Assembly: GCA_000002445.1 (NCBI GenBank)
Contig: CM000207.1
Span: forward strand, 1,312,001-1,376,000
Length of the DNA stretch: 64,000 nt
Origin: Trypanosoma brucei
Taxonomy: Eukaryota
Reading direction: 5' to 3'
Shown: positions 1 to 64,000 of the stretch, in pieces
Layout: each line of letters starts with the position of its first letter
Numbering within the stretch: position 1 is the first letter of the stretch
Notes under the pieces: generated by a model
Database searches by the model: none
What the model saw: only the letters and a program-made list of their open reading frames with translations
Told to the model about the DNA's origin: nothing
Program-made: the position numbers and the translations under genes

Positions 1-1216
1 TGGTGGCAACCTTTGGCCGTGGCATCCATACGTGACGAGTTACGGTGCGACCAAGTACACTTTCAAGTAGGCACATGGCTCTATACATCTTCCATGTTGC
101 CTGTATTTTGGTTGCACACTTACCCTTCGACCAATGTTCCATACACTTTACAAGATAATCCGACCGCCGTCGTAGCTGGATAATCCATGGGTGATCGTAG
201 TCATACACGACGCAAAGAATTCCGAGGCACCGGCGAACCAACAACAAGGCGCGGTTGTACAAGTGCAAGTCCTCGTATATCTGGGCGAGCTCAACCAGGG
301 CCGGTATGAGGAGCTCCGACTGCCTACGGTGTCCTATTTCCACCACCTCTATACATCGAAGCAGCAGCAACTCACATGGAGATGCCTTGAGTTCACGTGT
401 CATTTGACTGCGCAGTACAAAGTCATCTTCTGTGGTGTAATTCGGTTTTGTCACCTTCGGGCGAGGAATTTTAACCACACTCACTGTGGGGCCAACTCGC
501 CGCCGCGGCTGCTTTGGAACGATGGACTTGAGAACCTCCTGATTCAAGCTAAATATACTAGAATCGGATAAAACGCTACTCGTAAACGAAGTATCGGAAC
601 ACACACTGCTATTTGACGATGTAGGGGGCTGTGCCTGATTGTTCGCAAATGTAAATCCTATGGTGTTTCGTTCCTGCTCGTACCATATCCTCGCCATACC
701 CACCATAGCTAACACATAGCGCTTCAGAACCATGTACATTTCCTTCTCACCTCGTGCCACGCGCGTCTCAGCGATCTGTATGGCGCGTGCGTATACTGTT
801 TTGGCGCTCTCTACATCTCCAAGTGAAGCAAAAACGTCACCCTCCTTCTGGTACACTAATACCGCAAGATGATCGAAGCGATGGGCCGGTACCTGCTCAA
901 GAAGTGGGTAACAGCTGTGAAGAAGCTGAAGTTTAACTGTTCCTCTCACGTCCACCAGCCGTTCGGCCTCCTTGACAGCATTCAGAACCTGCAATGTCGC
1001 CTCATCTGCTTCATCCACTACATGAAATTCCTCGTCACCTCGGGCGACCTCCTCCTTATGGGTTTTATTCGGCTTCTTCACAGCGGTATTTCGACTGATG
1101 ATGGAACTTCTGCTCGACACCTCTCTGGTGTGGCCATTCACAAGAAGTTTAGCCCGTGTATTACTTTTAGCCAAAGCACTGATGGCGGCATTGTCTGACG
1201 ACGCTCCAGCCCCCAT
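1..1216 (-). CDS. Hypothetical protein, N-terminal part only (~405 codons; the ORF continues past the window start). N-terminus is MGAGASS, a consensus N-myristoylation signal. The remainder shows helical repeat-like and low-complexity segments and an IQ-like KIQATWKMYRAM stretch.
   Basis: I translated the minus strand by hand. ATG at 1216-1214 is preceded directly by an in-frame TAA (rc of tta at 1217-1219). I checked every codon in register p=2 mod 3 from 1216 down to position 2 and found no stop. It is missing from the ORF track because it has no stop inside the window. Protein begins MGAGASSDNAAISALAKSNTRAKLLVNGHTREV... Confidence 0.5.
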   Translation of the reverse strand, partial: MGAGASSDNAAISALAKSNTRAKLLVNGHTREVSSRSSIISRNTAVKKPNKTHKEEVARGDEEFHVVDEADEATLQVLNAVKEAERLVDVRGTVKLQLLHSCYPLLEQVPAHRFDHLAVLVYQKEGDVFASLGDVESAKTVYARAIQIAETRVARGEKEMYMVLKRYVLAMVGMARIWYEQERNTIGFTFANNQAQPPTSSNSSVCSDTSFTSSVLSDSSIFSLNQEVLKSIVPKQPRRRVGPTVSVVKIPRPKVTKPNYTTEDDFVLRSQMTRELKASPCELLLLRCIEVVEIGHRRQSELLIPALVELAQIYEDLHLYNRALLLVRRCLGILCVVYDYDHPWIIQLRRRSDYLVKCMEHWSKGKCATKIQATWKMYRAMCLLESVLGRTVTRHVWMPRPKVAT

Positions 1217-2063
1217 TTACCCCTGATCGAATCTCTTGTTTCTTCTACAAGAATGAGAGTCCTTCACCGGTACCGCCCGCCACTACTCTAATTGTTTGTG
1301 CTACGCACGGACCTAAGAAACCTCCGCAACAATGTAACAATATATGAAAATTTCAGGACCTCACTGCAATTCTTCTCCTTCTACCCAGTTGATTCTTCCC
1401 CACCCCCCTTTTAACTTCCCCTTTGTTTCGACTTCTTGAAGTGTTACTTTCGTCTGCTTGATGTTTTATGTATTTAGAAGTAATGAGGCACCACCACTGA
1501 AGCACCCGGTAATGGAAGGCAACGGAGATGCAACCTCTAATTTTGTTGTCTGCTCCCACCAAACCACGCTTGCAAACAGACAAAAATCAATTGCACACGG
1601 AAAAAAAACAGCGATAATAAGCGCAGTCGTGCAGAACGTTTGTTGATATAGGCAAAAGGCATTGTTCAATTATTGATACGGTCATGAACAATGCGGTCTG
1701 AATGAATGAAATGAAGTGTTTCACATGCATATATACGGAGAGAGGACAACAACAAGGTCCCGTTACGAAATATAACTAAACCCAAAGCTGTAAGAAAATA
1801 TCAGAGCAACACGTAACACAAACAGTGGTGTTCGTGACCAGAATGACCCGAGACTAGAGGAGGAAGTGAGACCAGCGAATACCATAACGTATGAATAGAG
1901 GAGTGTCTTGGCGAAGCGCCTAAAAAAATTTACTTTTTCAATGATAAAACGCAGAAAACAGGTGGTCTGATCCCATCCATTTACACTGGTCAAGCAAGCG
2001 AGAAGAGCCAATTTACTTGTCAGGGGTTCGCTGAACTCGGGTGCTGACAGACACACTGACACA

Positions 2064-2065
<2 letters not shown>

Positions 2066-2101
<36 letters not shown>
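2066..2101. repeat. (CA)n dinucleotide microsatellite, ~18 units
   Basis: acacacacacacacacacacacacacacacacacaca read directly. Confidence 0.95.
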
Positions 2102-2105
<4 letters not shown>

Positions 2106-2495
2106 TCGAAGGCACTTTCCAAAATCCATTAAAAATCCATTTTGGTACGAAAGCCAGTAGCAGAACTGTTAACCATATATAAAATCAGTCCTCTCCTTCG
2201 CTCCTTCCCTTCCTCCTTGCTACAGCTTTCTGCATCTTATCCTTCACTTTACCTAAACAATCACCTAACATGGTACGCAGTTTGATTGCTCTCCCGTTAC
2301 TTCTCTCGCAAAAGCCAAGGGCTGTGATGAACAGGGCGAAGCGCAAAAAAAAAAAAGAAAAAAAAAGAAGCCAAATGAGTAGAGGGCATCGTCGTTAGCA
2401 TGCACGCATGTATGGGCACGCTATAGAGACGGATGCTGTGTGCAACAACCCCATCATCTCCTTACTTCATTCAGCGCGTGAGTAAATAAATATGA

Positions 2496-2972
2496 TCAAC
2501 AATCCAGGTAATCCGACGCCATCAGCAGCCCCAAAACGATATCCTGATCACTGGATGAAGTGGGGTTTAGCTCACCCAGAAGCGCAAATTCGTCGGTAGA
2601 ATTTACATCTGACGTACTGCGCTGGACTAAATAGCGACAAACCAGCTCCAGTATGCGGCCACTAAGCACTTCAAGAGGAATACATGGCATTGTGCCTATG
2701 TTATTGCTGGCGTGTACAGTTGTATGTTGCTCACCCCGCGCATTTGTCGGTTCCGCAAAACCACCACGCTCTGGGAGTGAATAAACAGCATCTAGCAGCA
2801 TGGCCAGCATTTTGCTTTGGCGCGCTGCAACCTCAGGAAGAACGAACTCCATACCGTCATTAGACTTCAAGCAAACGTACGGCAAGGGTCTTGTGGGGGT
2901 ACGAACCGCAGAACTTTTTGGTGCATCTCCTGCACGCACTGTCTGGGGCAGCAATACCCAATTGCGTTGCAT
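2496..2972 (-). CDS. Elongin C-like protein (SKP1/BTB-POZ fold)
   Basis: It aligns by eye along its whole length with Elongin C: YVCLKSNDGMEFVLPEVAARQSKMLAMLL matches [30 protein letters not shown], and the C-terminal DIVLGLLMASDYLDC-stop matches IALELLMAANFLDC-stop. The track start at 2984 is GTG (rc of cac). The first ATG is at 2972-2970 (MQRNWVLL...). Confidence 0.7.
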   Translation of the reverse strand: MQRNWVLLPQTVRAGDAPKSSAVRTPTRPLPYVCLKSNDGMEFVLPEVAARQSKMLAMLLDAVYSLPERGGFAEPTNARGEQHTTVHASNNIGTMPCIPLEVLSGRILELVCRYLVQRSTSDVNSTDEFALLGELNPTSSSDQDIVLGLLMASDYLDC

Positions 2973-3476
2973 TGTGCTCTTCACCTTCGTCCTATTCTGC
3001 TTTTCTGTAGTTTACAAGCGTCAGCAGCCCCTTCCCACCCCCGTAAGTGCGTGACGGTGGCTGCTTAAACTCTTCTTTTTTTTTTTTCCTCCCCACCCTG
3101 CTTACTTTTCTTAATATTATTGTGTCCTTGCTCTCCTTTGGTGAATTTTAATCTCCCCTCGAAGGACGTCACGTTCTTACAGGGAAAGAAGAAAATAAAA
3201 GGAAAAAAGAAATGATAATGACCTCCTCTTGTCACCGTTCACTTTGGAGGAAGTCACAACAGCGAAAATGGAAAAAGGAAAAATAAGTAAAAATCAATGC
3301 TACGATCTTGTTTGTTGTTGCCTCTCACTTAACGCAGACAATAACATCTTTTCCTGTTTTTTTTTTCTGAGGGGGCTAATGTTTCCCAGGTACTTCGAAA
3401 GGTGAAAACCCGGGCAGCAACTAACGACATATGCACGCACACAAAAGAAAAAAATGTAAAATTTAACCGACCATTT

Positions 3477-3500
3477 ATATATATATATATATATATATAT
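3477..3500. repeat. (TA)12 microsatellite
   Basis: tatatatatatatatatatatata read directly. A C8A11 homopolymer pair lies nearby at 3608-3631. Confidence 0.95.
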
Positions 3501-3873
3501 TCTTTTTTTTTCTTCTCGACCCTTCCTGCACACCGTTTGAGTCTCCCCTACCTCACGTAGCAAGTTGCCTGGATATATCCGACAGAAAGGATTATACCCA
3601 CCATTATACACCCCCCCCCAAAAAAAAAAACTGAGTGGTCACGAAAAACAAAAAAAAAGGAGGAAACATTAACTACTGTGGGTTATCGGAGGTTTCCCCT
3701 CCCTCCCTTCCTCGTACACACAAACAAACGTAAACAAAGACGTAAACGAAAATACATAAACATGTAAACCAACACACTGTCCACCTTCGTCGCGCGCTCT
3801 TGCTTAACTTTTTTTTTTTCACCTCTCTCAAACCCCAATGCACTAAACGAACTGATGCCACTTAAGGTCCCCA

Positions 3874-4311
3874 TCATTTTCCCACGGAATTATTATTACG
3901 CGGGATGTAAATGTCAGGGTCACGAAAAACTGTTGGGTTAAGCACATCGACACCGCCTTCCACCTTTAAGCGCTCTCTGACCTTCGTCACGGCCTCTAAA
4001 AGTGGTGGATGCCCAAAAGCTTCATCATATTGTTTCAACCAGTTCCGGAACTGCTGCTCATGCCTTAGCGTTGCCATGGTTTCACGAAATACCCATGTGC
4101 TCTGTTTGTGACGTGTAACGCACTCACGCATGTCAATTAGGCGGCTGCGACAGTCGTAAAGGACGTCGAGTTCCTGGCTCTCACGAATGCAAGTCATCAG
4201 CCGCTGCCAAAACCGTTGGCAATTGTTTTCGTTCAGGTAACTTGCAGAAATATTGGTGATGTCCGACGAAAACGTGTCGTCGGGCACTTCACGGGCACCG
4301 AACATTGACAT
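3874..4311 (-). CDS. Twin Cx9C (CHCH-domain) protein, likely mitochondrial intermembrane-space
   Basis: Two C-x9-C motifs: CQRFWQRLMTC and CRSRLIDMREC. ATG confirmed at 4311-4309 (MSMFGAREVP). Confidence 0.55.
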   Translation of the reverse strand: MSMFGAREVPDDTFSSDITNISASYLNENNCQRFWQRLMTCIRESQELDVLYDCRSRLIDMRECVTRHKQSTWVFRETMATLRHEQQFRNWLKQYDEAFGHPPLLEAVTKVRERLKVEGGVDVLNPTVFRDPDIYIPRNNNSVGK

Positions 4312-5218
4312 TGTTCCTTACACCCCTCTCAATTTGTATCGTCTGTGCGTAGTGGAAACAAATAAAAAGGAAACTAAGAACCTGAATGTGTGTTCCCTCT
4401 CTTCTCCTTCGTTGTTCCTTTAAAACTATAATCAACTTGTCAGGTCAACCCAACTAGTTGGATGAGGACAAGGCAGACAGCAATTAAAAAAAAAAAAATA
4501 GGGGAAAATAGTCGTTTCGATTTAACATTATTATTATTATTTTATTTTATTTTGTAACAGAGGATGTAGCACTTGAAAAAAAAAAAAGACAGAAGCACAT
4601 AAAGACAACAGAAAAGGGAGTTGCATTCATTCACCATTAGGAAATGACTAGGAGGGGAGTGGCACAAATCGGTGGGTAGCTTTAGGGATTGTACATGCAG
4701 CAAACGTGACAACATATCAAATGCTCAAAGTCTTCAGGGGGAGTCATATTTTAGAACAGGTGTTGGAATCGTTCGCGCAAAGACTCCCAACACTTCTCCT
4801 CTCCTCCCCCCCCCCTCTCTCTCTCTTCATAACACACAGTATGAGATAGCCTTAGCAAGGAAAAAAAAAAACGCTCAACTGTATCCCCTACAAAGCGGGC
4901 TATCAATATCAATAAACAATTTTTTTGTTATAAAAAGGAAAGTGAGATCAGAGGGCGTGACAACAGAAATGGATGAAAAGAGAACAAAAGCAAGTCGCGG
5001 ATCACATACAAAAAAAAAAAAGAGAAATATAGTAATAAAAACAACAATTATGTATATATTTATATTTATTTATGTGCAGGTGTGTCGATAATGGCTTTCC
5101 CGCGAAACACACATACATTAGCGTACAGAGACATACACACGGTCTTTCTCGACTATTTTGATTGCTGACATACACAAATTATCCGTAACAAAAATCTGTT
5201 TTTCAACCTCTATTGTCC

Positions 5219-6976
5219 TTAGCAACGCCTTGACTGACCCCTGATAATTGACTGGTACTGGGCTAACTTACGCTGGTTTCCGCGAACACTCGGCTGAAGA
5301 GGAACAACATTTTGCCTGCGCTCCTCTCCCCGTGTGTCGCCATCACGCGCCCGAGACTGTGGGGATTCCGCCAAACGCCGCTGGGAGGAGGTCTCATGCG
5401 GTGGATGTGGGAGGTGTACATTACGTCTACTTCTGTTATTTCCACCCATCCGTCCATGACCCCCTGCAACCGCCTCCGGTGGCGTGAGAATACCGCTTTC
5501 GGTCAACGACAGAGAGCTACCCTCTTCCCGCTCATTACGACGACTTCTCAATGCTCTTATGGCGTGCCTGGCATTCCCGGACGCTGGCATAATCGGTTGC
5601 AGGAAGGTTGAGCGGGATTGAGGATTCGCGGAGTCGTTGGTAAGGGATAGGGATCCTGACCTGACGGTGGGACGCGTCACAGCCACAATTTCTGGGACTC
5701 GCGTTGGCAACCCCTCCTCAGCTACGTAGTGTGCTATACGGGTAGAAGTACTCGACACAGGTGGTGATACGGATCTGTTGAGTGCAACTGGTGGCGGTAA
5801 GAAAGTTGTCCCCGCCATCGGTGTATAACGGTTTCCCCGTCGCAGCTGGTCGCTTCGTTCGCTGCTTTCGTTCGCTACCTCAACTGGGCAATCCCTTGAG
5901 TTTCGATTCGTAACATCTGCACTAACAGGAGACAAACTATGAGAGGAAGGGTCAACAGCTTCATGGGTAATGCTCACATTTGACGTCGATGGAGAGAGTG
6001 TTTCGCAGCGCCGCCGTCCGCCATCTACAGTTCGATTAGGGCTGCTAACTGTCCGCGAAGTTTCAGTCCCGGTGCCATCACCCCCGCCTCCACTAATTAC
6101 CTGTGCTACGCCGACAGCTGCCCCAGAGGAAGATAACTGCATTTGCTGTGTCTGTTCTTCCTCTTCTCGCCCAAGTTGCTGAGGGCGCTCCTGGTGGCGC
6201 TGCATCGTGCAGTCGACTGGAACACCAACACTTTGGGTGATTTGTTGGTGCCGACGCGGTGTGGCGCTCGGCAAACGCTCATTTCGCTCCTCTGCAACTC
6301 CAGAAAGCGAGTGCGAAGGGCATAGTGTCCAGTCACCTTTCGTTTCACCAACTTCCCCATCAACCAATCTAGATTCCCACCAGGTTGGCTGTGCCGCGTC
6401 CTTGTACTGCTGCTCCACATCTTGTAGCGTGAACCGACAGTTTGGGCACGTCCTCGTACGCTCCAACCAGTGCTGCATGCACGTCACATCAAAGACGTGA
6501 CCACAGGGCAGGCAGTACACTTCAGACTGCAGCGGAAATGATTCCTGGCAGATGGAGCAAACAGTCTGACCAGATGTTTCCAGACGGTCTAACGTATCGC
6601 GGTCAAGCGTAACACGTCTCAGTTTCTCAACAGCCTCCTGGTCCAGCGGAGCGGCCACACGACGCTGCTGTTCACTGATTAGCAACTGCAAAGCGAGTGC
6701 TTGGAGAAGCAATGGACCCAACTCTGTTATGAGCGGATCTTGAGACGCGGGTGGCATCTGCTCCGTCGCGACGGCCGAAAGCGGGGTGCTTCCAGCCTCC
6801 GCTTCAACTTGGCCAAAAACCAGTGTCACTTGCTCCCTGTTTTCCGCTCCCTCTTGTTGAACCTGAAGGACGATTGGCTGCACCCCCTGGTCACGACGCA
6901 ACATATGAGCCCGCACCAACTGCAGCATCATGTCGTACTCCTCCCGAAGTTCCAATCCTCGCCCATTTCCAATCAT
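5219..6976 (-). CDS. RING-H2 zinc-finger protein (putative E3 ubiquitin ligase), 585 aa, with a long S/P/R-rich low-complexity C-terminal half
   Basis: C3H2C3 RING: CSICQESFPLQSEVYCLPCGHVFDVTCMQHWLERTRTCPNCR. ATG confirmed at 6976-6974 (MIGNGRG). Confidence 0.7.
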   Translation of the reverse strand: MIGNGRGLELREEYDMMLQLVRAHMLRRDQGVQPIVLQVQQEGAENREQVTLVFGQVEAEAGSTPLSAVATEQMPPASQDPLITELGPLLLQALALQLLISEQQRRVAAPLDQEAVEKLRRVTLDRDTLDRLETSGQTVCSICQESFPLQSEVYCLPCGHVFDVTCMQHWLERTRTCPNCRFTLQDVEQQYKDAAQPTWWESRLVDGEVGETKGDWTLCPSHSLSGVAEERNERLPSATPRRHQQITQSVGVPVDCTMQRHQERPQQLGREEEEQTQQMQLSSSGAAVGVAQVISGGGGDGTGTETSRTVSSPNRTVDGGRRRCETLSPSTSNVSITHEAVDPSSHSLSPVSADVTNRNSRDCPVEVANESSERSDQLRRGNRYTPMAGTTFLPPPVALNRSVSPPVSSTSTRIAHYVAEEGLPTRVPEIVAVTRPTVRSGSLSLTNDSANPQSRSTFLQPIMPASGNARHAIRALRSRRNEREEGSSLSLTESGILTPPEAVAGGHGRMGGNNRSRRNVHLPHPPHETSSQRRLAESPQSRARDGDTRGEERRQNVVPLQPSVRGNQRKLAQYQSIIRGQSRRC

Positions 6977-7561
6977 CGTATCTTAAGACGAAGCCAAATG
7001 ACGCAACCAGAAAACCCAAGCAAACGAGGACAGAAAAAAAAAACAAGAAAAAAAGGAGGGGATCAACTACTACTATTTAAATCTACCCACCTATTAGAAG
7101 TTATATAACGCTCTGTTATTCCTATCTTCCGCTTCTTACGCTTGAAGAGGAACGGGACCACCAACACGGGGACACTCCCTCGAGCTCTACGCACTCCTTT
7201 ACGCTCCCCCCCCTCCCCAATGGGAGTTGAATACTTGCTGGGGATTTACCAGCGAAGCTTGCGCTGGCAGCTTTGTTCTCCCCGAGAACCTACAGTTTCC
7301 TACTTTTTATTTGAGTGTTGTTAGCCCCTCAGTATCTGTGCTGATAGTTCTACAAACCTACGAGGCTAAGGAAAGAAAAAAGTAAAAAATAAAAATAAAA
7401 TAAGCGTATATGGGTCTCATGAGGTAAAGTGGAGCGAGATGAGCTGCGGACCGCGGTGGCGATCAATTTGCTGCGCACCAAAGTCTAACAGCAGTGCAAG
7501 GGGAGCAAAGTAAGCACACGTAAGCTATGTACGAGCACCAGTGTACGCGTATATCGTTATT

Positions 7562-7591
7562 GGGAATGGGAATGGGAATGGGAATGGGAAG
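7562..7591. repeat. (GGGAAT)n hexanucleotide repeat, ~5 units
   Basis: gggaatgggaatgggaatgggaatgggaag read directly; intergenic. Confidence 0.9.
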
Positions 7592-8627
7592 GACCATGGG
7601 ATAACAAACCCATCACAAGCATTCATACACACACATACTGACGCGAACACGAACACATACCACATACACATACACAAACACACGTCAGACCTTTTGTTTC
7701 GAAGCATTATTTCCCCTCAACACGTCCGTCCTCGCAGTACGCGGAGCAAACAAAAAAAAACTTACTGTCTTAAGTCGAACCAACGCCCTCGCCTCTGTAA
7801 GCGTGTGAGAGTTGCAAAGGAACCCCGATTCCTTCTCCCCCCTGCTTTCATTTTTTTTTCCCCCCCGTCCCCTTCGTCACCCTATCCTTCAGATGAAGAT
7901 CAATGGGATCTGGAATAGGCGGCCCCACGGCACCCAGCGGAAAACGTAAGAGAGTTTTGCCATATCGGTTAGGTACAGAGAGAAAAAGTAACAACGGAAA
8001 AACAATTGGTTACTTAGAAGTGTGTATATGTGTATGTGTGTATATGTTTCCGCATCTATGACAGTGCATAAAGGGGAATGCATGACAGAACACCACCACC
8101 CACCACATAAACGCGTCGCTTCCCTTCCCCATCACTCTGTGAAGAAATAATACCCACACAACAAACTCGCCCACGAGCTGCGACCAGAAGTCTACCCGGG
8201 GTCAGCAAGATGTACGCGTGCATGCGTACCAAATGAGAGTTTGTTTTCGCCCACGAGCACGGAATAGTCCCCTTACTACCAAATGTGGAAAAGGATTAAC
8301 CTCTCCGTCAGACCGCTGCAAAGAGGTTATTCCCTTTTCCCTCAACTCCATTCTGAAATCGTTACACCGACTGGTGCAGAGACAGAAGGTTGGACAACGG
8401 ACGCACACTAACAAATGCACACAAACACGCTCACCTCACGCGATACAACCAGGTATTCTTAATACGAAACCTGAGGGAACTCAAAGGGCCTCCTCTCCCT
8501 CCCACCACTTGAGTTCCTCAAACCTCTGCACTCCACAAATTCGCCCATTTCGGTTTGCTTTGCCATACTCGTCATTTATTTACACACACCTGCATACAGA
8601 CCAAAAACGCACGCGGACATATGCTCC

Positions 8628-10010
8628 CTAGGCGGCAAACCAAGATTTGTACCGACCCTTCAGCTCCTGCAATTGCGGATCCGTAAGTTCCAGCGGTTTC
8701 TCGTCCTTTGCAAAGTCAGCAATCAAATTCTTCTGCTTCTCTGTTAATGATTTCGGAAGCAGGACCGCAAAATGAATAAAGAAATCGCCCGTTTTATTCT
8801 GATTTGGCCGATGCACACCCCGACCCCGGAGCACCAGCTTATCGCCTTGCTGAGTACCCACCGGTACCTTTGTTTCCACTTCACCCGTTAGCGTTGGTAC
8901 CCGCACGGCACCGCCAAGAACTGCAGTCGCAAGAGTAATAGGCGTTATTACGTGAATGTCACATCCCTCACGATGAAATACTGGGTGCTCGTCAACACTT
9001 ATCTCCACGTACAGGTTTCCTGGTGGACCGTTTCGAACGCCTGCCTCACCCTTGCCGCTGACCTTCAGCCGTTCCTTGTTGTCAACGCCCTTTGGAACAG
9101 GTAAGGTTTGGACACTACGATCCTTGACAATTCCCTTCCCGCTGCAGTGAGTACAAGAAGACCTGCCAGTTTCGCCCGTTCCGCCACAGTGCGTACAGTC
9201 TTGCTGCATGTGAAAGAAACCTGTGCTCATTACTTTCTTCCCACGCCCACCGCAGTGCACACACTTTGCTTTAGATCCCGAGTCTTGGAAACCACTCCCC
9301 GTACAAGAGCCACAGCGACGGAAGGTGTTGAAGGATATCTCCTTGCTGCACCCATTCACAGCTTCGAGGAAAGAGAGTCGGAGTTTGAAGTGAATGTCCG
9401 CACCTGGCTCCGGACCCTGCGGCTTACGAGTTTTGTCCTTTCCCGCACCACTCATCTTTTGAAAGATCTCCTCGAAGTCATTAAATGAAAACCCTTGCCC
9501 ACCGGCAGCACCCGCAAACGGATTGGCACCCGCCCCAAAAGGATTTTCACCGCCTGCCTGAGCAAAGGGGTTAAAACCCGGACCAGCACCAAATTTATCT
9601 GCAGCACCGGAGTTTCCAGTCATGTCATACATGCTGCGCTTCTGTGGGTCAGACAAGACATCAAATGCCTGCTTCACATCAGCAAAATCCTCTGCAGCAC
9701 GAGGACTGGGATTAACATCAGGGTGGAGTTGCTTCGCCTTCTTTTTGTAGGCCGACTTGATTTCTTCTTGTGTGGCGTTCCGCGCGACACCAAGCACACT
9801 GTACAAGTCTTTTTTCGCATTTGTAGCTGAAAAGCGTCGTGACACTCCCAGTCCTGCTGATACCACAGCAGTGCAAATTATACTCCCCGAAGCACAAACT
9901 GTGTTAGGACGAACTCCAGGGGCGGTAAAGTGTCTACTGGGCACAAGAGAAAATGTAGACGGTATTGCACGCCTGACGTACTGCTGGAACAAAGGACTCC
10001 GTTGCCTCAT
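8628..10010 (-). CDS. Type I DnaJ/Hsp40 chaperone, mitochondrial-type (Mdj1-like)
   Basis: J-domain with HPD (YKKKAKQLHPDVNP), G/F-rich linker, and four CxxCxGxG zinc-finger repeats (CGSCTGSG, CVHCGGRG, CTHCGGTG, CTHCSGKG). The N-terminus MRQRSPLFQQYVRRAIPSTFSLVPSRHF is R-rich and presequence-like. ATG confirmed at 10010-10008. Confidence 0.85.
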   Translation of the reverse strand: MRQRSPLFQQYVRRAIPSTFSLVPSRHFTAPGVRPNTVCASGSIICTAVVSAGLGVSRRFSATNAKKDLYSVLGVARNATQEEIKSAYKKKAKQLHPDVNPSPRAAEDFADVKQAFDVLSDPQKRSMYDMTGNSGAADKFGAGPGFNPFAQAGGENPFGAGANPFAGAAGGQGFSFNDFEEIFQKMSGAGKDKTRKPQGPEPGADIHFKLRLSFLEAVNGCSKEISFNTFRRCGSCTGSGFQDSGSKAKCVHCGGRGKKVMSTGFFHMQQDCTHCGGTGETGRSSCTHCSGKGIVKDRSVQTLPVPKGVDNKERLKVSGKGEAGVRNGPPGNLYVEISVDEHPVFHREGCDIHVITPITLATAVLGGAVRVPTLTGEVETKVPVGTQQGDKLVLRGRGVHRPNQNKTGDFFIHFAVLLPKSLTEKQKNLIADFAKDEKPLELTDPQLQELKGRYKSWFAA

Positions 10011-10496
10011 ATTTCGTCAACCGCCAGATTTTCTGCGTCAACGAAAGCAAGGACTATTGCTCGCCCTCTCTCAGCACCCCCTCCCCTTTACTTCAAATAC
10101 TCGTGTGTATATGCCTTCTTTTTCCGCTCCTTATTATTGTTAGTCTAAACTTCAAAAATAAAATAATACACCCCTCCACTTTACTCGTTACTTCGCTACG
10201 CGGGTCCTCAACCACTAAAATACGTCTCCTCACCCATGAAAAGAATGGCGATGCAACAAGCGCACAGAAAAGAAAATAAAGAAATGGCAAAAACAATTCC
10301 GTATACTCGAACAAGATGATCACATCCATAAAAAGTCACCGAAGCAGAAACTGAGACGCACAAAACAGGTGTGCAACGCTTCACTCTGCTATAATTTTTT
10401 TTTGTTACTTTGGCGTAATAACCTTTAAAAAAACATAAAGACACAAACATTAAACAACAAATGTGGTTTCCGGGGCTGCGCTCGTCCTAAAACTGT

Positions 10497-11138
10497 TTAG
10501 GCCATGATGTTGTATGGGGTGATCTTACCCTTTGGTGTGATCAGCTTCACGTGGAGGCCGCGTTGTTGCAACTTCCCTGCGTCACGTAACTCCTCGTACT
10601 CATTTCGGAGGATGTTTGTGAAGCCCCAATATTTCGATATCACAATGATTTGCCTACCAGGGAACTTCATCTTAGCACGGCGAAGAGACTCCAGTGCCTG
10701 TGGGACGTATGTGTCCTTTGTCCTCATAGACAAGAGGATCTGACCAATCCGCACGCGGGCGCAGGTCCCATTCGGTTTGCCGTACGACTGCCGCATGCCC
10801 GTCTGCAGACGATCGGCGCCAGCACACGAAAGCATTTTGTTGATGCGAAGTACGTGGAACGGATGGGCGCGGATACGCATGTGGAAACATTCCTTGTTGG
10901 CACGCTTCACCATATACTTGTTAGCCTGAATACGGGCAGCTTCCAATGCCTCAGATGAGATTTGCTCTAGTTCACGGGACACAACATGGACACACACGGG
11001 GAACTCATCCACTGGCGCACGGCGCTTACCAATGTCGAAGGTGCGAATCCTCGGGTCCGGTACACCACGACAGAAGCGTGACTTAGGATACGGTTTGTTC
11101 TTGCAGAAGCGGTAGCAACGTGCGGGACGGCGAGCCAT
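10497..11138 (-). CDS. RPL10: 60S ribosomal protein L10 (uL16, QM homolog)
   Basis: [29 protein letters not shown]...[22 protein letters not shown] is the highly conserved L10/QM sequence. ATG confirmed at 11138-11136. Confidence 0.9.
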
Positions 11139-11568
11139 GACGAATCTTTTGGCCGATCAAACCACTGCAGAAACAAGAAGTATAAGAAAGTACAGACAAA
11201 GGAAAAAAAGGAAAGATGTGAGGAAAAAGTTATGTTAACATCACAATGGATGGAGGTAGGTGCGTCCTTTTCAAAGTGAAACATGTGCAAACTCAACGAA
11301 AATATTCCCTGGTACATGGAGGAGAAAGGGTGGGAGAAAGGGAAACACGCACAAAAATAACTGAATCGTGTTGCACCGATGTGCATAATTAATAAGATGC
11401 ACAATATGAAGAAATAATAGGTAGAAACAAGTTGAGGCTTCTACTTATGTTGCCCCTTGATCACATAGTAAAAAAAAGGGTCTTCCTTCTTTTATAAGAG
11501 GGGAAGCAAATCAGACGCGCGGTGGAAAGAAAAGATGGGAAAGGTCCCGACGAAAAACAGTATAAATA

Positions 11569-12171
11569 TCATTTCTTCAGTAGTTCCTCCCCCTCCTTCA
11601 AAAATATTTTCTTGACATCAGCATACACTTCCTCCCGACTGCGGTTACCGTCAACAGTGTATAAACGCCCTTGCTTTTTATAATGTTCCACCACCGGTAC
11701 GCACTGCTCGGCATTCGTCCGGAAGCGGCGACGTATCGTTTCGATATTGTCGTCGTCACGCCCAGAACCAGACGACGCACGGCCGATCAAACGCGCCTCC
11801 ATTGTTTCCTCCGTACAGTCGAAGAAAAGAATGGCCTTAGCGGGCACAATGTCTTCCTCAAACATAAACATCTGATCCATTTTGCGTGGGAATCCGTCAA
11901 TGACATAACCACGGGGACTGGGGTGAGTATTGAGGGCATTTTTCAACAGCGCAACTGTCAGTTCGGATGGCACAATGCCACCCTCCACGAGAATTTGAGA
12001 TATTTTCTGTGCAACCTCAGTTGTTTTGTCTCGACTTGCCTGACGAAGGAGATCCCCCGCGCTGAAGTGCGTATAACCAAACTCTTCAACGAGACGGGCA
12101 CAAACTGTACCCTTTCCCGATCCTGGGCCACCAAGAACAAAAAATACCTTCGGCTTCTCGGTGGATGTCAT
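11569..12171 (-). CDS. UMP-CMP kinase (adenylate kinase family)
   Basis: The P-loop GGPGSGKGTVCARLVEEFGYTHFSAGDLLR matches the UMP-CMP kinase signature GGPG[AS]GKGTQC...YTHLSAG[DE]LLR. The track start at 12186 is GTG. The first ATG is at 12171-12169 (MTSTEKPKVFFVLGG). Confidence 0.8.
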   Translation of the reverse strand: MTSTEKPKVFFVLGGPGSGKGTVCARLVEEFGYTHFSAGDLLRQASRDKTTEVAQKISQILVEGGIVPSELTVALLKNALNTHPSPRGYVIDGFPRKMDQMFMFEEDIVPAKAILFFDCTEETMEARLIGRASSGSGRDDDNIETIRRRFRTNAEQCVPVVEHYKKQGRLYTVDGNRSREEVYADVKKIFLKEGEELLKK

Positions 12172-12952
12172 AGGAGAAGGAGTCACGTGGAGCCTGGTAA
12201 TGGATGTTTTAAATCCTGCACTTTGAGGTAGCAGTTACTGTCCTTGTATATACTTTGACCTTTCTGTATAACGAAACACGGGAGTCCTTTAAAAATTAGG
12301 AGTGCTACTAATGTCACAAGGTGATCAATGAGTGTAAGTCGCTCAAACGAAAACAAACAGTAGGAAATGTGCTTGAGCGAATTGCGCCACACCAGCCGCA
12401 TTTGTAGCACACTGCGACCAAACTCAATGTCACTCATAAGTACATGGCCGCCATTCCCACTTTCGCGTGCGGCGTGATACAAATTCAGCCACACCCACAT
12501 GCAATGGAACTTGGTGGAGTTCATTACCTCTTCCAGGCGGCTGGCACCCCGCGGTAAAGGACTCCAAAACCGGCCCCACGCACTACCACCCCTCAGCAAT
12601 GATACCCACAACGACGCGACGCAACAAACGGAAAAGGGTGAGAGAAAGCGAGGGATAAAAACAAAAAGACTAAAAAAAACAGAATGTGAATCATTAGATT
12701 GGCCGCACGAAAGCCCGGTAATGTAGCCACGGAAGAATAAACCAACGATGAACATTTCTCTTTACTAACTCCCTTCACCGACTTTCACTCCATTTAAAAA
12801 GACAGCCCCGAAGCCCCCCTCCATTCCGTGTGTATTCTAATCCCGTTGCACACACACACAAAAAAAAAAAATAAATAACAAAAGGACTGAATGGTACGAG
12901 GTTGTGAATTTTCTAGATTTCCTTCTACCTAAATGGGGCATCCAAATTATAC

Positions 12953-13765
12953 TTATCCTCGGCGCCTCCGACTGTTGCCCCGTGCTGGTCGGCCACAGGC
13001 ATCTACGAGTTGCCCTCGATCATTCCGCCGAACGTAATCACCCGGCCGCCGGTACCGCGTGTCAATGAGGCAGTCCACGATCGCCTCCTGAGCTGTCCGA
13101 CCAACGCAGTGACGTAGCGCGTACTGTCGATCCCACTCACGACCTTTAGGTGCTACACGACTGTATTCATCCGTCATGATCTCTAATTCGGATGGTATTT
13201 CCTCTGCTACGGGTCGCACCAAAAGAACACTGTCATCCTTTAAAACCCCAGGCTCTGTTGGGGATAGTTGTTCACACGAGCTGTCGGAATCCCAGCACCT
13301 CTCAGCGTCTGCTTGGATGCTGTTCAACCCCTTTGCGCAACGACGAATGGGAGAGTCCATACGGCCTGAGTCAAACAAACCGCTGGTCCCCTCCGGAATG
13401 GAACTCAATGGAACTCTCCCAGCGATCAGTTTTTCCCTCAGTCGCCGCTTGGTTTTTGATACGGTGCTACTCTTCCGTACACGCGGCATCGTAAACCAAC
13501 TATAGTCGTAGTCTCTGTCAGCGGGATTGCAAGACAGTGCCGCGGGTATGCTGTCAGCGTACAAGCGATAGTGATGAAAAAGACGTGGGCGCGTCAGGAA
13601 TTGACGAGGTGGAATGGGAACAAAAACCGGTGATGACTGGCAACATTCGCCCACATATCCCACAACAGCTCCATTTTGTGCGGCAGAGTGAAGCCGGCGG
13701 CATCGGCGGATGGTGGCTCCTTCCCACCGTGTGAGATGACTCTGTGAGCTGGTGTGGGTGCTCAT
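12953..13765 (-). CDS. Hypothetical protein, 270 aa, R-rich; no recognisable motif
   Basis: Long ORF in the same orientation as the transcription unit. ATG confirmed at 13765-13763 (MSTHTSSQSH). Confidence 0.45.
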   Translation of the reverse strand: MSTHTSSQSHLTRWEGATIRRCRRLHSAAQNGAVVGYVGECCQSSPVFVPIPPRQFLTRPRLFHHYRLYADSIPAALSCNPADRDYDYSWFTMPRVRKSSTVSKTKRRLREKLIAGRVPLSSIPEGTSGLFDSGRMDSPIRRCAKGLNSIQADAERCWDSDSSCEQLSPTEPGVLKDDSVLLVRPVAEEIPSELEIMTDEYSRVAPKGREWDRQYALRHCVGRTAQEAIVDCLIDTRYRRPGDYVRRNDRGQLVDACGRPARGNSRRRRG

Positions 13766-14194
13766 TCCCCGGTGTCCAGTGCTGGTTCAAGACTCACCAC
13801 CTCTTAACGTTGGTCTAGCTTTTGTTGCAGCAATTTTGCAGTTGCATTTAGGTTGCAAAGAAAAAAAAAAGAGGGTACGCAGGCGGCAGAAGGAGGTTAC
13901 ACGCATATGAGTTGAGATGCCTCCCCAGATTAACTTTTCTTTATGCGTAAAAAAAAAAAAGAAATGACAAGGGTATTTCACACCTACCTGATAGTGAACA
14001 ATGAACTGGACACTAAAGAATAACTTAATGAAAAGAAAATAAATAACGTCACGATCTGAGAGGGATTTGCCTTTCGCTAACTTCCTCTCTAACTCTGTTA
14101 ATCATGTGTCTGTTCACCTAAAACCGAAAATAAACGATAATTTGGCGCCACGCACTTAACATACCGGTGGTGATAACCGGTCAAAGGTCCTCGT

Positions 14195-15253
14195 CTACTC
14201 CACAGGTTGCAAAGACGGCCTTAATGACTGAGGGCACAAAGAACAGTGCGGAAGGCCGCAACAGACACCGGGCACACCAAACGTATAGACCATGTCCCAA
14301 CGCTCTGTTGCCGACCCTGCCGGCTTCGTTTCAGTAACGAGGAGGTCATCGGTGCGTTCCACCGCTGCTTCTCTCCGCGCATTCGCACCTTCATCCACAA
14401 CGGTAGGAAGTGGGTGACTCACTTTTGAGTCCCCATTAACTCTTAATGAAGAAGATGGCGGTCGCGTTTGTGGTGCAAACCTCACCATCCTGGTAGAGCC
14501 GCCCTTTGGTCTCATATTTCCATCTGTGCCATCCGCCAAAGTGGCATGAAGCCCTGCTTTCGCTGGCTTTGCACTACATATCGGGTCACTAGGCCCTGCC
14601 CTCGACGCCCATTCAGGACAATTCTCTGAATCGTTGTTGCACAAAGATGAACCTACGCCGGAACGAGGGGCCCCGAACATCGATGCAGCACGGGGATAAA
14701 AATTATCGCACTGCTCTGTCGGTGGTGTATCAGGGGGTGCAGTTGGGACATTTAGAAATCTGGCGGTTGCTCTCAGGAATGGGGGGAGGAAAAGTACTTC
14801 GTCACCCTCCTGCTGCCGCGGTTCCAGATTCGTAGAGAACTTTTCAGTCCCATGAACGGAGTTATTCAGCAGCAGCGCTGAAGACGGGGGAATATCCTGA
14901 GCCAGTGGGATCGGGTGCCTCTGTTGCTCCGCTCCATAACTGCTTGACAGGAGAGGCCGTACTGACCGACGACCGGCGGCCACCTCTCGGATGTTGACAG
15001 ATTCCGCGCTTTCCCTGCCACCTGTTCCGATGCTGTAAGGGTTTACTTCGCCTTCCTCGTGTGCTCGCACCATATGGAGTCCCGAACCATTCAAAACGCT
15101 TCCACGTCGAGGTTTTCGAGAAGTGCTGCAACCTTTCGTCCCAATTGTTTTTTGCCCCTGACAATAATGCCGAGGCCGGCAGGAAACCTTGTACACTGTT
15201 GTGTCGAGGACCGTCGCGTATGGTTGTAGAAGTATATGTTCATTTCGGACCAT
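14195..15253 (-). CDS. Hypothetical S/P/G-rich protein, 352 aa, likely disordered
   Basis: ATG confirmed at 15253-15251 (MVRNEHILLQ). Low-complexity composition; no motif recognised. Confidence 0.4.
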   Translation of the reverse strand: MVRNEHILLQPYATVLDTTVYKVSCRPRHYCQGQKTIGTKGCSTSRKPRRGSVLNGSGLHMVRAHEEGEVNPYSIGTGGRESAESVNIREVAAGRRSVRPLLSSSYGAEQQRHPIPLAQDIPPSSALLLNNSVHGTEKFSTNLEPRQQEGDEVLFLPPFLRATARFLNVPTAPPDTPPTEQCDNFYPRAASMFGAPRSGVGSSLCNNDSENCPEWASRAGPSDPICSAKPAKAGLHATLADGTDGNMRPKGGSTRMVRFAPQTRPPSSSLRVNGDSKVSHPLPTVVDEGANARREAAVERTDDLLVTETKPAGSATERWDMVYTFGVPGVCCGLPHCSLCPQSLRPSLQPVE

Positions 15254-15725
15254 GCCCCCACAGCGTGCACGCTTACCTGGATTAGGGTAGTGAAGAGTTG
15301 AAAAAAAATACTTAATAAACCGATGACCATAAGAAACGATGCGCCCTCTCTGCAGTCGGAAAAACTTAGAAACAAAATAAATAATAAATTGAGAGGAAAC
15401 ATCCGGAAGTGCAGAGGTGCATTTCGTGAAAGCTTACTCTTCGCAAATTGGGAAAGAGGATTAAGAGATGCTACAGTTTCATGAGTGGCAGTGCCTAATA
15501 CGCAATAATGCTCAGCGGCCGCCAGAAGGGAAAAAGTGACCACTCGAAGCACCCGTAACACCGGAGTCAGATGCGATTCCTGAAAACAACACTTGATCAA
15601 CTTTATCGTCTTTCTTTTCCACTATCCTTTTTCATTTGACCAACTAGGTTTATTACGGAAACAAGCACCTCAACCACAAGGTGACGTGCTACGCAACCCC
15701 TTTCCACTTGCCCCTATTAGTTAGA

Positions 15726-17822
15726 TCATCCTTCACTGTTCAGCAGGGGCCACACCACACCACGGAGCAACGGCATTCCTACCTTACTCATATCAAACCC
15801 TTCAACAACTAAACTTGTTGCCTCTCGAAGGGCAGTGGCATGAACCACAGCGAAGCGTAATGAGCAACGTTTACCTCCTCCACATTCGCAGGCTTCGTCA
15901 CGATTACGTAACGCCATGTCGTGATCCTTGACAACAAAACTCCGATAATCCTCATCAGCGATGAGTAATCCCACCGTGTCCGCATGGGCAACAAGGCAAA
16001 GCTCCAGCACGTCCGCATCACACACGCCAAAAACAACCCATTCCTCCCCGTCAAACGCACCAAAAAAATGGGTCAGCAGCGACTCTTGGTTCTTGCTTCG
16101 CGTTATGGGTCTTAGCAACATGTAGCCCACACCAACAGGTGTGATTTTTACAACCACAAACAAACTATCCAGAGGATCCCTTCCACCTTTAGATGAGAGT
16201 TGACTACACCATACAATGTCACCTGCCGCTATTCCGTGGCGGTAGTCGCCTCGGTATGGTTGCCAGCGTCCAACTGGTTGGCGTGAGTCGAGCAGCGCAG
16301 CAGCGGCGTACGGGACAAGGTGCCCATCACAAACTGCCCTCCGTTCCAGTTGCGCGTCGTATTCCTCGCCGTAAGACCACGTCAACAACTGCTCTCCGGG
16401 TTCTATATCAGCCGTGGCAATGAAGAAAGGGATAGTGACAAGGTGACTCTCCTTTTCCAATAAAGTAGCGCGCCCCATAAGCGTTGTTCCGCGATTTGCC
16501 TTCCCACATTTATTAACGCGCTCCCTATGTAGCAAAGGCCTGCGCTTTTTCACGCAGCTTCGGAACCTTTTTGTTATTTTAACCTTGCAATGAGCGTCTT
16601 CCGTCCCTTTAGATAGTTTCTTTGAAGCTTCTTTAAGTGGAGAAAGCTCGCTCGGAATCATTAGCATCAGCGAACACAGCTCAACATTTCCGAACTTGCT
16701 TAAGTTATAACGATGATTGGCGTAGCGCATAAGGCCTTGACCAAAGCACACAACATGCTGCCCCAGTCCCAGTGCATATGTCGCATCGTTTAATGGGAGT
16801 TCATGTGAAGTGGCGGATGCGTATTCATTGTTGTGTGCGGTAGAGCGTAATCCGCGAGCCGACTCTTTGTGTGAATTAGGCAGAGAGGAAGAATAAATTC
16901 CGTTGCATGCTTCCCCGACGTTGTTGCGGGCCTCTAAAGCTTCGGTTGACACGGCAGGACCACAATACAAGAAACAGGTGCCATACGGTATCGGATGTAC
17001 TGCAAAAAGGCCGTACTGTCCCTCACCAAGCTCTGGTGTTTCTTTTATGTCCAGTAGTGTAAACGGGAAACCACCAACGGGTTCAGCCCCCGCGTGCTTT
17101 CTGCCAATACCGTGATAAAATGGAAGTCCTGTCGGCCATCGGGGAAACCATTTTTCTCCATCCGACACACTCTTAGTGGGGTTCACTTCATCAATGTGGC
17201 GTCGCCCGAACGTTCGTTCGTACCATGCTGCCTCATCCAAACACCGATGGTACGAACGAAGGCACAAACGCACAGTGTCACCACTTTTAATAATGGTGGA
17301 CGCCACTATAGCCAAAAGCGTTGCGCGAGGAAAAGCATTTTGATCAACTGATGAGTTGCCCGGGAGGCCATAGTGAAGGGCGATGCAGCGGGCGTTCGGC
17401 CAACAAAGTGGATCGTCTATTGGGGCGTTCCCGTGCTTATTCGTATCTTTAACTGCCTTCTGTACGATCTTATAGAAAAATGCATCCCCTTCCACTGCGA
17501 GTACCGAATGACGCAATCGCTGGCGTCCCGTGAAAATGTCTCCATCAGGGCGGTGTCGACTCGCATTCCCAAGGTTCACGCCGATCATGCTCAGTTGTGC
17601 AGCTTCGCGCAAATGCACCACTCGTTCTTCACTGCTGTATCCAAAATAAGCCGAGAGGAAACGGCCATAGCGCTCCTGGTGAAACTTACAAAGGGGATTT
17701 CTACTTGTTACTCTCCCATCTCCCCTGTCTTTCTTCCCTCTAGTGGAGGAATAACTGTAACTCTGACGAAACATTTCACCACTGCAGTCACATCGCAACT
17801 CGGGTGAAGGCAGATCTTTCAT
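15726..17822 (-). CDS. Putative SET-domain protein (lysine methyltransferase-like), ~698 aa
   Basis: SET-like blocks: GEGQYGLFAVHPIPYGTCFLYCGP (N-SET GxG..F.Y), MRYANHRYN (NHxxN core) and, after an insertion, GEQLLTWSYGEEY (ELxxDY-like). The track start at 17840 is GTG. The first ATG is at 17822-17820 (MKDLPSPELRCDCSGE). Confidence 0.5.
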   Translation of the reverse strand: MKDLPSPELRCDCSGEMFRQSYSYSSTRGKKDRGDGRVTSRNPLCKFHQERYGRFLSAYFGYSSEERVVHLREAAQLSMIGVNLGNASRHRPDGDIFTGRQRLRHSVLAVEGDAFFYKIVQKAVKDTNKHGNAPIDDPLCWPNARCIALHYGLPGNSSVDQNAFPRATLLAIVASTIIKSGDTVRLCLRSYHRCLDEAAWYERTFGRRHIDEVNPTKSVSDGEKWFPRWPTGLPFYHGIGRKHAGAEPVGGFPFTLLDIKETPELGEGQYGLFAVHPIPYGTCFLYCGPAVSTEALEARNNVGEACNGIYSSSLPNSHKESARGLRSTAHNNEYASATSHELPLNDATYALGLGQHVVCFGQGLMRYANHRYNLSKFGNVELCSLMLMIPSELSPLKEASKKLSKGTEDAHCKVKITKRFRSCVKKRRPLLHRERVNKCGKANRGTTLMGRATLLEKESHLVTIPFFIATADIEPGEQLLTWSYGEEYDAQLERRAVCDGHLVPYAAAALLDSRQPVGRWQPYRGDYRHGIAAGDIVWCSQLSSKGGRDPLDSLFVVVKITPVGVGYMLLRPITRSKNQESLLTHFFGAFDGEEWVVFGVCDADVLELCLVAHADTVGLLIADEDYRSFVVKDHDMALRNRDEACECGGGKRCSLRFAVVHATALREATSLVVEGFDMSKVGMPLLRGVVWPLLNSEG

Positions 17823-18432
17823 CTCCTCCCTCTTAAACACACTTCACGTCATTCAGCTTTGCCATAAACGTCGCGTACATCGTTAGTTTGAAAGGAAAAT
17901 TAAGAAAAGGTAGTGTTAGTGAAAGAAGGATACGTGGTAAATGAGGTGTGTGACTGTGTGTGTGCGGTGTGGAGGTTGCAAAGTAGTGCGACTGGGATAC
18001 AATCAAGGGTCAGTTGCCCAATAAACCTTGAAGGCAGGCCCTAGCAGATCTCCCCGTTACGAGCGCAGGCAAGACAAGACAGGGAAAAAAATTAACAGTG
18101 AAACTGAAAAGAGCACGAAAACTACAATTTGTCCCTTCCAGGCAATGGCAAGGGTAACCTTTCGGTGAGATGCTCTTCCCCAATCTATGAAAGGTGGCCA
18201 TGGAATCGATTTCCTCATGCAGGGGTGGTGCTTTTCTCCAAATTTTATATGCCTGCAAGAATGGCTACATTTTGTGGGCAGCTGCCCTTAAATGAACAGC
18301 CAAAAGAGAAAGGAGAAAAGGAGGAGGGAGGCAAATACCACTGCAAGTCAGCAGTCGCCCGGCAGCCTTCCACAGAGAATGTGAAGAATGTGCAACACAA
18401 ACAGGCAACACACGCCGTAACCAGCTTTCGCC

Positions 18433-18967
18433 TTACTCATCATCAAGAAATTTGGATGTTTTGACCGGAACCTTTTCATCCTTGGTGAAGTACGTCACGC
18501 CACGACCATTCCGCTGGGTACGGTCCAGGTTCAAATCCGCACCATCGGACTGCAGTAACTCCACTTCACGCCTGGCGCGGTAGCGTCGGGCATCCTCCTT
18601 GCTGTACTTTTCAGGATCAAGTCCCTTTTCACGAAACTGTGGAATGAGGTACTTCTCCAGGTATTCTTTCGGCGTCTCCGAGTCTCCACGAGGTCGAAGA
18701 CGGTGACTGAGGTACTTCAAACAACTTGCCATGGCTCGGCAGCGCTGCGTTGTGCCGTCATCGTCATCGTTGCACTCCTCCGTGCGGGGTCGCTTGGTTG
18801 GCTTCTCCTTACCGCTATCGCTGGCACCATCGTCGCCTTTGTGACTGCTACCAGTGCCACTTTCACTGTCTGAGTCTTCCTCGAACTCGTCGTCTTCCTC
18901 TTCCTCGCCATTCTCCTCCTCTTCATCTTCATCTCCCTCACTATCCTCCTCCTCCTCCTCCTCGTCG

Positions 18968-19000
<33 letters not shown>

Positions 19001-19275
19001 CCACCAGTTTTTTCATCATTATCACCTTTATCCCTCCCCGTTTTATCTCCCTTACCGTTATCCTTATTTACGTTATAGAATGAGTCCAACATGTTCGTGA
19101 TAAATTCCCTGCGCAAGTTGATGTACTCCTCTGGGAAGACAGAGATGTATTTAGATCTCAGCAACTGCAGCACAACGTCAGCCGTGAGTCGTTTGTCCTT
19201 TGGGACCCGCTGGCACATGGTATTGACCAGTTCCGTTAGCTTCGCATCTCGTTCTCTAGTCGCAGCGGTGCTCAT
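18433..19275 (-). CDS. Acidic (poly-Asp/Glu) protein, ~280 aa; N-terminal region may resemble a DEK-C-type helical domain
   Basis: D12 followed by an E/D-rich run of ~45 residues, encoded partly by a perfect (GAT)n repeat (plus-strand (ATC)n at ~18963-19002). The basic patch KRPRTE looks like an NLS. The track start at 19290 is GTG. The first ATG is at 19275-19273 (MSTAATRERDAKLTELV). Confidence 0.5.
18963..19002. repeat. (ATC)n trinucleotide repeat, ~12 units. It lies inside a CDS and encodes poly-Asp on the minus strand as (GAT)n.
   Basis: gtcgtcatcatcatcatcatcatcatcatcatcatcacc read directly. Confidence 0.95.
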
Positions 19276-20369
19276 GATGTTTAAAAGCACGCAGTGCGAT
19301 GTATGTGTACCGTGTGTAAGAAGCTATGTGTAGTTGTATATATTTTTTTACGCGCATGAAAAATCGGCCAGTCCCAGAATAATCAGATGTCAACATGGAG
19401 AGACACATATATTTGCGTTACGTGTAGACGATGAAGAAAGACAAAGTAAAAAAATAAAATTAACTGAACTCAGAGCAAATTGCCGAGAACGATGTTGAGG
19501 AGTTAGTAAGTATACTGTTCCACACGCAGTTCCAAGAAAAGTGGAAGAATATGTGCACCCACTAACAAAGCAACTTCACGATGTGTGCGCAAAAAACAAT
19601 TTCTCGTTCCTAACCCAAATAATCAAAACTACCAACCGAAAGCAAAACAAAAGAAACGCAGCCCTTGGCCAGTTACGGTCCCTTGCAGTGGAAACATCGC
19701 TCGCTTCCCAAGAATTTATAATCGACGCCACAATTGGTGATAGTAACTCCTCACGTGCCCTTTTCATCCCCACGAACGTGGAACCACCGACAGTGTTTTA
19801 CACTCCCTTCTACTCTACACCTACACCAGAGTGAATTAAGAAAAAGGAAAAAAAAAGCGTTGTGAAGAGAAGAAAATAAGCGGGTATGAGGGAAAAAAAA
19901 AAGAAACTGTGTGCGTTCCTGGGACTCCACAAAGGATTCGCGAGAAATAGCATTCAGGAATGTTGACATTAAGTACTTTAATCACACGCACTGCTCATGT
20001 GTGGGCAACACACTAAGGTAAGCTCACACCTTTTTTCTTTGAAATTGTCAACACTTCCAGTCCTGGCGGTGTGCTACGTCTGGCGGGAGCCAATGACACT
20101 TCAACTGGGTGAGTAATTTTTTAAAAAAAAACCAAAGGGCAAGTCTGCTTACCTCTTCCCTCTCCTTAATCATATGAGTCGAAGGAAATAAGTACAAAGT
20201 ACCAACCAACCAATAAATACAACTAAATAGCCGCTCTCTGAAACGTTGCTTGCGGCGACAACATCCCATTACCCATCCCATTCTTTCCACGGGTTGTGAG
20301 AGATGCATGCGCACGCACACTCGCCTCATTTCCAATCGGCAAAACGATGAACCAATATGTTGGTTTGCT

Positions 20370-23186
20370 TTAAGGACAAGAGTTGATCGCAGTGACGGTT
20401 GCTTGTCCGTGCTGTTGTGCAACCCTGTCGTGACAGTTGCCGTTAGTGAAAGGACCACGTTGTAGCTCCTCAAACCGTCGATCCAGAACCCTAACGAGAA
20501 GATCCTTCCGCGTTATTATACCTACCACGGTATCTCCGTCTACAACCACCATGTGCCGCAGTCCCATCATGCGAAATGTTTGATAGACCATCTCCAGGTT
20601 AAAAAAGGGGGGAATCACCCACGGACTACGGTTGACGATTAGCGAAATGTCAAGAACTGGTGGAAAACAGGCATCGTTAATCTGAGAGTACTCAGAACTC
20701 CTCTCAGTTGAGCTCACAAAAGCGCTGCCACTTCGGCATTCATCTTCGCTCTCCAATACGGGGGAAGCTGGCTCTAGCCAGTTGGATCCTCCGTTGGCGA
20801 GGAAGAGCGATGATTTGTGTGCTATCCACTCTCTCCACGACACGTTGTTTACCTCCACAACTCCCGCTGTGGGTTGCCTAGAGGATGTGCCGTTGCGCTC
20901 ACGTGATTCCCCAGGCGCAGCCGGCAATTTGCTCAATTGCGGAAGTGAAAGATATATCCGTAGGTCTTCCCGTGTGACCAAGCCCACAAACTTATAGCTC
21001 GTGTAATCATCATTGTCCAACTCAGTCATTTCTTCCTCTAGCTGAGGCAGAGGCGCTACTCCCTCACCTCCCTTCACTGCGGCTCCCTTCTTCCTCACAG
21101 CTTCCACCACAGGGAAAGCGTGATGAGTTGTCGTCTGCAGGGCTTGCATAACAACAGACGTTTTCTCCCTTTGACGCAAACTTATCACACGTGACGTCAT
21201 TACATCAGCAGCCGTCAATTGCTCGAATTCCGGCCGCATCAAGCATGCCCTCAAATACGGAACTGAATCAAGCTGTAATACCTGGTGGTAGAGTGGTTCC
21301 GCTATGAGGCCAGCTACCGCCTTGGCGATGATGATCGCAACCATGGTGGGAAGTAGGTAATGTAACTCAGATGAAAGCTCCATCATAATCACACATATGG
21401 ACATTGTCATGCGCGTGATGCCGGCCAGAAACGCCCCGGCACCGATCAGCGCAAACAGACCAGGATCCATCCATGCGAGTGACGCCATGTAACCGCGCTC
21501 CACGCCGATGTTCCCCATCCCGACGAAACACACGAACAACCCAAAAAGCCGCCCCAACGCGGCGCCAATGACAAGGCTCGGAACCACCAAGCCACCTGAT
21601 ATAGCCATCCCGTTTGACCAACAGGCAAATATAGTGTAAAGCAGCAGCAACACTAAAAGCTGTACCGGGTGATACTGCCATATTGTCTGACGAGAAAAAA
21701 GGTGCCGGATAGTGTCCCTTTCGCTCCCAAGGACAAGTGTCGCGAGGGGTGAAAAGGTGTTATTTTCGCTACATGTTGCCGTAAAGAGACTCGTGGTGTT
21801 CTCGGTGCCCCACACCAATACGTCGCCCCTGTCTTCCATATCCTGGAACGGTGCGCAGCCCGATAACATGGCGAAGAAATACGATAATAAGCTGTACAGT
21901 GTTATTGCAACGACTGGTTCGAGAAACCGTCGAATCGATGATTGACGCATACATCTTCGACGGTACTTAATCAGCACAATGTTCACCTTGGTGAAGAGTG
22001 CCGCAAACAAACCACAGACGATGCCAAGGAAAAACGATGGTGCAATTGAATACACATTGAGTGGAATGCTTAAATTCACTTCGAATAAAACAGATACGGC
22101 GTTAGAGACCCATCCCAGAAGCCTTTGGTCTTCGATAACCGAGCGGAAGATACTGATGATAGAGAAGCATACCATCGTGGCGAGAAATATTTGCCCGCTC
22201 GCACTGTGATCCCAGAAACTCGACACTTCTTCCATCACAAAGAGAAGTCCACCAATAGGTGCTCCAAACGCAGCGCTCACACCGCAAGCAGCGCCCGCCG
22301 TGATAAAATCCCTTCGATCCTTGTTGTTTCGAAATGCCTGGAAAAGACTTGTTTGGCAGCGCAGCGCACGGCTCCTCCCTTGAGTCACGCCGGCACCAAC
22401 GATCGCTCCGAGGTGAATGAGCGGCGCCTCAAGACCAACGGGAAGTCCACCAGCAACACCGCACACACACGATATGCTCTTTACCACAAAGGTGCGAAGG
22501 GTCATCACTTTTGGTACGTGTACGCCGTTCAGGTATGCCATCACGTCGGGTATACCACCACCTGCAGCGCCCGGCTCGAAATAAACCACAACACCTGCCG
22601 CAATCATAACAAACCAAATCGATGTGCAAAGGTCAATAAAGAGAGCCAGTGTGCACCAGCCGAAACCACCCTTGTTCATCAACCTCACCAGCAGATGCTC
22701 ACGGTGATCCTGTATCAGCTCGACAGAGTAAGAGACAATGATGGCTACAACGCCGACGGTAACTGCAATGAAGACGTGTAGAACCCACCTCAACGCCTCG
22801 TTGCGATCATGAGATTTGCGCGTTGTAACAGCATCAAATGTCTGCTCGGGGGGCGTTTCACACGCGCCCTGCACTGAATTGGATTCCACACCATTCTTCA
22901 GATGTTCTTCTCCTGGTGTCAGTGGGGTTTCTACTGTTACCGCGGCGGCATGAGCAGGATCTGTCGTGGCGTATCTGTTACGTGAAGATGGGGCGCGGGC
23001 CCTGACAGACCCTCCGCGAAGATGGTTCATATACATAGTGGGGTACGGTTTATAGTAATCAATGGACTCAAAGCGCGCCTGTCGTTCCGCTTCCTCTTCA
23101 GTGGTAGGCTCCAAGCATTGTGAGTAGGGGTTCGCAGCGGTCCAGAATTCATCAACTACGCCTTGGATGGACATGCTGGTATACAT
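20370..23186 (-). CDS. CLC-family voltage-gated chloride channel / H+-Cl- exchanger with C-terminal CBS domains
   Basis: CLC selectivity motifs GGGIPDV (GSGIP), GLEAPLIHLGA (GKEGP) and GAPIGGLLFVMEEV (GxFxP), with multiple TM helices. The C-terminus has two CBS-like segments (VMTSRVISLRQ... and HMVVVDGDTVVGIITRKDLL). ATG confirmed at 23186-23184 (MYTSMSIQG). Confidence 0.85.
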   Translation of the reverse strand: MYTSMSIQGVVDEFWTAANPYSQCLEPTTEEEAERQARFESIDYYKPYPTMYMNHLRGGSVRARAPSSRNRYATTDPAHAAAVTVETPLTPGEEHLKNGVESNSVQGACETPPEQTFDAVTTRKSHDRNEALRWVLHVFIAVTVGVVAIIVSYSVELIQDHREHLLVRLMNKGGFGWCTLALFIDLCTSIWFVMIAAGVVVYFEPGAAGGGIPDVMAYLNGVHVPKVMTLRTFVVKSISCVCGVAGGLPVGLEAPLIHLGAIVGAGVTQGRSRALRCQTSLFQAFRNNKDRRDFITAGAACGVSAAFGAPIGGLLFVMEEVSSFWDHSASGQIFLATMVCFSIISIFRSVIEDQRLLGWVSNAVSVLFEVNLSIPLNVYSIAPSFFLGIVCGLFAALFTKVNIVLIKYRRRCMRQSSIRRFLEPVVAITLYSLLSYFFAMLSGCAPFQDMEDRGDVLVWGTENTTSLFTATCSENNTFSPLATLVLGSERDTIRHLFSRQTIWQYHPVQLLVLLLLYTIFACWSNGMAISGGLVVPSLVIGAALGRLFGLFVCFVGMGNIGVERGYMASLAWMDPGLFALIGAGAFLAGITRMTMSICVIMMELSSELHYLLPTMVAIIIAKAVAGLIAEPLYHQVLQLDSVPYLRACLMRPEFEQLTAADVMTSRVISLRQREKTSVVMQALQTTTHHAFPVVEAVRKKGAAVKGGEGVAPLPQLEEEMTELDNDDYTSYKFVGLVTREDLRIYLSLPQLSKLPAAPGESRERNGTSSRQPTAGVVEVNNVSWREWIAHKSSLFLANGGSNWLEPASPVLESEDECRSGSAFVSSTERSSEYSQINDACFPPVLDISLIVNRSPWVIPPFFNLEMVYQTFRMMGLRHMVVVDGDTVVGIITRKDLLVRVLDRRFEELQRGPFTNGNCHDRVAQQHGQATVTAINSCP

Positions 23187-23430
23187 CCTCTGACACTAGC
23201 CGTCTTCCTTAATTTAAGGTGATTTTAGTTGGAGAAACGAGTAGACATATAATGGATGTACAGCGTCAACATGAAAAGTACTTTGTTTCAACCCTGTTGT
23301 TTGGGGATGCAGAAAGGGTTAAAGACGAGTGAAAATATCATATTACCTCATCTTCACTGTTTCCAACCACCAGCGCCATGACTAATACATAAACTGACTG
23401 ACTCCTCCCTCACAAACATGCCCCTTACGT

Positions 23431-24063
23431 TTATCGGCGCTTTTTCGTCTTACGCTCAACGTACTTGTCTACTGCCCCCTTGCCTCCTTTCTTCTCGAGC
23501 TTATCAAACGTTTCTGCGAGAACCTCGCGTTTCAACTGAGACCGTTTCGGAATGAATGCACGCTGCTTCTTCCCGTCCCGCACAGCCGCCGCCTCCCGCT
23601 TAATTATGCCCTTTCTCACAGCCTGTCGGCGCGCCCGCACTTCACGGTCTTTGGTTCTTGAGATGTAGAGCTGTGATTCGCGTTTCAGTTGCTGCAGTTC
23701 AGCCTTCAAATCCGACGGTGGTCGCAGCATCAGGCGGTTAATCTCGTCACGGTTTTCCTCTTCGAATCTGTCTTCCTCCTCCTCCGACTCTTCGTCTTGC
23801 CCAACTTCCTCTCGTTCGTGACGGCGCAAAGCGTATTTCAGGCACTGTATGCAGTGCTTGCGGCGCGACTGCTCCTCCTCTTCTTGCTCTCGAAGGAACT
23901 TATAGTTATCCTCGAATTGCTTACGGTCGACTGCACCGTACAAGTCACTAAATCGGGGGTCTACGAACCGATGAGGACGCACCGCCGGGACCCCACTTTG
24001 CCGTCGGGGGCGCACACGCGCACTTCGCTCTGGAGGGGGGCCATCCGGATCGTTATGAGGCAT
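23431..24063 (-). CDS. rRNA biogenesis protein RRP36-like (basic, coiled, lysine-rich C-terminus)
   Basis: Pattern DPRFSDLYGAVDRKQFEDNYKFLREQ ... KRSQLKREVLAETFDKLEKKGGKGAVDKYVERKTKKRR resembles the RRP36/DUF947 C-terminal block (DPRF..., ...KKSGK.DKFLEKKRKK). ATG confirmed at 24063-24061. Confidence 0.5.
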   Translation of the reverse strand: MPHNDPDGPPPERSARVRPRRQSGVPAVRPHRFVDPRFSDLYGAVDRKQFEDNYKFLREQEEEEQSRRKHCIQCLKYALRRHEREEVGQDEESEEEEDRFEEENRDEINRLMLRPPSDLKAELQQLKRESQLYISRTKDREVRARRQAVRKGIIKREAAAVRDGKKQRAFIPKRSQLKREVLAETFDKLEKKGGKGAVDKYVERKTKKRR

Positions 24064-25106
24064 GCCAACGCGACACGACCAGCGTGCTTTCGGGTCGCTG
24101 CTAATAGCTCTGCCCCTACTTGCGAGGTTGCTTCAGAAGGGAAGAGGAAAGAAACAAACAAAGCGGTAAAGGTAAGGATCGAGAGAATAACAAATGTTTG
24201 TATGCGGAGGAAAGGCGACAACGACAGTCCCTCACCTCCAGCGGATGGGCTCACAAGACTAACCGTCAGAGCGGATGCACACGATAGCGGAGAGGTTGTC
24301 ACGTGGAACGTAGAGTCGCGGACGAAAGCAGCAGGGCCCACACTACCAAATATGAACTTAGAAACCAATTCCAACTGCGCATGTTACCCTTGCATAATGC
24401 AGGGCTACTTCCCTCTTCGTCAAACCCACACACATGCGGGGGACAAGAAAAAAGATAACTGAAGGAAGCAATACGTATTTTCCGTTTTCTTTTTTCAATT
24501 TCCCCGATGCTCCTTCGTGTCCAGGTGCGACGTTTCATACACAAGGCGCAGCAGTGATTAAATGGTGAAATAAACTGTCATATAACACTTAAGATCGTGG
24601 CTCTCAAATCGACACACCACGTCAACATGAAGCCACTAAAAAAGAGGTGAGAAAAGGAAGAAGGAAAACGAAACCGCTCACCGTTTTCGTGAACCAAGAC
24701 AAAAAGAAAGAAATAATTTACCATGGCTAACTACGTGTCGGCACTGTTATCCTCCCCTCCCCTCACACACATACACACACGTATTCTTGCATGTGCGTCC
24801 ATTCACTCCCCACTTGTATATTTAACGCGCTCAACGGCACCTACGCAAATCACCGCATCCCACCATTAAGAGGAAAAACAAAAAAAGAAAGGACACAAAA
24901 AACGACCCACATACGTCACGAAGACAAAAAGCACCTGCCACCGTACAAGGTTCAACCCTTTGTGTCAATAAAGGTCCAAACAAACAGGGATTTCAAAAGG
25001 CAGCTAAAGCAAAAGCAACATTATATATTTATATATATGTATACAACACCGAGAAGCTGGTCACTGTAACACAGTTTATGTAGTAGCCGTGTTTCATAAA
25101 TAACCT

Positions 25107-25571
25107 TCACTGATCTTTATATACGGGAAGGTTTACAAAGCAATTCACAACAAACATGAGGAAGCCAAGAACTGTGGTAATCACACAAGATGTGTATCGG
25201 AGCGGTGTGCCACCAACAGCAATAGCACCCAGGAAAATGTAAAAGAGGCCTCGCCCCGAATATGTTGTGAGGAAGTAGAAGTACCTAAGCCACAAATAAA
25301 CTCCACGGCGGATGCCCTCAAATCTACGCAACTCTGCCGACAGGCCCAAGAAGGCGAACACCAACATGTATAGTTCCAAGAAGGTGTCAGCAACTGTGTT
25401 GTTTCGCACAACGAGGGTTACTAAACTGCTGCTGATTACAAGGGCCATCGCAATTGTAGACAAAATAAGGAAGACGAGGGACCAGGCGTCACCCTTCGAA
25501 TCCACAACCCCTTCCTTTGATTGTTTACTTCCGGTCTCAGCAACACCGGCTGCTGTTTCACCTCCTTTCAT
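25107..25571 (-). CDS. Small multi-pass membrane protein (3 predicted TM helices), hypothetical
   Basis: ATG confirmed at 25571-25569 (MKGGETAAGV). Hydrophobic segments: LVFLILSTIAMALVISSSLVTLVV, LYMLVFAFLGL and VITTVLGFLMFVVNCFV. Confidence 0.45.
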   Translation of the reverse strand: MKGGETAAGVAETGSKQSKEGVVDSKGDAWSLVFLILSTIAMALVISSSLVTLVVRNNTVADTFLELYMLVFAFLGLSAELRRFEGIRRGVYLWLRYFYFLTTYSGRGLFYIFLGAIAVGGTPLRYTSCVITTVLGFLMFVVNCFVNLPVYKDQ

Positions 25572-25830
25572 CCCTTATGTATATACCTGATCACTTAAGA
25601 AAACCACAACTCCAGGGGTGAATGGTATGAGAGGGGAGAGAAATGTTGCCATTGGTGTCGCACAACATATACAAGCCCTTACGGTGAAGGGAAGAGAAGG
25701 AGAGAAAGAAACAACAAACTGATAACAGAAATAGAAGGCTGGGAAGAGTATCGACCGGCCACCGGAGTATATATGTAGGGATATACGGCAAAAGCCTTTC
25801 ACTGAGGCTACCACCCCTAGAGAAAATTGC

Positions 25831-26223
25831 TTACTCACTAACGCCCTCAAACAGCGCGTACACTTCCTTTAGGTGGGACTCTGTGATGTGAGGAAGCACA
25901 TTATAGAAGGCGAGCATATTCCTCCGGGCGAGTGACGTAAAGCAATGTCGGTGTGTAGAATCCAATCCATCAGACGCTTTGCGTAGGGATGTCGATGGTG
26001 CTGCCATCATCACCTCCTGATACCGATCATCCTCCAGCATGATACGCATTGCGCGGTGCAAATCCTCTTTTGTCAACCGCTGCTTTACACGTTGAACGTC
26101 GGAAGGAGTTACGCGCGCTAAGTCATCGGCGGTAACGCGGCGTGCGCGTTCCTCCAACGAGAGTACAGGATGAACTTCCATCGGAGTTGATGCACTAGGC
26201 GTGGTCCAAAACCATGACACCAT
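25831..26223 (-). CDS. Hypothetical protein, ~130 aa
   Basis: The track start at 26232 is TTG. The first ATG is at 26223-26221 (MVSWFWTTPSASTPMEVH). No motif recognised. Confidence 0.35.
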   Translation of the reverse strand: MVSWFWTTPSASTPMEVHPVLSLEERARRVTADDLARVTPSDVQRVKQRLTKEDLHRAMRIMLEDDRYQEVMMAAPSTSLRKASDGLDSTHRHCFTSLARRNMLAFYNVLPHITESHLKEVYALFEGVSE

Positions 26224-26503
26224 GCTGCACAATAACTATCACAATTCTCGGCCTGTTGCCTCCTTCCTTCACTTCTCTCCTTCTGCCTTAGGGTAAAGAC
26301 GCGAAGTATGGTAATGAATGAGGATGTGAGGAAAAGTGTTCGGCACTCAAGCTTGAATAGTTGGCTCCTCGCAACATGAGGGCGAGCATCCCGGCGCATG
26401 CACAACATGGGCAGAGTATTCCATCCATATGTTCTCAGCCCATTACTATGCTTCACAACCGTGAATTGATTACTGAAACAACTGCAGACGTTCATGAAGA
26501 GCT

Positions 26504-28999
26504 TCACTGCGAACCGCGCGTACGCCAAAACCATTCATCGTCACCGTCAATGGCATCTTCGAGTGAGAAACTAGATTCCTCTGTGTTCCAGCTACTATCA
26601 GTCACCCACTCGGAGGTATCAGAAGGCTCATCAGACTCGATCTCCTCTAGTCGCCTTTGTCTGTTTCGCCCCGCTACGGGGTCATCGATTCCAGCAGCAC
26701 GCAAAGCTTCACGTAGAGCCATGTCTCGTGTGTTATTCCACGGTAAAAAAGTCCGTAGAAAAAGGGCGATATGATTCTGTTGTTGCACCATTTGCAATTC
26801 ACGACCATCCGTCTCAAACATCATTTCGTATAGAGCAAGCTGCTCCACAGGAGTCCCTACCGTCGGGGGAAGTTCACCATAAAGTGCTCTGAAGCGAAGA
26901 AGCATGTCCTGTTCAGATGGAGTCAACGCGCGTTGGCCGACCCGCCAAGCCTCCTCCCGTGCGTCTTCCGCCGTCACCTCATTAGGATCGAGCAGATGTG
27001 CAGGAATCGCCGCCATTACTGTGCCCATCAGGTCTTCCTCCCTCAACATTTCGTGTTCCCATGGTGTTGGCACATCAGCGCAGGGATTTGCAGCGCTGAC
27101 GCTGAGGGACTTTAGGTAAACACCACTTTCCTCGGTAATAACGCGCCGCAGAAAGCCGCTCGGCTCCGCGGCGTTCCACATCTCTGCATTCCTCGCAACC
27201 CACAGGGTTGCCACACGGAGTCTTTGCCCACCGTTATTATTCATGTGCCCCTTTACTACCTCTTTCCATGCCGCAGGGGCTACACTAGGCTGAGCCTGGC
27301 TTCCTACTTTTTCAACAAGCAAAACAGCGGCGGAGGGGAACCGCCCGATGGCATCAGCCAGCATCACACCAGAAGGTGGGGTGTCGTGGAATGCATGAAG
27401 CTCCGCTGGAGAAATATCCCGTATCACTCTTGACAGTTTCCCACCTTTTTGTGTGTGAGTTGCCTCCTCACGCTCCAGAAAGAGTTTTGCAAGAGCAGCG
27501 CTAAAGAAGAATCCTGGAAGCGTTGACAAGGACAAGGCCAACTCGTGGTTAGACAAGTTACTACACCCACTGTTCACGCACTCTGCGGTTGGGGGAAGGG
27601 TCCTCGAATTAGGGATGCGGCAGGACTCTCGTATCAAAAGGTAGTACACATGAACGAGCCATGCCCATCCTTTCGATCGCAGTGCCAAGTAGTCGAGTAG
27701 AAACAGTGACCCAAATGGATCCTTTGGGTCAAGGGAGTACAGTAATTTGCATGTCTCCCATGCTGTCCTCACTGCCGCTTTTCTGAGGGCGTGGTGTATA
27801 CCACAACGCAGAACTTGAAACAATTGTTTATTCGAAGGTATGCTGAAAGGTACGCAACGCTGCCGCGCCGTTTGACGGAGTGGAAAAGATTGAAGCAACA
27901 CACCCAGGTGATAAAGGGCAAGATCAATAACCTCCAACGCGCGCGGCACGTTTCCCATCGTTTCAAACACGTTACTTACGACGATTAATGTCGGGATGTG
28001 GTATGGCGTTTTGCCCAGGCACCCCATAAGACCATCCACTGCATCCACCAGCTTCTCGCACTCTGCGAGGTCTGCATCCGCACGTTGTGACTCTGGGGCA
28101 GACACATCAAGATAGTACACTTTTGTTCTATTACTACCGTTTCCAGCGATATCGTCATGGTCATCCATCCCCGGTTTCCTCAGCACTAACTTTGTGCCAA
28201 GTCCGTCGTATCGGGGCCAGCAGTAGCGGTTTGGCGTCGACAGAACACTGGAGCGGAAGCGCGGCAGATTATGCATATGCTCCTCAAAAAGTTGGGATGT
28301 GGGTCTACTTTCAGGACGACGAGTTGGAGTTCGACCATCCCCAAGGTCTTCTACCGCTGCTGCCCCAAAGCGCCGGATACGTTCCGAGCGGCTGTTGAGC
28401 ATTTGGGGGTTACACAATGAAAGAAGTCCAAGGAGATCTTCGGATCCTTCTGCGTCACCAGCTCCATTTCGACGGAATGCATTATTCGCCGTATCTTTCT
28501 CCCGCTCTCGCAAGGCTGCCTCCAGCAGAAGTTCTTCCTCAAGTTCTTCCTCGCGCCGCCTGGCCTTCTTCCTTTTGTTTTGCCGCTTCTTTTTGCATTG
28601 CTCCCTTTGCACAATTTGTTGCTGTTGACTCGTCGCATTAAATGACAGGTCCTTTCCCTCAACCTCCATCGCGTTATCATACTCACTCTTAGGCCTAACC
28701 GTGGTCTTCCTCGTTGGTTTCTGTTTCACCAACCCCTGTCGGTCCTCGTCGTTCGTTCCATCGCATTCCAGAGACCGCGGAGATGCACCAGTGGTGCTGG
28801 TTTCAGCTGCTTTCTTTGGCTGCTGCTCCTGAGGTTGATTATCGCCTGCCGCTCCCGCTGGCGCCTTCCGTTGAGCCTTTGATTTACCGACACTCTTTGG
28901 CAGCTTCATAGTTGGCGGATGGTAGTCCTCATCATCGGCGTCAGCGCCTGTTGAGGCCTTCACAATATTCTGCAACCGCCGGATCTGCCGAGTTGACAT
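26504..28999 (-). CDS. TCF25/Rqc1-like protein (ribosome quality control complex subunit 1 family), ~831 aa
   Basis: The N-terminal MSTRQIRRLQ resembles the TCF25 N-terminus MSRRALRRLR. The central block TPYHIPTLIVVSNVFETMGNVPRALEVIDLALYHL ... AAVRTAWETCKLLYSLDPKDPFGSLFLLDYLALRSKGWAWLVHVY parallels TCF25 SPYHVDSLLQLSDAC...ARDLVERALY ... [35 protein letters not shown]. The track start at 29029 is GTG. The first ATG is at 28999-28997. Confidence 0.6.
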   Translation of the reverse strand: MSTRQIRRLQNIVKASTGADADDEDYHPPTMKLPKSVGKSKAQRKAPAGAAGDNQPQEQQPKKAAETSTTGASPRSLECDGTNDEDRQGLVKQKPTRKTTVRPKSEYDNAMEVEGKDLSFNATSQQQQIVQREQCKKKRQNKRKKARRREEELEEELLLEAALREREKDTANNAFRRNGAGDAEGSEDLLGLLSLCNPQMLNSRSERIRRFGAAAVEDLGDGRTPTRRPESRPTSQLFEEHMHNLPRFRSSVLSTPNRYCWPRYDGLGTKLVLRKPGMDDHDDIAGNGSNRTKVYYLDVSAPESQRADADLAECEKLVDAVDGLMGCLGKTPYHIPTLIVVSNVFETMGNVPRALEVIDLALYHLGVLLQSFPLRQTARQRCVPFSIPSNKQLFQVLRCGIHHALRKAAVRTAWETCKLLYSLDPKDPFGSLFLLDYLALRSKGWAWLVHVYYLLIRESCRIPNSRTLPPTAECVNSGCSNLSNHELALSLSTLPGFFFSAALAKLFLEREEATHTQKGGKLSRVIRDISPAELHAFHDTPPSGVMLADAIGRFPSAAVLLVEKVGSQAQPSVAPAAWKEVVKGHMNNNGGQRLRVATLWVARNAEMWNAAEPSGFLRRVITEESGVYLKSLSVSAANPCADVPTPWEHEMLREEDLMGTVMAAIPAHLLDPNEVTAEDAREEAWRVGQRALTPSEQDMLLRFRALYGELPPTVGTPVEQLALYEMMFETDGRELQMVQQQNHIALFLRTFLPWNNTRDMALREALRAAGIDDPVAGRNRQRRLEEIESDEPSDTSEWVTDSSWNTEESSFSLEDAIDGDDEWFWRTRGSQ

Positions 29000-29603
29000 T
29001 AGCAACGTACTGTGGGGGCTACTCACCACCTAAAATCCTTCGCACTTTCATGAAGCACATATCATATTATATGGGAGAAAGGGGTGAAGCAACAAGGGTG
29101 GAAAGTGGAGTTAGCCGGCAAAATAATAATAATGGAGCCAGAATGAGCGCATGTGAGTAAGTTCCAAAAGCAAGGGTGTCACACTTTTCTGCAGTCGCAC
29201 CCTTGCACGACGGAGCGTGAAGGAAACGAATTGCCAAACGCACTTTTCATAGCATCCTCCTTTTCTTTATTATTTTGGGGAGTGAGGGGTGAGAGCTGGA
29301 AGGGAGGCAAAGGGTGGGATAGGCACGCGTGGTTTCTGCCCGGCATCAAATACTATCAGTGATAGTAAGAAAACAGAAAGCTCGCACGCAATCCTCGAAA
29401 CAATATATATATATATATGCACTTGTTTGTATATGGGCCGTTAAGGTCGGAATGACGCATAGCAGGCTGTATCTAGTGTTCGTTCACTCTTATGGCAAGA
29501 TGTAATGAGGTGCGCAAAACTGTGCACGAACAGTACAATAAATGTAAATAAATGAGAACAACAAAGAAAAAATATTTAACTTAGGTCTTCGTCCAAACGG
29601 ATA

Positions 29604-32600
29604 CTAATGCCCCCGAGTTAAACGGAGCCTCGGTGGTGCCGCTGGAGAGGCACTGCCATCGAGGACTGGGTTTCCAGAGCGGGAGCGTGACACACCGCTT
29701 GTAGAAAGCGGGGAGTTAGACAACGTGTCCGGGCTTCGCTTCTTGTTTCCTGTATTTTCCTTCAGGTAGCCGCTGTCAGTAAATACGGGTGGGGAACGCA
29801 GATTGAGCCTGGCAATGTTTACACCCCCAACAACAAACTCTGGCGAAGGGGATCCATGGCGTGAGGACCTCCGGCTCGGTGTGCAAAAAGAGTGTGCGCG
29901 TCTTCTGGCCCTTGCAGAGGTGCTACAGTCGTCAGAACCCTGATGGGGCCGCCTTCGCGTAGCGGAATGTTCTGCTGCCTCCCATGCAAGTTGCTCGGCA
30001 ACACGAAATTTGTCCAACTCACAGTCGGTGGTGGCCGCAACTAACGAAGAGTACGCAATGGTGCCAGCATGTGACCCCACTGAAACGGCTTCTCTCATTC
30101 TTGTAAGTTCAAGCACGGTTCGTTGTGACATCGATACCACCATTCGGCGGAGTTTGTTAGTATCTATATCGCTGCCTGAGGAGGTTGCGTTGCAATTGCT
30201 CCCCAACTCAGGCACCGGAGCAAAAGTTTTCCGCCTCTGCACCACTAAACTGTCGCAGTTTTTGTCCGAATCCTGCATAGTCTCATCACTTATCCCCCGA
30301 TTGATGTTAAAGAGGGTTTCAAGCACTGTTCTTTCTGTCCACCTCTGCTGTTCAGCCTCGCTTCGGGCTTCCGAAAGTGAGCGTCTTAGCTGCTCAATCT
30401 CTTTCTGCAACTGTTTGTTTTGACTACTGATCCTTTGAATGGATGCCTCAGCCTCTGCACGCTCCCTGGCGTGCTGTGCAGCATCAGATTTCTGTATCTG
30501 ACGCAACTCCTCTGCCAGGGATGTTAATTTCTTGAGCTGTTGTTGATGTGTCACCTGCGTGACACTCCCTTCCCGTTGCCGACACGCTCTGAGGCTCTGT
30601 AGTTGCTGCTGCACGACTTTTATTTTGGATGTCATCGCGCTATTTTCACTTCGTAGGTTTTGACACTCTTCTTCGGCTAGTTTCAACTTCTTAGTGTACT
30701 GCGCCAATCTGGCCAATTGCTTCTTACTCTCCTGTTCGTTTTCTTCTTCCTGACGATGTTGGGCCCCCAACACTGCGGTGAGCCGCTCCTGAAGTTCATG
30801 AAACTCCCTCCCGCTGGCCTCCTTTCGCCTGTGCACCTCGGCACACTCTTTCGTAATCAAATCAAGTTGCATTTGCAGAGCGTCACGCTCACGACGAAGC
30901 CTTTCAACCTCCTCTAAAAGACCTTTCTGCTGCACCGCCTCCCCGCGTTGTGAAGAGCGCAGCTCCTCCACTTCCCGCCTTAAACGCTCGATTTCAAGCT
31001 CACGCTTCGCATATTCGTCAGCAAATCGTTGTTGTTGCTTATTTGCCTTTTCCAGCTCCGCTTCACGGAGAGCCAACGCGTCACGATACCGCGATACATC
31101 CAATTCAGCGCTCTGCGCCAGCTGTGCCTCGAACCGCCGTAGTTGATGCCGCTGCTCCTTCTGTTTCTGTAAGAAAAGCCTCCGCAGAGCCTCTACCAGC
31201 CTCTCACACCTCTGTCGGCGCTGCTGAAGCCGCTTGCATATGGCACCTTCTTCTTCGGGTGTTTGACGATCCTTCTGTCGGTTCATTATGCTCGTTACTT
31301 CCCTTCCAGCTCCCAGAGATTCAAGCAGCAACCTGTCGCCAGGCGCACTATCAAAAAACTCCCCGCGAACGCTAGGTCTCGGGATGGTGCTTCCTTTGCT
31401 CCCACCAACTGTATTATTTCCACATGGATCCCCTCCCGCAGCGGTGTTGGCACCACTGCCTACGAATAGCAACCCCAACTCATCCCTCAGCCCTGCTGGG
31501 AACAGCTCACCACGTAAGTTGTGAAGAGACGAGCATTCATGCCCGACGCCGTCGCCTGTTTCTTCCTTTGCCCGTACATTAGAGGACGCAGTGCCATAGG
31601 CTTGCAAACACAGTTCCAACTCACGACGTATCCGTTCAAAGCTGTCGCTCGCCTCGCGCACGGCGTGGCGCAGTGATTTGGTTATTCGCTCAGACTTCGC
31701 CTGTTCCCCCTCCAGCATATAAACGCGATGCATTCTACGACGAACTTCGTCACACTGCTTCTGGAGAGCATCCTCCAGCGACTGAATGCGCGACTCAAAC
31801 TCAAAACGTTTGGTTTGGGTAAAATCTGCAGGGCAAGCAGGTACCTCCCTTCCATCCCGCAATTTCTCCTGCGGTTGAGCCTTCATTCCGCCATGTACCT
31901 GGGTCGCTTCCACAGGCTTTTCCCTTGCAGATTCTACTTCGATACAACGCTGCCGCCATACTAACTGTTCCTTTTTGCACGCCTCCAGCTGCATTATCAA
32001 CTTCGCCTTCTCACTCTCCACCTGCTCCACAGCATCTCGCAAGTCACTTAATTCAGCCAAATCGGGCTGCTCCCGTGACTCTGCGGTATCCTCACGAGAT
32101 TCTTTAAAACTCTCCGCATCGCGCTGCCGCAGCAGATATTCCATTTTCTTCTGAAGGGTGTCGCGCTCGGCAGTCACCGCAGTAGTTTCCCTCAACAGTT
32201 TCTCGTAACGCTCACTTTGGGCCTTGATCTCACAACCCACCTCCTGTAACATCGCCTCCTCCTCCGCATTGCGCGTTCTTTCATAAGACTTTAGCGCCTC
32301 CACTATGCGTTGCTGCACCTCTGCCTCCGAGAAGAGCCGCTGTTTCATTGACACCTTCTCACCAGCACCACAAACTGGCGCGTGAGCACTCAGAGCCTCC
32401 TCCTCCTTATCATCATCCTCATCATCAATGTCCCCCTCCGAAGAAGAGAGTTCGCCATTTATAATTGTGGAGGGCTGCCGCGAGCCTTTCGAAACTGTGA
32501 CTCTACTCCTGGAATCAAGACAGCGCATTTTCTTCCTGCTATTACTCGTAAACAGGCTCCTCCTGACACTAACGTCACTCTTTACTTTAACAGCTGACGG

Positions 32601-32939
32601 GGAAAGGAAAAGTAATGTGCTAGGCTCTTCCGCAGGCACATTGCTTTTTCTAAATGACACGGAGCACTGTTGCTGCTGTGGTGGTTCAGTGGGGCGGTAG
32701 GGCACTGACCGCAGCGGTTTCGCAGGGCCGAGTGGAGCAGCTGTGTTTGTTACAGTGAACTTCGGAGAATGGATAACATCAAGCATCGCGGGCCTACTCT
32801 GCCTGAGCAATTCGGGAGACGCCGTTTCCGCCAATACCTCAAGCGCAGAGCGGACCACGCGTTTTCCGGAGCTCGCGTCACCCCCTCCACACACGTCTTC
32901 ATCTTTTGTACACCTGTTTGGTGTTTTGAACCCCTCCAT
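29604..32939 (-). CDS. Large coiled-coil protein, 1111 aa (Q/E/R/L-rich heptad repeats), hypothetical cytoskeletal or flagellar protein
   Basis: ATG confirmed at 32939-32937 (MEGFKTPNRC). An acidic stretch DIDDEDDDKEEE is followed by ~700 aa of uninterrupted coiled-coil-like sequence, then an S/R-rich C-terminus. Confidence 0.6.
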   Translation of the reverse strand: MEGFKTPNRCTKDEDVCGGGDASSGKRVVRSALEVLAETASPELLRQSRPAMLDVIHSPKFTVTNTAAPLGPAKPLRSVPYRPTEPPQQQQCSVSFRKSNVPAEEPSTLLFLSPSAVKVKSDVSVRRSLFTSNSRKKMRCLDSRSRVTVSKGSRQPSTIINGELSSSEGDIDDEDDDKEEEALSAHAPVCGAGEKVSMKQRLFSEAEVQQRIVEALKSYERTRNAEEEAMLQEVGCEIKAQSERYEKLLRETTAVTAERDTLQKKMEYLLRQRDAESFKESREDTAESREQPDLAELSDLRDAVEQVESEKAKLIMQLEACKKEQLVWRQRCIEVESAREKPVEATQVHGGMKAQPQEKLRDGREVPACPADFTQTKRFEFESRIQSLEDALQKQCDEVRRRMHRVYMLEGEQAKSERITKSLRHAVREASDSFERIRRELELCLQAYGTASSNVRAKEETGDGVGHECSSLHNLRGELFPAGLRDELGLLFVGSGANTAAGGDPCGNNTVGGSKGSTIPRPSVRGEFFDSAPGDRLLLESLGAGREVTSIMNRQKDRQTPEEEGAICKRLQQRRQRCERLVEALRRLFLQKQKEQRHQLRRFEAQLAQSAELDVSRYRDALALREAELEKANKQQQRFADEYAKRELEIERLRREVEELRSSQRGEAVQQKGLLEEVERLRRERDALQMQLDLITKECAEVHRRKEASGREFHELQERLTAVLGAQHRQEEENEQESKKQLARLAQYTKKLKLAEEECQNLRSENSAMTSKIKVVQQQLQSLRACRQREGSVTQVTHQQQLKKLTSLAEELRQIQKSDAAQHARERAEAEASIQRISSQNKQLQKEIEQLRRSLSEARSEAEQQRWTERTVLETLFNINRGISDETMQDSDKNCDSLVVQRRKTFAPVPELGSNCNATSSGSDIDTNKLRRMVVSMSQRTVLELTRMREAVSVGSHAGTIAYSSLVAATTDCELDKFRVAEQLAWEAAEHSATRRRPHQGSDDCSTSARARRRAHSFCTPSRRSSRHGSPSPEFVVGGVNIARLNLRSPPVFTDSGYLKENTGNKKRSPDTLSNSPLSTSGVSRSRSGNPVLDGSASPAAPPRLRLTRGH

Positions 32940-33813
32940 CTATGAAGTAAAATAAGCAGTCTATGTACCGAAGCACCCTCTGTTGTGAGGACCACAACAC
33001 TCAGTGGTGATCCTGTCCACCTACCTACCTACCAATCTTTTCTTTCCTCCCCAACCCTATTTCGGGCAGGCGAAAAGTCACCTGCTTTCGAAAGGAAGTT
33101 AGAAGAACCCACAGTCCAAGAGAAAACGCATATCCAAGATGAACGTGAAGAAGAACGTTCCGAGTGGGTGGGGCATGTGAATATGTTCGTGCAAATACGG
33201 CAACAGTGAATCTCAACAGTAACTTGAATAAGAGAAACTAAGTAAGTTTATATACACAAATGACGACGTACCGGGTACAGACAAAAAAGTGTTGCAGTGG
33301 CAGCAATGGATGCGTAAATGGACGCGGAAAACTCAATAAACCCAACGGCACCCCTCACACACAATCCAATAATATCTAAGATGCATGCAAGCGTAACGGA
33401 CATAAACCTCCAACAAACTTAAGGGTTTAATATCCCATCATCATGATTGTTAACTCTCACGTAAACACAAATCCTCGTTTCAACCCTCCCTCGGAATCTT
33501 CTCCAAACAGCGACGCCTTGCCCCTGTTTTATGTTCTCATACCTGCAACCAGAATCAGCCTCAATTTTTGTAGAGACCCTTACGACGGAAAGAAAAGTGC
33601 TGACAGTCCCGTGTCAGTCACAAACAGTAGCGAAATCCAAACATTGGCACCACCGAATGGGAGGAAAGGCAAGCAATCGGTAAGGATTGAAAGTGAGGGA
33701 CGAATAATAAACAAGCGAACTATAACCAACACAAAAGGAAGAGGATGTTATGGGTGTAACAAATCGTAATGATATTAACTCCCATTGAAGTCCCCTTCCC
33801 CCTCCTGCTCCTC

Positions 33814-34119
33814 TTAGTACCTCTGGCCACCCTTTTCATGCCCTACGAGTTTCAGCAGCTTTTCCAACTCCTCTTTCTCCTCCTCCAGAAACTGTGATCG
33901 TAACTTTATTTCCTCCTTGACGACCTCCTGCCGAACCTCCTCGCATTTGCGCTGATGTTGAAGCCACTCCTTCTTAAATTGCGACACGTACGCGAGTTGG
34001 TCGTCTATCTCACGAATCATGTTGTCAATGACACGTAACGTCCCCTTCGCTTGTCGCCGTTGTACCTCCATGCGAACAATGCGCTCTGTGCGAATTTGCT
34101 GCTGCAGTGCTGGGTCCAT
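33814..34119 (-). CDS. Small coiled-coil protein, 101 aa, hypothetical
   Basis: ATG confirmed at 34119-34117 (MDPALQQQIRTE). A purine-rich plus strand, meaning a pyrimidine tract on the coding strand, lies immediately upstream at ~34260-34440. Confidence 0.4.
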   Translation of the reverse strand: MDPALQQQIRTERIVRMEVQRRQAKGTLRVIDNMIREIDDQLAYVSQFKKEWLQHQRKCEEVRQEVVKEEIKLRSQFLEEEKEELEKLLKLVGHEKGGQRY

Positions 34120-34259
34120 TCTCTAACTTCAGTCCTTTCCAAAAGTGTTTATTTACTTGTAGCTCCCTCCGTCCCTCCTGCTTTTTTTTGTACCTTCCTT
34201 CAAACTAATTTGTTTCTAAACTTTCGTCCAGATTTTCGATCTGAGCTAGTACCCCAGCG

Positions 34260-34440
34260 CATAACACAAAGAAAACAAAAAAGAAAAAAAAATAAGCGGG
34301 GGAAAGGGGAAGCGAACAGGAATAGGGAGAAACAGGGCGAAAAAAAAAAAACGAAGAACAAAGACACACACACACACACACACACGAATAAAAAAAAATT
34401 CAAACGCAGTAAGCAAAAAAAAAAACGTACACTGCCACGG
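34260..34440 (-). promoter_or_regulatory. Putative polypyrimidine tract region (minus strand) upstream of the 101-aa coiled-coil ORF
   Basis: The plus strand is almost pure purine here (aaagaaaacaaaaaagaaaaaaaaataagcgggggaaaggggaagcgaacaggaatagggag...), so the transcribed strand is pyrimidine-rich. It includes an (AC)n run at 34364-34385. Confidence 0.35.
34364..34385. repeat. (AC)n microsatellite, ~11 units
   Basis: acacacacacacacacacacac read directly. Confidence 0.9.
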
Positions 34441-35963
34441 CGAACAAAAAATCATCTTTTTTTGAAAACACTACGATCGGATAGCACCGGGAAGAAGAGG
34501 GAAAGAAAAAAGAATCCCTCATGTGGTGTGGTGGATGAAAAAAATGAAGAGAGTACACGAAGGTAACCACACCACCGGCACAAAACAACACGGACGAGTA
34601 AACGTTTCTGGCACTGTCCAGTGTGTCAATGAGAAAGTTAAGAAGGACGGTGGTAACAATAGTTAAAAAAAAAAAATTAACCCTAAGCAGCGCCTCAGTC
34701 GGGAGGGCCGCACTAGAAGGGAAACGCACACAATAAGCGAATGCGCAACCTAAATACAAAAAGCAACCATTAAAAAAAAAAAATGCGAAACACCAAATTA
34801 CGAAAAAAAAAACATAAATATATATACGCGTGTATGTATAACAGAATGCGCAAAGGTATAAATATATATATATATTTATGTTCGCTTAAAGCCGTACTTG
34901 TACCAAGCAACACAAATCCTTTTAACTTCCTCACCAACGTACACGGGTCTAACATGCAACAACACCCTCTATTTTCTCTTTACACTACATCCAGTGGTTC
35001 CTCTCCACCAGAATGAGAAAAGGTGTCTACTTACAACATTATAGAGTAGATCGTACTGTACTTAAGTTTTGCCTAACGCTCACAAAAAAGGGGGGAGAGC
35101 GCCTTATCTGCCTGCAACACCTCCCCCTCCCCCGGTCCCTCCGCACTTACACACATGTGCTTTAATTACCGCAACGATTACTCCCCTACGGGGGCTCCCA
35201 GTGATGGTAACACCGGTAAATCTCGCTTAACACCCTTGCTTGGTAGCAGTCCCCTCCAACTCTCTAGCGCTGGGAGCGATGTTGCGTTCTGCTTGCCTCC
35301 GCAGCCGGCGGCGCTGTCATCTCTCAGTGCCGTGGCTTGGGGAGCAAGCGGAGGAAGGCGGAAGGGTCGCGACATCGTAGAATCCTCTGCGTCACACGTA
35401 CACATGTGCCTTGTCACGGGGCTCGCGGACAAGAGAAGCACTTAAACAACTGTCTATGCCTATTGCGGATTTACACGTAACAACACACATTTGTTAGGAG
35501 AGGAGCAATAAAAAGATTACACAAGCAAACTGACGTCTCACGGCCATGAAGATGTACCAATGTAGCGAAAGAACAATGTTCACGGGGCGCGCAAATAAAG
35601 AAAGAAAGAAACAGTAATACACTCAATGCGTGTCGTCCCGGCTGCTGGTGAGCCATTTCCAGCACAACACCCCTCCAACACCCGAAGGATAAGCAAAGTC
35701 GTTCGCAGCACTACTCAAGATACGATCTACTCCAGTCTAACCACTGAAGATGGAACAACTGTGGAACGTGCTTCACAAGAAGAAAAAGAAGCTCCAGTTG
35801 CGGCGCTGCGCATGAAGGACTCACATCCATTCACCTTCCCATGAGAATAAGTTAAATACACTGGAACATGAACAGACAAATAAAAAGACAAAACTGAACA
35901 GCGGTGTATAGACATATACATTAACTTATTACCCTCAGCTACTTTCTCTTTTCCTTCTTTTTC

Positions 35964-35991
35964 TTTTTTTTTTTTTTGGGGGGGGGGGGGG
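35964..35991. repeat. Abutting homopolymers T14 then G14
   Basis: tttttttttttttt gggggggggggggg read directly, inside a 2.3-kb intergenic region. Confidence 0.9.
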
Positions 35992-36467
35992 TTAAGTATT
36001 TTTTGTCAACAGTCCAGAAAGCACGTTTTGACAACACTTCCGTACGTTTCCCACTCCAATTCGCTATTTTTCCATTTGCTTTCTGCCCAAAACAACAGAT
36101 TTGTACAAACAACGAGTTACAAAGATGAAAAATGTCCCAAAGGGAAGAGAATGAAGGTACTTCTCTTTTTTTTTCCTGCCCTCTTCCTTCGGTACACCAC
36201 GGTTTCCCCAGCGCTTTCACATGTCGACGCCACACAACAAATAAAAGGAAAAAGTCCTTCACCATAGTGTGCAGTTCAAACAGCACACATAGACAAACGA
36301 AGATTGCTGATATCACACTCCCTCCTTTTCCATCACCTTTAACGAAAGTACAACTAATATGACGAACGAAAGCCCGCACATGCTTCCCACTCTCGCTGCA
36401 GAACCGAAGACAGGGGGAGGGAAACGGGGGAAGGCAGGAATGCGCTCCGTTACATTGACCCAAGAAT

Positions 36468-37898
36468 TCAAACCCGGTCCCAGATAACTCGATCTTTCCT
36501 GCTTTTCTGCGGCGATGTCGAACCAAGCACTTCATCTGTTGACATTAGGACCCTTTTCACCTCACGGTTACCGCCAATGGCGTAGGGATCGTCGTGAGTC
36601 TCAGCAAGTTCATTACAGGGGTCCACACAGTCATCCGAACTCGAGTCTGAAGAACCGCTACTGGTACTGTCCGTTCCGTCGTCACAATATTCCTGATTAC
36701 TGTGTTCAACTTCCCATGAACCTATCCCGGTAGAAGCGGGACCGCGTGACAGCGTCTGTCGCAAACCGAGGATAGAACGCTGCTGCTCCGCGATCTGCGC
36801 GGTACACCGTGCCATCTGGTCCAGGACACGGTACCGCTCCTCTGCCCATTGCTCTTCCAGCTCGCGCTTTTCCCGGCGCTCCTGCTCCAGCTGTTGCTCA
36901 AGTGATGCCTTGTCGCGGAAAAGCATATCAATTTGCTTCCCTTGCCGCAACATATCACCAAAGAGAGCACTGTTCTTTGCGTAAGCCGCTTTCAGCAGTG
37001 CGTCGAGTTGGAAAACTTGAAGTTGCTCACTCTCCCCCTTCAAGGCTGTTATATCCTTCAGAAGACTTTCAAGACCCGCTATCTTGGTCTTCTGTTGCTC
37101 CATCAGAGAGTTGTGTTTTTCGGCGTTCTCGCGCAGCTGCAGCTCATACTGCTCCTTGGCACTTTTCTCCAGCTTGGTTTCCTCCAATGCACGGTTTTGA
37201 ACGGCCATCATTCGCGCTCGGTTGTCGGACATTTCGCATTTCAGCTGCCGTATTAGTCGCTTATTCTCCTCGTTACGAGTGGAGAGGGCCACCACCTCGA
37301 TAATCTTTTCTTGTAGTTCCCTGTAAGTTTCCACCTGTCGCGCCGACATCTCCTCGTAAAGAGTCTTCTGATGCTCATACATCTTGACGTAGCGGCGCCG
37401 CTCACGCTCAACACGCTCGTATTCGCTACGGGGCACGGTGGATAAGTCCACTTCCGAATTGAATTCTCCTCCTGACGCAGAAGGGCCATGCTCACCGTGG
37501 CATGACTGATGAGCAACGTCTAGCCCCAATCGACCCACGGGGCCCGCAACCGGCTCACGCTCGCAGTGAGCCGGGGTGTCCGTTGTTCTAAGGGGACACC
37601 GCGGTGCGGGGGATTTCCCCTGCGAGCGATGATGGGCGTTAATGTTCAGCACCTCCGATAGCGGACCACTCTCTTCACGCAAAGCATTAGAAAGATTCCC
37701 CCTTCCAACCATTCGCTCGTGTCTAAGGAGCACTCGGCTGGGCGAGTCGGTACGACCAGGAACCGGCGGCGACACACCAAAACAAGTGATGGGCTCAGAG
37801 GCCACCAAACCCACCGCACGACGTCCAAAATCGTCCGCGCCGTTTTCCGATTGGACTGCTTCGGGCGTATTATTGCCAGTTAAAGTACGTACAACCAT
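36468..37898 (-). CDS. Coiled-coil protein, 476 aa, hypothetical
   Basis: ATG confirmed at 37898-37896 (MVVRTLTGNN). Central ~250 aa are heptad-repeat-like (YERVERERRRYVKMYEHQK...LEQQLEQERREKRELEEQW). Confidence 0.55.
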   Translation of the reverse strand: MVVRTLTGNNTPEAVQSENGADDFGRRAVGLVASEPITCFGVSPPVPGRTDSPSRVLLRHERMVGRGNLSNALREESGPLSEVLNINAHHRSQGKSPAPRCPLRTTDTPAHCEREPVAGPVGRLGLDVAHQSCHGEHGPSASGGEFNSEVDLSTVPRSEYERVERERRRYVKMYEHQKTLYEEMSARQVETYRELQEKIIEVVALSTRNEENKRLIRQLKCEMSDNRARMMAVQNRALEETKLEKSAKEQYELQLRENAEKHNSLMEQQKTKIAGLESLLKDITALKGESEQLQVFQLDALLKAAYAKNSALFGDMLRQGKQIDMLFRDKASLEQQLEQERREKRELEEQWAEERYRVLDQMARCTAQIAEQQRSILGLRQTLSRGPASTGIGSWEVEHSNQEYCDDGTDSTSSGSSDSSSDDCVDPCNELAETHDDPYAIGGNREVKRVLMSTDEVLGSTSPQKSRKDRVIWDRV

Positions 37899-38308
37899 GT
37901 GGAAGGTGACTTGCGTGTGGATTCGTGAAAAGAGGTGAACGCTTATCAGCGTGAACTACGGGAGTACCCTTTTCCTCCTTGGTGCATGGACGAGGTAGCA
38001 AAAAGTGGAAGTAAATATTTATGAATATGCATGTGCATGGTTAAAGTCATTTGACTGTTTAACAAGAGGCGCCACAGGTATATTTTAAAAATACATCATC
38101 ACGTAAGGCACCCAAAATTCCTACGCTCAAAAGCGCGGCAAACAAAAAAAAAAGCTAAAGGGACAACAAACAGACATGTAGGAAGAGATAAACGTGACGC
38201 GTAAACACCCATACGTAATATGCGTATGATAATGATGAACAGTTGCATCCATTAATATACTACAGTGTCGATAAAGTTTCTCAGATCGAACGTGAATAAC
38301 ACCTAGCC

Positions 38309-39124
38309 TCACCAGTTTGTCCACTCCGGATCTCGTTCCAGCTGATCCATGTAACCCAAGACACGCTCGGTTATTTCATTCTCGTCATAGCGGCTCCCAA
38401 AGAAGTCCACAAACCGGCCCTTAGGGTCGAAGAGAAATATGGCGATGCTATGGTCAATGAGGTAGTCATTCTGCTCTGCGGCCTCCTCGCTCGGAAGCGA
38501 GTAGTAAATACGGTAAGATTTGCAGGCATCGCTCACCTGCTTTGGGGTCCCTACAAGCCCAACAAAGCTCTCATGAAAGACACTGAGGTATTCTGCAATC
38601 GCCTCCAGGGAATCCCGCCTCGGGTCACAAGAAACGAATAGCGGCACGATTTTCTGATTAGGACGCTTCGCTCGCACAGCATCGATAACTTTAGACATGC
38701 GATTCAATTCAACAGGGCATATTTCTGGGCAGTGTGTAAAGCCAAAGTAAAAGAATGCCCAGGATCCCAAGAACTCCGCTTGGGAGACAGGTTCGCCATC
38801 TGTATTCACAAGAACAAACGGCCCACCGAGGGCAGGGCGCCCTCGCGTTTCAACGCTAACTCTTGCACTTCCTTGAGAACCAAAGTACCGTTTCTTCGCT
38901 TTCTCAGACCCGTACCACAACGTGGCTGCGCACAATACGGTCATACCCGCAAAGACGGAGTACTTACGAAGGGCCTCCCGGTCCTTCTCGATTTCCTTCT
39001 CGTCGTCTACACTTGTTCGTGCACCTGAGCCGAGGCGATGTGGCGCGCACAACACCGTCGGCATCAGTTCTGCCCTCCAATGGGACGCAGAGCCGCACAA
39101 AACATTTCCTGATACCCGCCGCAT
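38309..39124 (-). CDS. SCO1: SCO1/SenC cytochrome c oxidase copper-chaperone homolog
   Basis: The thioredoxin-like copper-binding motif FFYFGFTHCPEICP (CxxxCP) and the downstream DHS (DYLIDHSIAIFLFDP) are the SCO signature. There is an N-terminal presequence and a TM anchor (YSVFAGMTVLCAATLWYG). ATG confirmed at 39124-39122. Confidence 0.85.
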   Translation of the reverse strand: MRRVSGNVLCGSASHWRAELMPTVLCAPHRLGSGARTSVDDEKEIEKDREALRKYSVFAGMTVLCAATLWYGSEKAKKRYFGSQGSARVSVETRGRPALGGPFVLVNTDGEPVSQAEFLGSWAFFYFGFTHCPEICPVELNRMSKVIDAVRAKRPNQKIVPLFVSCDPRRDSLEAIAEYLSVFHESFVGLVGTPKQVSDACKSYRIYYSLPSEEAAEQNDYLIDHSIAIFLFDPKGRFVDFFGSRYDENEITERVLGYMDQLERDPEWTNW

Positions 39125-39564
39125 TCAATGCTCAAAATCACTTCAAGTGGGTGAACCCTTGCCCTTACTTCCATACTACAATAAGTTGGTTCAGTAAAAA
39201 GGCTTAAAGAGAGGAAATGAGCCACAAGGTGCAGCTGACGGATCAGGAATAGCAAAACACATCAACAGATGAATAATGCAAAAACACACACACACACACA
39301 TATGTGTGTATATACGTATACGCAAATGAAAGCACACAACGGCGTGAGCGACCACGTAGGCAACCCAAACCAATGGACACTCAATAGTTCATGTCGTTCA
39401 ACTAGCCGCACAGTACGTTAACAAGAACAGGAAAAGTACATAAAAAGAATATATTGCCAAAAATAAAAAAAATTCAAAACAAACACTAATTGTTTTTTAA
39501 CTCTTTAGTCCAGCATACAATACCCTTGATGTTCTCGTAGAAAGGTGGTGACGAGACAAAAGGT

Positions 39565-40608
39565 TCAATCATCTTTATCAATAGAAAGGGCGGACCCGCT
39601 GCTTTCATTATCATCGCCATCATCACATCGTTCCCCACTAAGGAATTCATGGCGTCGCACTTCGTGCGAGTCCGGTGCGCGCGGCGACGTGGGAGCCCCT
39701 CCGAAATTTCCTGAAGAAACACCAGTGGATTTGCGTTGTAAGGGAACACTACAGGAACGAGCCACTGGTTTATCCTCGAGGGCAAGATGAGGTGAGTTTC
39801 CCTCGTAAGTCCTTCGGCTTTCATAAAAACCGACAGCCTTGAAGTTCCCCATACGGACGCGCGTCAGGGTGTGGGGCCGTGGAGCCACGACTGTTGCACG
39901 CAAGGCAACAAACTTCTGGCGTGCCCTCTCAAGTCGTTTGTCGCGTTTCTCCTCAATAATGCGAAGCCGCTCTTCTATCGTAAGTCGCTTATACCTGGAC
40001 GGCTCGGGGGTACTGGCTCTATCCTCATCTGCAAATGCTTCTTCTTCCACACATTGAACCACACCCGATCTAGGCGAACTGCAAACAGGTCCACTTCCAT
40101 TGCAACCATAATCACTAATTCTCTCTAACGAAGGACTACTGCTCGTTCCGTCACTGCCCGACACGCTTCCTGCATCAGTGTTCAACCTGGGTGTCGTTAC
40201 CATGTTTCGCTCGTCCCTACTATTCATGTCCCTCTCAGTGGGTTTTCTACCTGCAACACGCAACCGAATTCCGTTTCCAAGTTTTGTTTGAGTGCGCCGC
40301 CTGGCCTCAACAGGGGGCGGCTGGGTGACGTCTCCAGGCAGTGAAAAGGCTCCGCGCGCGCCACTATGTTTTGTATGGGGTGCATATACGCGGGAATTAC
40401 TGGAAAGACCTGAACTGTGCGACCTGGACACCGACGTTCTGACATCTGAGCAGCGAGGTGCCACGCCTTTAGAATTCGTCCTGGATTTGTTCACTGTGGA
40501 AACAAATGTCGCTTCCACCTCGCCTCGAGCCCTTTCTGCGTTGGAAGTCCATGCAGTCCTGCAGCGGTGTTGAGGTGGCAATTCGAAGTCCTTAAATGAC
40601 CCCTCCAT
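39565..40608 (-). CDS. Hypothetical S/R-rich protein, 347 aa
   Basis: ATG confirmed at 40608-40606 (MEGSFKDFELPP). It has a basic helical block SRYKRLTIEERLRIIEEKRDKRLERARQKF; nothing else recognised. Confidence 0.45.
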   Translation of the reverse strand: MEGSFKDFELPPQHRCRTAWTSNAERARGEVEATFVSTVNKSRTNSKGVAPRCSDVRTSVSRSHSSGLSSNSRVYAPHTKHSGARGAFSLPGDVTQPPPVEARRRTQTKLGNGIRLRVAGRKPTERDMNSRDERNMVTTPRLNTDAGSVSGSDGTSSSPSLERISDYGCNGSGPVCSSPRSGVVQCVEEEAFADEDRASTPEPSRYKRLTIEERLRIIEEKRDKRLERARQKFVALRATVVAPRPHTLTRVRMGNFKAVGFYESRRTYEGNSPHLALEDKPVARSCSVPLQRKSTGVSSGNFGGAPTSPRAPDSHEVRRHEFLSGERCDDGDDNESSGSALSIDKDD

Positions 40609-40880
40609 TCTGCACGGGTTCCTTGGAATCTAACCCACAACCTGCCAACAAAACAACAACAAAGGGGGAATGAGTGGGTAAAAAAGCTGTATCCACGTTT
40701 GATGGTTTCAAAAAAAAAACAGGCATACACACCACGATCAGAGGGAGTTGAGAAGGTTTTTTTTTTTCTTTAACCCCTTCCGTCACTTCACTATGCCACA
40801 CAACCAACAATAACCCAGCCCTCAGCAAAAAAAAAAAACAACAAAAATCGCCTCACAGCGAGCGAAGTTGTACAATGGGC

Positions 40881-41390
40881 CTAAGAATCATTCCTCTGAT
40901 ATCTGGGACTTTCTCGGAGTCTCCGAGCCGCCTCCACCATCCCTGAAGATATTTCACTTTGCTCCAGCCGTGCGCGTCGCTCCTCACGCGTGAGATCTGA
41001 TGTGAGCTTCCCATCAGCATTCACCATAATCCCTGACACCTCGTCACGGTACGAGTAACCTTTGGGACCATCATACACCGCTTCTGGTGCATTGGGAACA
41101 TACTCTGGCGCGAACTCCCGTTTGTAGTACCGCTGGCGATTGAGCTCAATATTATCTAATATATCGTTGCTTCGGCTTGTTTCGCCCATTCGACCAAACA
41201 TCACGGCAGTGCAGGCAGCCACGATGATTGTACCACGCCATTTTATCCACACAGAACGGAACGGTCCATCCTCACCGTAGCGAGAGAGCAAACTGGCATC
41301 TTCGATACCCATCCACCAGGCCTTGAGCCGCGTGAACGGACTAATGAAGCGCCGTCGCCTACCCACTTGCCAGAACCTCAGCACTGACAT
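40881..41390 (-). CDS. Small mitochondrial-type membrane protein (~169 aa): R-rich presequence plus one TM helix; hypothetical
   Basis: The track ORF extends to 41678, but its first 96 codons are poly-F/L translations of a T-rich tract. ATG at 41390-41388 gives MSVLRFWQVGRRRRFISPFTRLKAWW (amphipathic, presequence-like), then the TM segment WRGTIIVAACTAVMFGRM. Confidence 0.4.
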   Translation of the reverse strand: MSVLRFWQVGRRRRFISPFTRLKAWWMGIEDASLLSRYGEDGPFRSVWIKWRGTIIVAACTAVMFGRMGETSRSNDILDNIELNRQRYYKREFAPEYVPNAPEAVYDGPKGYSYRDEVSGIMVNADGKLTSDLTREERRARLEQSEISSGMVEAARRLRESPRYQRNDS

Positions 41391-42052
41391 GGGACTTCTT
41401 TTGCATAGCGCCCGCAAAGAGTTAGAGGAGGGGAAAAAGGGAAGTGCAGTACATCTGTAGCACCGGATGCCACTGGAAGGTACAGAGAAGGTAAGGACCT
41501 TCCGAGAGGTTTCGGTGCCGCGGCACGGAATCAACTTCACGGCCCAAAATTTCCGTTTGCAAATGAAGCCTCCAAACAACAACAAAGATGAGAAAGGGCC
41601 ACATAGTAACCAGTTAGACACCGACACATCCAACCCCCTCCCTGAAAAAAAGAAAAAAACATTGCAACCAGCACGCATTTAAAGGAAAGGAAAAAAGCAA
41701 AGGAAAAACATTGAGATGAAGACGCATCTCGCATTTCCCGCTCACGTTAAATACACAAACATTTCCCTTTTCCTCCACCGTTATTCCGTTCGCGTTTACA
41801 TATTCAATTACATTTTCTTCCATATTATTCTCTGTACAGCTGAGGGGTGGAGAAAGGAAGCACACACACACCCCCGCAGTCTCTACTAATTAGTTGGTGT
41901 AAAGTGAAAGATAACAACACTGGTGATAATTATGGGGGTCACTCCTGTCAATAGATGCGCCACCTTCTCATACAGGTATCGTGTTTCCAGCTCCTAAACT
42001 TTTTTTAAAAAAAACCTGTACCCTTTCCACACGCATCGAAGCAACCATTGGC

Positions 42053-43105
42053 TTAAAGCTTGCTCCTCTCCCTTTGGACTCCACCACGATCATTGTACTT
42101 TTGTTTGAAAGACATACACAGCTCCACTTCACGCCTGCTACCCATAAAAACGGGAGCACGCTGGTGAATTTCCTTCGGAACGACATCAAGCAACCGCCCG
42201 TCGCCCGTCAACGCCAAGCCACCTGCTTGTTCAATAAGGAACGCCATGGGTGCAGCCTCATACATGAGCCGTAACTTCCCTCCTGGTTTCTTCTTATCCC
42301 CCGGGTAGCAGAAGATCCCGCCATATAACAGGGTCCGGTGGATGTCCGCAACCATAGAACCAATATAGCGAGCGGTGTACGCCTTTTCTCCTTCGTTTTT
42401 GATATGATGCAAATATTGCTTGAACCACGCGTCCCAGTGACGGAGGTTACCTTCGTTCACACTGTAAATGGGTCGTGATTGTGGAAGTGTGATGTTTGGA
42501 TGGGTGTGGATGAACTCACCAACAGTCGTGTCAAGCGTAAAGCCGTTTACACCACTGCCAGTGGTAATAACAAGGTTGGTAGCGGTACCGTACATGGCAT
42601 AACCTGAGGAAACGAGGTATCTTCCTGAGAGGCGCGGGAGCACCTTAAGAGCGTCTTTTGTAGTTCGCACTTTCGTTCCCTTCGGTAGGCACCAGATGCC
42701 CCACACTGAGCCAATAGATATGTTTGCGTCGATATTACTGCTGCCGTCCAGAGGGTCAAAGAATACAACGTAGTCGCCCTGCTGTCCGGAACTGACTACC
42801 ACAATTGACTCGTCCTCCTCACTCCCCATGAAAGACACGCTGGCAGAGGACATCAGGTAAGCCTTGAAGGCGTTATTTGCAACCACGTCTAACTTCGCCT
42901 GCTCGTCACCCGTGGCGTTGGCCCGTCCATCATTAAGATGACCAAAGAGACCTTGCGCACCTGCGCTGCGGATGTTCATCTCAATCACTTTTACGGACGT
43001 TTGAATCGCCATCATGAGTAATGTGAACGCCCCACGGCTGCCCTTTGGTTGGTTATGCATTAAGAACTGCATCAACGTGGAGGGGACGCGGCTGTAGTCA
43101 GGCAT
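42053..43105 (-). CDS. FBP: Fructose-1,6-bisphosphatase, glycosomal (C-terminal PTS1 tripeptide SKL)
   Basis: FBPase core ...TGDEQAKLDVVANNAFKAYL...VVFFDPLDGSSNIDANISIGSVWGIW... with metal-binding DPLDGSSN, and the GRLLDV/ APVFMGS C-terminal region. It ends ...RERSKL-stop. The track ORF starts at 43252 inside a T-rich tract (FFFFFLRLFF). The first sensible ATG is at 43105-43103 (MPDYSRVPSTLMQF). Confidence 0.9.
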   Translation of the reverse strand: MPDYSRVPSTLMQFLMHNQPKGSRGAFTLLMMAIQTSVKVIEMNIRSAGAQGLFGHLNDGRANATGDEQAKLDVVANNAFKAYLMSSASVSFMGSEEDESIVVVSSGQQGDYVVFFDPLDGSSNIDANISIGSVWGIWCLPKGTKVRTTKDALKVLPRLSGRYLVSSGYAMYGTATNLVITTGSGVNGFTLDTTVGEFIHTHPNITLPQSRPIYSVNEGNLRHWDAWFKQYLHHIKNEGEKAYTARYIGSMVADIHRTLLYGGIFCYPGDKKKPGGKLRLMYEAAPMAFLIEQAGGLALTGDGRLLDVVPKEIHQRAPVFMGSRREVELCMSFKQKYNDRGGVQRERSKL

Positions 43106-43129
43106 TGCAAATCTGGGAAGAGTGGTGTC

Positions 43130-43200
43130 GTTAATGAAATTGAAAAACAGTCGCAAAAAAAAAAAGAAAAAGCGTATGCGTATGCGTATGCGTAGCTTAA
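43130..43200 (-). promoter_or_regulatory. Putative polypyrimidine tract plus AG trans-splice acceptor region upstream of the FBPase gene
   Basis: The minus strand reads CGCTTTTTCTTTTTTTTTTTGCGACTGTTTTTCAATTTC ... CCCAG|ATTTGCAATGCC, a T-rich tract followed by AG about 10 nt before the ATG at 43105. In kinetoplastids such tracts direct spliced-leader addition; this rests on family knowledge and is not verified experimentally. Confidence 0.45.
43172..43195. repeat. (GCGTAT)4 hexanucleotide repeat
   Basis: gcgtatgcgtatgcgtatgcgtag read directly, just upstream of the FBPase polypyrimidine tract. Confidence 0.9.
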
Positions 43201-43572
43201 AAATTACATCCATTTGTTTTCGCGCCAACGCATACGGGTTCGTGGTGACCAAAACAAGAAGTCGTTGAAGATACGGTTTTCAAGGAAAGAAAGAGATGGG
43301 AGGAAAAGAAAAAAGTTAGTACACAAACACATGCACGCGAACGCACAAAAGGAGCGGCAAGGGCAGATACACAAACGCACAGATGAAAAGGAAGAGAACG
43401 AAAAATAAGATCGAGTGATGGGAAGGACTGCTATCGAAGCAGCGAACAGGGGAAGGAGGTATCGAGAAGTGGAGGGATTAATAATAACAACGAAAATATT
43501 CGTACAGCTGCTTACAAACATAAACCCAACACCTCCTTCGAGGCTTCGGGTTCCCCTTTACTTTTTTGTTTT

Positions 43573-43630
43573 AATATATATATAAATATATATAAAGTAA
43601 TACATATGCATATATATATATATATATATG
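43573..43630. repeat. AT-rich (TA)n microsatellite cluster
   Basis: aatatatatataaatatatataaagtaatacatatgcatatatatatatatatatg read directly. Confidence 0.85.
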
Positions 43631-45671
43631 CACAACGCTGCCGGCATCTTTCAGGGGTTGGAAGGTAGAAGGAGGGAAGGGACAAAGAAAAACAGTAAGA
43701 ACAATCCCCCTTTCAAAAAAAAAAACACAAATAAAAGAAAGAAAGAAAGGAGGGTGAAGAAAAAAAAATTACAACAAAGTGCGCGAACGAACCAAGTGTC
43801 ACATTTCACCCTCGTTCATCAGTTACAGCCCCTCCTCCTTCTCCTTCTTCACATAACATCTTGCCACTCTCGTGCGCCCGCAACTTTTCAGTGGTCCACA
43901 GAATAAACGGCAAATCAGAACAAGAAGAAAAATAAATGAGAAGAAAAAAAAAAAGTAGGAATGCAGAAAGTACGACAACAGGTTTTGGAAATAAGGAACA
44001 ACCCAGCGGCCAGCGACAGTGAGTCACTCAAGTATTCGTAAGGGCCCACTCACCACGCAAACGAAACCCACAAGCCTCGTGCAGATTTACCACAAGCAAA
44101 CACCCCTCACTTTTCTCCCAAAAGGGCACCGCCGCTTATATCTCCCTGCACTTCACTGAACATCCTCTTGCGGATAATCATATTTATTACTTCTCTCACA
44201 TTCTGCTTTTTTTTTTTTTTTAAGCTTCCTTTCTCTTATCCTTCCTCTTTTTTCCCCCTTCTGTTTTTATTAGTGTTGATGACAAGAGCAACAATGATGT
44301 GGCGTGTCCGCATGATGCCCTTCTCCCTTCTCCCTGACACTCAACTCTCGGGTCAAAGGGGCGGAAATTGAGCCCCATTATTTCCCTATTTCATGGTATG
44401 AAATTACCCGACTGAACCGTCCCCACATTCCACCCATCCTCTGAAAGTTGGGTCGGAGGAAAGGAGGGATCACAACAAAAAACACAACAAAAATAAAGAA
44501 ATCAAAAGAGTGTCTGGAAGAGCGATTAAGAAGAGAAGTGCTTGTTCCTGACATACGCACACACACACACACACACGGTAAGTACATTTTGTTTTTTTTT
44601 CCTCTCGCTTTGCATTTCCCTACCCATCTATAAACATAAAAATAATAAATATGAACTCTTACCCTGTCATTCTTGAATTCACACACGCTTCGCCTCCTTT
44701 TCCTCATCCCTTCCTTCCTTTTACCTATAGCCCCTACACGATAGTCCTTCTCATACCACTGTTGCGTCTCTCATATTCTTTGTGTTATGAACCACGTACC
44801 GCTCTCATTTCATATATATTGTTGATTCACTCCATTTGTCTGTTTATTTATTTGTCTGTTTTTCTTTTTTTTTCTTTTGTCTTTTCCTTCTTACTTTGCT
44901 CAAACACATTCCGCACACTACAACATGTTGCCGTGTACTGACAGTTTTGCCTTGGTTCCCGAAATGTTCTCCCACAGTTTGCTTGTTTTCGTTTTTGCTT
45001 TCTTTCTTTTCTTTTATATGAAATTTCTCCACTGCTCGCCTTTCCCCTCTCCCCACACACAGACACACAGACACACACATTGAGTTTCACCTCCTTTTCT
45101 TCTCTCTTTTTTTTTTCTCTCTGATTCCTTCTCTTTTCATTGTTTCACCGGCACGCGGAGGGTCGCAACGCAGCCAGGAGGGAGAAAAGCCAAAGCAAAT
45201 GAAGCCAAAGTATGAAAAGAAGGAAGAGAGGGAGGGAGAGAAGAAATGAGAAGTGGGTGAAGGGAAACAACAAAACAAAAACAAAAGATGGAAAGAGAGC
45301 TCGAATGGAGTAACGCGCGGATCCGGACATGAGAAGAGCTTTGAGTGACAAAAGGGTAGAAAGAGAGAAGGGAAAAGAGAAAAAATGAAGAACCGAAAGA
45401 AAAAAAAAATAAAACAAAGAGAAAGCAGTACGGTACTAGATTTCACACTTATGTGATATTCGTTTTGGCTTCTCTCATTTTCTTTTTTTTCTTTTTTACC
45501 TTTAATTATTTTTTACTTATTATAATAATTATTTTTTGTGTGATTCGTCCCAACGCGCTTCTCCATCCCCGCACCTCTTCCCTCCCTTCTACACACACCC
45601 CACCTCTCTCCCTCTTTCTCTCGTCTCAACACATCGCAACTCCGTTAGATACATGTATTCCTCCATACCAT

Positions 45672-45748
45672 ACATATATATATATATATATACGTATATA
45701 TGTAAATAAATATATATATATATATATATTATTATTATTATTATTTTT
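45672..45748. repeat. (TA)n plus (TTA)5 compound microsatellite
   Basis: catatatatatatatatatacgtatatatgtaaataaatatatatatatatatatattattattattattatt read directly. A further (TA)10 is at 45909-45929. Confidence 0.9.
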
Positions 45749-46368
45749 ATGTATGTTGATTCGCTTACTTGTCTTTCTCCTTTTTCTGACAGTCTTTTTT
45801 TTCATTTTGATTTCTACCTATTCTTATTTGGCGTTCTTCTTTGTTGTTGTTGTTGTTTTTTTTTTCAACGATTCATATCGCATCGCGTTACATTAATAGT
45901 TCTTCTCCTATATATATATATATATATATTCGTCTCTCCTTTTTCCGAGTCGCTTCCTTTGATTATAAGAGTAAATCTACCGCTCTTTCATATATCTCAC
46001 AGCATCTTTTTTACTTCATCTCTCCTGACTCACTTTTAACCATATTTTTTTTATTTTTTTTTCGCACTTATTTTTTTGTTTTCTCACATTTTTAAATTTG
46101 GGATTCTTCTCTCACTTAATCTTATATAAGTCTTCATTAATTCATTACTCTGTTCCGTCCTCCTTTTCTCCCTCGATAGACTTTGTTTTCTGTTGGTCTC
46201 TATTTCTCCCGTCCCCTTGTATCACATTTCATTTTCTTCTCTCTGCCTTCACTTCTCGTTCTTCCCTTACTGTTTTACCCTCCATCAGATTCTTTTATAT
46301 TCGTACACTCGCTCACTTCCGTCTACTTCCGCTTTACACCAGTCTCGCTCGTACGTACATTGGTAAGT

Positions 46369-47352
46369 TTAACTCCACTGCTGTGTAATGCCAGGATACA
46401 CGTTTCCTTGCATTTGCTGTTGTTGGGGCGGCGGCGGCGGCTGTTGCTGCGGCTGCTGCTGCTGCTGCTGCTGTGGGGGCTGAGGCGGTTGTGGCTGCGG
46501 GGGCTGTGGCACGCCGTCCTCGTTCACCACTAACGATATGGCGGGGTTGCTCGTCTTGATGTTATCCATCCGCGAGAACTGAATATCAAGAGTAAAGGTC
46601 ACCGTCTCACCGATGGTCACCGGTTGGCCTTGCAGGATGTTCTTTACGTTCTCCGCAGTCGCCTTACTGTCAAACTGCACCAACGCCTGCACGCGGTTGT
46701 GGTTACGCTGGCTGGACTCGTTCTTGGGTAGGACGACAATTTTCTGCACGGCACCATAGTTGCAGAAGATCTGATAAACAATCATGGGGGTGATAGACGT
46801 GGCAGCAGAGACATCGTATTGGGTATTGAACATAGACACCAGCAGCGTTTTGCTTGTGTGCTGCGTGGCGGTGAGCTCCTGGTGATTGCTGTACCGAATG
46901 TATACACGGCGGCCGTCAATCTCAGCGTACCCGGCCTCTCGGAAAAAATCTACCAGTTGCTGAGCGCTCTTGGTGGATTCCATCTCTACGAGCGCCTGGT
47001 TCATCTGCCGAAGCATCACAATGTGCTTGATATTTCCAAAATTCTGCACAAGGTTTTGTATGCTCAACTGAGTCACGTTGGGCGTTATATTACGCATATG
47101 AATGACACGGCTCACCTCCCCTATTTCGTTATTGCGAGTCCGCGGCGGGCGTTGCACCATCTGACGACCGATCTGTAGCTGCTGTGGTTGCTTTTGAGCG
47201 TCAAAACCACCCCTGCCTTGGCCAGGGTTACCGTAGTTCTGCATCATTCCAGGGTTCCCATGCTGGGACACCTGAGGCGGCATCATGTTCTGATAGGGCA
47301 TCATATTAGGAGCGCCGTACAGACTGTTTTGAGTAAAAGGTTGGCTGTACAT
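46369..47352 (-). CDS. DRBD3: PTB/hnRNP-L-type RRM RNA-binding protein (DRBD3/PTB1-like), with Q/P-rich N- and C-termini
   Basis: SRVIHMRNITPNVTQLSIQNLVQNFGNIKHIVMLRQMNQALVEMESTKSAQQLVDFF...RVYIRYSNHQEL closely parallels PTB RRM1 (VLHLRNLP...KNQAFLEMNTEEAA...PIYIQFSNHKEL). A second RRM-like block follows. The C-terminus PQPPQPQPPQPPQQQQQQQ is encoded by (CAG/CCG)n. ATG confirmed at 47352-47350. Gene-symbol assignment is from memory of T. brucei DRBD3 architecture and is not verified. Confidence 0.75.
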   Translation of the reverse strand: MYSQPFTQNSLYGAPNMMPYQNMMPPQVSQHGNPGMMQNYGNPGQGRGGFDAQKQPQQLQIGRQMVQRPPRTRNNEIGEVSRVIHMRNITPNVTQLSIQNLVQNFGNIKHIVMLRQMNQALVEMESTKSAQQLVDFFREAGYAEIDGRRVYIRYSNHQELTATQHTSKTLLVSMFNTQYDVSAATSITPMIVYQIFCNYGAVQKIVVLPKNESSQRNHNRVQALVQFDSKATAENVKNILQGQPVTIGETVTFTLDIQFSRMDNIKTSNPAISLVVNEDGVPQPPQPQPPQPPQQQQQQQPQQQPPPPPQQQQMQGNVYPGITQQWS

Positions 47353-48160
47353 TTGACCCCCTTTAAATCCTTATGAAACACAACTGCTAACCTGTTGAAA
47401 ATAATTGTAACGATGGAGAACAAGAGCAGGGTGATCAAAAGACCAACACAATGGCACAATGTTTGCAGTCAGGGAACGGGTCAGGAAGCAAAAGTTCAGC
47501 ACCCCTTTTCCCTTCACGCTGTTCGGTGCTACGGGACCTTGTGATGATATATGTGAGAAACAAGTTGCCAAACCCCGATTGCTCTGTACATCAGGGTCAA
47601 TGGTTGCCGCCTTGTCAAAGCTTAATACGACAATACCCCCATGACTGAAAGAGTTAATAAACAAGGTAAGAAAACAAATAAGAAGTGTCATATTGTCATA
47701 ATTTCTTCTGCTAATTTTTACACACTCTTTATAACCCCTTCCCTGCCCACGACTCGTGACGTTCACCTCATCCTCCAACAGGACTGCTACGGCAGTGCAA
47801 GGTCCAGGATGAATGAAAATGAGCCGAGTAACAAAAGAGAAGGAAAAAACGAGGAAACCAACAAAGTGAAAAACAAGTTGGAAGGGAGCATAGCGCTTGT
47901 TTGGCAAACCAACAACGTTCAGATGCCCCTCCTGGACGAATAAAGGGAGTGGGGAGTGAAAGGCTTCAGCAAGAGAGCTCTCTCCAGTCCCCCATATTTT
48001 CCATCAAAAATGGAAAACAACAAAATATGTGTAACAACGGTAAACACAAACGTTAGCGTCAAAGTAGTGGTCGTCGCTTAACTGTAAAAACAAGTATGTA
48101 TGGACGCACGCACGCAAGCACACGTTTTAGATGCAGTGTAGTATATTTATCTATGGTTAT

Positions 48161-51100
48161 CTATGAAAGAGCTTTTTGAAGCTCCGCCAGGCGCTTCGAC
48201 GTGTGTAGGGCCAGGGTATCAAGCCGCTCGCGCTCCCTGCGAGAGTAACGGGCATTTGCGCCGCCAGCTTTCAACATATGCCCTGAGGAAGCTGGCGCGG
48301 GACCCGTCCCAAGCCAGGGGGGTCGGTTGGTGGGAGTGATCGTTCGCTTGGCAGACGCAGTGCGGCGATTTGGTGTCTTCTTGGCCGCAGTTACTGCAGC
48401 GTACATGTTGAACCTCTCTGGAACGGGTTTGTTGGTTGGTCGCCCACTTGCGATCCCCACACGTCTCTTGGCTGGACTAACGGACTTTGATTTTGGTTTT
48501 TCTGAGGGTCGAGAGGGCGCCGAGCCGTACAACTGTGACAAGTCGGCCACTACGCTAGGGACCGTAGAACTTTTCCTCGGTTGGCACTGAAGGAGGCAAG
48601 AATCTAATGCCAGTAAGGGTGTAGCCACAGTGTGAGAAACTGCACCGGCCCTCTTGTGCTCATGCCACGTCGGCACGTCTGAAGGGTACACCTCGCGGGT
48701 CGGCACCACGGTTACGAACGAAACGGGGGACCCGGAGACGGCCAGTGGCGACGCACTGGGCGCTAGATCACTTCCTGCTTGCGCGTCGAATGTGTATTCA
48801 GCGGTCTGTTGATATTGCTTTTGTGGACTTGGCCGCGTCACCAGTGATCCCCTCTGTTGGCCCGAGCCCAACCACTCAGCCTCTGTAGTGGTTTCGTTCG
48901 TGAACCGGAACCGCGTAGGGGAAGGCGACCCCGATGTCGTTCCATTTACCTCATCAGTTATGTAGCCCTCGGCAGTTGACGAAGCATTCGTACACACACT
49001 TGGCTGCTCTCGACAGGCTGGTTGCTCGTCATTCCGCTGCGTACTTTCTATTCTCCAGAAGGATGGCGCGTTCAAGGTAATCAGCTGCTGCTCAAGAGCC
49101 GCCGTTCGGCTTCGCGCTACATCTAGCATTGCAGATCCCTCAACAGCGGACGCGTGGGCAAACTGCAGCGATGACTGCTTCTGAAGTAGAGTGCGCGACT
49201 GTTGGATAGCTCGCTCCATATCCTCAGCAGTGGTGTTTGCACGGAGCAACTCAGCGTTCATTTGATTCAGACTGGAAAAGGTAAGGTCCATAGTCTGCGT
49301 TGAAGGGATGCCACGTGACACTGGATATGTGCTGGGTGATACTGTGCCAATCGGCGCCGGAAACGATCTGGCCACAGAATCCTCATTTTCCTTTGCACCG
49401 GAGCTTGGGTCGGTTTGAATAATTGCGGGACTCTCCACCGCTCGTTTCTCTTGCGCAGAAACAGTATCGCTCTGCAGCGGCAAGGTAACCACTGGTGGTG
49501 GTGCAGGTTGCAATGGCATCGTATCATTCTCTACCTTCACGGGTTGCCCTACACACATAGCGGTGTAGCGCGGTGCTTGCACAACAGGTGCAGCAGCAGC
49601 AAGGCGCTGTGCCCGTGAATGGATGTCCAAAAGCTCCTGGTTCATTTCTAGGAGGCGATCCTTTTGCTGAATTGTATGGCGAAGAAGCTGGGCTTGCTCG
49701 ATTGCGCTCAGCCCCACCTGCGATCGTTCATCTGACGCAACCTCAGCCCTTGGGTAAGATGAGAACTCTTGAGGTTTAGACCGAACCGCTTCCATTAGAG
49801 CTTGGAAGTTGGTTGCCTGTATTTCTTCGTGTTTGACGAGCATCTCTCTCACGACATCTAAGATTTCGTTGTCGCGCTTAACTTCTGTACTTGGCATCCC
49901 CACTGGGACACACATTGCCCCGCCCGCTGTCGTAGATGGCGCTTGCCCAAGTGAGGAAGCGGGAGCTGACGGATGCATTGGTGTCGGAGCAGGAACACAT
50001 TCCGGGACCGCCATATTTGCGGTGACCGTCACAGGTACAGGGACCAATACCGCACCAGCGGAAGTTCCTAGGGCACCGGGGCCTCTCATCTTGATCTCGT
50101 CCACATAGCGGTTAAATGCAACCGCCTCTGATGGTGTGAGTATCGCCTGTTTCGAAACAGAAGTTGGCAATGGCGCCGGTGACGGAGCGACATCGCCAGT
50201 TCCCACAGGAGTAGTGCCTGCCAATCCCACCATCACCTCTTTTCCAGGTAAAGCGTTCGCTGAATCTGCAACGTTGTGAAGCGGAGGTGGCACCCCTGAA
50301 GAAGGAGCCGCCACCGTAGGGCCCTGGGTGGGTAGCTCCATGATCTGGCCGGTGGTAACTGCGCTTACTTTGGGCCCTTCAGCTGATTCAGTAGCAAAGA
50401 GAGTCGTTTCGGGGACCAACATTTCATCATCCATAATGCGCTTATCCTCGTGTTCCTGCGTGCAAGATGACACAACGCACTGTACCCGCTTTCCATTCAC
50501 TACAGAGGGTGAAGGAGACGCCGACACGGCCGTGGGTACGTGAAGAGTTAGGAGCGAAGGTGGTCTGACAAACACGTCGCTCGGCGGCACAGGCGGTGGC
50601 AACAAAGATTGTGGAGCCGCGAGGGAAGCTGAAGGTGCGCTGAACTGCGGCAGTCCGGCAAGACGTCTGGAGCTGCCAACATTGTCCAATGTTTGATCAC
50701 ACGCCGTGTTTATTTTCCCTAATGCAAATAAGGTCACATGGGGAACACGGGGTTTAGATCGAAGCGACAAGAGCTGTGGTAGCGCCCTAATCCGTGCATC
50801 TTCAAGATCCAAACGTCTTCCTGCAGTCTGTTTCGGGAAAGAGTCAGCCATACTTGATGGCAAGGGTGGCGGTTCAAGCGTACTTTCGAATTTCAGTAAT
50901 CGAATGGCCCGGCCCCCTTCGTCTGCCGAAGGATTTAATGGATACACTAATCGTTTCCGCGGTAACACTGCGTGATAAACCGAGGGTGACACGCCGCGTG
51001 ATCCACAAATATCACATGTCCTGTGTTTGGCACAGCGGTATCGCTGTCCAGAATGTCTTTTGCACCGATGATGTGAGTGACGAGTATTCAGTATGCTCCG

Positions 51101-54100
51101 TTCGTCAACGTCCACGTGCCGTGCCGACGGCTCAGTCGTCAGTGTCGTGTATGAAGTATTGCTCTCCGCTAAAGTGTTCAGGTCCTGTCTCACGGCTCTA
51201 CTGGAGGGGCGACTGCCTGCATCCACGTTAGCCGCACCATCGGCCTCCCACCACGCAACGTAATCCGGGGTAAACAACGCCGAAACCGTAGACCGCACAG
51301 GAGCGGCAGCATACAACTGTGAAGATGAAGGCTTTACTTCAACTCGCGTCTGCCGCGACAGTGAGGAAGCGGTAGATAAATCCGTTATCAAACGCTCTTC
51401 ATTCTGTAGTGTCAGTTTCTGGGGTGTTAGGGGCTCTGCACTTGCTGCTGGTAAGGCGGGCTGGGACACGGAAGCAGGCGAACGAATAGCTGCGGGGGCA
51501 TCTGACAAAGATTCCTTTGAAGGGGGCCCCTGCAGCACGGGTTCAGTTGTCTTTGACGGCATCAATGCGTGCACACGTACGGGTGGTGAGATGGTGCAAA
51601 GTTGCTGAAAGAGAGCGGCGCCAAGCTGGGGAGAAAGTTCGTCTGCAGGTTCCGAACCACTATCGCAACAACTGAAGATCCGCTTGCGGGTATGTTCAAC
51701 ACACTCCGTGTGCGCCTCCACGGTGCGTTCGAGTGGCCATACTGCATCCACCCAATCGGTATTCACTAAACGCCGACGAGACTCCAGGTCGTGACTTCCC
51801 GGCCAGTCGGGTACATCGGCACCACCACCCCTCGACCAGATAAAGTAGTCTGTCCCCTTCATGTTGCCAGAACGGGCGGTTGCCACCTCGTACCTCCCAA
51901 GTGGTTCCAGGGGTCGCTGACAATGAGGGCCCTCACCGTCAGATTGCTGTATTTTGGTCAAAGAGTCCACCACACCGTGTTGATACCGACTAAGTGATGC
52001 AACCGTTGTGCTTCTGACGCCAGACAACTCCAACATCTCCAACAAGAGGGTGGCCAGTCCACAGTTACGAGTGCAGGTTTCCACTGACTTCTTAGCCACG
52101 TCCACGCACCGCCACTGCAGTGCTTCTACAGGCAGTGACGTCCCCTTAAGACCGTTAATAATGTGTAACAATTCTTTGCAAGCATGGACGACTGAACTAG
52201 CGTCCTCAAGATCCTGCAAAAGTTCAGTAACTTTGTCCTCCGATTGGTACGAAAAACTGACGAGGCCTAATAGGCGGAAACACAGAACAAATGTGCGAGA
52301 CACAACTGATCCGCCGGAAGATACCTGCATGAAGACTGACCCTGCGTCATGTTGCGCCGCGTTGGCGGAGACCAAGCAGGCAGCGACATCCCCTACTTTG
52401 TACGGTGACCATACCTCAACGGCGGCCCACAATTTCTCGAGCTTCAACAACAGAATTCGCAATCTCTCGCGACAGGTTCCCACAGATACATCTCGGAGCG
52501 GGTCCTTTACTTCGTCGAGGAGAAGAGCAGCCATCACGCTTGCAGAGTAATTATTTTGCGCTGCTATTACACGGTCTGTCATTGCGTGCAGCACAGCAGC
52601 GATTATGAGCGCCCGCAGCTCGCCGCTGAGAACATCCCCCATACACTGCCATAGACTCGTGTTGAAATTGTCGTCGTTTACTGAGCCATTGCACAGCACC
52701 TGCATAATATGTGAAGGCGTGGTGCCTGACAGTATCCGTCTGAAAAGCTCTGCTTCTGTTAGGGACACTGAAGCTGCACAATCCGCAAGCAGAGATGTGT
52801 TGTCATTGAGTGATCCAAGCTCCACCATCTGCTGCGCCATGGGAAGCGCGAACACCTGCACGAACGTGAACATGGCGTGGTAACGTCGCGCCGAGAGCAT
52901 AGCCAGTAATGCAGCGGCGCAGGGGGGTGTTTGCTGAGTGTCGGGTGCAGAAACACAGAGAAGGTCTGCAGAAAGCGCAAGTGTATAATCGAACAGTTCC
53001 GACTCATTTGTGACTGACGGCGAGACCAACACAGCGGTGCTTGCGGTCCGGCTCGTGCAGCACCGTAGCTGACCAACCTCGTTGATGTCCACAAAAACTT
53101 CCACGTCCAAACACGAGGCGAGAAGAACGACCCCAAGCGCGTGTATAATGTGAGAAGTGTTTGCTCTCGCGGAGACAACATGCGTTCCGTCAGACATGAT
53201 AGTCACTGAAACCATTCGTCGCACACATTCCTCAGCGAGTGGAAGTGCGATGCGCTCCGCCAAATTATCCAGTACAAAGAGTACCTCATCGTCAAGCTTC
53301 CTCGCGAAACTCTTCCAGGTTAACTTCAGCTCATCGGATACGACACTCAAAAGCCTTTCCGTTGCTCGTTCCTTCTCTTCCTCCGTACCCTGGCATTGTG
53401 CATAGCAATCCAGAAGACTGATGAAAAAGTGGTCGGTATAAACCACCGTGTTGTCACGACCGCGCTTCGCCAACATCTTCTGAACAAGCAACGCAACGTT
53501 CCACAGCAACCTCCAGTCCTCCACCTCCTGGGGTGGAGCTGCGGCCAAAATCCCCTGAAACACACGCTGAACCAAAAACGCTTCACTCTGCGTGGAACCT
53601 GCGCACTGCAGCATTGGAAGCAACTTTTGAAACACTGCCTGCAGGACACCTATCTCATCTTCCTCCGCAAGTTCGTCAATGAACTGAAGGCAACGAGCAA
53701 GTGAAACAGCGCGTCGCTCAGGCCCTCCTTCACCACTGGAAAGAAAACTAAAAACGTCACGCGGTATGTCCTCACCCACGGAAAGACCCGTAACCCTCAG
53801 TCCCACGCTTAGAATGCCATTAGTGCACACGAATTCGCTGTTTGAGACCTGAAGGAGATGTGTTGCGCACGCAAATCCTTCGCTGTAGAGGGAAGTATCA
53901 CCACGCAATTTCGAAGGGAGGCAGAACGGCACTGTGTTATTGGTTCGATTATCATCTGCAAATACAGCAAAAGCACCACCAAACATTTCGGAAGCGTACA
54001 GTCGGTAATCCTGGGAAAGCAAAACAACTAAGTCAACGCTGCCACTTTCTTGCCCTGTTGGGTGTGGTAAACTTAACCACATCACGCCACGCGGAATGCC

Positions 54101-55135
54101 AGAAATGCTAAGCCTTGTGCAGCTGGCCATCATATCCATATTCAGCGGGGAGCGCCGCAGGTGTGTGACGTAGCTGTGGCCACCAACGGAAACAAAAGCA
54201 GCGTAACGTAGCTGCTGCTTGTCAACATATAATTGGCAGCGTGGATGGGCGTAATCACTGACTTCGCCCTCTGGCACACGGAAGATCTGACTCTGGTAAC
54301 GCGTGTGAAGTGTTGCATCACGATCGTTCAGGGAAAAAATGATTTCCTGCATTGTAACACAAAATGGTGCAGCTGCAGACCGCGGCGGACCTCCGCCATG
54401 CACAGTTTTTTTATTGCTGCTGTCACCGTCCATATACGTCTGATCGAACACCGAAAGCGCCAATTCAACTGTCGGCGCTGACACAGCGCTCGTCACGCTC
54501 GCGGGGGACCCAACGGAACACCTCGCGACCGATACCACACGCTCGCTTTGAATGCATATGCAGTTGGGTATACCGAATGCTTCTTCCAACCTGAAGCGCC
54601 GCCATAGTTTTCCTTCAAGGGACCCAATTATCACATGCATATCACCCATGGGGGCGGCCAGCAGCGCAACAACCACAAGACCAGATGTCGTCTGCTTGAG
54701 ACACGATCGATGGATATGAAGTTGTGAGGTAAATCTTTTACCTTTATCATCAGCCGGTAGCAAAGGCGCGACAATAGTCTCGAAGTCTTCGCTATAATCC
54801 TTAGGAGAACCGACAAGGTGTGTCGGCTTTGGCACACTGTGTTCCATCATTGCGAGTCCAAGTTGCCGTCCCTTGTCGTGATGGAAAAACACAATCGTGT
54901 AGAGGCTGTCACATGCCGCGTCCACAACACGAGTGACGTACTTTCCTGCACCGTGTAAAGCCACGACCCCCTTTTTCTCGCGCCAAAAGCGCAGCTCGGC
55001 AACTTTTTCATCGAGAAACAGGACGTAAAGCTCCTCCCCTTGCTTTCTGAAACAGTCGATGATTCGTGTGCGGCCCGGCTTTTTTCCAGTGCCCATGCAC
55101 ATGGCTGCGGAGGGTGAGAGCGCTACCACATTCAT
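48161..55135 (-). CDS. Giant hypothetical protein (~2,324 aa). The structured N-terminal ~1,150 aa have a beta-rich start followed by long helical repeat-like sequence. The C-terminal ~1,100 aa are S/P/A/T/V-rich and predicted disordered, with an embedded Cys/His cluster.
   Basis: The track start at 55240 is GTG inside an AT-rich tract. The first ATG is at 55135-55133 (MNVVALSPSAAMCMGTGKKPG). The Cys/His cluster is HSHHRCKRHSGQRYRCAKHRTCDICGSRG. It ends ...RRERERLDTLALHTSKRLAELQKALS-stop. Confidence 0.6.
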   Translation of the reverse strand: MNVVALSPSAAMCMGTGKKPGRTRIIDCFRKQGEELYVLFLDEKVAELRFWREKKGVVALHGAGKYVTRVVDAACDSLYTIVFFHHDKGRQLGLAMMEHSVPKPTHLVGSPKDYSEDFETIVAPLLPADDKGKRFTSQLHIHRSCLKQTTSGLVVVALLAAPMGDMHVIIGSLEGKLWRRFRLEEAFGIPNCICIQSERVVSVARCSVGSPASVTSAVSAPTVELALSVFDQTYMDGDSSNKKTVHGGGPPRSAAAPFCVTMQEIIFSLNDRDATLHTRYQSQIFRVPEGEVSDYAHPRCQLYVDKQQLRYAAFVSVGGHSYVTHLRRSPLNMDMMASCTRLSISGIPRGVMWLSLPHPTGQESGSVDLVVLLSQDYRLYASEMFGGAFAVFADDNRTNNTVPFCLPSKLRGDTSLYSEGFACATHLLQVSNSEFVCTNGILSVGLRVTGLSVGEDIPRDVFSFLSSGEGGPERRAVSLARCLQFIDELAEEDEIGVLQAVFQKLLPMLQCAGSTQSEAFLVQRVFQGILAAAPPQEVEDWRLLWNVALLVQKMLAKRGRDNTVVYTDHFFISLLDCYAQCQGTEEEKERATERLLSVVSDELKLTWKSFARKLDDEVLFVLDNLAERIALPLAEECVRRMVSVTIMSDGTHVVSARANTSHIIHALGVVLLASCLDVEVFVDINEVGQLRCCTSRTASTAVLVSPSVTNESELFDYTLALSADLLCVSAPDTQQTPPCAAALLAMLSARRYHAMFTFVQVFALPMAQQMVELGSLNDNTSLLADCAASVSLTEAELFRRILSGTTPSHIMQVLCNGSVNDDNFNTSLWQCMGDVLSGELRALIIAAVLHAMTDRVIAAQNNYSASVMAALLLDEVKDPLRDVSVGTCRERLRILLLKLEKLWAAVEVWSPYKVGDVAACLVSANAAQHDAGSVFMQVSSGGSVVSRTFVLCFRLLGLVSFSYQSEDKVTELLQDLEDASSVVHACKELLHIINGLKGTSLPVEALQWRCVDVAKKSVETCTRNCGLATLLLEMLELSGVRSTTVASLSRYQHGVVDSLTKIQQSDGEGPHCQRPLEPLGRYEVATARSGNMKGTDYFIWSRGGGADVPDWPGSHDLESRRRLVNTDWVDAVWPLERTVEAHTECVEHTRKRIFSCCDSGSEPADELSPQLGAALFQQLCTISPPVRVHALMPSKTTEPVLQGPPSKESLSDAPAAIRSPASVSQPALPAASAEPLTPQKLTLQNEERLITDLSTASSLSRQTRVEVKPSSSQLYAAAPVRSTVSALFTPDYVAWWEADGAANVDAGSRPSSRAVRQDLNTLAESNTSYTTLTTEPSARHVDVDERSILNTRHSHHRCKRHSGQRYRCAKHRTCDICGSRGVSPSVYHAVLPRKRLVYPLNPSADEGGRAIRLLKFESTLEPPPLPSSMADSFPKQTAGRRLDLEDARIRALPQLLSLRSKPRVPHVTLFALGKINTACDQTLDNVGSSRRLAGLPQFSAPSASLAAPQSLLPPPVPPSDVFVRPPSLLTLHVPTAVSASPSPSVVNGKRVQCVVSSCTQEHEDKRIMDDEMLVPETTLFATESAEGPKVSAVTTGQIMELPTQGPTVAAPSSGVPPPLHNVADSANALPGKEVMVGLAGTTPVGTGDVAPSPAPLPTSVSKQAILTPSEAVAFNRYVDEIKMRGPGALGTSAGAVLVPVPVTVTANMAVPECVPAPTPMHPSAPASSLGQAPSTTAGGAMCVPVGMPSTEVKRDNEILDVVREMLVKHEEIQATNFQALMEAVRSKPQEFSSYPRAEVASDERSQVGLSAIEQAQLLRHTIQQKDRLLEMNQELLDIHSRAQRLAAAAPVVQAPRYTAMCVGQPVKVENDTMPLQPAPPPVVTLPLQSDTVSAQEKRAVESPAIIQTDPSSGAKENEDSVARSFPAPIGTVSPSTYPVSRGIPSTQTMDLTFSSLNQMNAELLRANTTAEDMERAIQQSRTLLQKQSSLQFAHASAVEGSAMLDVARSRTAALEQQLITLNAPSFWRIESTQRNDEQPACREQPSVCTNASSTAEGYITDEVNGTTSGSPSPTRFRFTNETTTEAEWLGSGQQRGSLVTRPSPQKQYQQTAEYTFDAQAGSDLAPSASPLAVSGSPVSFVTVVPTREVYPSDVPTWHEHKRAGAVSHTVATPLLALDSCLLQCQPRKSSTVPSVVADLSQLYGSAPSRPSEKPKSKSVSPAKRRVGIASGRPTNKPVPERFNMYAAVTAAKKTPNRRTASAKRTITPTNRPPWLGTGPAPASSGHMLKAGGANARYSRRERERLDTLALHTSKRLAELQKALS

Positions 55136-55419
55136 TTTCGTTTCTTCCAAAGGAAGAAGAGTAACGAACCAAAGTAAGTACGATGGGTGTCGACTTCGTT
55201 TTAAAAATAAATAAATAAAATCCAGATGAAAGCCTTGCACCGGTTGTGTGCACTTCTACGTGTGAATGGGAGAAGAGTCTGGCAGAAAGAAATGGGGAAA
55301 AAGCAAATGTAGGCGCATGTATACGTTAAGAACGGAACGACAAAATTAAAAGGGTGACCAATGATAACTGCGGATTACACGATTACTTCACTTTCGTGTT
55401 TGCCACCCAACCCACTATT

Positions 55420-55421
<2 letters not shown>

Positions 55422-55461
<40 letters not shown>
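55422..55461. repeat. (AC)n microsatellite, ~20 units
   Basis: acacacacacacacacacacacacacacacacacacacac read directly, in the intergenic region between the giant ORF and the CCA-enzyme gene. Confidence 0.95.
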
Positions 55462-55463
<2 letters not shown>

Positions 55464-55475
55464 AGCTGCAAGAGG

Positions 55476-57056
55476 TTAGGAGGAACCTCCCTGTCTTAAC
55501 CAATGAATCATATCATCCTTCGAAGCCTGAGGATGCAACATGAGGTACTGACGCAGGGCGAGAAGCGCAGGCCCTATTTGCGGTGGTTCAAGTGGAACCA
55601 GTTTTGCCAGTTCGTTTCCCCTCAGAGGCAGCGGCCGTGAGAAGGCGTCAAGGAGTCCGGGTACCTGCTCTAGAGCCAACAGCAGGCGGTCAACAACACA
55701 CCCCGAACCCTCAACGTCACCGCCGGCCAGTAGATCACAACGATGCTCAATAAGGATAAAGGCTGCAAAGACTATGTTAAATGCTGATGGAATTGTCTTC
55801 TTGTCATTAAGGTCGTTTAATCCCTTAAATATCGCGAGCTTCGCTGCCGTTGTAACTTCGCCGTCGGAAATTTCACATACATTCAGTCCCTCCCTCTTTA
55901 GGGTGTTATAACACTCTATCATCCGCCGAACGGTGTTGTAGGACGACACTGGCAGTTTCAATCCGTTTACACATAAAGCGTACAGGCGGTCCTCAATCTG
56001 GCTTTGAGAAACTCCCCGATAAAAGCCCAAACAGCTAATGAAAATCATTGCAATCAGCTTGTCCGGTGAATCTGGTGAAAGTTGCACTTTCGAACCACTC
56101 CTTGAGAAAAGGGGGACCAATGTTCGGTTCAATGACAAGAGGCACTCAAGGCCAGTAGAGCCCGCCTCACCGTTGTAGGCCAGGTGTTCCGTTCGCTCCA
56201 CCTCGGCAGTAACACATCCCTTTTTACTGCTTTTGAGATGGAGCTCCACTAAAATGACCTCCCGAAGGAGGTTTAGTTCGTGAAGTGTTTCAATGCACTT
56301 CTCTGCGAATGGTCCTGAAAGCATTTTCACCAACTCTTTCCCCACACGTTCCCTTGAAACCTTCAAGGTCACCTTTTTCAACAACTCTTTGTCTACACAA
56401 CGAAAAATTGACTCATCCAACACAAACCCCAACTCACCTAACTGACCGACGAATCGAACGCCGCGGAGCAATCGCAGGGGATCATCAGTGAGTGTTTCCT
56501 TCGGGTCCAATGGGCAGCGAAGAATGCGGCGGTCCAAATCCTCCAACCCTGTAGTGTAGTCCTCCACTTCCTTAGTATGGAGATTATAGAAGAGCGCATT
56601 GACGGTGTAATCACGCCGTAAGGCATCCTCTACTGTGGTAGCTGGTCGGACAACCGGAATGCGTGAATCCGACCTGGTGTACTCATCGTGCCTAAGTGCG
56701 CAGAACTCTATTGGGGTATCATACACACACACTGTTGCTGTTTCAATGTGCTTCGATAGTTCGGGGTTCACACGAATCACGCTGACTGTTCGTGCTGTCA
56801 TCCCAAGCGCTTCCTGGTGGGAGGCGACTTCACGCGCGAAGAGTTCACCAGAGACGTGTCTTGTGGTAGCTGATTCAATAGCGATGTCGATATCTTGCGA
56901 GTGCAATCCGAGTAGGGAATCACGCACCCAGCCACCAGCAACGCGCAGAGTGGCGTTTATGTTTCGCTCTTCATTGACACGAAGTAGAAAATCAAATATT
57001 TTCTCGTGTGCCACTGCAACAGGTTTGCTCAATCTAACCTTCTTTGGTAGCAACAT
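55476..57056 (-). CDS. CCA-adding tRNA nucleotidyltransferase (class II nucleotidyltransferase / poly(A) polymerase head domain family)
   Basis: Head-domain signature RVAGGWVRDSLLGLHSQDIDIA (GGxVRD...DxD), followed by RRDYTVNALFY (RRD/TINA motif region). The track start at 57083 is TTG. The first ATG is at 57056-57054 (MLLPKKVRLSKPVAV), which is basic and possibly a dual-targeting presequence. Confidence 0.8.
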   Translation of the reverse strand: MLLPKKVRLSKPVAVAHEKIFDFLLRVNEERNINATLRVAGGWVRDSLLGLHSQDIDIAIESATTRHVSGELFAREVASHQEALGMTARTVSVIRVNPELSKHIETATVCVYDTPIEFCALRHDEYTRSDSRIPVVRPATTVEDALRRDYTVNALFYNLHTKEVEDYTTGLEDLDRRILRCPLDPKETLTDDPLRLLRGVRFVGQLGELGFVLDESIFRCVDKELLKKVTLKVSRERVGKELVKMLSGPFAEKCIETLHELNLLREVILVELHLKSSKKGCVTAEVERTEHLAYNGEAGSTGLECLLSLNRTLVPLFSRSGSKVQLSPDSPDKLIAMIFISCLGFYRGVSQSQIEDRLYALCVNGLKLPVSSYNTVRRMIECYNTLKREGLNVCEISDGEVTTAAKLAIFKGLNDLNDKKTIPSAFNIVFAAFILIEHRCDLLAGGDVEGSGCVVDRLLLALEQVPGLLDAFSRPLPLRGNELAKLVPLEPPQIGPALLALRQYLMLHPQASKDDMIHWLRQGGSS

Positions 57057-57243
57057 CACTGAAAAAAATAAAAGAAGAAACAAAGAGGAATGATTTGCAC
57101 GAGAGTGGAAAGCAGCAAAGAGGAAATCCCTGAGGGACCGTCAAAAAAAGCCAAACCCACGTCATTCCACCTTCTGGGAGAAAAAACGTTGAATTTCGCA
57201 GCACCATTCATTCGGTGAGTGAAGTCACATACATGGGTGTCCT

Positions 57244-57786
57244 CTAACTTTCTTGCAGGCTCGCTGCCCTCAGTTTCTCCAACGCTTCGGCGTTCGCTTG
57301 AGCAAGGTCACGAAGCTTTACTCGCCACTTTACATCAATCTTTGTGTTATCAATAACCAAGGAACACACTCTAGGGTTATCCTCTAAAAGAGCATAAAGA
57401 CTAACCGCAGCACCTTCGCTGATGTAATTGTCAGAAACATTGAGACGCTCGAGCGTCGGGTGTTTCACCAGTGTAATGCATAAAGCCCGAATGGCATTGT
57501 TACGAAGGCCATTTTCGGCAAGGTTGAGCTCCTTCAGATTTTGGCACCGCTCCACAACAGCGAACAGAGGAAGAGCCCCCTTGTCACCCAGGTAGTTGGA
57601 GCTAACATCAATACTCTCAATTACCGTGCACGCAGTGTACTGGGAGAGGATATCAAGCATACCACTGTTCGGGCTTATACGGGATTCCACACATGCCTTT
57701 ACGTATACATCCCGCGGTGGAACCGGCCTCGGTCGGATGATCTTGCTACCTGTTTTCCTTAATGGCCTCGCGCTGCGGGGAGGCAT
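57244..57786 (-). CDS. Small leucine-rich-repeat (RNI-like LRR) protein, ~180 aa
   Basis: Consecutive LRRs ...CQNLKELNLAENGLRNNAIRALCITLVKHPTLERLNVSDNYISEGAAVSLYALLEDNPRVCSLVIDNTKI. The track start at 57804 is GTG. The first ATG is at 57786-57784 (MPPRSARPLR). Confidence 0.6.
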   Translation of the reverse strand: MPPRSARPLRKTGSKIIRPRPVPPRDVYVKACVESRISPNSGMLDILSQYTACTVIESIDVSSNYLGDKGALPLFAVVERCQNLKELNLAENGLRNNAIRALCITLVKHPTLERLNVSDNYISEGAAVSLYALLEDNPRVCSLVIDNTKIDVKWRVKLRDLAQANAEALEKLRAASLQES

Positions 57787-59135
57787 TCGCTCCTTAACCC
57801 TCACTGCCCCTCACGGTTGCGAAAGCACCCGCTCTTTGGGTGCAAATAGGAAATAAACAAAATTAAAGCAAAGCAAAGGCGATGAAGCAACGTCGCGGAG
57901 ATATGCAACACGAAAGCACATGAACACGTATGCACAAGCCTGAATGGGGTGCCACTGTCACCTTTCACTACAGGAAGAAAAATGATGCCCCGGGGGGGGG
58001 CATATGACCCTCAACCTCGTACTACGCTAGTTTCCAAGAGGGAGCAAGTATTTCCCAAACAAACGATACTTCACAAAGAAACAAAAAAAACCTACTGAAT
58101 ATGCGATTTGCCCTTCCCTTGGAATATACTGGTCGCTACGCCCATATCGTCTTCTGTCCCTGAACTACGGAGCCGCACTGCTGTCCATACATCTTAGTAC
58201 TTCCACCACAGGAACGGGGAATTGTCCTTCGACAATGTTCCCTTGCTATTCACGCACGGGTAGACGCGGTTCATTCCAGTCACCAGGGAGTACGAAGCGA
58301 AGACGCATCCAACAGCCGAAAATGCACAAAGGGCGTAAAAGCCCTTAAGCGTATTTGCCATCGTACGCTGGCCGCGGGCGAAAGTAGTTTGCTCATGACC
58401 CAATGGCTCCTTAATGAGTTGGTGGCCAAGACGGGAGTACGACCGACGAAGCATTCTTCACTTTATCGTAGAAGGTGCAATAGTATGCCAATGTATATGC
58501 GCGTCTCCTACGTGCAATCACTATGGGGAAAAACCTAGCAGTTGTAATGTAAGTGCACAAATCTGCGAGTTTCGTGGACAAATAAAAAGAATGGGGGAAA
58601 CCAAGCGAGCTAAACATGTACACAACGACTTGGGATAGAAGGCGGTAACGCATTGCAAACATATATCATTTGTTTTCGTTTTACCTAATTCACACCTCTT
58701 TTCACGTACTTACACTTATTTATATGATTATGCCTCCTGAAAATTTACTGGGGGTTCGGTACAGGGCACGTTACACTTACTTTGCCTCGTACAACAAACA
58801 TGAGAAGAGGTGAAGTGATTCAATTGGTGTGGGTAAAAAACGGTATCGGTCAGCGCATAAGTGCGCGTGTACACATGTATATAATTCTCTTATTCTTATA
58901 TAAGGGTTCAAAAGAATCTGTGCGCCACAACCGTGGGTATTCCACAGTCGCCTAAAACAAACAAACAGAACCACAGCATTACACCACGCCATACAGCCTG
59001 GCTTGTGTTGGCATACTGTTGCACATGCGACGCCATCCTCTCCAGGCTCTCCGTTTTGGGCCAAGGCAAATAGAAAACGGGTCTCAAAATAAAAAAAAGT
59101 GGTTTTAACACATTATTTTTTCCTCTCCTCCTTCA

Positions 59136-62100
59136 CTAAACCGCTGAATCTATCAAACCTTCTCGTTCTTCTCCCGCAACAACAGCCAGTTGATCTATAA
59201 CCGTTGGCCAAAGAGTTATAGGGAGGCGTTTCTCTATCTTAAAGTAGCCTGATGGAGTCAACGCCTGATTCTTCAGTGCTTTGGCAAACCGCTCCTTCTC
59301 AGGAGTCCACAATGGATGGCGAGTTTCCACCGGCTTCGTCTCCAGTGGTTTAAGCTCCATTTGTTTCTGCGCCAAGATAAGAAACTCATCGTCGTCCCCA
59401 CCGAGTAAGTCAGCCCAGCTGGTCGGTTGTGCATTCTTCGCTGCCTCAGTTGCCGCACGCTCCTTGTTTGCAAGTGCCTCAGACCGGAGCTCGTTATAGC
59501 GCTGGAGGGCGTGCAGCTTGCTTTTTTTCGGGAGTGATTGATATTCTTCACGAATGAACTCTAGCAACGATCTCGTGTCCATCTCCTCCTTCGCCAGTGT
59601 TACATTGTCCCCTGAGTCAACGAGAATGGTCAGTAGCGTCGGGTAGAAAATATGACGGCCCGTCGTAAAATATTGAAAGGGCATGGTGGAAAGTATCTTT
59701 GACAGCAGTGACTTGCCCTTCCCCCAGGCAAAGATGTCCTGAATTTCTGGATCCTGTATGGAGAGGTAGCCTATCAAAAGTAAGCATTCGTGTAACGCGC
59801 CGCGCAGGTTATTTTGTTGGCGGTTTGTCACGGAAACCTTCCCGGACGTTGCACAACTAATGGCTTCCGTTCTGGCAAGCAGCGGCATTTGCTCTGCCGA
59901 CACACCAAACTTCAATGCCTCCTCAAATGAGCCTCCAACAGCACCACGGGCAGGATTTTCTTCCTTAATCGCTTCCAAGCTGTCTGTGTGAGATTGTACG
60001 TATGTAAAGAACCCGTTAAGCATATGGAACAACTCAGTTCTTGTGAACGTGTTCGACGACTCCGTGGGTATGGTATTAGAACCAGAATGAGCGCCCGTCC
60101 GCTTGTTGGTGGGGGAATCGTGAAGTAGTTCCTGCAGTGTTTCCAGATTCCACCTAGCGAGGCAGTTTAAGGCATTAAATGCAACACAAACTACGGTAAC
60201 CCGCCGAGCACTAAGCACTGGACTCAGCTCACTCAAGGAGCAGCCGTTGGGTGTTAATATATTCTGAAGAAGGGCAAAAAAAGAGGATGCTGCTTCTTGA
60301 ACCAAAGCAATTGGGCACCCACCCTTTCTACGATTCAATATGCTTATTTTCGAGCTCAGAATCCGCGTCGCGCTATGTGCGACATCTAAGTCCTCTTCAT
60401 CCGAGCACACTTTTACAACGGCGATGCAGTACTTTTCTATGTTGGTTGAGTCAAAACTGCTAAGCAACAGCTCTCTCACTGACGACAAACTGGTATCCGC
60501 TTGCACGGCTGACGTGACGCCTTCAAAACACAAGTGTAGTGCTTCGAGCATAGCGTCGAGCGGAACGGAACGTGACTGACGCTTCAAGCCCTTAATTTCC
60601 TCACTAATACACTGCAGGAGAGGGGCAAGATTACCCGAGCGAACAAAAGATACTATGTGCTTTCTCCCTTCATTTTTGTCTGCAAGAAAACGCAGAAGTG
60701 CCTCGTGTGCAAGCCGAAGAACAGACATGTTATTCGTCCGCCTCGATTCCAGTATTACGCCAATTATGTTTTCATACGCATTAAAATACCGCATGTATTC
60801 ATGGTCAGTATCCCCGAGGTCCGGCGCCTCTAGAATTTCCCGCAGCGATTGCCGGACCTGAGTCACAGGGGCTGGCGAAATGCCTGAGCCTAACCGGGAA
60901 ATAGTCAACTTCAACTTACTGCGGTTCAGGTCCTTTTGATCTATCAAGCTCTCCCTTTGATATTTATCGATAAAGCTCCTCCCCTGGCGCGTGATCATCG
61001 ACAATACTTTCAAAAACTTTTGCTCCATTTCCTCTCCCTCCTCCCGTGGAATGGTGGGCATCAACTCGGCAATTGTGAGCTTGGTGTCGGGTTCACGCTC
61101 CTTGCGCTGCCTCGCTTCCTTGATTTTTTGCTCCTGCTCCTCCAGTTTTTGCCGCAATTTCGTAATCTTTTCTTCACGGAGTTGGGCACTTTGTTGTATG
61201 CGTTCCTCAGCCTTTCTGCTCCGGGCCTCGGCTTCAGCGGAGGCTGCCCTTTGACGCTGTTGAACCTTTTTTTCCCATTCCTCAGCACGTTGTCCCTTCA
61301 TGTCCTTTTCTAGTTTCTTTTGCTCTTCAAGACGTCTTAGGTTCTCGCGTCTTTGCTGCTCTCTCTGTCGTTGCCGCTCCATACGTTCTTGGCCGAGGCT
61401 TCGTCTCCTCTCAGCAGCAGCGAGTATGGCTTCGTTTCGCTCCTGTGCCAATCGTTGGAGTTCCTCCCTTTTCTGCTCCTGGTTGTGTTCCACCTCTGAC
61501 ATTTTCCGATCAAGCAAAAGTACCTTCGCTTGGTGGCGCAACTCATTGTTGAGTCGCACCTCCTCAACACGAGAGATCCCTCGCCGCGCACGTTCCTTTG
61601 TCTGCTCCCTTGCCTCTTCAACGCGCCGGGCACCACTTTCGAGGCGTTCCATTGTGTCGATACGTAGCCGCTCCTCCGCCTGCCTGCGCCGCTCCTTTGC
61701 AAGTGCACCCCTCTCTTCAGCTGCCTCTAATTTCAGCTTCATCTCTTGAATTTTCTCTAACCGTTTTTCTTCCGCTATACGCTGCCGCTCCTCACTTCGA
61801 AGTGCTGACGCGTGTCTCGCCGCAAGAATCTCCTCGCGCTGCTGCTCCTCGTCGGCGATCGGCTTCGGTGAGATCTTCTTGTTCTTAACCAAACTTTGTT
61901 TCACAGCGCGTAGCCAGCCGCTAATTTCACGCTCTGGCTTCTCCTGTTCATCGGTGCCGGAACGCTCGGGTTTGGGACACTTCGCGTTTGATGTGTCGGC
62001 CTCAGCCTCCCGCTGCACCCTTTCGCATTTGGCAGCTTTGGCAACCTTCAATGCACGCAGCCCGTCCTCCACAACGTTGATAAAGTCATCCGCCGAAGAT

Positions 62101-62297
62101 GGTGCATTTTTGTCCTTTAGACAGATGGTTACCTCGGAAAAAATGGTTCGCAGTTTCTCCAAAAGAACAGATGGTGCAGTAACTGTATTGGTGAATACAA
62201 CGCGAGGCTGTGATTGGGTTGCAGCAACACTATTTATCATTCCCGACTTGGTATAGCCATTACCAGCACGTCCTCCGTTACTTCTTGCAGCTTTCAT
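59136..62297 (-). CDS. Hypothetical 1053-aa protein: N-terminal region, then a ~280-aa E/R/K-rich charged helix or coiled coil, then a ~600-aa alpha-helical C-terminal domain
   Basis: ATG confirmed at 62297-62295 (MKAARSNGGRAGNGY). The E/R/K-rich region runs from ~EEQQREEILAARHASALRSEERQRIAEEKRLEKIQEMKLKLEAAEERG... to ...KLEEQEQKIKEARQRKEREPD. The C-terminus has repeated amphipathic helices with conserved L/A/V spacing. Confidence 0.6.
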   Translation of the reverse strand: MKAARSNGGRAGNGYTKSGMINSVAATQSQPRVVFTNTVTAPSVLLEKLRTIFSEVTICLKDKNAPSSADDFINVVEDGLRALKVAKAAKCERVQREAEADTSNAKCPKPERSGTDEQEKPEREISGWLRAVKQSLVKNKKISPKPIADEEQQREEILAARHASALRSEERQRIAEEKRLEKIQEMKLKLEAAEERGALAKERRRQAEERLRIDTMERLESGARRVEEAREQTKERARRGISRVEEVRLNNELRHQAKVLLLDRKMSEVEHNQEQKREELQRLAQERNEAILAAAERRRSLGQERMERQRQREQQRRENLRRLEEQKKLEKDMKGQRAEEWEKKVQQRQRAASAEAEARSRKAEERIQQSAQLREEKITKLRQKLEEQEQKIKEARQRKEREPDTKLTIAELMPTIPREEGEEMEQKFLKVLSMITRQGRSFIDKYQRESLIDQKDLNRSKLKLTISRLGSGISPAPVTQVRQSLREILEAPDLGDTDHEYMRYFNAYENIIGVILESRRTNNMSVLRLAHEALLRFLADKNEGRKHIVSFVRSGNLAPLLQCISEEIKGLKRQSRSVPLDAMLEALHLCFEGVTSAVQADTSLSSVRELLLSSFDSTNIEKYCIAVVKVCSDEEDLDVAHSATRILSSKISILNRRKGGCPIALVQEAASSFFALLQNILTPNGCSLSELSPVLSARRVTVVCVAFNALNCLARWNLETLQELLHDSPTNKRTGAHSGSNTIPTESSNTFTRTELFHMLNGFFTYVQSHTDSLEAIKEENPARGAVGGSFEEALKFGVSAEQMPLLARTEAISCATSGKVSVTNRQQNNLRGALHECLLLIGYLSIQDPEIQDIFAWGKGKSLLSKILSTMPFQYFTTGRHIFYPTLLTILVDSGDNVTLAKEEMDTRSLLEFIREEYQSLPKKSKLHALQRYNELRSEALANKERAATEAAKNAQPTSWADLLGGDDDEFLILAQKQMELKPLETKPVETRHPLWTPEKERFAKALKNQALTPSGYFKIEKRLPITLWPTVIDQLAVVAGEEREGLIDSAV

Positions 62298-62553
62298 TGG
62301 TACCCTACCTCAAGAAAAAAAAAATATGGCAAATAACAGGAGTAGGATAAAACGAAGGTCAACATATGATGGCCAACGCAAAACAACAGCACATTTCAGG
62401 GATCAAAAAAGGAGGGAAATGAGGAAGTAACTGAAAAACTGGCACCCACGAACCTCTATATCAAACAAAAAAAAATTACACAAAGATAATCAGAATAACA
62501 AATAAGCAAAAAGTAGGTAACCAAAGTGTCCTATGGTATACTAAATTTTTTTT

Positions 62554-63684
62554 TCAAAAGCATTTGCTGTGTACGATGCTGGGTCCCGACTCGTCGTATT
62601 CACTCTTCGTTATCCACATCGACTGGAAGGTTGTTAGTGATGAGAGGATGGAACCGCCAATCCACACGCTATACTTGCGCTCCGGTGGTGCCACAACCTT
62701 AGGCTTGATCGATGACGGTGCAAGATTGCTGATCTCCTTTCCAAGTCGCTCAGGTAGGTTCTTGAACATCGTGGTACCGCCAGAGAGCACAATGTTGCCG
62801 TAGAGATCACGACGCACGTCAATGTCACACTTGTTGATGGACTGAAAGGTCATCTCATGGAACCCAGGAGCCTCATCAAGTCCAATGAGAGCAGGCTTAA
62901 ACAATGCCTCGGGACAGCGGAAACGCTGGTTCCCCACCTGCATAACATTGCCATCAGGAAGTTCGAACGGTTCTTCGCTGACAGATTTAGCACTGTTCGT
63001 CATCTCTTCGTCGAAGTCCAGTGCAACGTAGCATAATTGTTCCTTAATATTCCGCACGATTTCCTTCTCAGCGGAGGTGGTGAACGTCATACCAGTCTCC
63101 ATTAGGATCTTCATGAGATATTCCGTCAGGTCACGACCAGCCATGTCCACACGACGGATGGCATGAGGAAGAGAATAACCCTCATATATGGGCACAGTAT
63201 GTGTCACACCGTCACCAGCGTCGAGAACAATGCCAGTGGTACGGCCAGAAGAATACAGTGACAACACCGCCTGTATTCCGACGTACATGGCAGGTACACC
63301 AAATGTTTCAAACATAATCTGCGTCATTTTCTCACGGTTTTGCTTGGGGTTCATAGGCGCCTCAGTCAGTAGCACGTTGTGTGACTCAGGGTTGACGCGC
63401 AACTCGTTATAGAAGGTATGGTGCCAAACTTTTTCCATGTCATCCCAATTGGTCACAATTCCGTGCTCAATGGGGTACTTCAGCGCAAGCACACCACGTT
63501 TCGCCTGAGCTTCATCACCAACAAACAGTTTCTTGTTTGCACTTCCCATCATCGCTTGCTCATTTTTGGGGCGGCCGACGATGGATGGAAATACGTGGCG
63601 AGGAGCATCATCTCCGGAGAAACCCGACTTCACCATACCCGAGCCATTGTCACAAACTATAGCAGTTTGTTCCTCGTCCGACAT
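62554..63684 (-). CDS. ACT: Actin
   Basis: [39 protein letters not shown]...[51 protein letters not shown]...IVHSKCF is canonical actin throughout (376 aa). The track ORF begins 28 codons upstream inside a poly-T tract (MFFFF). ATG is at 63684-63682. Confidence 0.95.
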
Positions 63685-64000
63685 TATTTTATGGCAGTAA
63701 CGAGACCTTACGTAAAGCAAAACTAAATAAGAGCGGAGACTGCAATGCAGAGTAAAAAAAAAAAACATGAATTTCAGAAGACCTTGCTGTGCAATGCTGC
63801 ATAGATAACAAACGCATCAAACACAACTGGTGGCACTATTTCAATCATGTCGACACACCAAGGCGAGAAAATTTGAGTTAAACAAGATGCCTACAACCCT
63901 ATATTTATTATCTTCAAGTGATCTTCTCTCCTCTTGTGCGCTGTACGTAAATGTGTTGCATATAAGGCATAGGGCTGAGTACAGGCACCACGCGCGAGGA

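What the first reader, a model, noticed from the sequence alone, without database searches (positions are those of the whole stretch)
43253..46368. 3.1-kb intergenic/UTR region with alternating homopurine and homopyrimidine blocks and dense microsatellites between the PTB-like RBP gene and FBPase
The plus strand alternates between blocks that are almost exclusively purine (43230-43800, 44440-44560, 45160-45420) and blocks that are almost exclusively pyrimidine (44160-44340, 44580-45150, 45450-46370). The purine and pyrimidine blocks are roughly mirror-complementary, which allows long-range RNA pairing or H-DNA. The region also contains (GCGTAT)4, (AT)n, (AC)n, (TA)n and (TTA)5. It is the 3'UTR and downstream spacer of an RNA-binding-protein gene. 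PTB-family genes often autoregulate through their own UTRs, and unusually long structured 3'UTRs are regulatory hot-spots in trypanosomes. This is the window's largest stretch with no ORF, yet it is highly non-random.
Basis: seen in the sequence. Interest (0 to 1): 0.5.

Follow-up and report, generated by a model that had tools for sequence, protein, structure and literature searches.

The report
Long purine-rich DRBD3 mRNA 3'UTR

Summary
Window 43109-46368 has far stronger purine/pyrimidine segregation than chance or any other intergenic region here, and all the listed microsatellites are present.

The window matches T. brucei TREU927 chromosome 9. Published poly(A) mapping gives DRBD3 a predominant 3'UTR of 2962 nt (end near window 43407), with very dispersed alternative sites. 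So the region is almost entirely the DRBD3 3'UTR plus the FBPase splice-acceptor zone.

The class is known. [quoted passage not shown] A DRBD3 UTR fragment (window 45321-46769) is listed as a positive hit in the published reporter screen. DRBD3 translation efficiency is in the 99th percentile in procyclic forms.

Not supported:
- Specific "mirror complementarity": pairing between blocks is what their composition predicts.
- A DRBD3 consensus site for autoregulation.
- Any ncRNA.

The small new point is that the purine-rich block right after the stop codon recurs in five Trypanosoma species without sequence conservation, and is absent in Leishmania donovani.

Interest is low.

The parts
46369..47352 (-). 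DRBD3/PTB1 (Tb927.9.8740) coding sequence, 327 aa
   Evidence: Translation. It is 100% identical to the T. brucei-group RNA-binding protein and has orthologs named DRBD3. The gene ID is confirmed.
47353..47393 (-). DRBD3 5'UTR (39 nt, 47391-47353), preceded by the AG trans-splice acceptor at 47393-47392
   Evidence: Contigs L004 and L005 start with the spliced-leader 3' end (TTG / G) joined to GTTAGCAG. In the genome that sequence directly follows 'caacAG'.
43407..46368 (-). DRBD3 3'UTR, 2962 nt to the predominant poly(A) site (annotated end 43402 in v5.1)
   Evidence: Kolev 2010 Table S13 gives PAS 1355407, 3'UTR 2962 nt, averaged 3'UTR 1764 nt and dispersion 1206. Trenaman 2024 Supplementary Data gives the UTR as 1406358-1409324. 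Both coordinate offsets were checked against the FBPase UTR.
45450..46368 (-). R1: A/G-rich poly-purine block of the mRNA directly after the stop codon. It is pyrimidine-rich on the + strand and contains the (TA)n and (ATA)n arrays.
   Evidence: The purine fraction of the first 300 nt is 0.74. The same composition follows the stop codon in T. cruzi, T. theileri and T. grayi (0.77 each) and in T. vivax (0.63).
45321..46769 (-). Fragment recovered as a positive ('increased') hit in the published 3'UTR massively parallel reporter assay
   Evidence: Trenaman 2024 Supplementary Data row 1069: peak 1408277-1409725, log2FC 4.9, FDR 0.052. The hit threshold is FDR<0.1. Column meanings are inferred from the main text.
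45151..45449 (-). Y1: internal polypyrimidine block of the mRNA. It holds PPTs at 45409-45350 (next AG at 45339) and 45246-45214 (next AG at 45133), and is a candidate alternative processing signal.
   Evidence: PPT/AG scan. The large poly(A)-site dispersion fits internal signals. The reporter hit fragment ends just past the first PPT+AG, and the reporter supplies no processing signal of its own.
44581..45150 (-). R2: second purine-rich block of the mRNA, with a (TG)n/(CA)n array at 45054-45079
43640..44580 (-). Shorter alternating blocks in the mRNA: (GU)n 44576-44558, Y2 44550-44450, R3 44340-44160, Y3 44000-43900, R4 43900-43800, Y4 43800-43640
43109..43406 (-). Spacer and FBPase trans-splicing region. 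PPT 43315-43282 has its first AG at 43197-43196. PPT 43172-43155 has its first AG at 43114-43113. An (ATACGC)4 repeat lies between them.
   Evidence: Sequence scan. The PPT starts 92 nt downstream of the mapped PAS, within the usual 80-140 nt. The FBPase acceptor site that is actually used was not found in the accessible tables.
42053..43105 (-). Fructose-1,6-bisphosphatase (Tb927.9.8720) coding sequence, 350 aa, C-terminal SKL
   Evidence: Translation. Pfam FBPase domains in the called genes.
45101..45243 (.). The only two perfect homopurine/homopyrimidine mirror repeats in the 64-kb window (arm >=10 nt): 45101-45122 and 45223-45243. They flank the R/Y switch at about 45150.

Best explanation
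The region is the ~2.96-kb 3'UTR of the DRBD3/PTB1 mRNA, transcribed from the minus strand. About 300 nt carrying the trans-splicing signals of the downstream FBPase gene follow it.

In the RNA, the long blocks are A/G-rich poly-purine tracts: R1 is 920 nt directly after the stop codon, followed by R2 and R3. Between them lie polypyrimidine tracts and palindromic (AU)n arrays. This is the composition of the published 'pPuT-rich / P5-UTR' class of T. brucei 3'UTRs.

Most likely mechanism:
- The A-rich poly-purine tracts act as dosage-dependent positive elements for translation. This is shown for the class and for a fragment of this UTR in a reporter screen, and it fits DRBD3's very high translation efficiency.
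- The polypyrimidine tracts are the kinetoplastid signals for coupled polyadenylation and trans-splicing. The last ones serve FBPase. That the internal ones give alternative upstream poly(A) sites is inferred from the large site dispersion.
- The polypyrimidine tracts may also pair with and mask the purine tracts. This is a published model and is neither supported nor excluded here.

The blocks are low-complexity sequence held at the level of composition, not sequence.
For: **Strand, genes and synteny.**

**Poly(A) mapping and annotation.** The predominant 3'UTR is 2962 nt, the average 1764 nt and the dispersion 1206 nt. The v5.1 UTR annotation is 2967 nt. No independent novel transcript was mapped in the gap.

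**Transcript contigs.** Contigs with a spliced-leader junction extend at least 458 nt into R1.

**Tract density on the sense strand, compared with the other IGRs of the window.**
- Purine tracts >=10 nt: 9.8/kb vs 2.4/kb
- A-rich purine tracts: 5.7/kb vs 0.7/kb
- (AT)n arrays: 1.7/kb vs 0.15/kb
- Pyrimidine tracts: 5.1/kb vs 4.4/kb (normal)

**Published class description.**

**Reporter screen.** The fragment at window 45321-46769 is a positive hit (FDR 0.052).

**Translation.** DRBD3 translation efficiency is 3.74, the 99th percentile in procyclic forms.

**Conservation of composition.** The first 300 nt after the stop codon are 0.74-0.77 purine in T. brucei, T. cruzi, T. theileri and T. grayi, and 0.63 in T. 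vivax. Most neighbouring genes score 0.36-0.57. There is no primary sequence similarity outside the brucei group.

**Absence outside Trypanosoma.** The block is absent in L. donovani and in two other kinetoplastid contigs. This fits the published species difference in which UTR composition tracks translation.

**Processing geometry.** The PPT lies 92 nt downstream of the mapped PAS.
Against: - The reporter hit is one row of a supplementary table. I could not read its column headers, and the fragment also carries ~400 nt of coding sequence.
- The screen was done only in bloodstream forms, and the paper reports no independent validation of novel hits.
- The upstream poly(A) reads could partly be artefacts of priming on the many genomic A runs in the purine blocks. 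This is my inference and was not checked.
- High translation efficiency could have other causes, such as codon usage.
- Compositional conservation was judged against only 8-26 neighbouring genes per species, not genome-wide. T. cruzi has two other purine-rich 3' flanks within its locus (0.67 and 0.78).
- Within the brucei group, the UTR blocks diverge as fast as other intergenic DNA.
Confidence: 0.75

Rival explanations
1. PTB-type autoregulation. DRBD3 protein binds the internal polypyrimidine blocks of its own 3'UTR (for example Y1). This suppresses processing there and sets the ratio of short to long UTR isoforms, and so its own expression.
For: - Tethered DRBD3 represses processing at a downstream PPT, and binding within 3'UTRs has been suggested to maintain processing patterns.
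- DRBD3 loss activates cryptic splice sites.
- Strong internal PPT+AG combinations exist.
- The poly(A)-site dispersion is very large.
Against: - No match to the published DRBD3 consensus UU(C/U)CCCUCU occurs on the sense strand, in T. brucei or in four orthologous regions. There are only two 1-mismatch hits, about the background rate.
- The papers read contain no statement of self-binding or autoregulation.
- Mammalian PTB autoregulates through exon skipping, not through its UTR (my own knowledge).
Confidence: 0.1
2. Functionless low-complexity spacer. The blocks and microsatellites are products of replication slippage and strand-biased expansion, and they merely happen to be transcribed.
For: - There is no sequence conservation beyond the brucei group.
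- Indels concentrate in repeats, and the substitution rate equals that of other IGRs.
- No structure or family match was found.
- R:Y pairing is explained by composition.
Against: - The same unusual composition sits in the same position in five species that have diverged beyond alignability.
- The fragment is a positive hit in the reporter screen.
- The class has a demonstrated dosage effect on translation.
Confidence: 0.12
3. Specific long-range RNA duplexes (a 'zipper' or thermosensor) between matched purine and pyrimidine blocks, or H-DNA at the DNA level, are the functional unit.
For: - The whole-UTR MFE of -793 kcal/mol compares with -743 +/- 12 for local dinucleotide shuffles (z -4.1). 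With microsatellites removed, z is -3.5. A control IGR gives z -2.3.
- Block segregation raises long-range pairs: 462 native, ~372-392 in local shuffles, 259 in global shuffles.
- The published zipper hypothesis applies to this UTR class.
- Two 21-22-bp mirror repeats are present.
Against: - Adjacent block pairs show no excess stability over composition-matched shuffles (z -0.9 and -1.1). The one significant sub-region contains the AT arrays.
- The strongest helices are (AU)n:(GU)n, (AU)n:(AU)n and low-complexity stretches.
- The absolute stability is lower than that of a control IGR (-915) and of a CDS segment (-1053) of equal length.
- No covariation test is possible because orthologs do not align.
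- Inverted repeats reach only 70-77% complementarity over 35-41 nt.
Confidence: 0.15
4. The gap hides one or more independent genes or non-coding RNAs: a snoRNA, a lncRNA spliced at an internal AG, or a small protein.
For: - Internal PPT+AG sites could yield spliced RNAs.
- T. brucei has many annotated lncRNAs, some of them DRBD3-dependent.
- Mechanical ORFs of 80-147 aa exist, and T. b. gambiense carries two annotated ORFs on the opposite strand.
Against: - Rfam finds nothing at gathering scores, and only low-complexity noise at E<=1. No tRNA is present.
- The ORFs have no Pfam match.
- Tb09.211.0550 is listed among ORFs without a detectable transcript, and no novel transcript was mapped between the two genes.
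- The ORFs lie in low-complexity sequence with no ortholog similarity.
- The lncRNA catalogue itself could not be consulted.
Confidence: 0.08

Closest known systems
A-rich poly-purine tract (pPuT) positive-regulatory 3'UTRs of T. brucei (Trenaman et al. 2024, PMC11405848)
   Same: [quoted passage not shown]
- It is listed as a positive hit in that paper's screen.
- The mRNA is very highly translated.
   Different: - It is not discussed individually in the paper.
- The purine content is organised in unusually long contiguous blocks (920 and 570 nt) rather than in scattered tracts.
- The block directly after the stop codon is compositionally conserved across Trypanosoma species, which that paper did not address for this gene.
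[quoted passage not shown]
   Same: All three sequence ingredients are present: purine blocks, polypyrimidine blocks, and (AU)n palindromic arrays. Predicted long-range R:Y and AU:AU/GU pairing is also present.
   Different: - Thermo-responsiveness and AGO1 dependence of DRBD3 were not checked. DRBD3 is not among the temperature-responsive RBPs named in the text.
- Polypyrimidine tract density here is only average.
- Pairing shows no specificity beyond composition.
HNRNPF/H-regulated mRNAs carrying AAGAA motifs (Gupta et al. 2013, PMC3711420)
   Same: The DRBD3 IGR has 20 AAGAA copies on the sense strand (6.1/kb, vs 1.4/kb in other IGRs). Orthologs have 4-15 per kb. That paper reports up to 11 copies per UTR region.
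   Different: The motif count is a trivial consequence of purine richness. Whether DRBD3 mRNA responds to HNRNPF/H depletion could not be checked, because no supplement is held.
Mammalian PTBP1 autoregulation
   Same: DRBD3 is the closest trypanosome PTB homolog, and its own transcript carries long polypyrimidine tracts.
   Different: - PTBP1 autoregulates through exon-11 skipping and NMD, not through its 3'UTR (own knowledge).
- No DRBD3 consensus site occurs in this UTR.
- No self-binding data were found.

Membership tests
3'UTR of the DRBD3 (Tb927.9.8740) mRNA | Lies directly downstream of the stop codon on the coding strand, within one polycistronic unit | tested here: met
   All ORFs >=150 aa with gene character are on the minus strand. 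The stop codon is at 46369-46371, and FBPase is the next gene on the same strand. The synteny is conserved in five Trypanosoma species.
3'UTR of the DRBD3 (Tb927.9.8740) mRNA | An experimentally mapped poly(A) site at its end | tested here: met
   Looked up in published data. The predominant PAS gives a 2962-nt 3'UTR, with an average of 1764 nt and a dispersion of 1206 nt. The annotated UTR is 2967 nt.
3'UTR of the DRBD3 (Tb927.9.8740) mRNA | Physical continuity with the coding sequence in transcripts | tested here: inconclusive
   Contigs L004 and L005 carry a spliced-leader remnant and continue 458 and 320 nt past the stop codon. They then break at repeats. Continuity over the full 2.96 kb was not seen directly.
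pPuT-rich positive-regulatory 3'UTR / P5-UTR | High density of A-rich poly-purine tracts on the mRNA strand of a long 3'UTR | tested here: met
   A-rich purine tracts >=10 nt occur at 5.7/kb, vs 0.7/kb in the other IGRs of the window. The published FIMO motif itself was not available to me.
pPuT-rich positive-regulatory 3'UTR / P5-UTR | Co-occurring U-rich poly-pyrimidine tracts and palindromic tracts | tested here: met
   There are 15 pyrimidine tracts >=10 nt (5.1/kb, about average) and five (AT)n arrays (1.7/kb vs 0.15/kb).
pPuT-rich positive-regulatory 3'UTR / P5-UTR | Raises reporter expression or translation | tested here: met
   Published screen row: 'increased', log2FC 4.9, FDR 0.052, below the 0.1 threshold. 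Native translation efficiency is in the 99th percentile in procyclic forms. Both are literature look-ups, not new experiments.
pPuT-rich positive-regulatory 3'UTR / P5-UTR | Temperature-responsive, AGO1-dependent expression | not tested
DRBD3 is not named among the responsive RBPs in the text.
PTB/DRBD3 autoregulatory element | DRBD3 consensus binding site UU(C/U)CCCUCU on the mRNA strand | tested here: not met
   No matches occur on the sense strand in T. brucei, T. b. gambiense, T. vivax, T. cruzi, T. theileri or T. grayi. The only exact TTCCCCTCT in the region is on the antisense strand.
PTB/DRBD3 autoregulatory element | DRBD3 protein bound to its own mRNA | not testable with these tools
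   This needs CLIP/RIP data. The papers read contain no such statement.
H-DNA / triplex-forming tract | Homopurine-homopyrimidine mirror repeat of sufficient length | tested here: inconclusive
   Two perfect mirror repeats of 22 and 21 bp lie at 45101-45122 and 45223-45243. They are the only ones in the window. The kilobase-scale blocks are not mirror repeats. Formation in vivo is not testable here.
Structured ncRNA (snoRNA, tRNA, other Rfam family) | Match to a covariance model, or an independently mapped transcript | tested here: not met
   There are no Rfam hits at gathering score in the window and only sub-threshold low-complexity hits at E<=1. No tRNA is present. No novel transcript is mapped in the gap.
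Specific long-range RNA duplex | Stability beyond what block composition gives, or covariation | tested here: inconclusive
   Whole-UTR z is -4.1 (-3.5 without microsatellites), against -2.3 for a control IGR. Adjacent block pairs give z -0.9 and -1.1. Covariation is untestable because orthologs do not align.

The most novel reading that the evidence does not exclude
DRBD3, the trypanosome PTB homolog, sets its own level through its unusual UTR. By occupying the internal polypyrimidine blocks it would suppress proximal polyadenylation. This would switch the mRNA between a short, purely poly-purine, highly translated UTR and a long UTR in which polypyrimidine blocks pair with and mask the purine tracts. 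Selection for this switch would explain why the purine block after the stop codon persists across Trypanosoma without sequence conservation.
Probability: 0.1. Interest if true: 0.55.

Novelty: already known. Interest (0 to 1): 0.2.

Why it matters
Trypanosomes control genes almost entirely after transcription, and DRBD3 is a high-level regulator of mRNA processing. How its own abundance is set therefore matters.

This UTR is a particularly clean, block-organised example of the recently described poly-purine/poly-pyrimidine UTR 'code'. Three features make it a convenient test case for the masking/zipper model and for how internal polypyrimidine tracts are ignored or used:
- its two populations of poly(A) sites;
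- its positive reporter activity;
- its cross-species conservation of composition.

It does not reveal a new kind of element.

Tried and rejected
1. **ncRNA search.** Rfam at gathering score over the whole window found nothing. Rfam at E<=1 over 43000-46500 gave only low-complexity matches far below threshold (mir-297-like on AT repeats, a Plasmodium RNase P fragment at 34 vs 100 bits). There are no tRNAs.
2. **ORFs in the gap.** The eight mechanical ORFs have no Pfam match.
3. **Specific inverted or direct repeats, or duplicated 'R-Y modules'.** Only low-complexity families were found.
4. **Sequence-conserved islands shared with other species.** There are none for T. brucei.
5. **DRBD3 consensus motif.** It is absent on the sense strand.
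6. **FBPase splice-acceptor site and individual alternative poly(A) sites.** The Kolev tables S4, S5 and S12 are truncated in the library. The Nilsson 2010 supplements have no entry for these genes. The Siegel 2010 and Gupta 2013 supplements are not held.
7. **lncRNA catalogues.** The Guegan 2022 supplement is not held. The nanopore lncRNA supplement has nothing at these coordinates. The DRBD3-RNAi tables list DRBD3 itself but nothing in the gap.
8. **Transcript contigs.** Exact-protein look-ups with FBPase and two in-gap ORFs recovered no transcript contigs.
9. **T. congolense ortholog locus.** It is not on record.
10. **Apparent 5.5-kb insertion in the T. equiperdum OVI assembly.** It is bounded by a run of 10 N, that is, a scaffold join.
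Full report
**What is in the sequence**

Window 43109-46368 is the gap between two minus-strand genes.
- The upstream gene (47352-46369) encodes a 327-aa protein with two RRMs. It is 100% identical to the T. brucei-group 'RNA-binding protein', and its orthologs are named DRBD3. The ID Tb927.9.8740 = DRBD3 is confirmed in a published table.
- The downstream gene (43105-42053) is a fructose-1,6-bisphosphatase ending in SKL.
- Every substantial ORF in the 64-kb window is on the minus strand.

**Is the pattern real?**

Yes.
- The SD of the 100-nt purine fraction is 0.200, against 0.057 +/- 0.006 for dinucleotide shuffles.
- 68% of windows are beyond 0.65/0.35, against 3.9% in shuffles.
- There are 25 perfect purine or pyrimidine runs of >=15 nt, against 1.1 expected.
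- No other intergenic region in the window comes close: 11 blocks here, against 0-4 elsewhere.
- All the named microsatellites are present.

The wording 'almost exclusively' overstates it. The blocks are 70-90% pure, and the longest perfect run is 33 nt.

**Where the window comes from, and what is mapped there**

Kolev et al. 2010 (PMC2936537, Table S13) list Tb09.211.0560 (DRBD3) as follows:

| Measure | Value |
|---|---|
| Predominant poly(A) site | 1,355,407 |
| Predominant 3'UTR | 2962 nt |
| Averaged 3'UTR | 1764 nt |
| Dispersion | 1206 nt |

- The FBPase entry (3'UTR 515 nt, PAS 1,353,538) fixes the same offset. Window coordinate = Tb927_09_v4 coordinate minus 1,312,000. The main DRBD3 poly(A) site is therefore at window ~43407.
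- The v5.1 annotation used by Trenaman et al. 2024 gives a UTR of 1,406,358-1,409,324, which is window 43402-46368.
- 'Dispersion' is the read-weighted mean distance to the main site. Roughly half of the poly(A) reads therefore lie far upstream. I could not see the individual sites, and some may be artefacts of the many genomic A runs.
- No 'novel transcript' was mapped in the gap. The window's three (Tb9.NT.50, 51 and 52) lie elsewhere.
- The annotated ORF Tb09.211.0550 (window 45753-45896, +) is listed among ORFs without a transcript.
- Two short public assembly contigs (L004, L005) begin with the last bases of the spliced leader. These are joined to the sequence that follows a genomic AG at 47393-47392, giving a 39-nt 5'UTR. 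The contigs run 458 and 320 nt past the stop codon into the purine-rich block before breaking at repeats.

**Anatomy on the RNA strand**

| Element | Window coordinates | Notes |
|---|---|---|
| R1 | 46368-45450 | 920 nt, 66-81% purine, A-rich; holds the (UA)n and (AUA)n arrays |
| Y1 | 45449-45151 | Strong polypyrimidine tracts at 45409-45350 and 45246-45214, each followed by an AG |
| R2 | 45150-44581 | Second purine-rich block |
| (GU)n | 44576-44558 | Dinucleotide array between R2 and the shorter blocks |
| Shorter Y/R alternations | 44550-43640 | Y2, R3, Y3, R4, Y4 |
| Poly(A) site | ~43407 | Main mapped site |
| PPT | 43315-43282 | 92 nt downstream of the poly(A) site |
| Candidate FBPase acceptors | AGs ending at 43196 and 43113 | Site actually used not determined |

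Compared with the other intergenic regions of the window, the RNA strand scores as follows:
- 4-fold more purine tracts >=10 nt (9.8/kb vs 2.4/kb);
- 8-fold more A-rich purine tracts (5.7/kb vs 0.7/kb);
- 11-fold more (AU)n arrays;
- a normal density of pyrimidine tracts (5.1/kb vs 4.4/kb).

What is unusual is therefore the purine content, not the pyrimidine tracts. Pyrimidine tracts are the ordinary kinetoplastid processing signal.

**Tests of the 'mirror-complementary' idea**

*Repeats.* The repeat finder returns only (AT)n:(AT)n and 35-41-nt low-complexity matches at 70-77% complementarity.

*Folding the 2962-nt UTR and controls:*

| Sequence | MFE (kcal/mol) | Shuffle control | z |
|---|---|---|---|
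| Whole UTR | -793 | global mononucleotide shuffles, -726 +/- 10 | -6.6 |
| Whole UTR | -793 | 100-nt local dinucleotide shuffles, -743 +/- 12 | -4.1 |
| UTR, five microsatellite arrays deleted | -744.5 | 100-nt local dinucleotide shuffles, -698 +/- 13 | -3.5 |
| Control intergenic region, same length | -915 | same method | -2.3 |
| Coding segment, same length | -1053 | same method | +0.5 |

- The strongest helices are (AU)n:(GU)n (27 bp), (AU)n:(AU)n (22 bp) and low-complexity purine:pyrimidine stretches.
- Folding adjacent block pairs against 50-nt local shuffles gives z -0.9 (Y1+R2) and -1.1 (R3..Y4). Only the segment holding the AT arrays is significant (z -3.5).

*Conclusion.* Segregating purines and pyrimidines into blocks raises long-range pairing: 462 pairs spanning >200 nt natively, ~372-392 in local shuffles, 259 in global shuffles. 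Nothing indicates complementarity beyond composition and microsatellites. The UTR is also less stable overall than its neighbours.

*DNA level.* Only two perfect homopurine/homopyrimidine mirror repeats (21 and 22 bp) exist. They are the only ones in the 64 kb, and they lie at 45101-45243.

**Comparison with other species**

The DRBD3-FBPase synteny holds across the Trypanosoma species examined:

| Species | Gap length (nt) | Purine fraction, first 300 nt after the stop |
|---|---|---|
| T. brucei (window) | 3260 | 0.74 |
| T. b. gambiense | 3234 | not computed |
| T. vivax | 2413 | 0.63 |
| T. cruzi | 1648 | 0.77 |
| T. theileri | 1078 | 0.77 |
| T. grayi | 961 | 0.77 |

- Outside the brucei group nothing aligns.
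- Even so, every ortholog begins with an A/G-rich low-complexity block and ends with a pyrimidine block.
- Most neighbouring genes in the same loci have purine fractions of 0.36-0.57. T. cruzi has two other purine-rich flanks, so this is not unique to DRBD3.
- L. donovani has a pyrimidine-rich flank, and no FBPase lies within 9.5 kb. Two other kinetoplastid contigs also lack the block.
- Within the brucei group, the UTR blocks diverge at 3-14 substitutions per kb. This is like other intergenic and even coding segments, so it says nothing about constraint.

**What is already known**

- Trenaman et al. [quoted passage not shown] - Their Supplementary Data list a fragment assigned to Tb927.9.8740 (v5.1 1,408,277-1,409,725 = window 45321-46769). 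It overlaps 1047 nt of the UTR and is marked 'increased', with log2FC 4.9 and FDR 0.052. The paper's hit threshold is FDR<0.1.
- The fragment comprises R1 plus the first polypyrimidine tract and AG of Y1. Because the reporter lacks its own processing signal, this also suggests that Y1 can direct 3'-end formation. That step is my inference.
[quoted passage not shown] It proposes a temperature-sensitive, AGO1-dependent 'zipper'.
- Tinti & Horn 2025 report that translation efficiency tracks A-rich UTRs in T. brucei and T. cruzi, but (A)U-rich UTRs in Leishmania. That matches the phylogenetic distribution I see.
- Jensen et al. 2014 give DRBD3 a translation efficiency of 3.74, the 99th percentile in procyclic forms.

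**Autoregulation**

- DRBD3 is the PTB homolog. Tethering it upstream of a polypyrimidine tract blocks processing, and its loss activates cryptic splice sites. Self-regulation through Y1 is therefore a reasonable idea.
- However, the published DRBD3 consensus UU(C/U)CCCUCU has no match on the RNA strand in any of the six regions examined. I found no report of self-binding.
- The AAGAA motif of HNRNPF/H is abundant (20 copies, 6.1/kb vs 1.4/kb). That follows trivially from purine richness, and I could not check the knock-down data.

**Verdict**

- It is unsupported in its specifics: matched complementarity, H-DNA at scale, PTB autoregulation and an ncRNA.
- The element belongs to a published class, and this particular UTR already appears in that class's data set.
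- The modest addition here is the compositional conservation of the post-stop purine block across Trypanosoma, together with the block-level anatomy relating internal polypyrimidine tracts to the dispersed poly(A) sites.

Noticed in passing
window 57957-58609 (-): The 1.3-kb gap 57805-59135 holds Kolev's novel transcript Tb9.NT.52. It encodes an 86-aa predicted membrane protein with T. cruzi and L. major counterparts and one mass-spectrometry peptide. It is too short to appear in my ORF lists.
   Followed up: partly
window 32940-35938, especially 34391-35459 (-): This is the window's second large gene-free gap (2999 nt). It contains Kolev's novel transcript Tb9.NT.51 (1068 nt) and a few short R/Y blocks. 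Its fold z-score against local shuffles was -2.3.
   Followed up: partly
L001 / L012 (T. equiperdum OVI, CZPT02000123.1), DRBD3-FBPase gap: This assembly shows an 8.8-kb gap holding a 1079-aa CRAL_TRIO/DUF7353 gene on the opposite strand. The left junction is a run of 10 N at the (ATA)n/(AT)n array. It therefore looks like a scaffolding join at a microsatellite, not a real insertion.
   Followed up: yes
L009 11295-11385 and L010 11225-11320: T. theileri and T. grayi share an ~85-nt island of normal complexity inside their purine-rich DRBD3 3'UTRs (GCTACAGACTGGGC...ATCATTAATGA...AATGAA; 81% identity over the best 42 nt). It is absent from T. brucei, T. vivax and T. cruzi, and has no Rfam match.
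   Followed up: partly
L011 10937-20422 (L. donovani CP029503.1): No gene is called for 9.5 kb downstream of the Leishmania DRBD3 ortholog, and tblastn with FBPase finds nothing there. The stretch is dominated by pyrimidine-rich blocks. The Trypanosoma synteny with FBPase is not seen within this span.
   Followed up: partly
window 46400-46500 (-): The C-terminal Q/P-rich tail of DRBD3 (PQPPQPQPPQPPQQQQQQQPQQQPPPPPQQQQ) is encoded by (GCT)n/(GGC)n trinucleotide arrays that abut the UTR.
   Followed up: no
window 47371-47907 (-); window 45753-45896 (+); L002 12214-12678 and 13477-13911 (-): Several 'hypothetical protein, unlikely' ORFs are annotated in the DRBD3 flanks: Tb09.211.0570, Tb09.211.0550, and two opposite-strand ORFs in T. 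b. gambiense. They lie in low-complexity UTR sequence. Kolev lists the TREU927 ones as having no detectable transcript, so they look spurious.
   Followed up: partly
L014 6001-6696 and downstream: The 231-aa gene model P0073 (an unidentified kinetoplastid-like contig) seems truncated. The sequence after its stop contains a further open stretch that would encode a Q/M/G-rich tail. The 3'-flank composition measured there is therefore unreliable.
   Followed up: no

What the first reader, a model, noticed from the sequence alone, without database searches (positions are those of the whole stretch)
48161..55135. Giant ~2,300-aa unannotatable ORF with a structured N-half and an ~1,100-aa S/P/A/T-rich tail containing a Cys/His cluster
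It is the longest ORF in the window, 7 kb and uninterrupted. It is in the correct orientation for the transcription unit and has protein-like composition, yet I recognise no family motif by eye. The N-terminal ~1,150 aa look globular: a beta-rich start followed by long amphipathic helical repeats. That architecture is seen in coat, tethering or nucleoporin-like proteins. The C-terminal half is low-complexity, rich in S, P, A, T and V, and embeds HSHHRCKRHSGQRYRCAKHRTCDICGSRG, a possible zinc-binding knuckle. Large kinetoplastid-specific proteins of this kind are frequently uncharacterised.
Basis: seen in the sequence. Interest (0 to 1): 0.55.

Follow-up and report, generated by a model that had tools for sequence, protein, structure and literature searches.

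The report
Giant kinetoplastid flagellum-base scaffold protein gene
The 7-kb ORF is a real gene, Trypanosoma brucei Tb927.9.8760, encoding a 251-kDa kinetoplastid-only protein (beta-propeller, helical solenoid, long disordered tail with conserved short motifs) that a published tagging screen placed at the flagellum transition zone or basal body, not at the nuclear pore; its function is untested.

Summary
Window 48161-55135 (minus strand) is an uninterrupted 2,324-aa CDS, identical to T. brucei TREU927 XP_827200.1/Q38EA0. Accession order and flanking genes identify it as Tb927.9.8760. Syntenic orthologues of 2,200-2,500 aa (one of 3,956 aa) occur across kinetoplastids. A profile search of 1.84 billion proteins found nothing credible outside them.

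A usable AlphaFold model (pLDDT 79.5) shows a 7-bladed beta-propeller (residues 1-452) and an alpha-solenoid (472-1185). The tail is compositionally biased but carries at least nine motifs or helices conserved across the family.

The Cys/His "knuckle" is conserved only within Trypanosoma, and only as C-x2-H-x6-C-x2-H. It is not a feature of the whole family.

An ELYS-like nucleoporin reading was tested and rejected. There are no ELYS Pfam domains, hhalign probability is 0.1%, and ELYS is absent from the top fold hits. The protein is also absent from the nuclear proteome and from NPC pull-downs.

Published eYFP tagging (Dean 2016, as tabulated by Goos 2017) places Tb927.9.8760 at "TZ or basal body".

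Verdict: a catalogued but functionally uncharacterised, lineage-specific flagellum-base scaffold. Interest is moderate to low.

The parts
48161..55135 (-). Complete CDS of Tb927.9.8760 (2,324 aa plus stop; 251 kDa)
   Evidence: Open frame. Exact match to XP_827200.1/EAN76870.1/Q38EA0. Start confirmed by orthologue N-termini. Chance probability about 1e-43.
53780..55135 (-). N-terminal 7-bladed beta-propeller (residues 1-452)
51581..53722 (-). Alpha-solenoid domain (residues 472-1185), with a small beta insert at about 642-704
   Evidence: DSSP of the model shows about 30 helices, with pLDDT mostly 80-95 from residue 620 onward. Orthologue identity 46-57%, similar to the propeller.
48164..51580 (-). 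Tail of about 1,140 aa, biased to S/P/A/T/V, mostly variable, inferred to be disordered (residues 1186-2324)
   Evidence: Composition and pI 8.9. Identity 31-39% against 45-57% for the N-half, with conserved islands.
51245..51274 (-). Conserved motif F-x-P-[DE]-x-[VI]-A-W-W-[ED] (residues 1288-1297)
   Evidence: Present in 16 of 17 kinetoplastid sequences.
51131..51163 (-). Conserved motif [DT]TATSYTTxTS (residues 1325-1335)
   Evidence: Conserved in 15-16 of 17 sequences.
50993..51079 (-). Cys/His basic cluster HSHHRCKRHSGQRYRCAKHRTCDICGSRG (residues 1353-1381); invariant core RC[KR][KR]H-x6-RC[AT][KR]HR at 1357-1372
   Evidence: C1358, H1361, C1368 and H1371 are invariant in 7 Trypanosoma sequences. 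The cluster is lost or replaced by an R/K/H patch in Leishmaniinae, Strigomonas and environmental kinetoplastids. No Pfam zinc-finger hit.
50858..50902 (-). Conserved motif LLxF-x3-LQPPxxP (residues 1412-1426)
50726..50779 (-). Conserved motif LLSL ... PRVxL[FY] (residues 1453-1470)
50543..50611 (-). Conserved motif PPxLPxSSVF-x3-PPLLxL (residues 1509-1531)
50090..50140 (-). Conserved motif LSPxE-x2-F-x2-Y[VT]D-x-L (residues 1666-1682)
   Evidence: also present in the 3,956-aa orthologue.
49613..49714 (-). Conserved amphipathic helix-like segment GLSxxEQxxLVxxxIxQKNxLLxxNxxLL (residues 1808-1841)
   Evidence: 38% of columns are invariant in Trypanosoma and the segment is conserved family-wide. 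Helical or coiled-coil character is inferred from the sequence pattern only.
49082..49276 (-). Conserved segment of about 65-80 aa, helix or coiled-coil-like (residues 1954-2018)
   Evidence: Structure inferred, not modelled.
48236..48535 (-). Strongly basic stretch (residues 2201-2300; 21 K/R against 2 D/E)
48164..48238 (-). Conserved C-terminal helix-like motif R-x-RRD-TLALHTSKRLAELQ-x-A[FL] (residues 2300-2324)
   Evidence: 46% of columns are invariant in Trypanosoma. A KRxxxLxxxF-type end is kept in other kinetoplastids.
55136..55475 (-). Intergenic region upstream of the start, with pyrimidine-rich tracts and a (GT)20 microsatellite (window 55422-55461); probable trans-splicing region
   Evidence: Sequence shown; tandem repeat. 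The splice-site role is inferred from general kinetoplastid biology and was not tested.

Best explanation
The ORF is Tb927.9.8760, a single-copy, kinetoplastid-restricted 251-kDa protein that resides at the base of the flagellum (transition zone or basal body). Shown: it is a genuine conserved gene. Its N-terminal half folds as a 7-bladed beta-propeller followed by an alpha-solenoid, the coat-like architecture shared by IFT-A, BBSome, vesicle-coat and NPC scaffold proteins. Its C-terminal half is a fast-evolving, compositionally biased tail studded with conserved short linear motifs, two to three helix-like segments and a basic end. Inferred mechanism: the rigid propeller-solenoid module docks the protein onto the flagellum-base architecture at the membrane/microtubule interface. 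The long flexible tail acts as a multivalent tether whose conserved motifs recruit partners. The helical segments may mediate oligomerisation, and the basic C-terminal region (plus the basic Cys/His patch in Trypanosoma) may bind acidic surfaces such as tubulin tails. It would therefore be a lineage-specific structural or assembly scaffold of the ciliary gate or basal body, not an enzyme or a nucleoporin.
Against: The primary paper (Dean 2016) could not be read. The localisation is second-hand, ambiguous between TZ and basal body, and available for whole cells only, so stable cytoskeletal anchoring is not shown. The gene-ID assignment rests on accession order and position, not on a record that gives ID and sequence together. 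The protein is not among the 30 transition-fibre proteins or in the basal-body BioID supplements. No RNAi phenotype or interaction data were found (several supplements were truncated). The roles proposed for the tail motifs, helices and basic region are inference only, and the tail was not modelled. Fold matches have very low TM-scores (at most 0.18) and do not single out ciliary proteins over other propeller-solenoid families.
Confidence: 0.6

Rival explanations
1. It is a dynamic, detergent-labile trafficking or coat-like factor that concentrates at the flagellum base or flagellar pocket, in the manner of IFT or BBSome adaptors or a tether, rather than a stably built-in structural component. 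The propeller-solenoid would engage membranes or cargo, and the tail motifs would bind adaptors.
For: The architecture is that of coat, IFT and tether proteins. The localisation note says data exist 'only for whole cells', which would fit loss on detergent extraction. It is absent from the transition-fibre and basal-body structural lists. Hydrophobic LLxF, LLSL and WW-type motifs resemble adaptor-binding peptides; this resemblance is from recollection and was not tested.
Against: No sequence or profile link to any IFT, BBSome, coat or tether family. It has a single propeller, unlike IFT-A subunits. 'Whole cells only' may just mean that cytoskeleton preparations were not imaged. The motifs do not match a clathrin-box or similar consensus consistently across species.
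Confidence: 0.2
2. It is the missing excavate counterpart of ELYS/AHCTF1. The propeller-helical N-half would bind the outer-ring Y complex of the nuclear pore, and the disordered basic tail would tether chromatin.
For: The tripartite layout and size are strikingly similar: 251 kDa here against the '252 kDa nucleoporin ELYS ... three tethered domains' (reference list). ELYS is reported absent from excavates (PMC8421043). UniRef names the T. cruzi and T. conorhini orthologues 'Nucleoporin'. The C-terminal 100 aa are strongly basic.
Confidence: 0.04
3. It is an APC1-like scaffold of a ubiquitin-ligase or other large soluble complex, because APC1 is the top Foldseek match.
For: APC1 chains 9gaw_A, 6q6g_A and 5g05_A are the best Foldseek hits (E 1.5e-7 to 1.9e-6), and the Apc1 WD40 domain 5lgg also matches.
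Confidence: 0.02
4. The Cys/His cluster is a functional zinc-binding nucleic-acid-binding knuckle that defines the protein's activity.
For: C1358, H1361, C1368 and H1371 are invariant across seven Trypanosoma species and sit in a basic context.
Against: The spacing C-x2-H-x6-C-x2-H is not a CCHC knuckle or a classical C2H2 finger, and there is no Pfam hit. The cluster is absent outside Trypanosoma, while the rest of the tail motifs persist. The second half (CDICGSRG) is specific to T. brucei.
Confidence: 0.1

Closest known systems
Transition-zone / basal-body proteome of T. brucei (Dean et al. 2016, as tabulated in Goos et al. 2017 S3D)
   Same: Tb927.9.8760 is one of the 68 proteins of that study localised by eYFP tagging; its entry reads 'TZ or basal body'.
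   Different: This is a location catalogue, not a protein family. No function, partners or fold were available to me from it, and the primary paper could not be read.
IFT-A / BBSome-type ciliary propeller-solenoid proteins (e.g. IFT140/144/121/122, BBS1/7/9)
   Different: One propeller instead of the two I recall for IFT-A subunits (recollection, not checked here). An extra tail of about 1,140 aa. No sequence, profile or Pfam similarity. TM-scores about 0.1.
ELYS / AHCTF1 (Pfam PF16687 + PF13934)
   Same: Same three-part plan (7-bladed propeller, helical domain, roughly 1,200-aa disordered basic tail) and almost the same mass.
   Different: No detectable homology, not a top structural match, no AT-hook, and a non-nuclear location.
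APC1 (anaphase-promoting complex subunit 1)
   Same: Best Foldseek E-values; an N-terminal WD40 propeller followed by a large helical region.
   Different: No PC-repeat or APC1 Pfam signal. T. brucei APC1 is a separate chromosome 6 gene.
Nup160/Nup120-type Y-complex nucleoporins
   Same: Propeller-solenoid order. Foldseek hit 7vci_D (1,394 residues); Nup160 is inferred from the length and was not verified, but the chain is not ELYS.
   Different: TbNup152 already fills that role in the trypanosome outer ring. This protein is not in NPC pull-downs or the nuclear proteome.

Membership tests
ELYS/AHCTF1 | Matches Pfam ELYS-bb (PF16687) and ELYS helical domain (PF13934) | tested here: not met
   All ELYS orthologues retrieved carry both domains. 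None of the 7 or 18 kinetoplastid family members hits either, even at E<=10.
ELYS/AHCTF1 | Profile-profile similarity of the structured N-half | tested here: not met
   hhalign of 18 kinetoplastid against 16 vertebrate ELYS N-halves: probability 0.11%, E 0.51, 40 columns. Caveat: the ELYS profile had low diversity (Neff 1.9).
ELYS/AHCTF1 | Propeller + helical domain + long disordered tail | tested here: met
   Model and composition. This architecture is shared with other families, so it is not diagnostic.
ELYS/AHCTF1 | Closest structural neighbour is ELYS | tested here: not met
ELYS/AHCTF1 | Nuclear-pore or chromatin location; co-purifies with the outer-ring complex | tested here: not met
   From the literature: not among TbNups in captures described as saturating; eYFP signal at TZ or basal body and absent from the nuclear proteome.
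ELYS/AHCTF1 | Conserved AT-hook or nucleosome-binding basic motif in the tail | tested here: not met
   No conserved R-G-R-P core. The single 'SGRP' in T. brucei is not conserved in orthologues. A generic basic C-terminal region exists.
Propeller-solenoid (protocoatomer-like) architectural class | N-terminal beta-propeller | tested here: met
Propeller-solenoid (protocoatomer-like) architectural class | Followed in the same chain by an alpha-solenoid | tested here: met
   About 30 helices across 472-1185. Full-length Foldseek alignments to APC1, an NPC Y-complex chain and IFT-A.
Propeller-solenoid (protocoatomer-like) architectural class | Common descent with coat, NPC or IFT proteins, or membrane-curvature association | not testable with these tools
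   No sequence signal. The afdb50 library was unavailable, and domain-level structure comparison was not possible.
T. brucei transition-zone/basal-body protein set (Dean 2016) | Gene ID listed with eYFP localisation at TZ or basal body | tested here: met
   Goos 2017 S3D row for Tb927.9.8760. The ID-to-ORF link comes from accession order and neighbours.
APC1 | APC1 Pfam domains or PC repeats; being the organism's APC1 | tested here: not met
   No Pfam hit. TbAPC1 is Tbg972.6.3070, 202 kDa.
FG-nucleoporins | FG repeats in the disordered region | tested here: not met
   0 FG dipeptides in residues 1191-2324 and 2 in the N-half.
Zinc knuckle / zinc finger | Canonical Cys/His spacing, conserved across the family | tested here: not met
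   The spacing is C-x2-H-x6-C-x2-H. It is conserved only in Trypanosoma and lost elsewhere. No Pfam hit. Metal binding itself cannot be tested here.

The most novel reading that the evidence does not exclude
The protein is a lineage-specific, single-propeller coat-like scaffold built into the ciliary gate. In this reading it is a structural analogue, at the flagellum base, of the ELYS/Y-complex type of nuclear-pore scaffold. Its 1,100-aa motif-bearing tail would serve as a multivalent linker or mesh. If so, kinetoplastids independently deployed the propeller-solenoid-plus-disordered-tether design at the transition zone, which bears on the proposed kinship between nuclear pores and the ciliary gate.
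Probability: 0.12. Interest if true: 0.6.

Novelty: new member of a known kind. Interest (0 to 1): 0.33.

Why it matters
The flagellum base controls flagellum assembly, organelle segregation and entry to the flagellar pocket in trypanosomatid parasites. Many of its components are lineage-specific and have no assigned function. This work gives one of the largest of them a defined domain map, a family alignment reaching divergent free-living kinetoplastids, and a set of conserved tail motifs that can be mutated directly. It also shows that the 'Nucleoporin' label on some database orthologues is probably wrong. The result is useful annotation, not a surprise: the gene was already catalogued, and the fold class is common at cilia.

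Tried and rejected
- Pfam on the protein, on 7 orthologues and on 18 family members: no consistent hit.
- PDB sequence search with the single sequence and with the family profile: nothing.
- Word-indexed search with the N-terminal alignment returned nothing, although the single sequence had found 7 orthologues.
- The first AlphaFold run with 6 sequences was too poor to use (pLDDT 48.5). It was repeated with 18 sequences.
- The ELYS hypothesis was tested by Pfam content, hhalign, fold ranks and literature, and rejected.
- The APC1 hypothesis was rejected because TbAPC1 is a different gene.
- The zinc-knuckle idea was rejected as a family feature.
- Literature searches for Q38EA0, Tb927.9.8750/8760/8770, the old Tb09.211 IDs, guessed Leishmania IDs and 'TZP250' found no main-text mention.
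- Supplements of the NPC TurboID, TrypTag, RNAi cell-cycle, transition-fibre and basal-body BioID papers have no entry for this gene; several files were truncated.
- Dean 2016 itself is not held.

Full report
**Observation.** The minus strand of the window is open from 55240 to a stop at 48161-48163. The first ATG, at 55135, gives a 2,324-aa, 251.4-kDa protein. It is the longest ORF in the window; the next is 1,111 aa. The other five frames of the same 7 kb carry 59-102 stops each, and an open frame of this length has a chance probability of about 1e-43 at this composition. All large ORFs in the window lie on the minus strand, as expected for a kinetoplastid polycistronic unit. The start is supported by orthologues that begin at the aligned methionine. 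The tail (1191-2324) is rich in A, S, P, T and V, with pI 8.9, against pI 5.6 for the N-half. Residues 2201-2300 hold 21 K/R and 2 D/E, and the tail has no FG dipeptides.

**Identity and context.** The protein is identical to T. brucei brucei TREU927 XP_827200.1 / EAN76870.1 / UniProt Q38EA0, 'hypothetical protein, conserved'. Copies of 2,324 aa at 99% identity exist in T. b. gambiense and T. equiperdum, so there is no frameshift or assembly artefact. The flanking genes are actin, a 1,053-aa hypothetical ORF, the CCA-adding enzyme, the giant ORF, an RRM protein and FBPase. The CCA-adding enzyme is Tb927.9.8780 (PMC7897491), and the RRM protein is DRBD3, Tb927.9.8740. GenBank accessions run in order along the chromosome: FBPase EAN76866, DRBD3 EAN76868, giant ORF EAN76870, 1,053-aa ORF EAN76874. 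Tb927.9.8720 appears in a glycosomal list, which fits FBPase. IDs therefore rise by 10 per accession, and the giant ORF is Tb927.9.8760. It is also the only gene-sized ORF between 8740 and 8780. This assignment is an inference from order and position, not a direct record.

**Family.** A word-indexed search found orthologues only in Trypanosoma: T. congolense at 47% identity, and T. cruzi, T. rangeli, T. conorhini and T. melophagium at 37-42%. An exhaustive HMMER profile search of 1.84 billion representatives with the N-terminal alignment found 20 proteins. The full-length members are 2,236-2,536 aa, apart from a 1,960-aa sequence that lacks the C-terminal motifs, a 3,956-aa outlier and three short fragments. 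Named members come from T. vivax, Strigomonas, Leptomonas and Phytomonas; the rest are unnamed environmental or read-archive sequences. The one non-kinetoplastid hit is a bacterial VCBS repeat protein, which is spurious. Micro-synteny (CCA enzyme, giant ORF, RRM gene, all on one strand) is kept in T. cruzi and in an environmental contig whose protein is only 23% identical. The 3,956-aa member also lies just downstream of the CCA enzyme. The gene is therefore single-copy, old within Kinetoplastida, and undetectable by sequence elsewhere.

**The tail.** Between Trypanosoma species the tail is 31-39% identical, against 45-57% for the folded half. Conservation is concentrated in islands that persist across the whole family:
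- F-x-P-[DE]-x-VAWWE (1288-1297)
- [DT]TATSYTTxTS (1325-1335)
- LLxF-x3-LQPPxxP (1412-1426)
- LLSL...PRVxL[FY] (1453-1470)
- PPxLPxSSVF...PPLLxL (1509-1531)
- LSPxE..F..Y[VT]D.L (1666-1682)
- a helix-like segment of about 34 aa (1808-1841)
- a helix-like segment of about 65-80 aa (1954-2018)
- a C-terminal KRxxxLxxxF-type helix (2300-2324)

The tail is thus a string of short linear motifs and helices separated by variable linkers, not featureless low complexity.

**The Cys/His cluster.** The string is at residues 1353-1381. Within seven Trypanosoma species only RC[KR][KR]H-x6-RC[AT][KR]HR is invariant, that is C-x2-H-x6-C-x2-H, and CDICGSRG is T. brucei-specific. In Leishmaniinae, Strigomonas and the environmental sequences the cysteines are gone and only an R/K/H-rich patch remains, while the neighbouring motifs are kept. 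No zinc-finger model matches. It may bind metal in Trypanosoma, but it does not define the family.

**Testing the most interesting reading, ELYS.** The layout and mass closely resemble the '252 kDa nucleoporin ELYS' with its three tethered domains (reference). A review states that ELYS is missing from excavates, and UniRef labels the T. cruzi orthologues 'Nucleoporin'. I therefore tested it. My recalled human ELYS N-half was verified as identical to PDB 7r5j_T0. All ELYS orthologues retrieved with it carry PF16687 and PF13934, and no kinetoplastid member does. hhalign of the two family profiles gives probability 0.11%. ELYS chains are absent from the top structural hits, and the 7vci hit is chain D, not the ELYS chain T. 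There is no conserved AT-hook. Experimentally, NPC affinity captures described as saturating found no such protein. The resemblance is architectural only.

APC1, the top Foldseek hit, is excluded because T. brucei APC1 is Tbg972.6.3070, 202 kDa.

[quoted passage not shown] The main text explains that 68 proteins from the cilium transition-zone proteome study were localised by tagging to non-nuclear sites, and that none overlaps the nuclear proteome. The primary paper is not held, so I could not get the protein's assigned name or any knock-down data. The protein is not among the 30 transition-fibre proteins or in basal-body proximity-labelling supplements.

**How it most likely works.**
- Shown: a conserved, kinetoplastid-restricted protein with a propeller-solenoid N-half and a motif-bearing tail.
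- From the literature: a flagellum-base location.
- Inferred: the rigid N-half is a docking or scaffolding module of the kind used by IFT-A, the BBSome, vesicle coats and the NPC at membrane-cytoskeleton interfaces. The tail is a long multivalent tether whose conserved peptides recruit partners, whose helices may oligomerise, and whose basic end may bind acidic surfaces such as tubulin tails.

I put about 0.6 on 'flagellum-base scaffold', about 0.2 on a more dynamic trafficking-type factor at the same site, and a few percent each on the nuclear or APC-like readings.

**Novelty.** The gene and a coarse localisation are already in the literature, and the fold class is common at cilia. Newly added here are the domain map, the family breadth and synteny, the tail motif catalogue, the demotion of the zinc knuckle, and the explicit rejection of the 'nucleoporin' label. 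I class it as a new member of a known kind, of moderate to low interest. The least ordinary possibility still open is a coat-like gate scaffold with an ELYS-style design at the transition zone.

Noticed in passing
T. cruzi / T. conorhini orthologues P0004, P0011, P0017, P0005: UniRef names these orthologues 'Nucleoporin' while NCBI calls them hypothetical. No Pfam domain supports the name, and the T. brucei protein is experimentally non-nuclear, so this is probably an automatic mis-annotation.
   Followed up: partly
window 55422-55461: A perfect (AC)20 / (GT)20 microsatellite in the 340-bp intergenic region between the CCA-adding enzyme and the giant ORF, just upstream of pyrimidine-rich tracts.
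   Followed up: no
window 45670-45729: An (AT)30 microsatellite downstream of the DRBD3 gene, in the lowest-GC part of the window (GC 0.39).
   Followed up: no
window 59136-62297 (minus strand): A 1,053-aa ORF (EAN76874.1/XP_827204.1, 'hypothetical protein, conserved') with no Pfam hit. It is syntenic with a 1,041-aa gene in T. cruzi, so it is another uncharacterised conserved protein.
   Followed up: partly
T. cruzi strain entries P0015 (530 aa) and P0017 (1,807 aa): In one T. cruzi assembly (C4B63) the orthologue is split into two adjacent gene models, probably a frameshift or assembly error in that strain. The other listed full-length T. cruzi models in that cluster are intact at 2,340 aa.
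   Followed up: no
L003 6001-17871 (protein P0029, 3,956 aa): A divergent kinetoplastid-like orthologue from a read-archive assembly is 1,600 aa longer, with large low-complexity insertions in both halves. It keeps the VAWWE and F..YV motifs and the position downstream of the CCA enzyme.
   Followed up: partly
L002 (environmental metagenome contig), 1-18882: The gene order LRR protein, CCA-adding enzyme, giant ORF, RRM protein is conserved in an unidentified environmental kinetoplastid at only 23% protein identity. This is a notably stable micro-syntenic block.
   Followed up: partly
window 47371-47907 (minus strand) and 52008-52550 (plus strand): Short ORFs of 178 and 180 aa with non-ATG starts. 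Accession numbering implies that two extra small models (EAN76869, EAN76871) were annotated around the giant gene in TREU927. These ORFs may correspond to those 'unlikely' models; this was not verified.
   Followed up: no
window 46369-47352 (DRBD3): The same 327-aa protein is called DRBD3/PTB1 in the papers and supplements read here, but is labelled 'DRBD4' in the T. b. gambiense GenBank record. This is a naming inconsistency.
   Followed up: no
tool behaviour: The word-indexed homology search returned no hit for the 6-sequence N-terminal alignment, although the single sequence had found 7 orthologues. Negative results from that mode should not be trusted.
   Followed up: no
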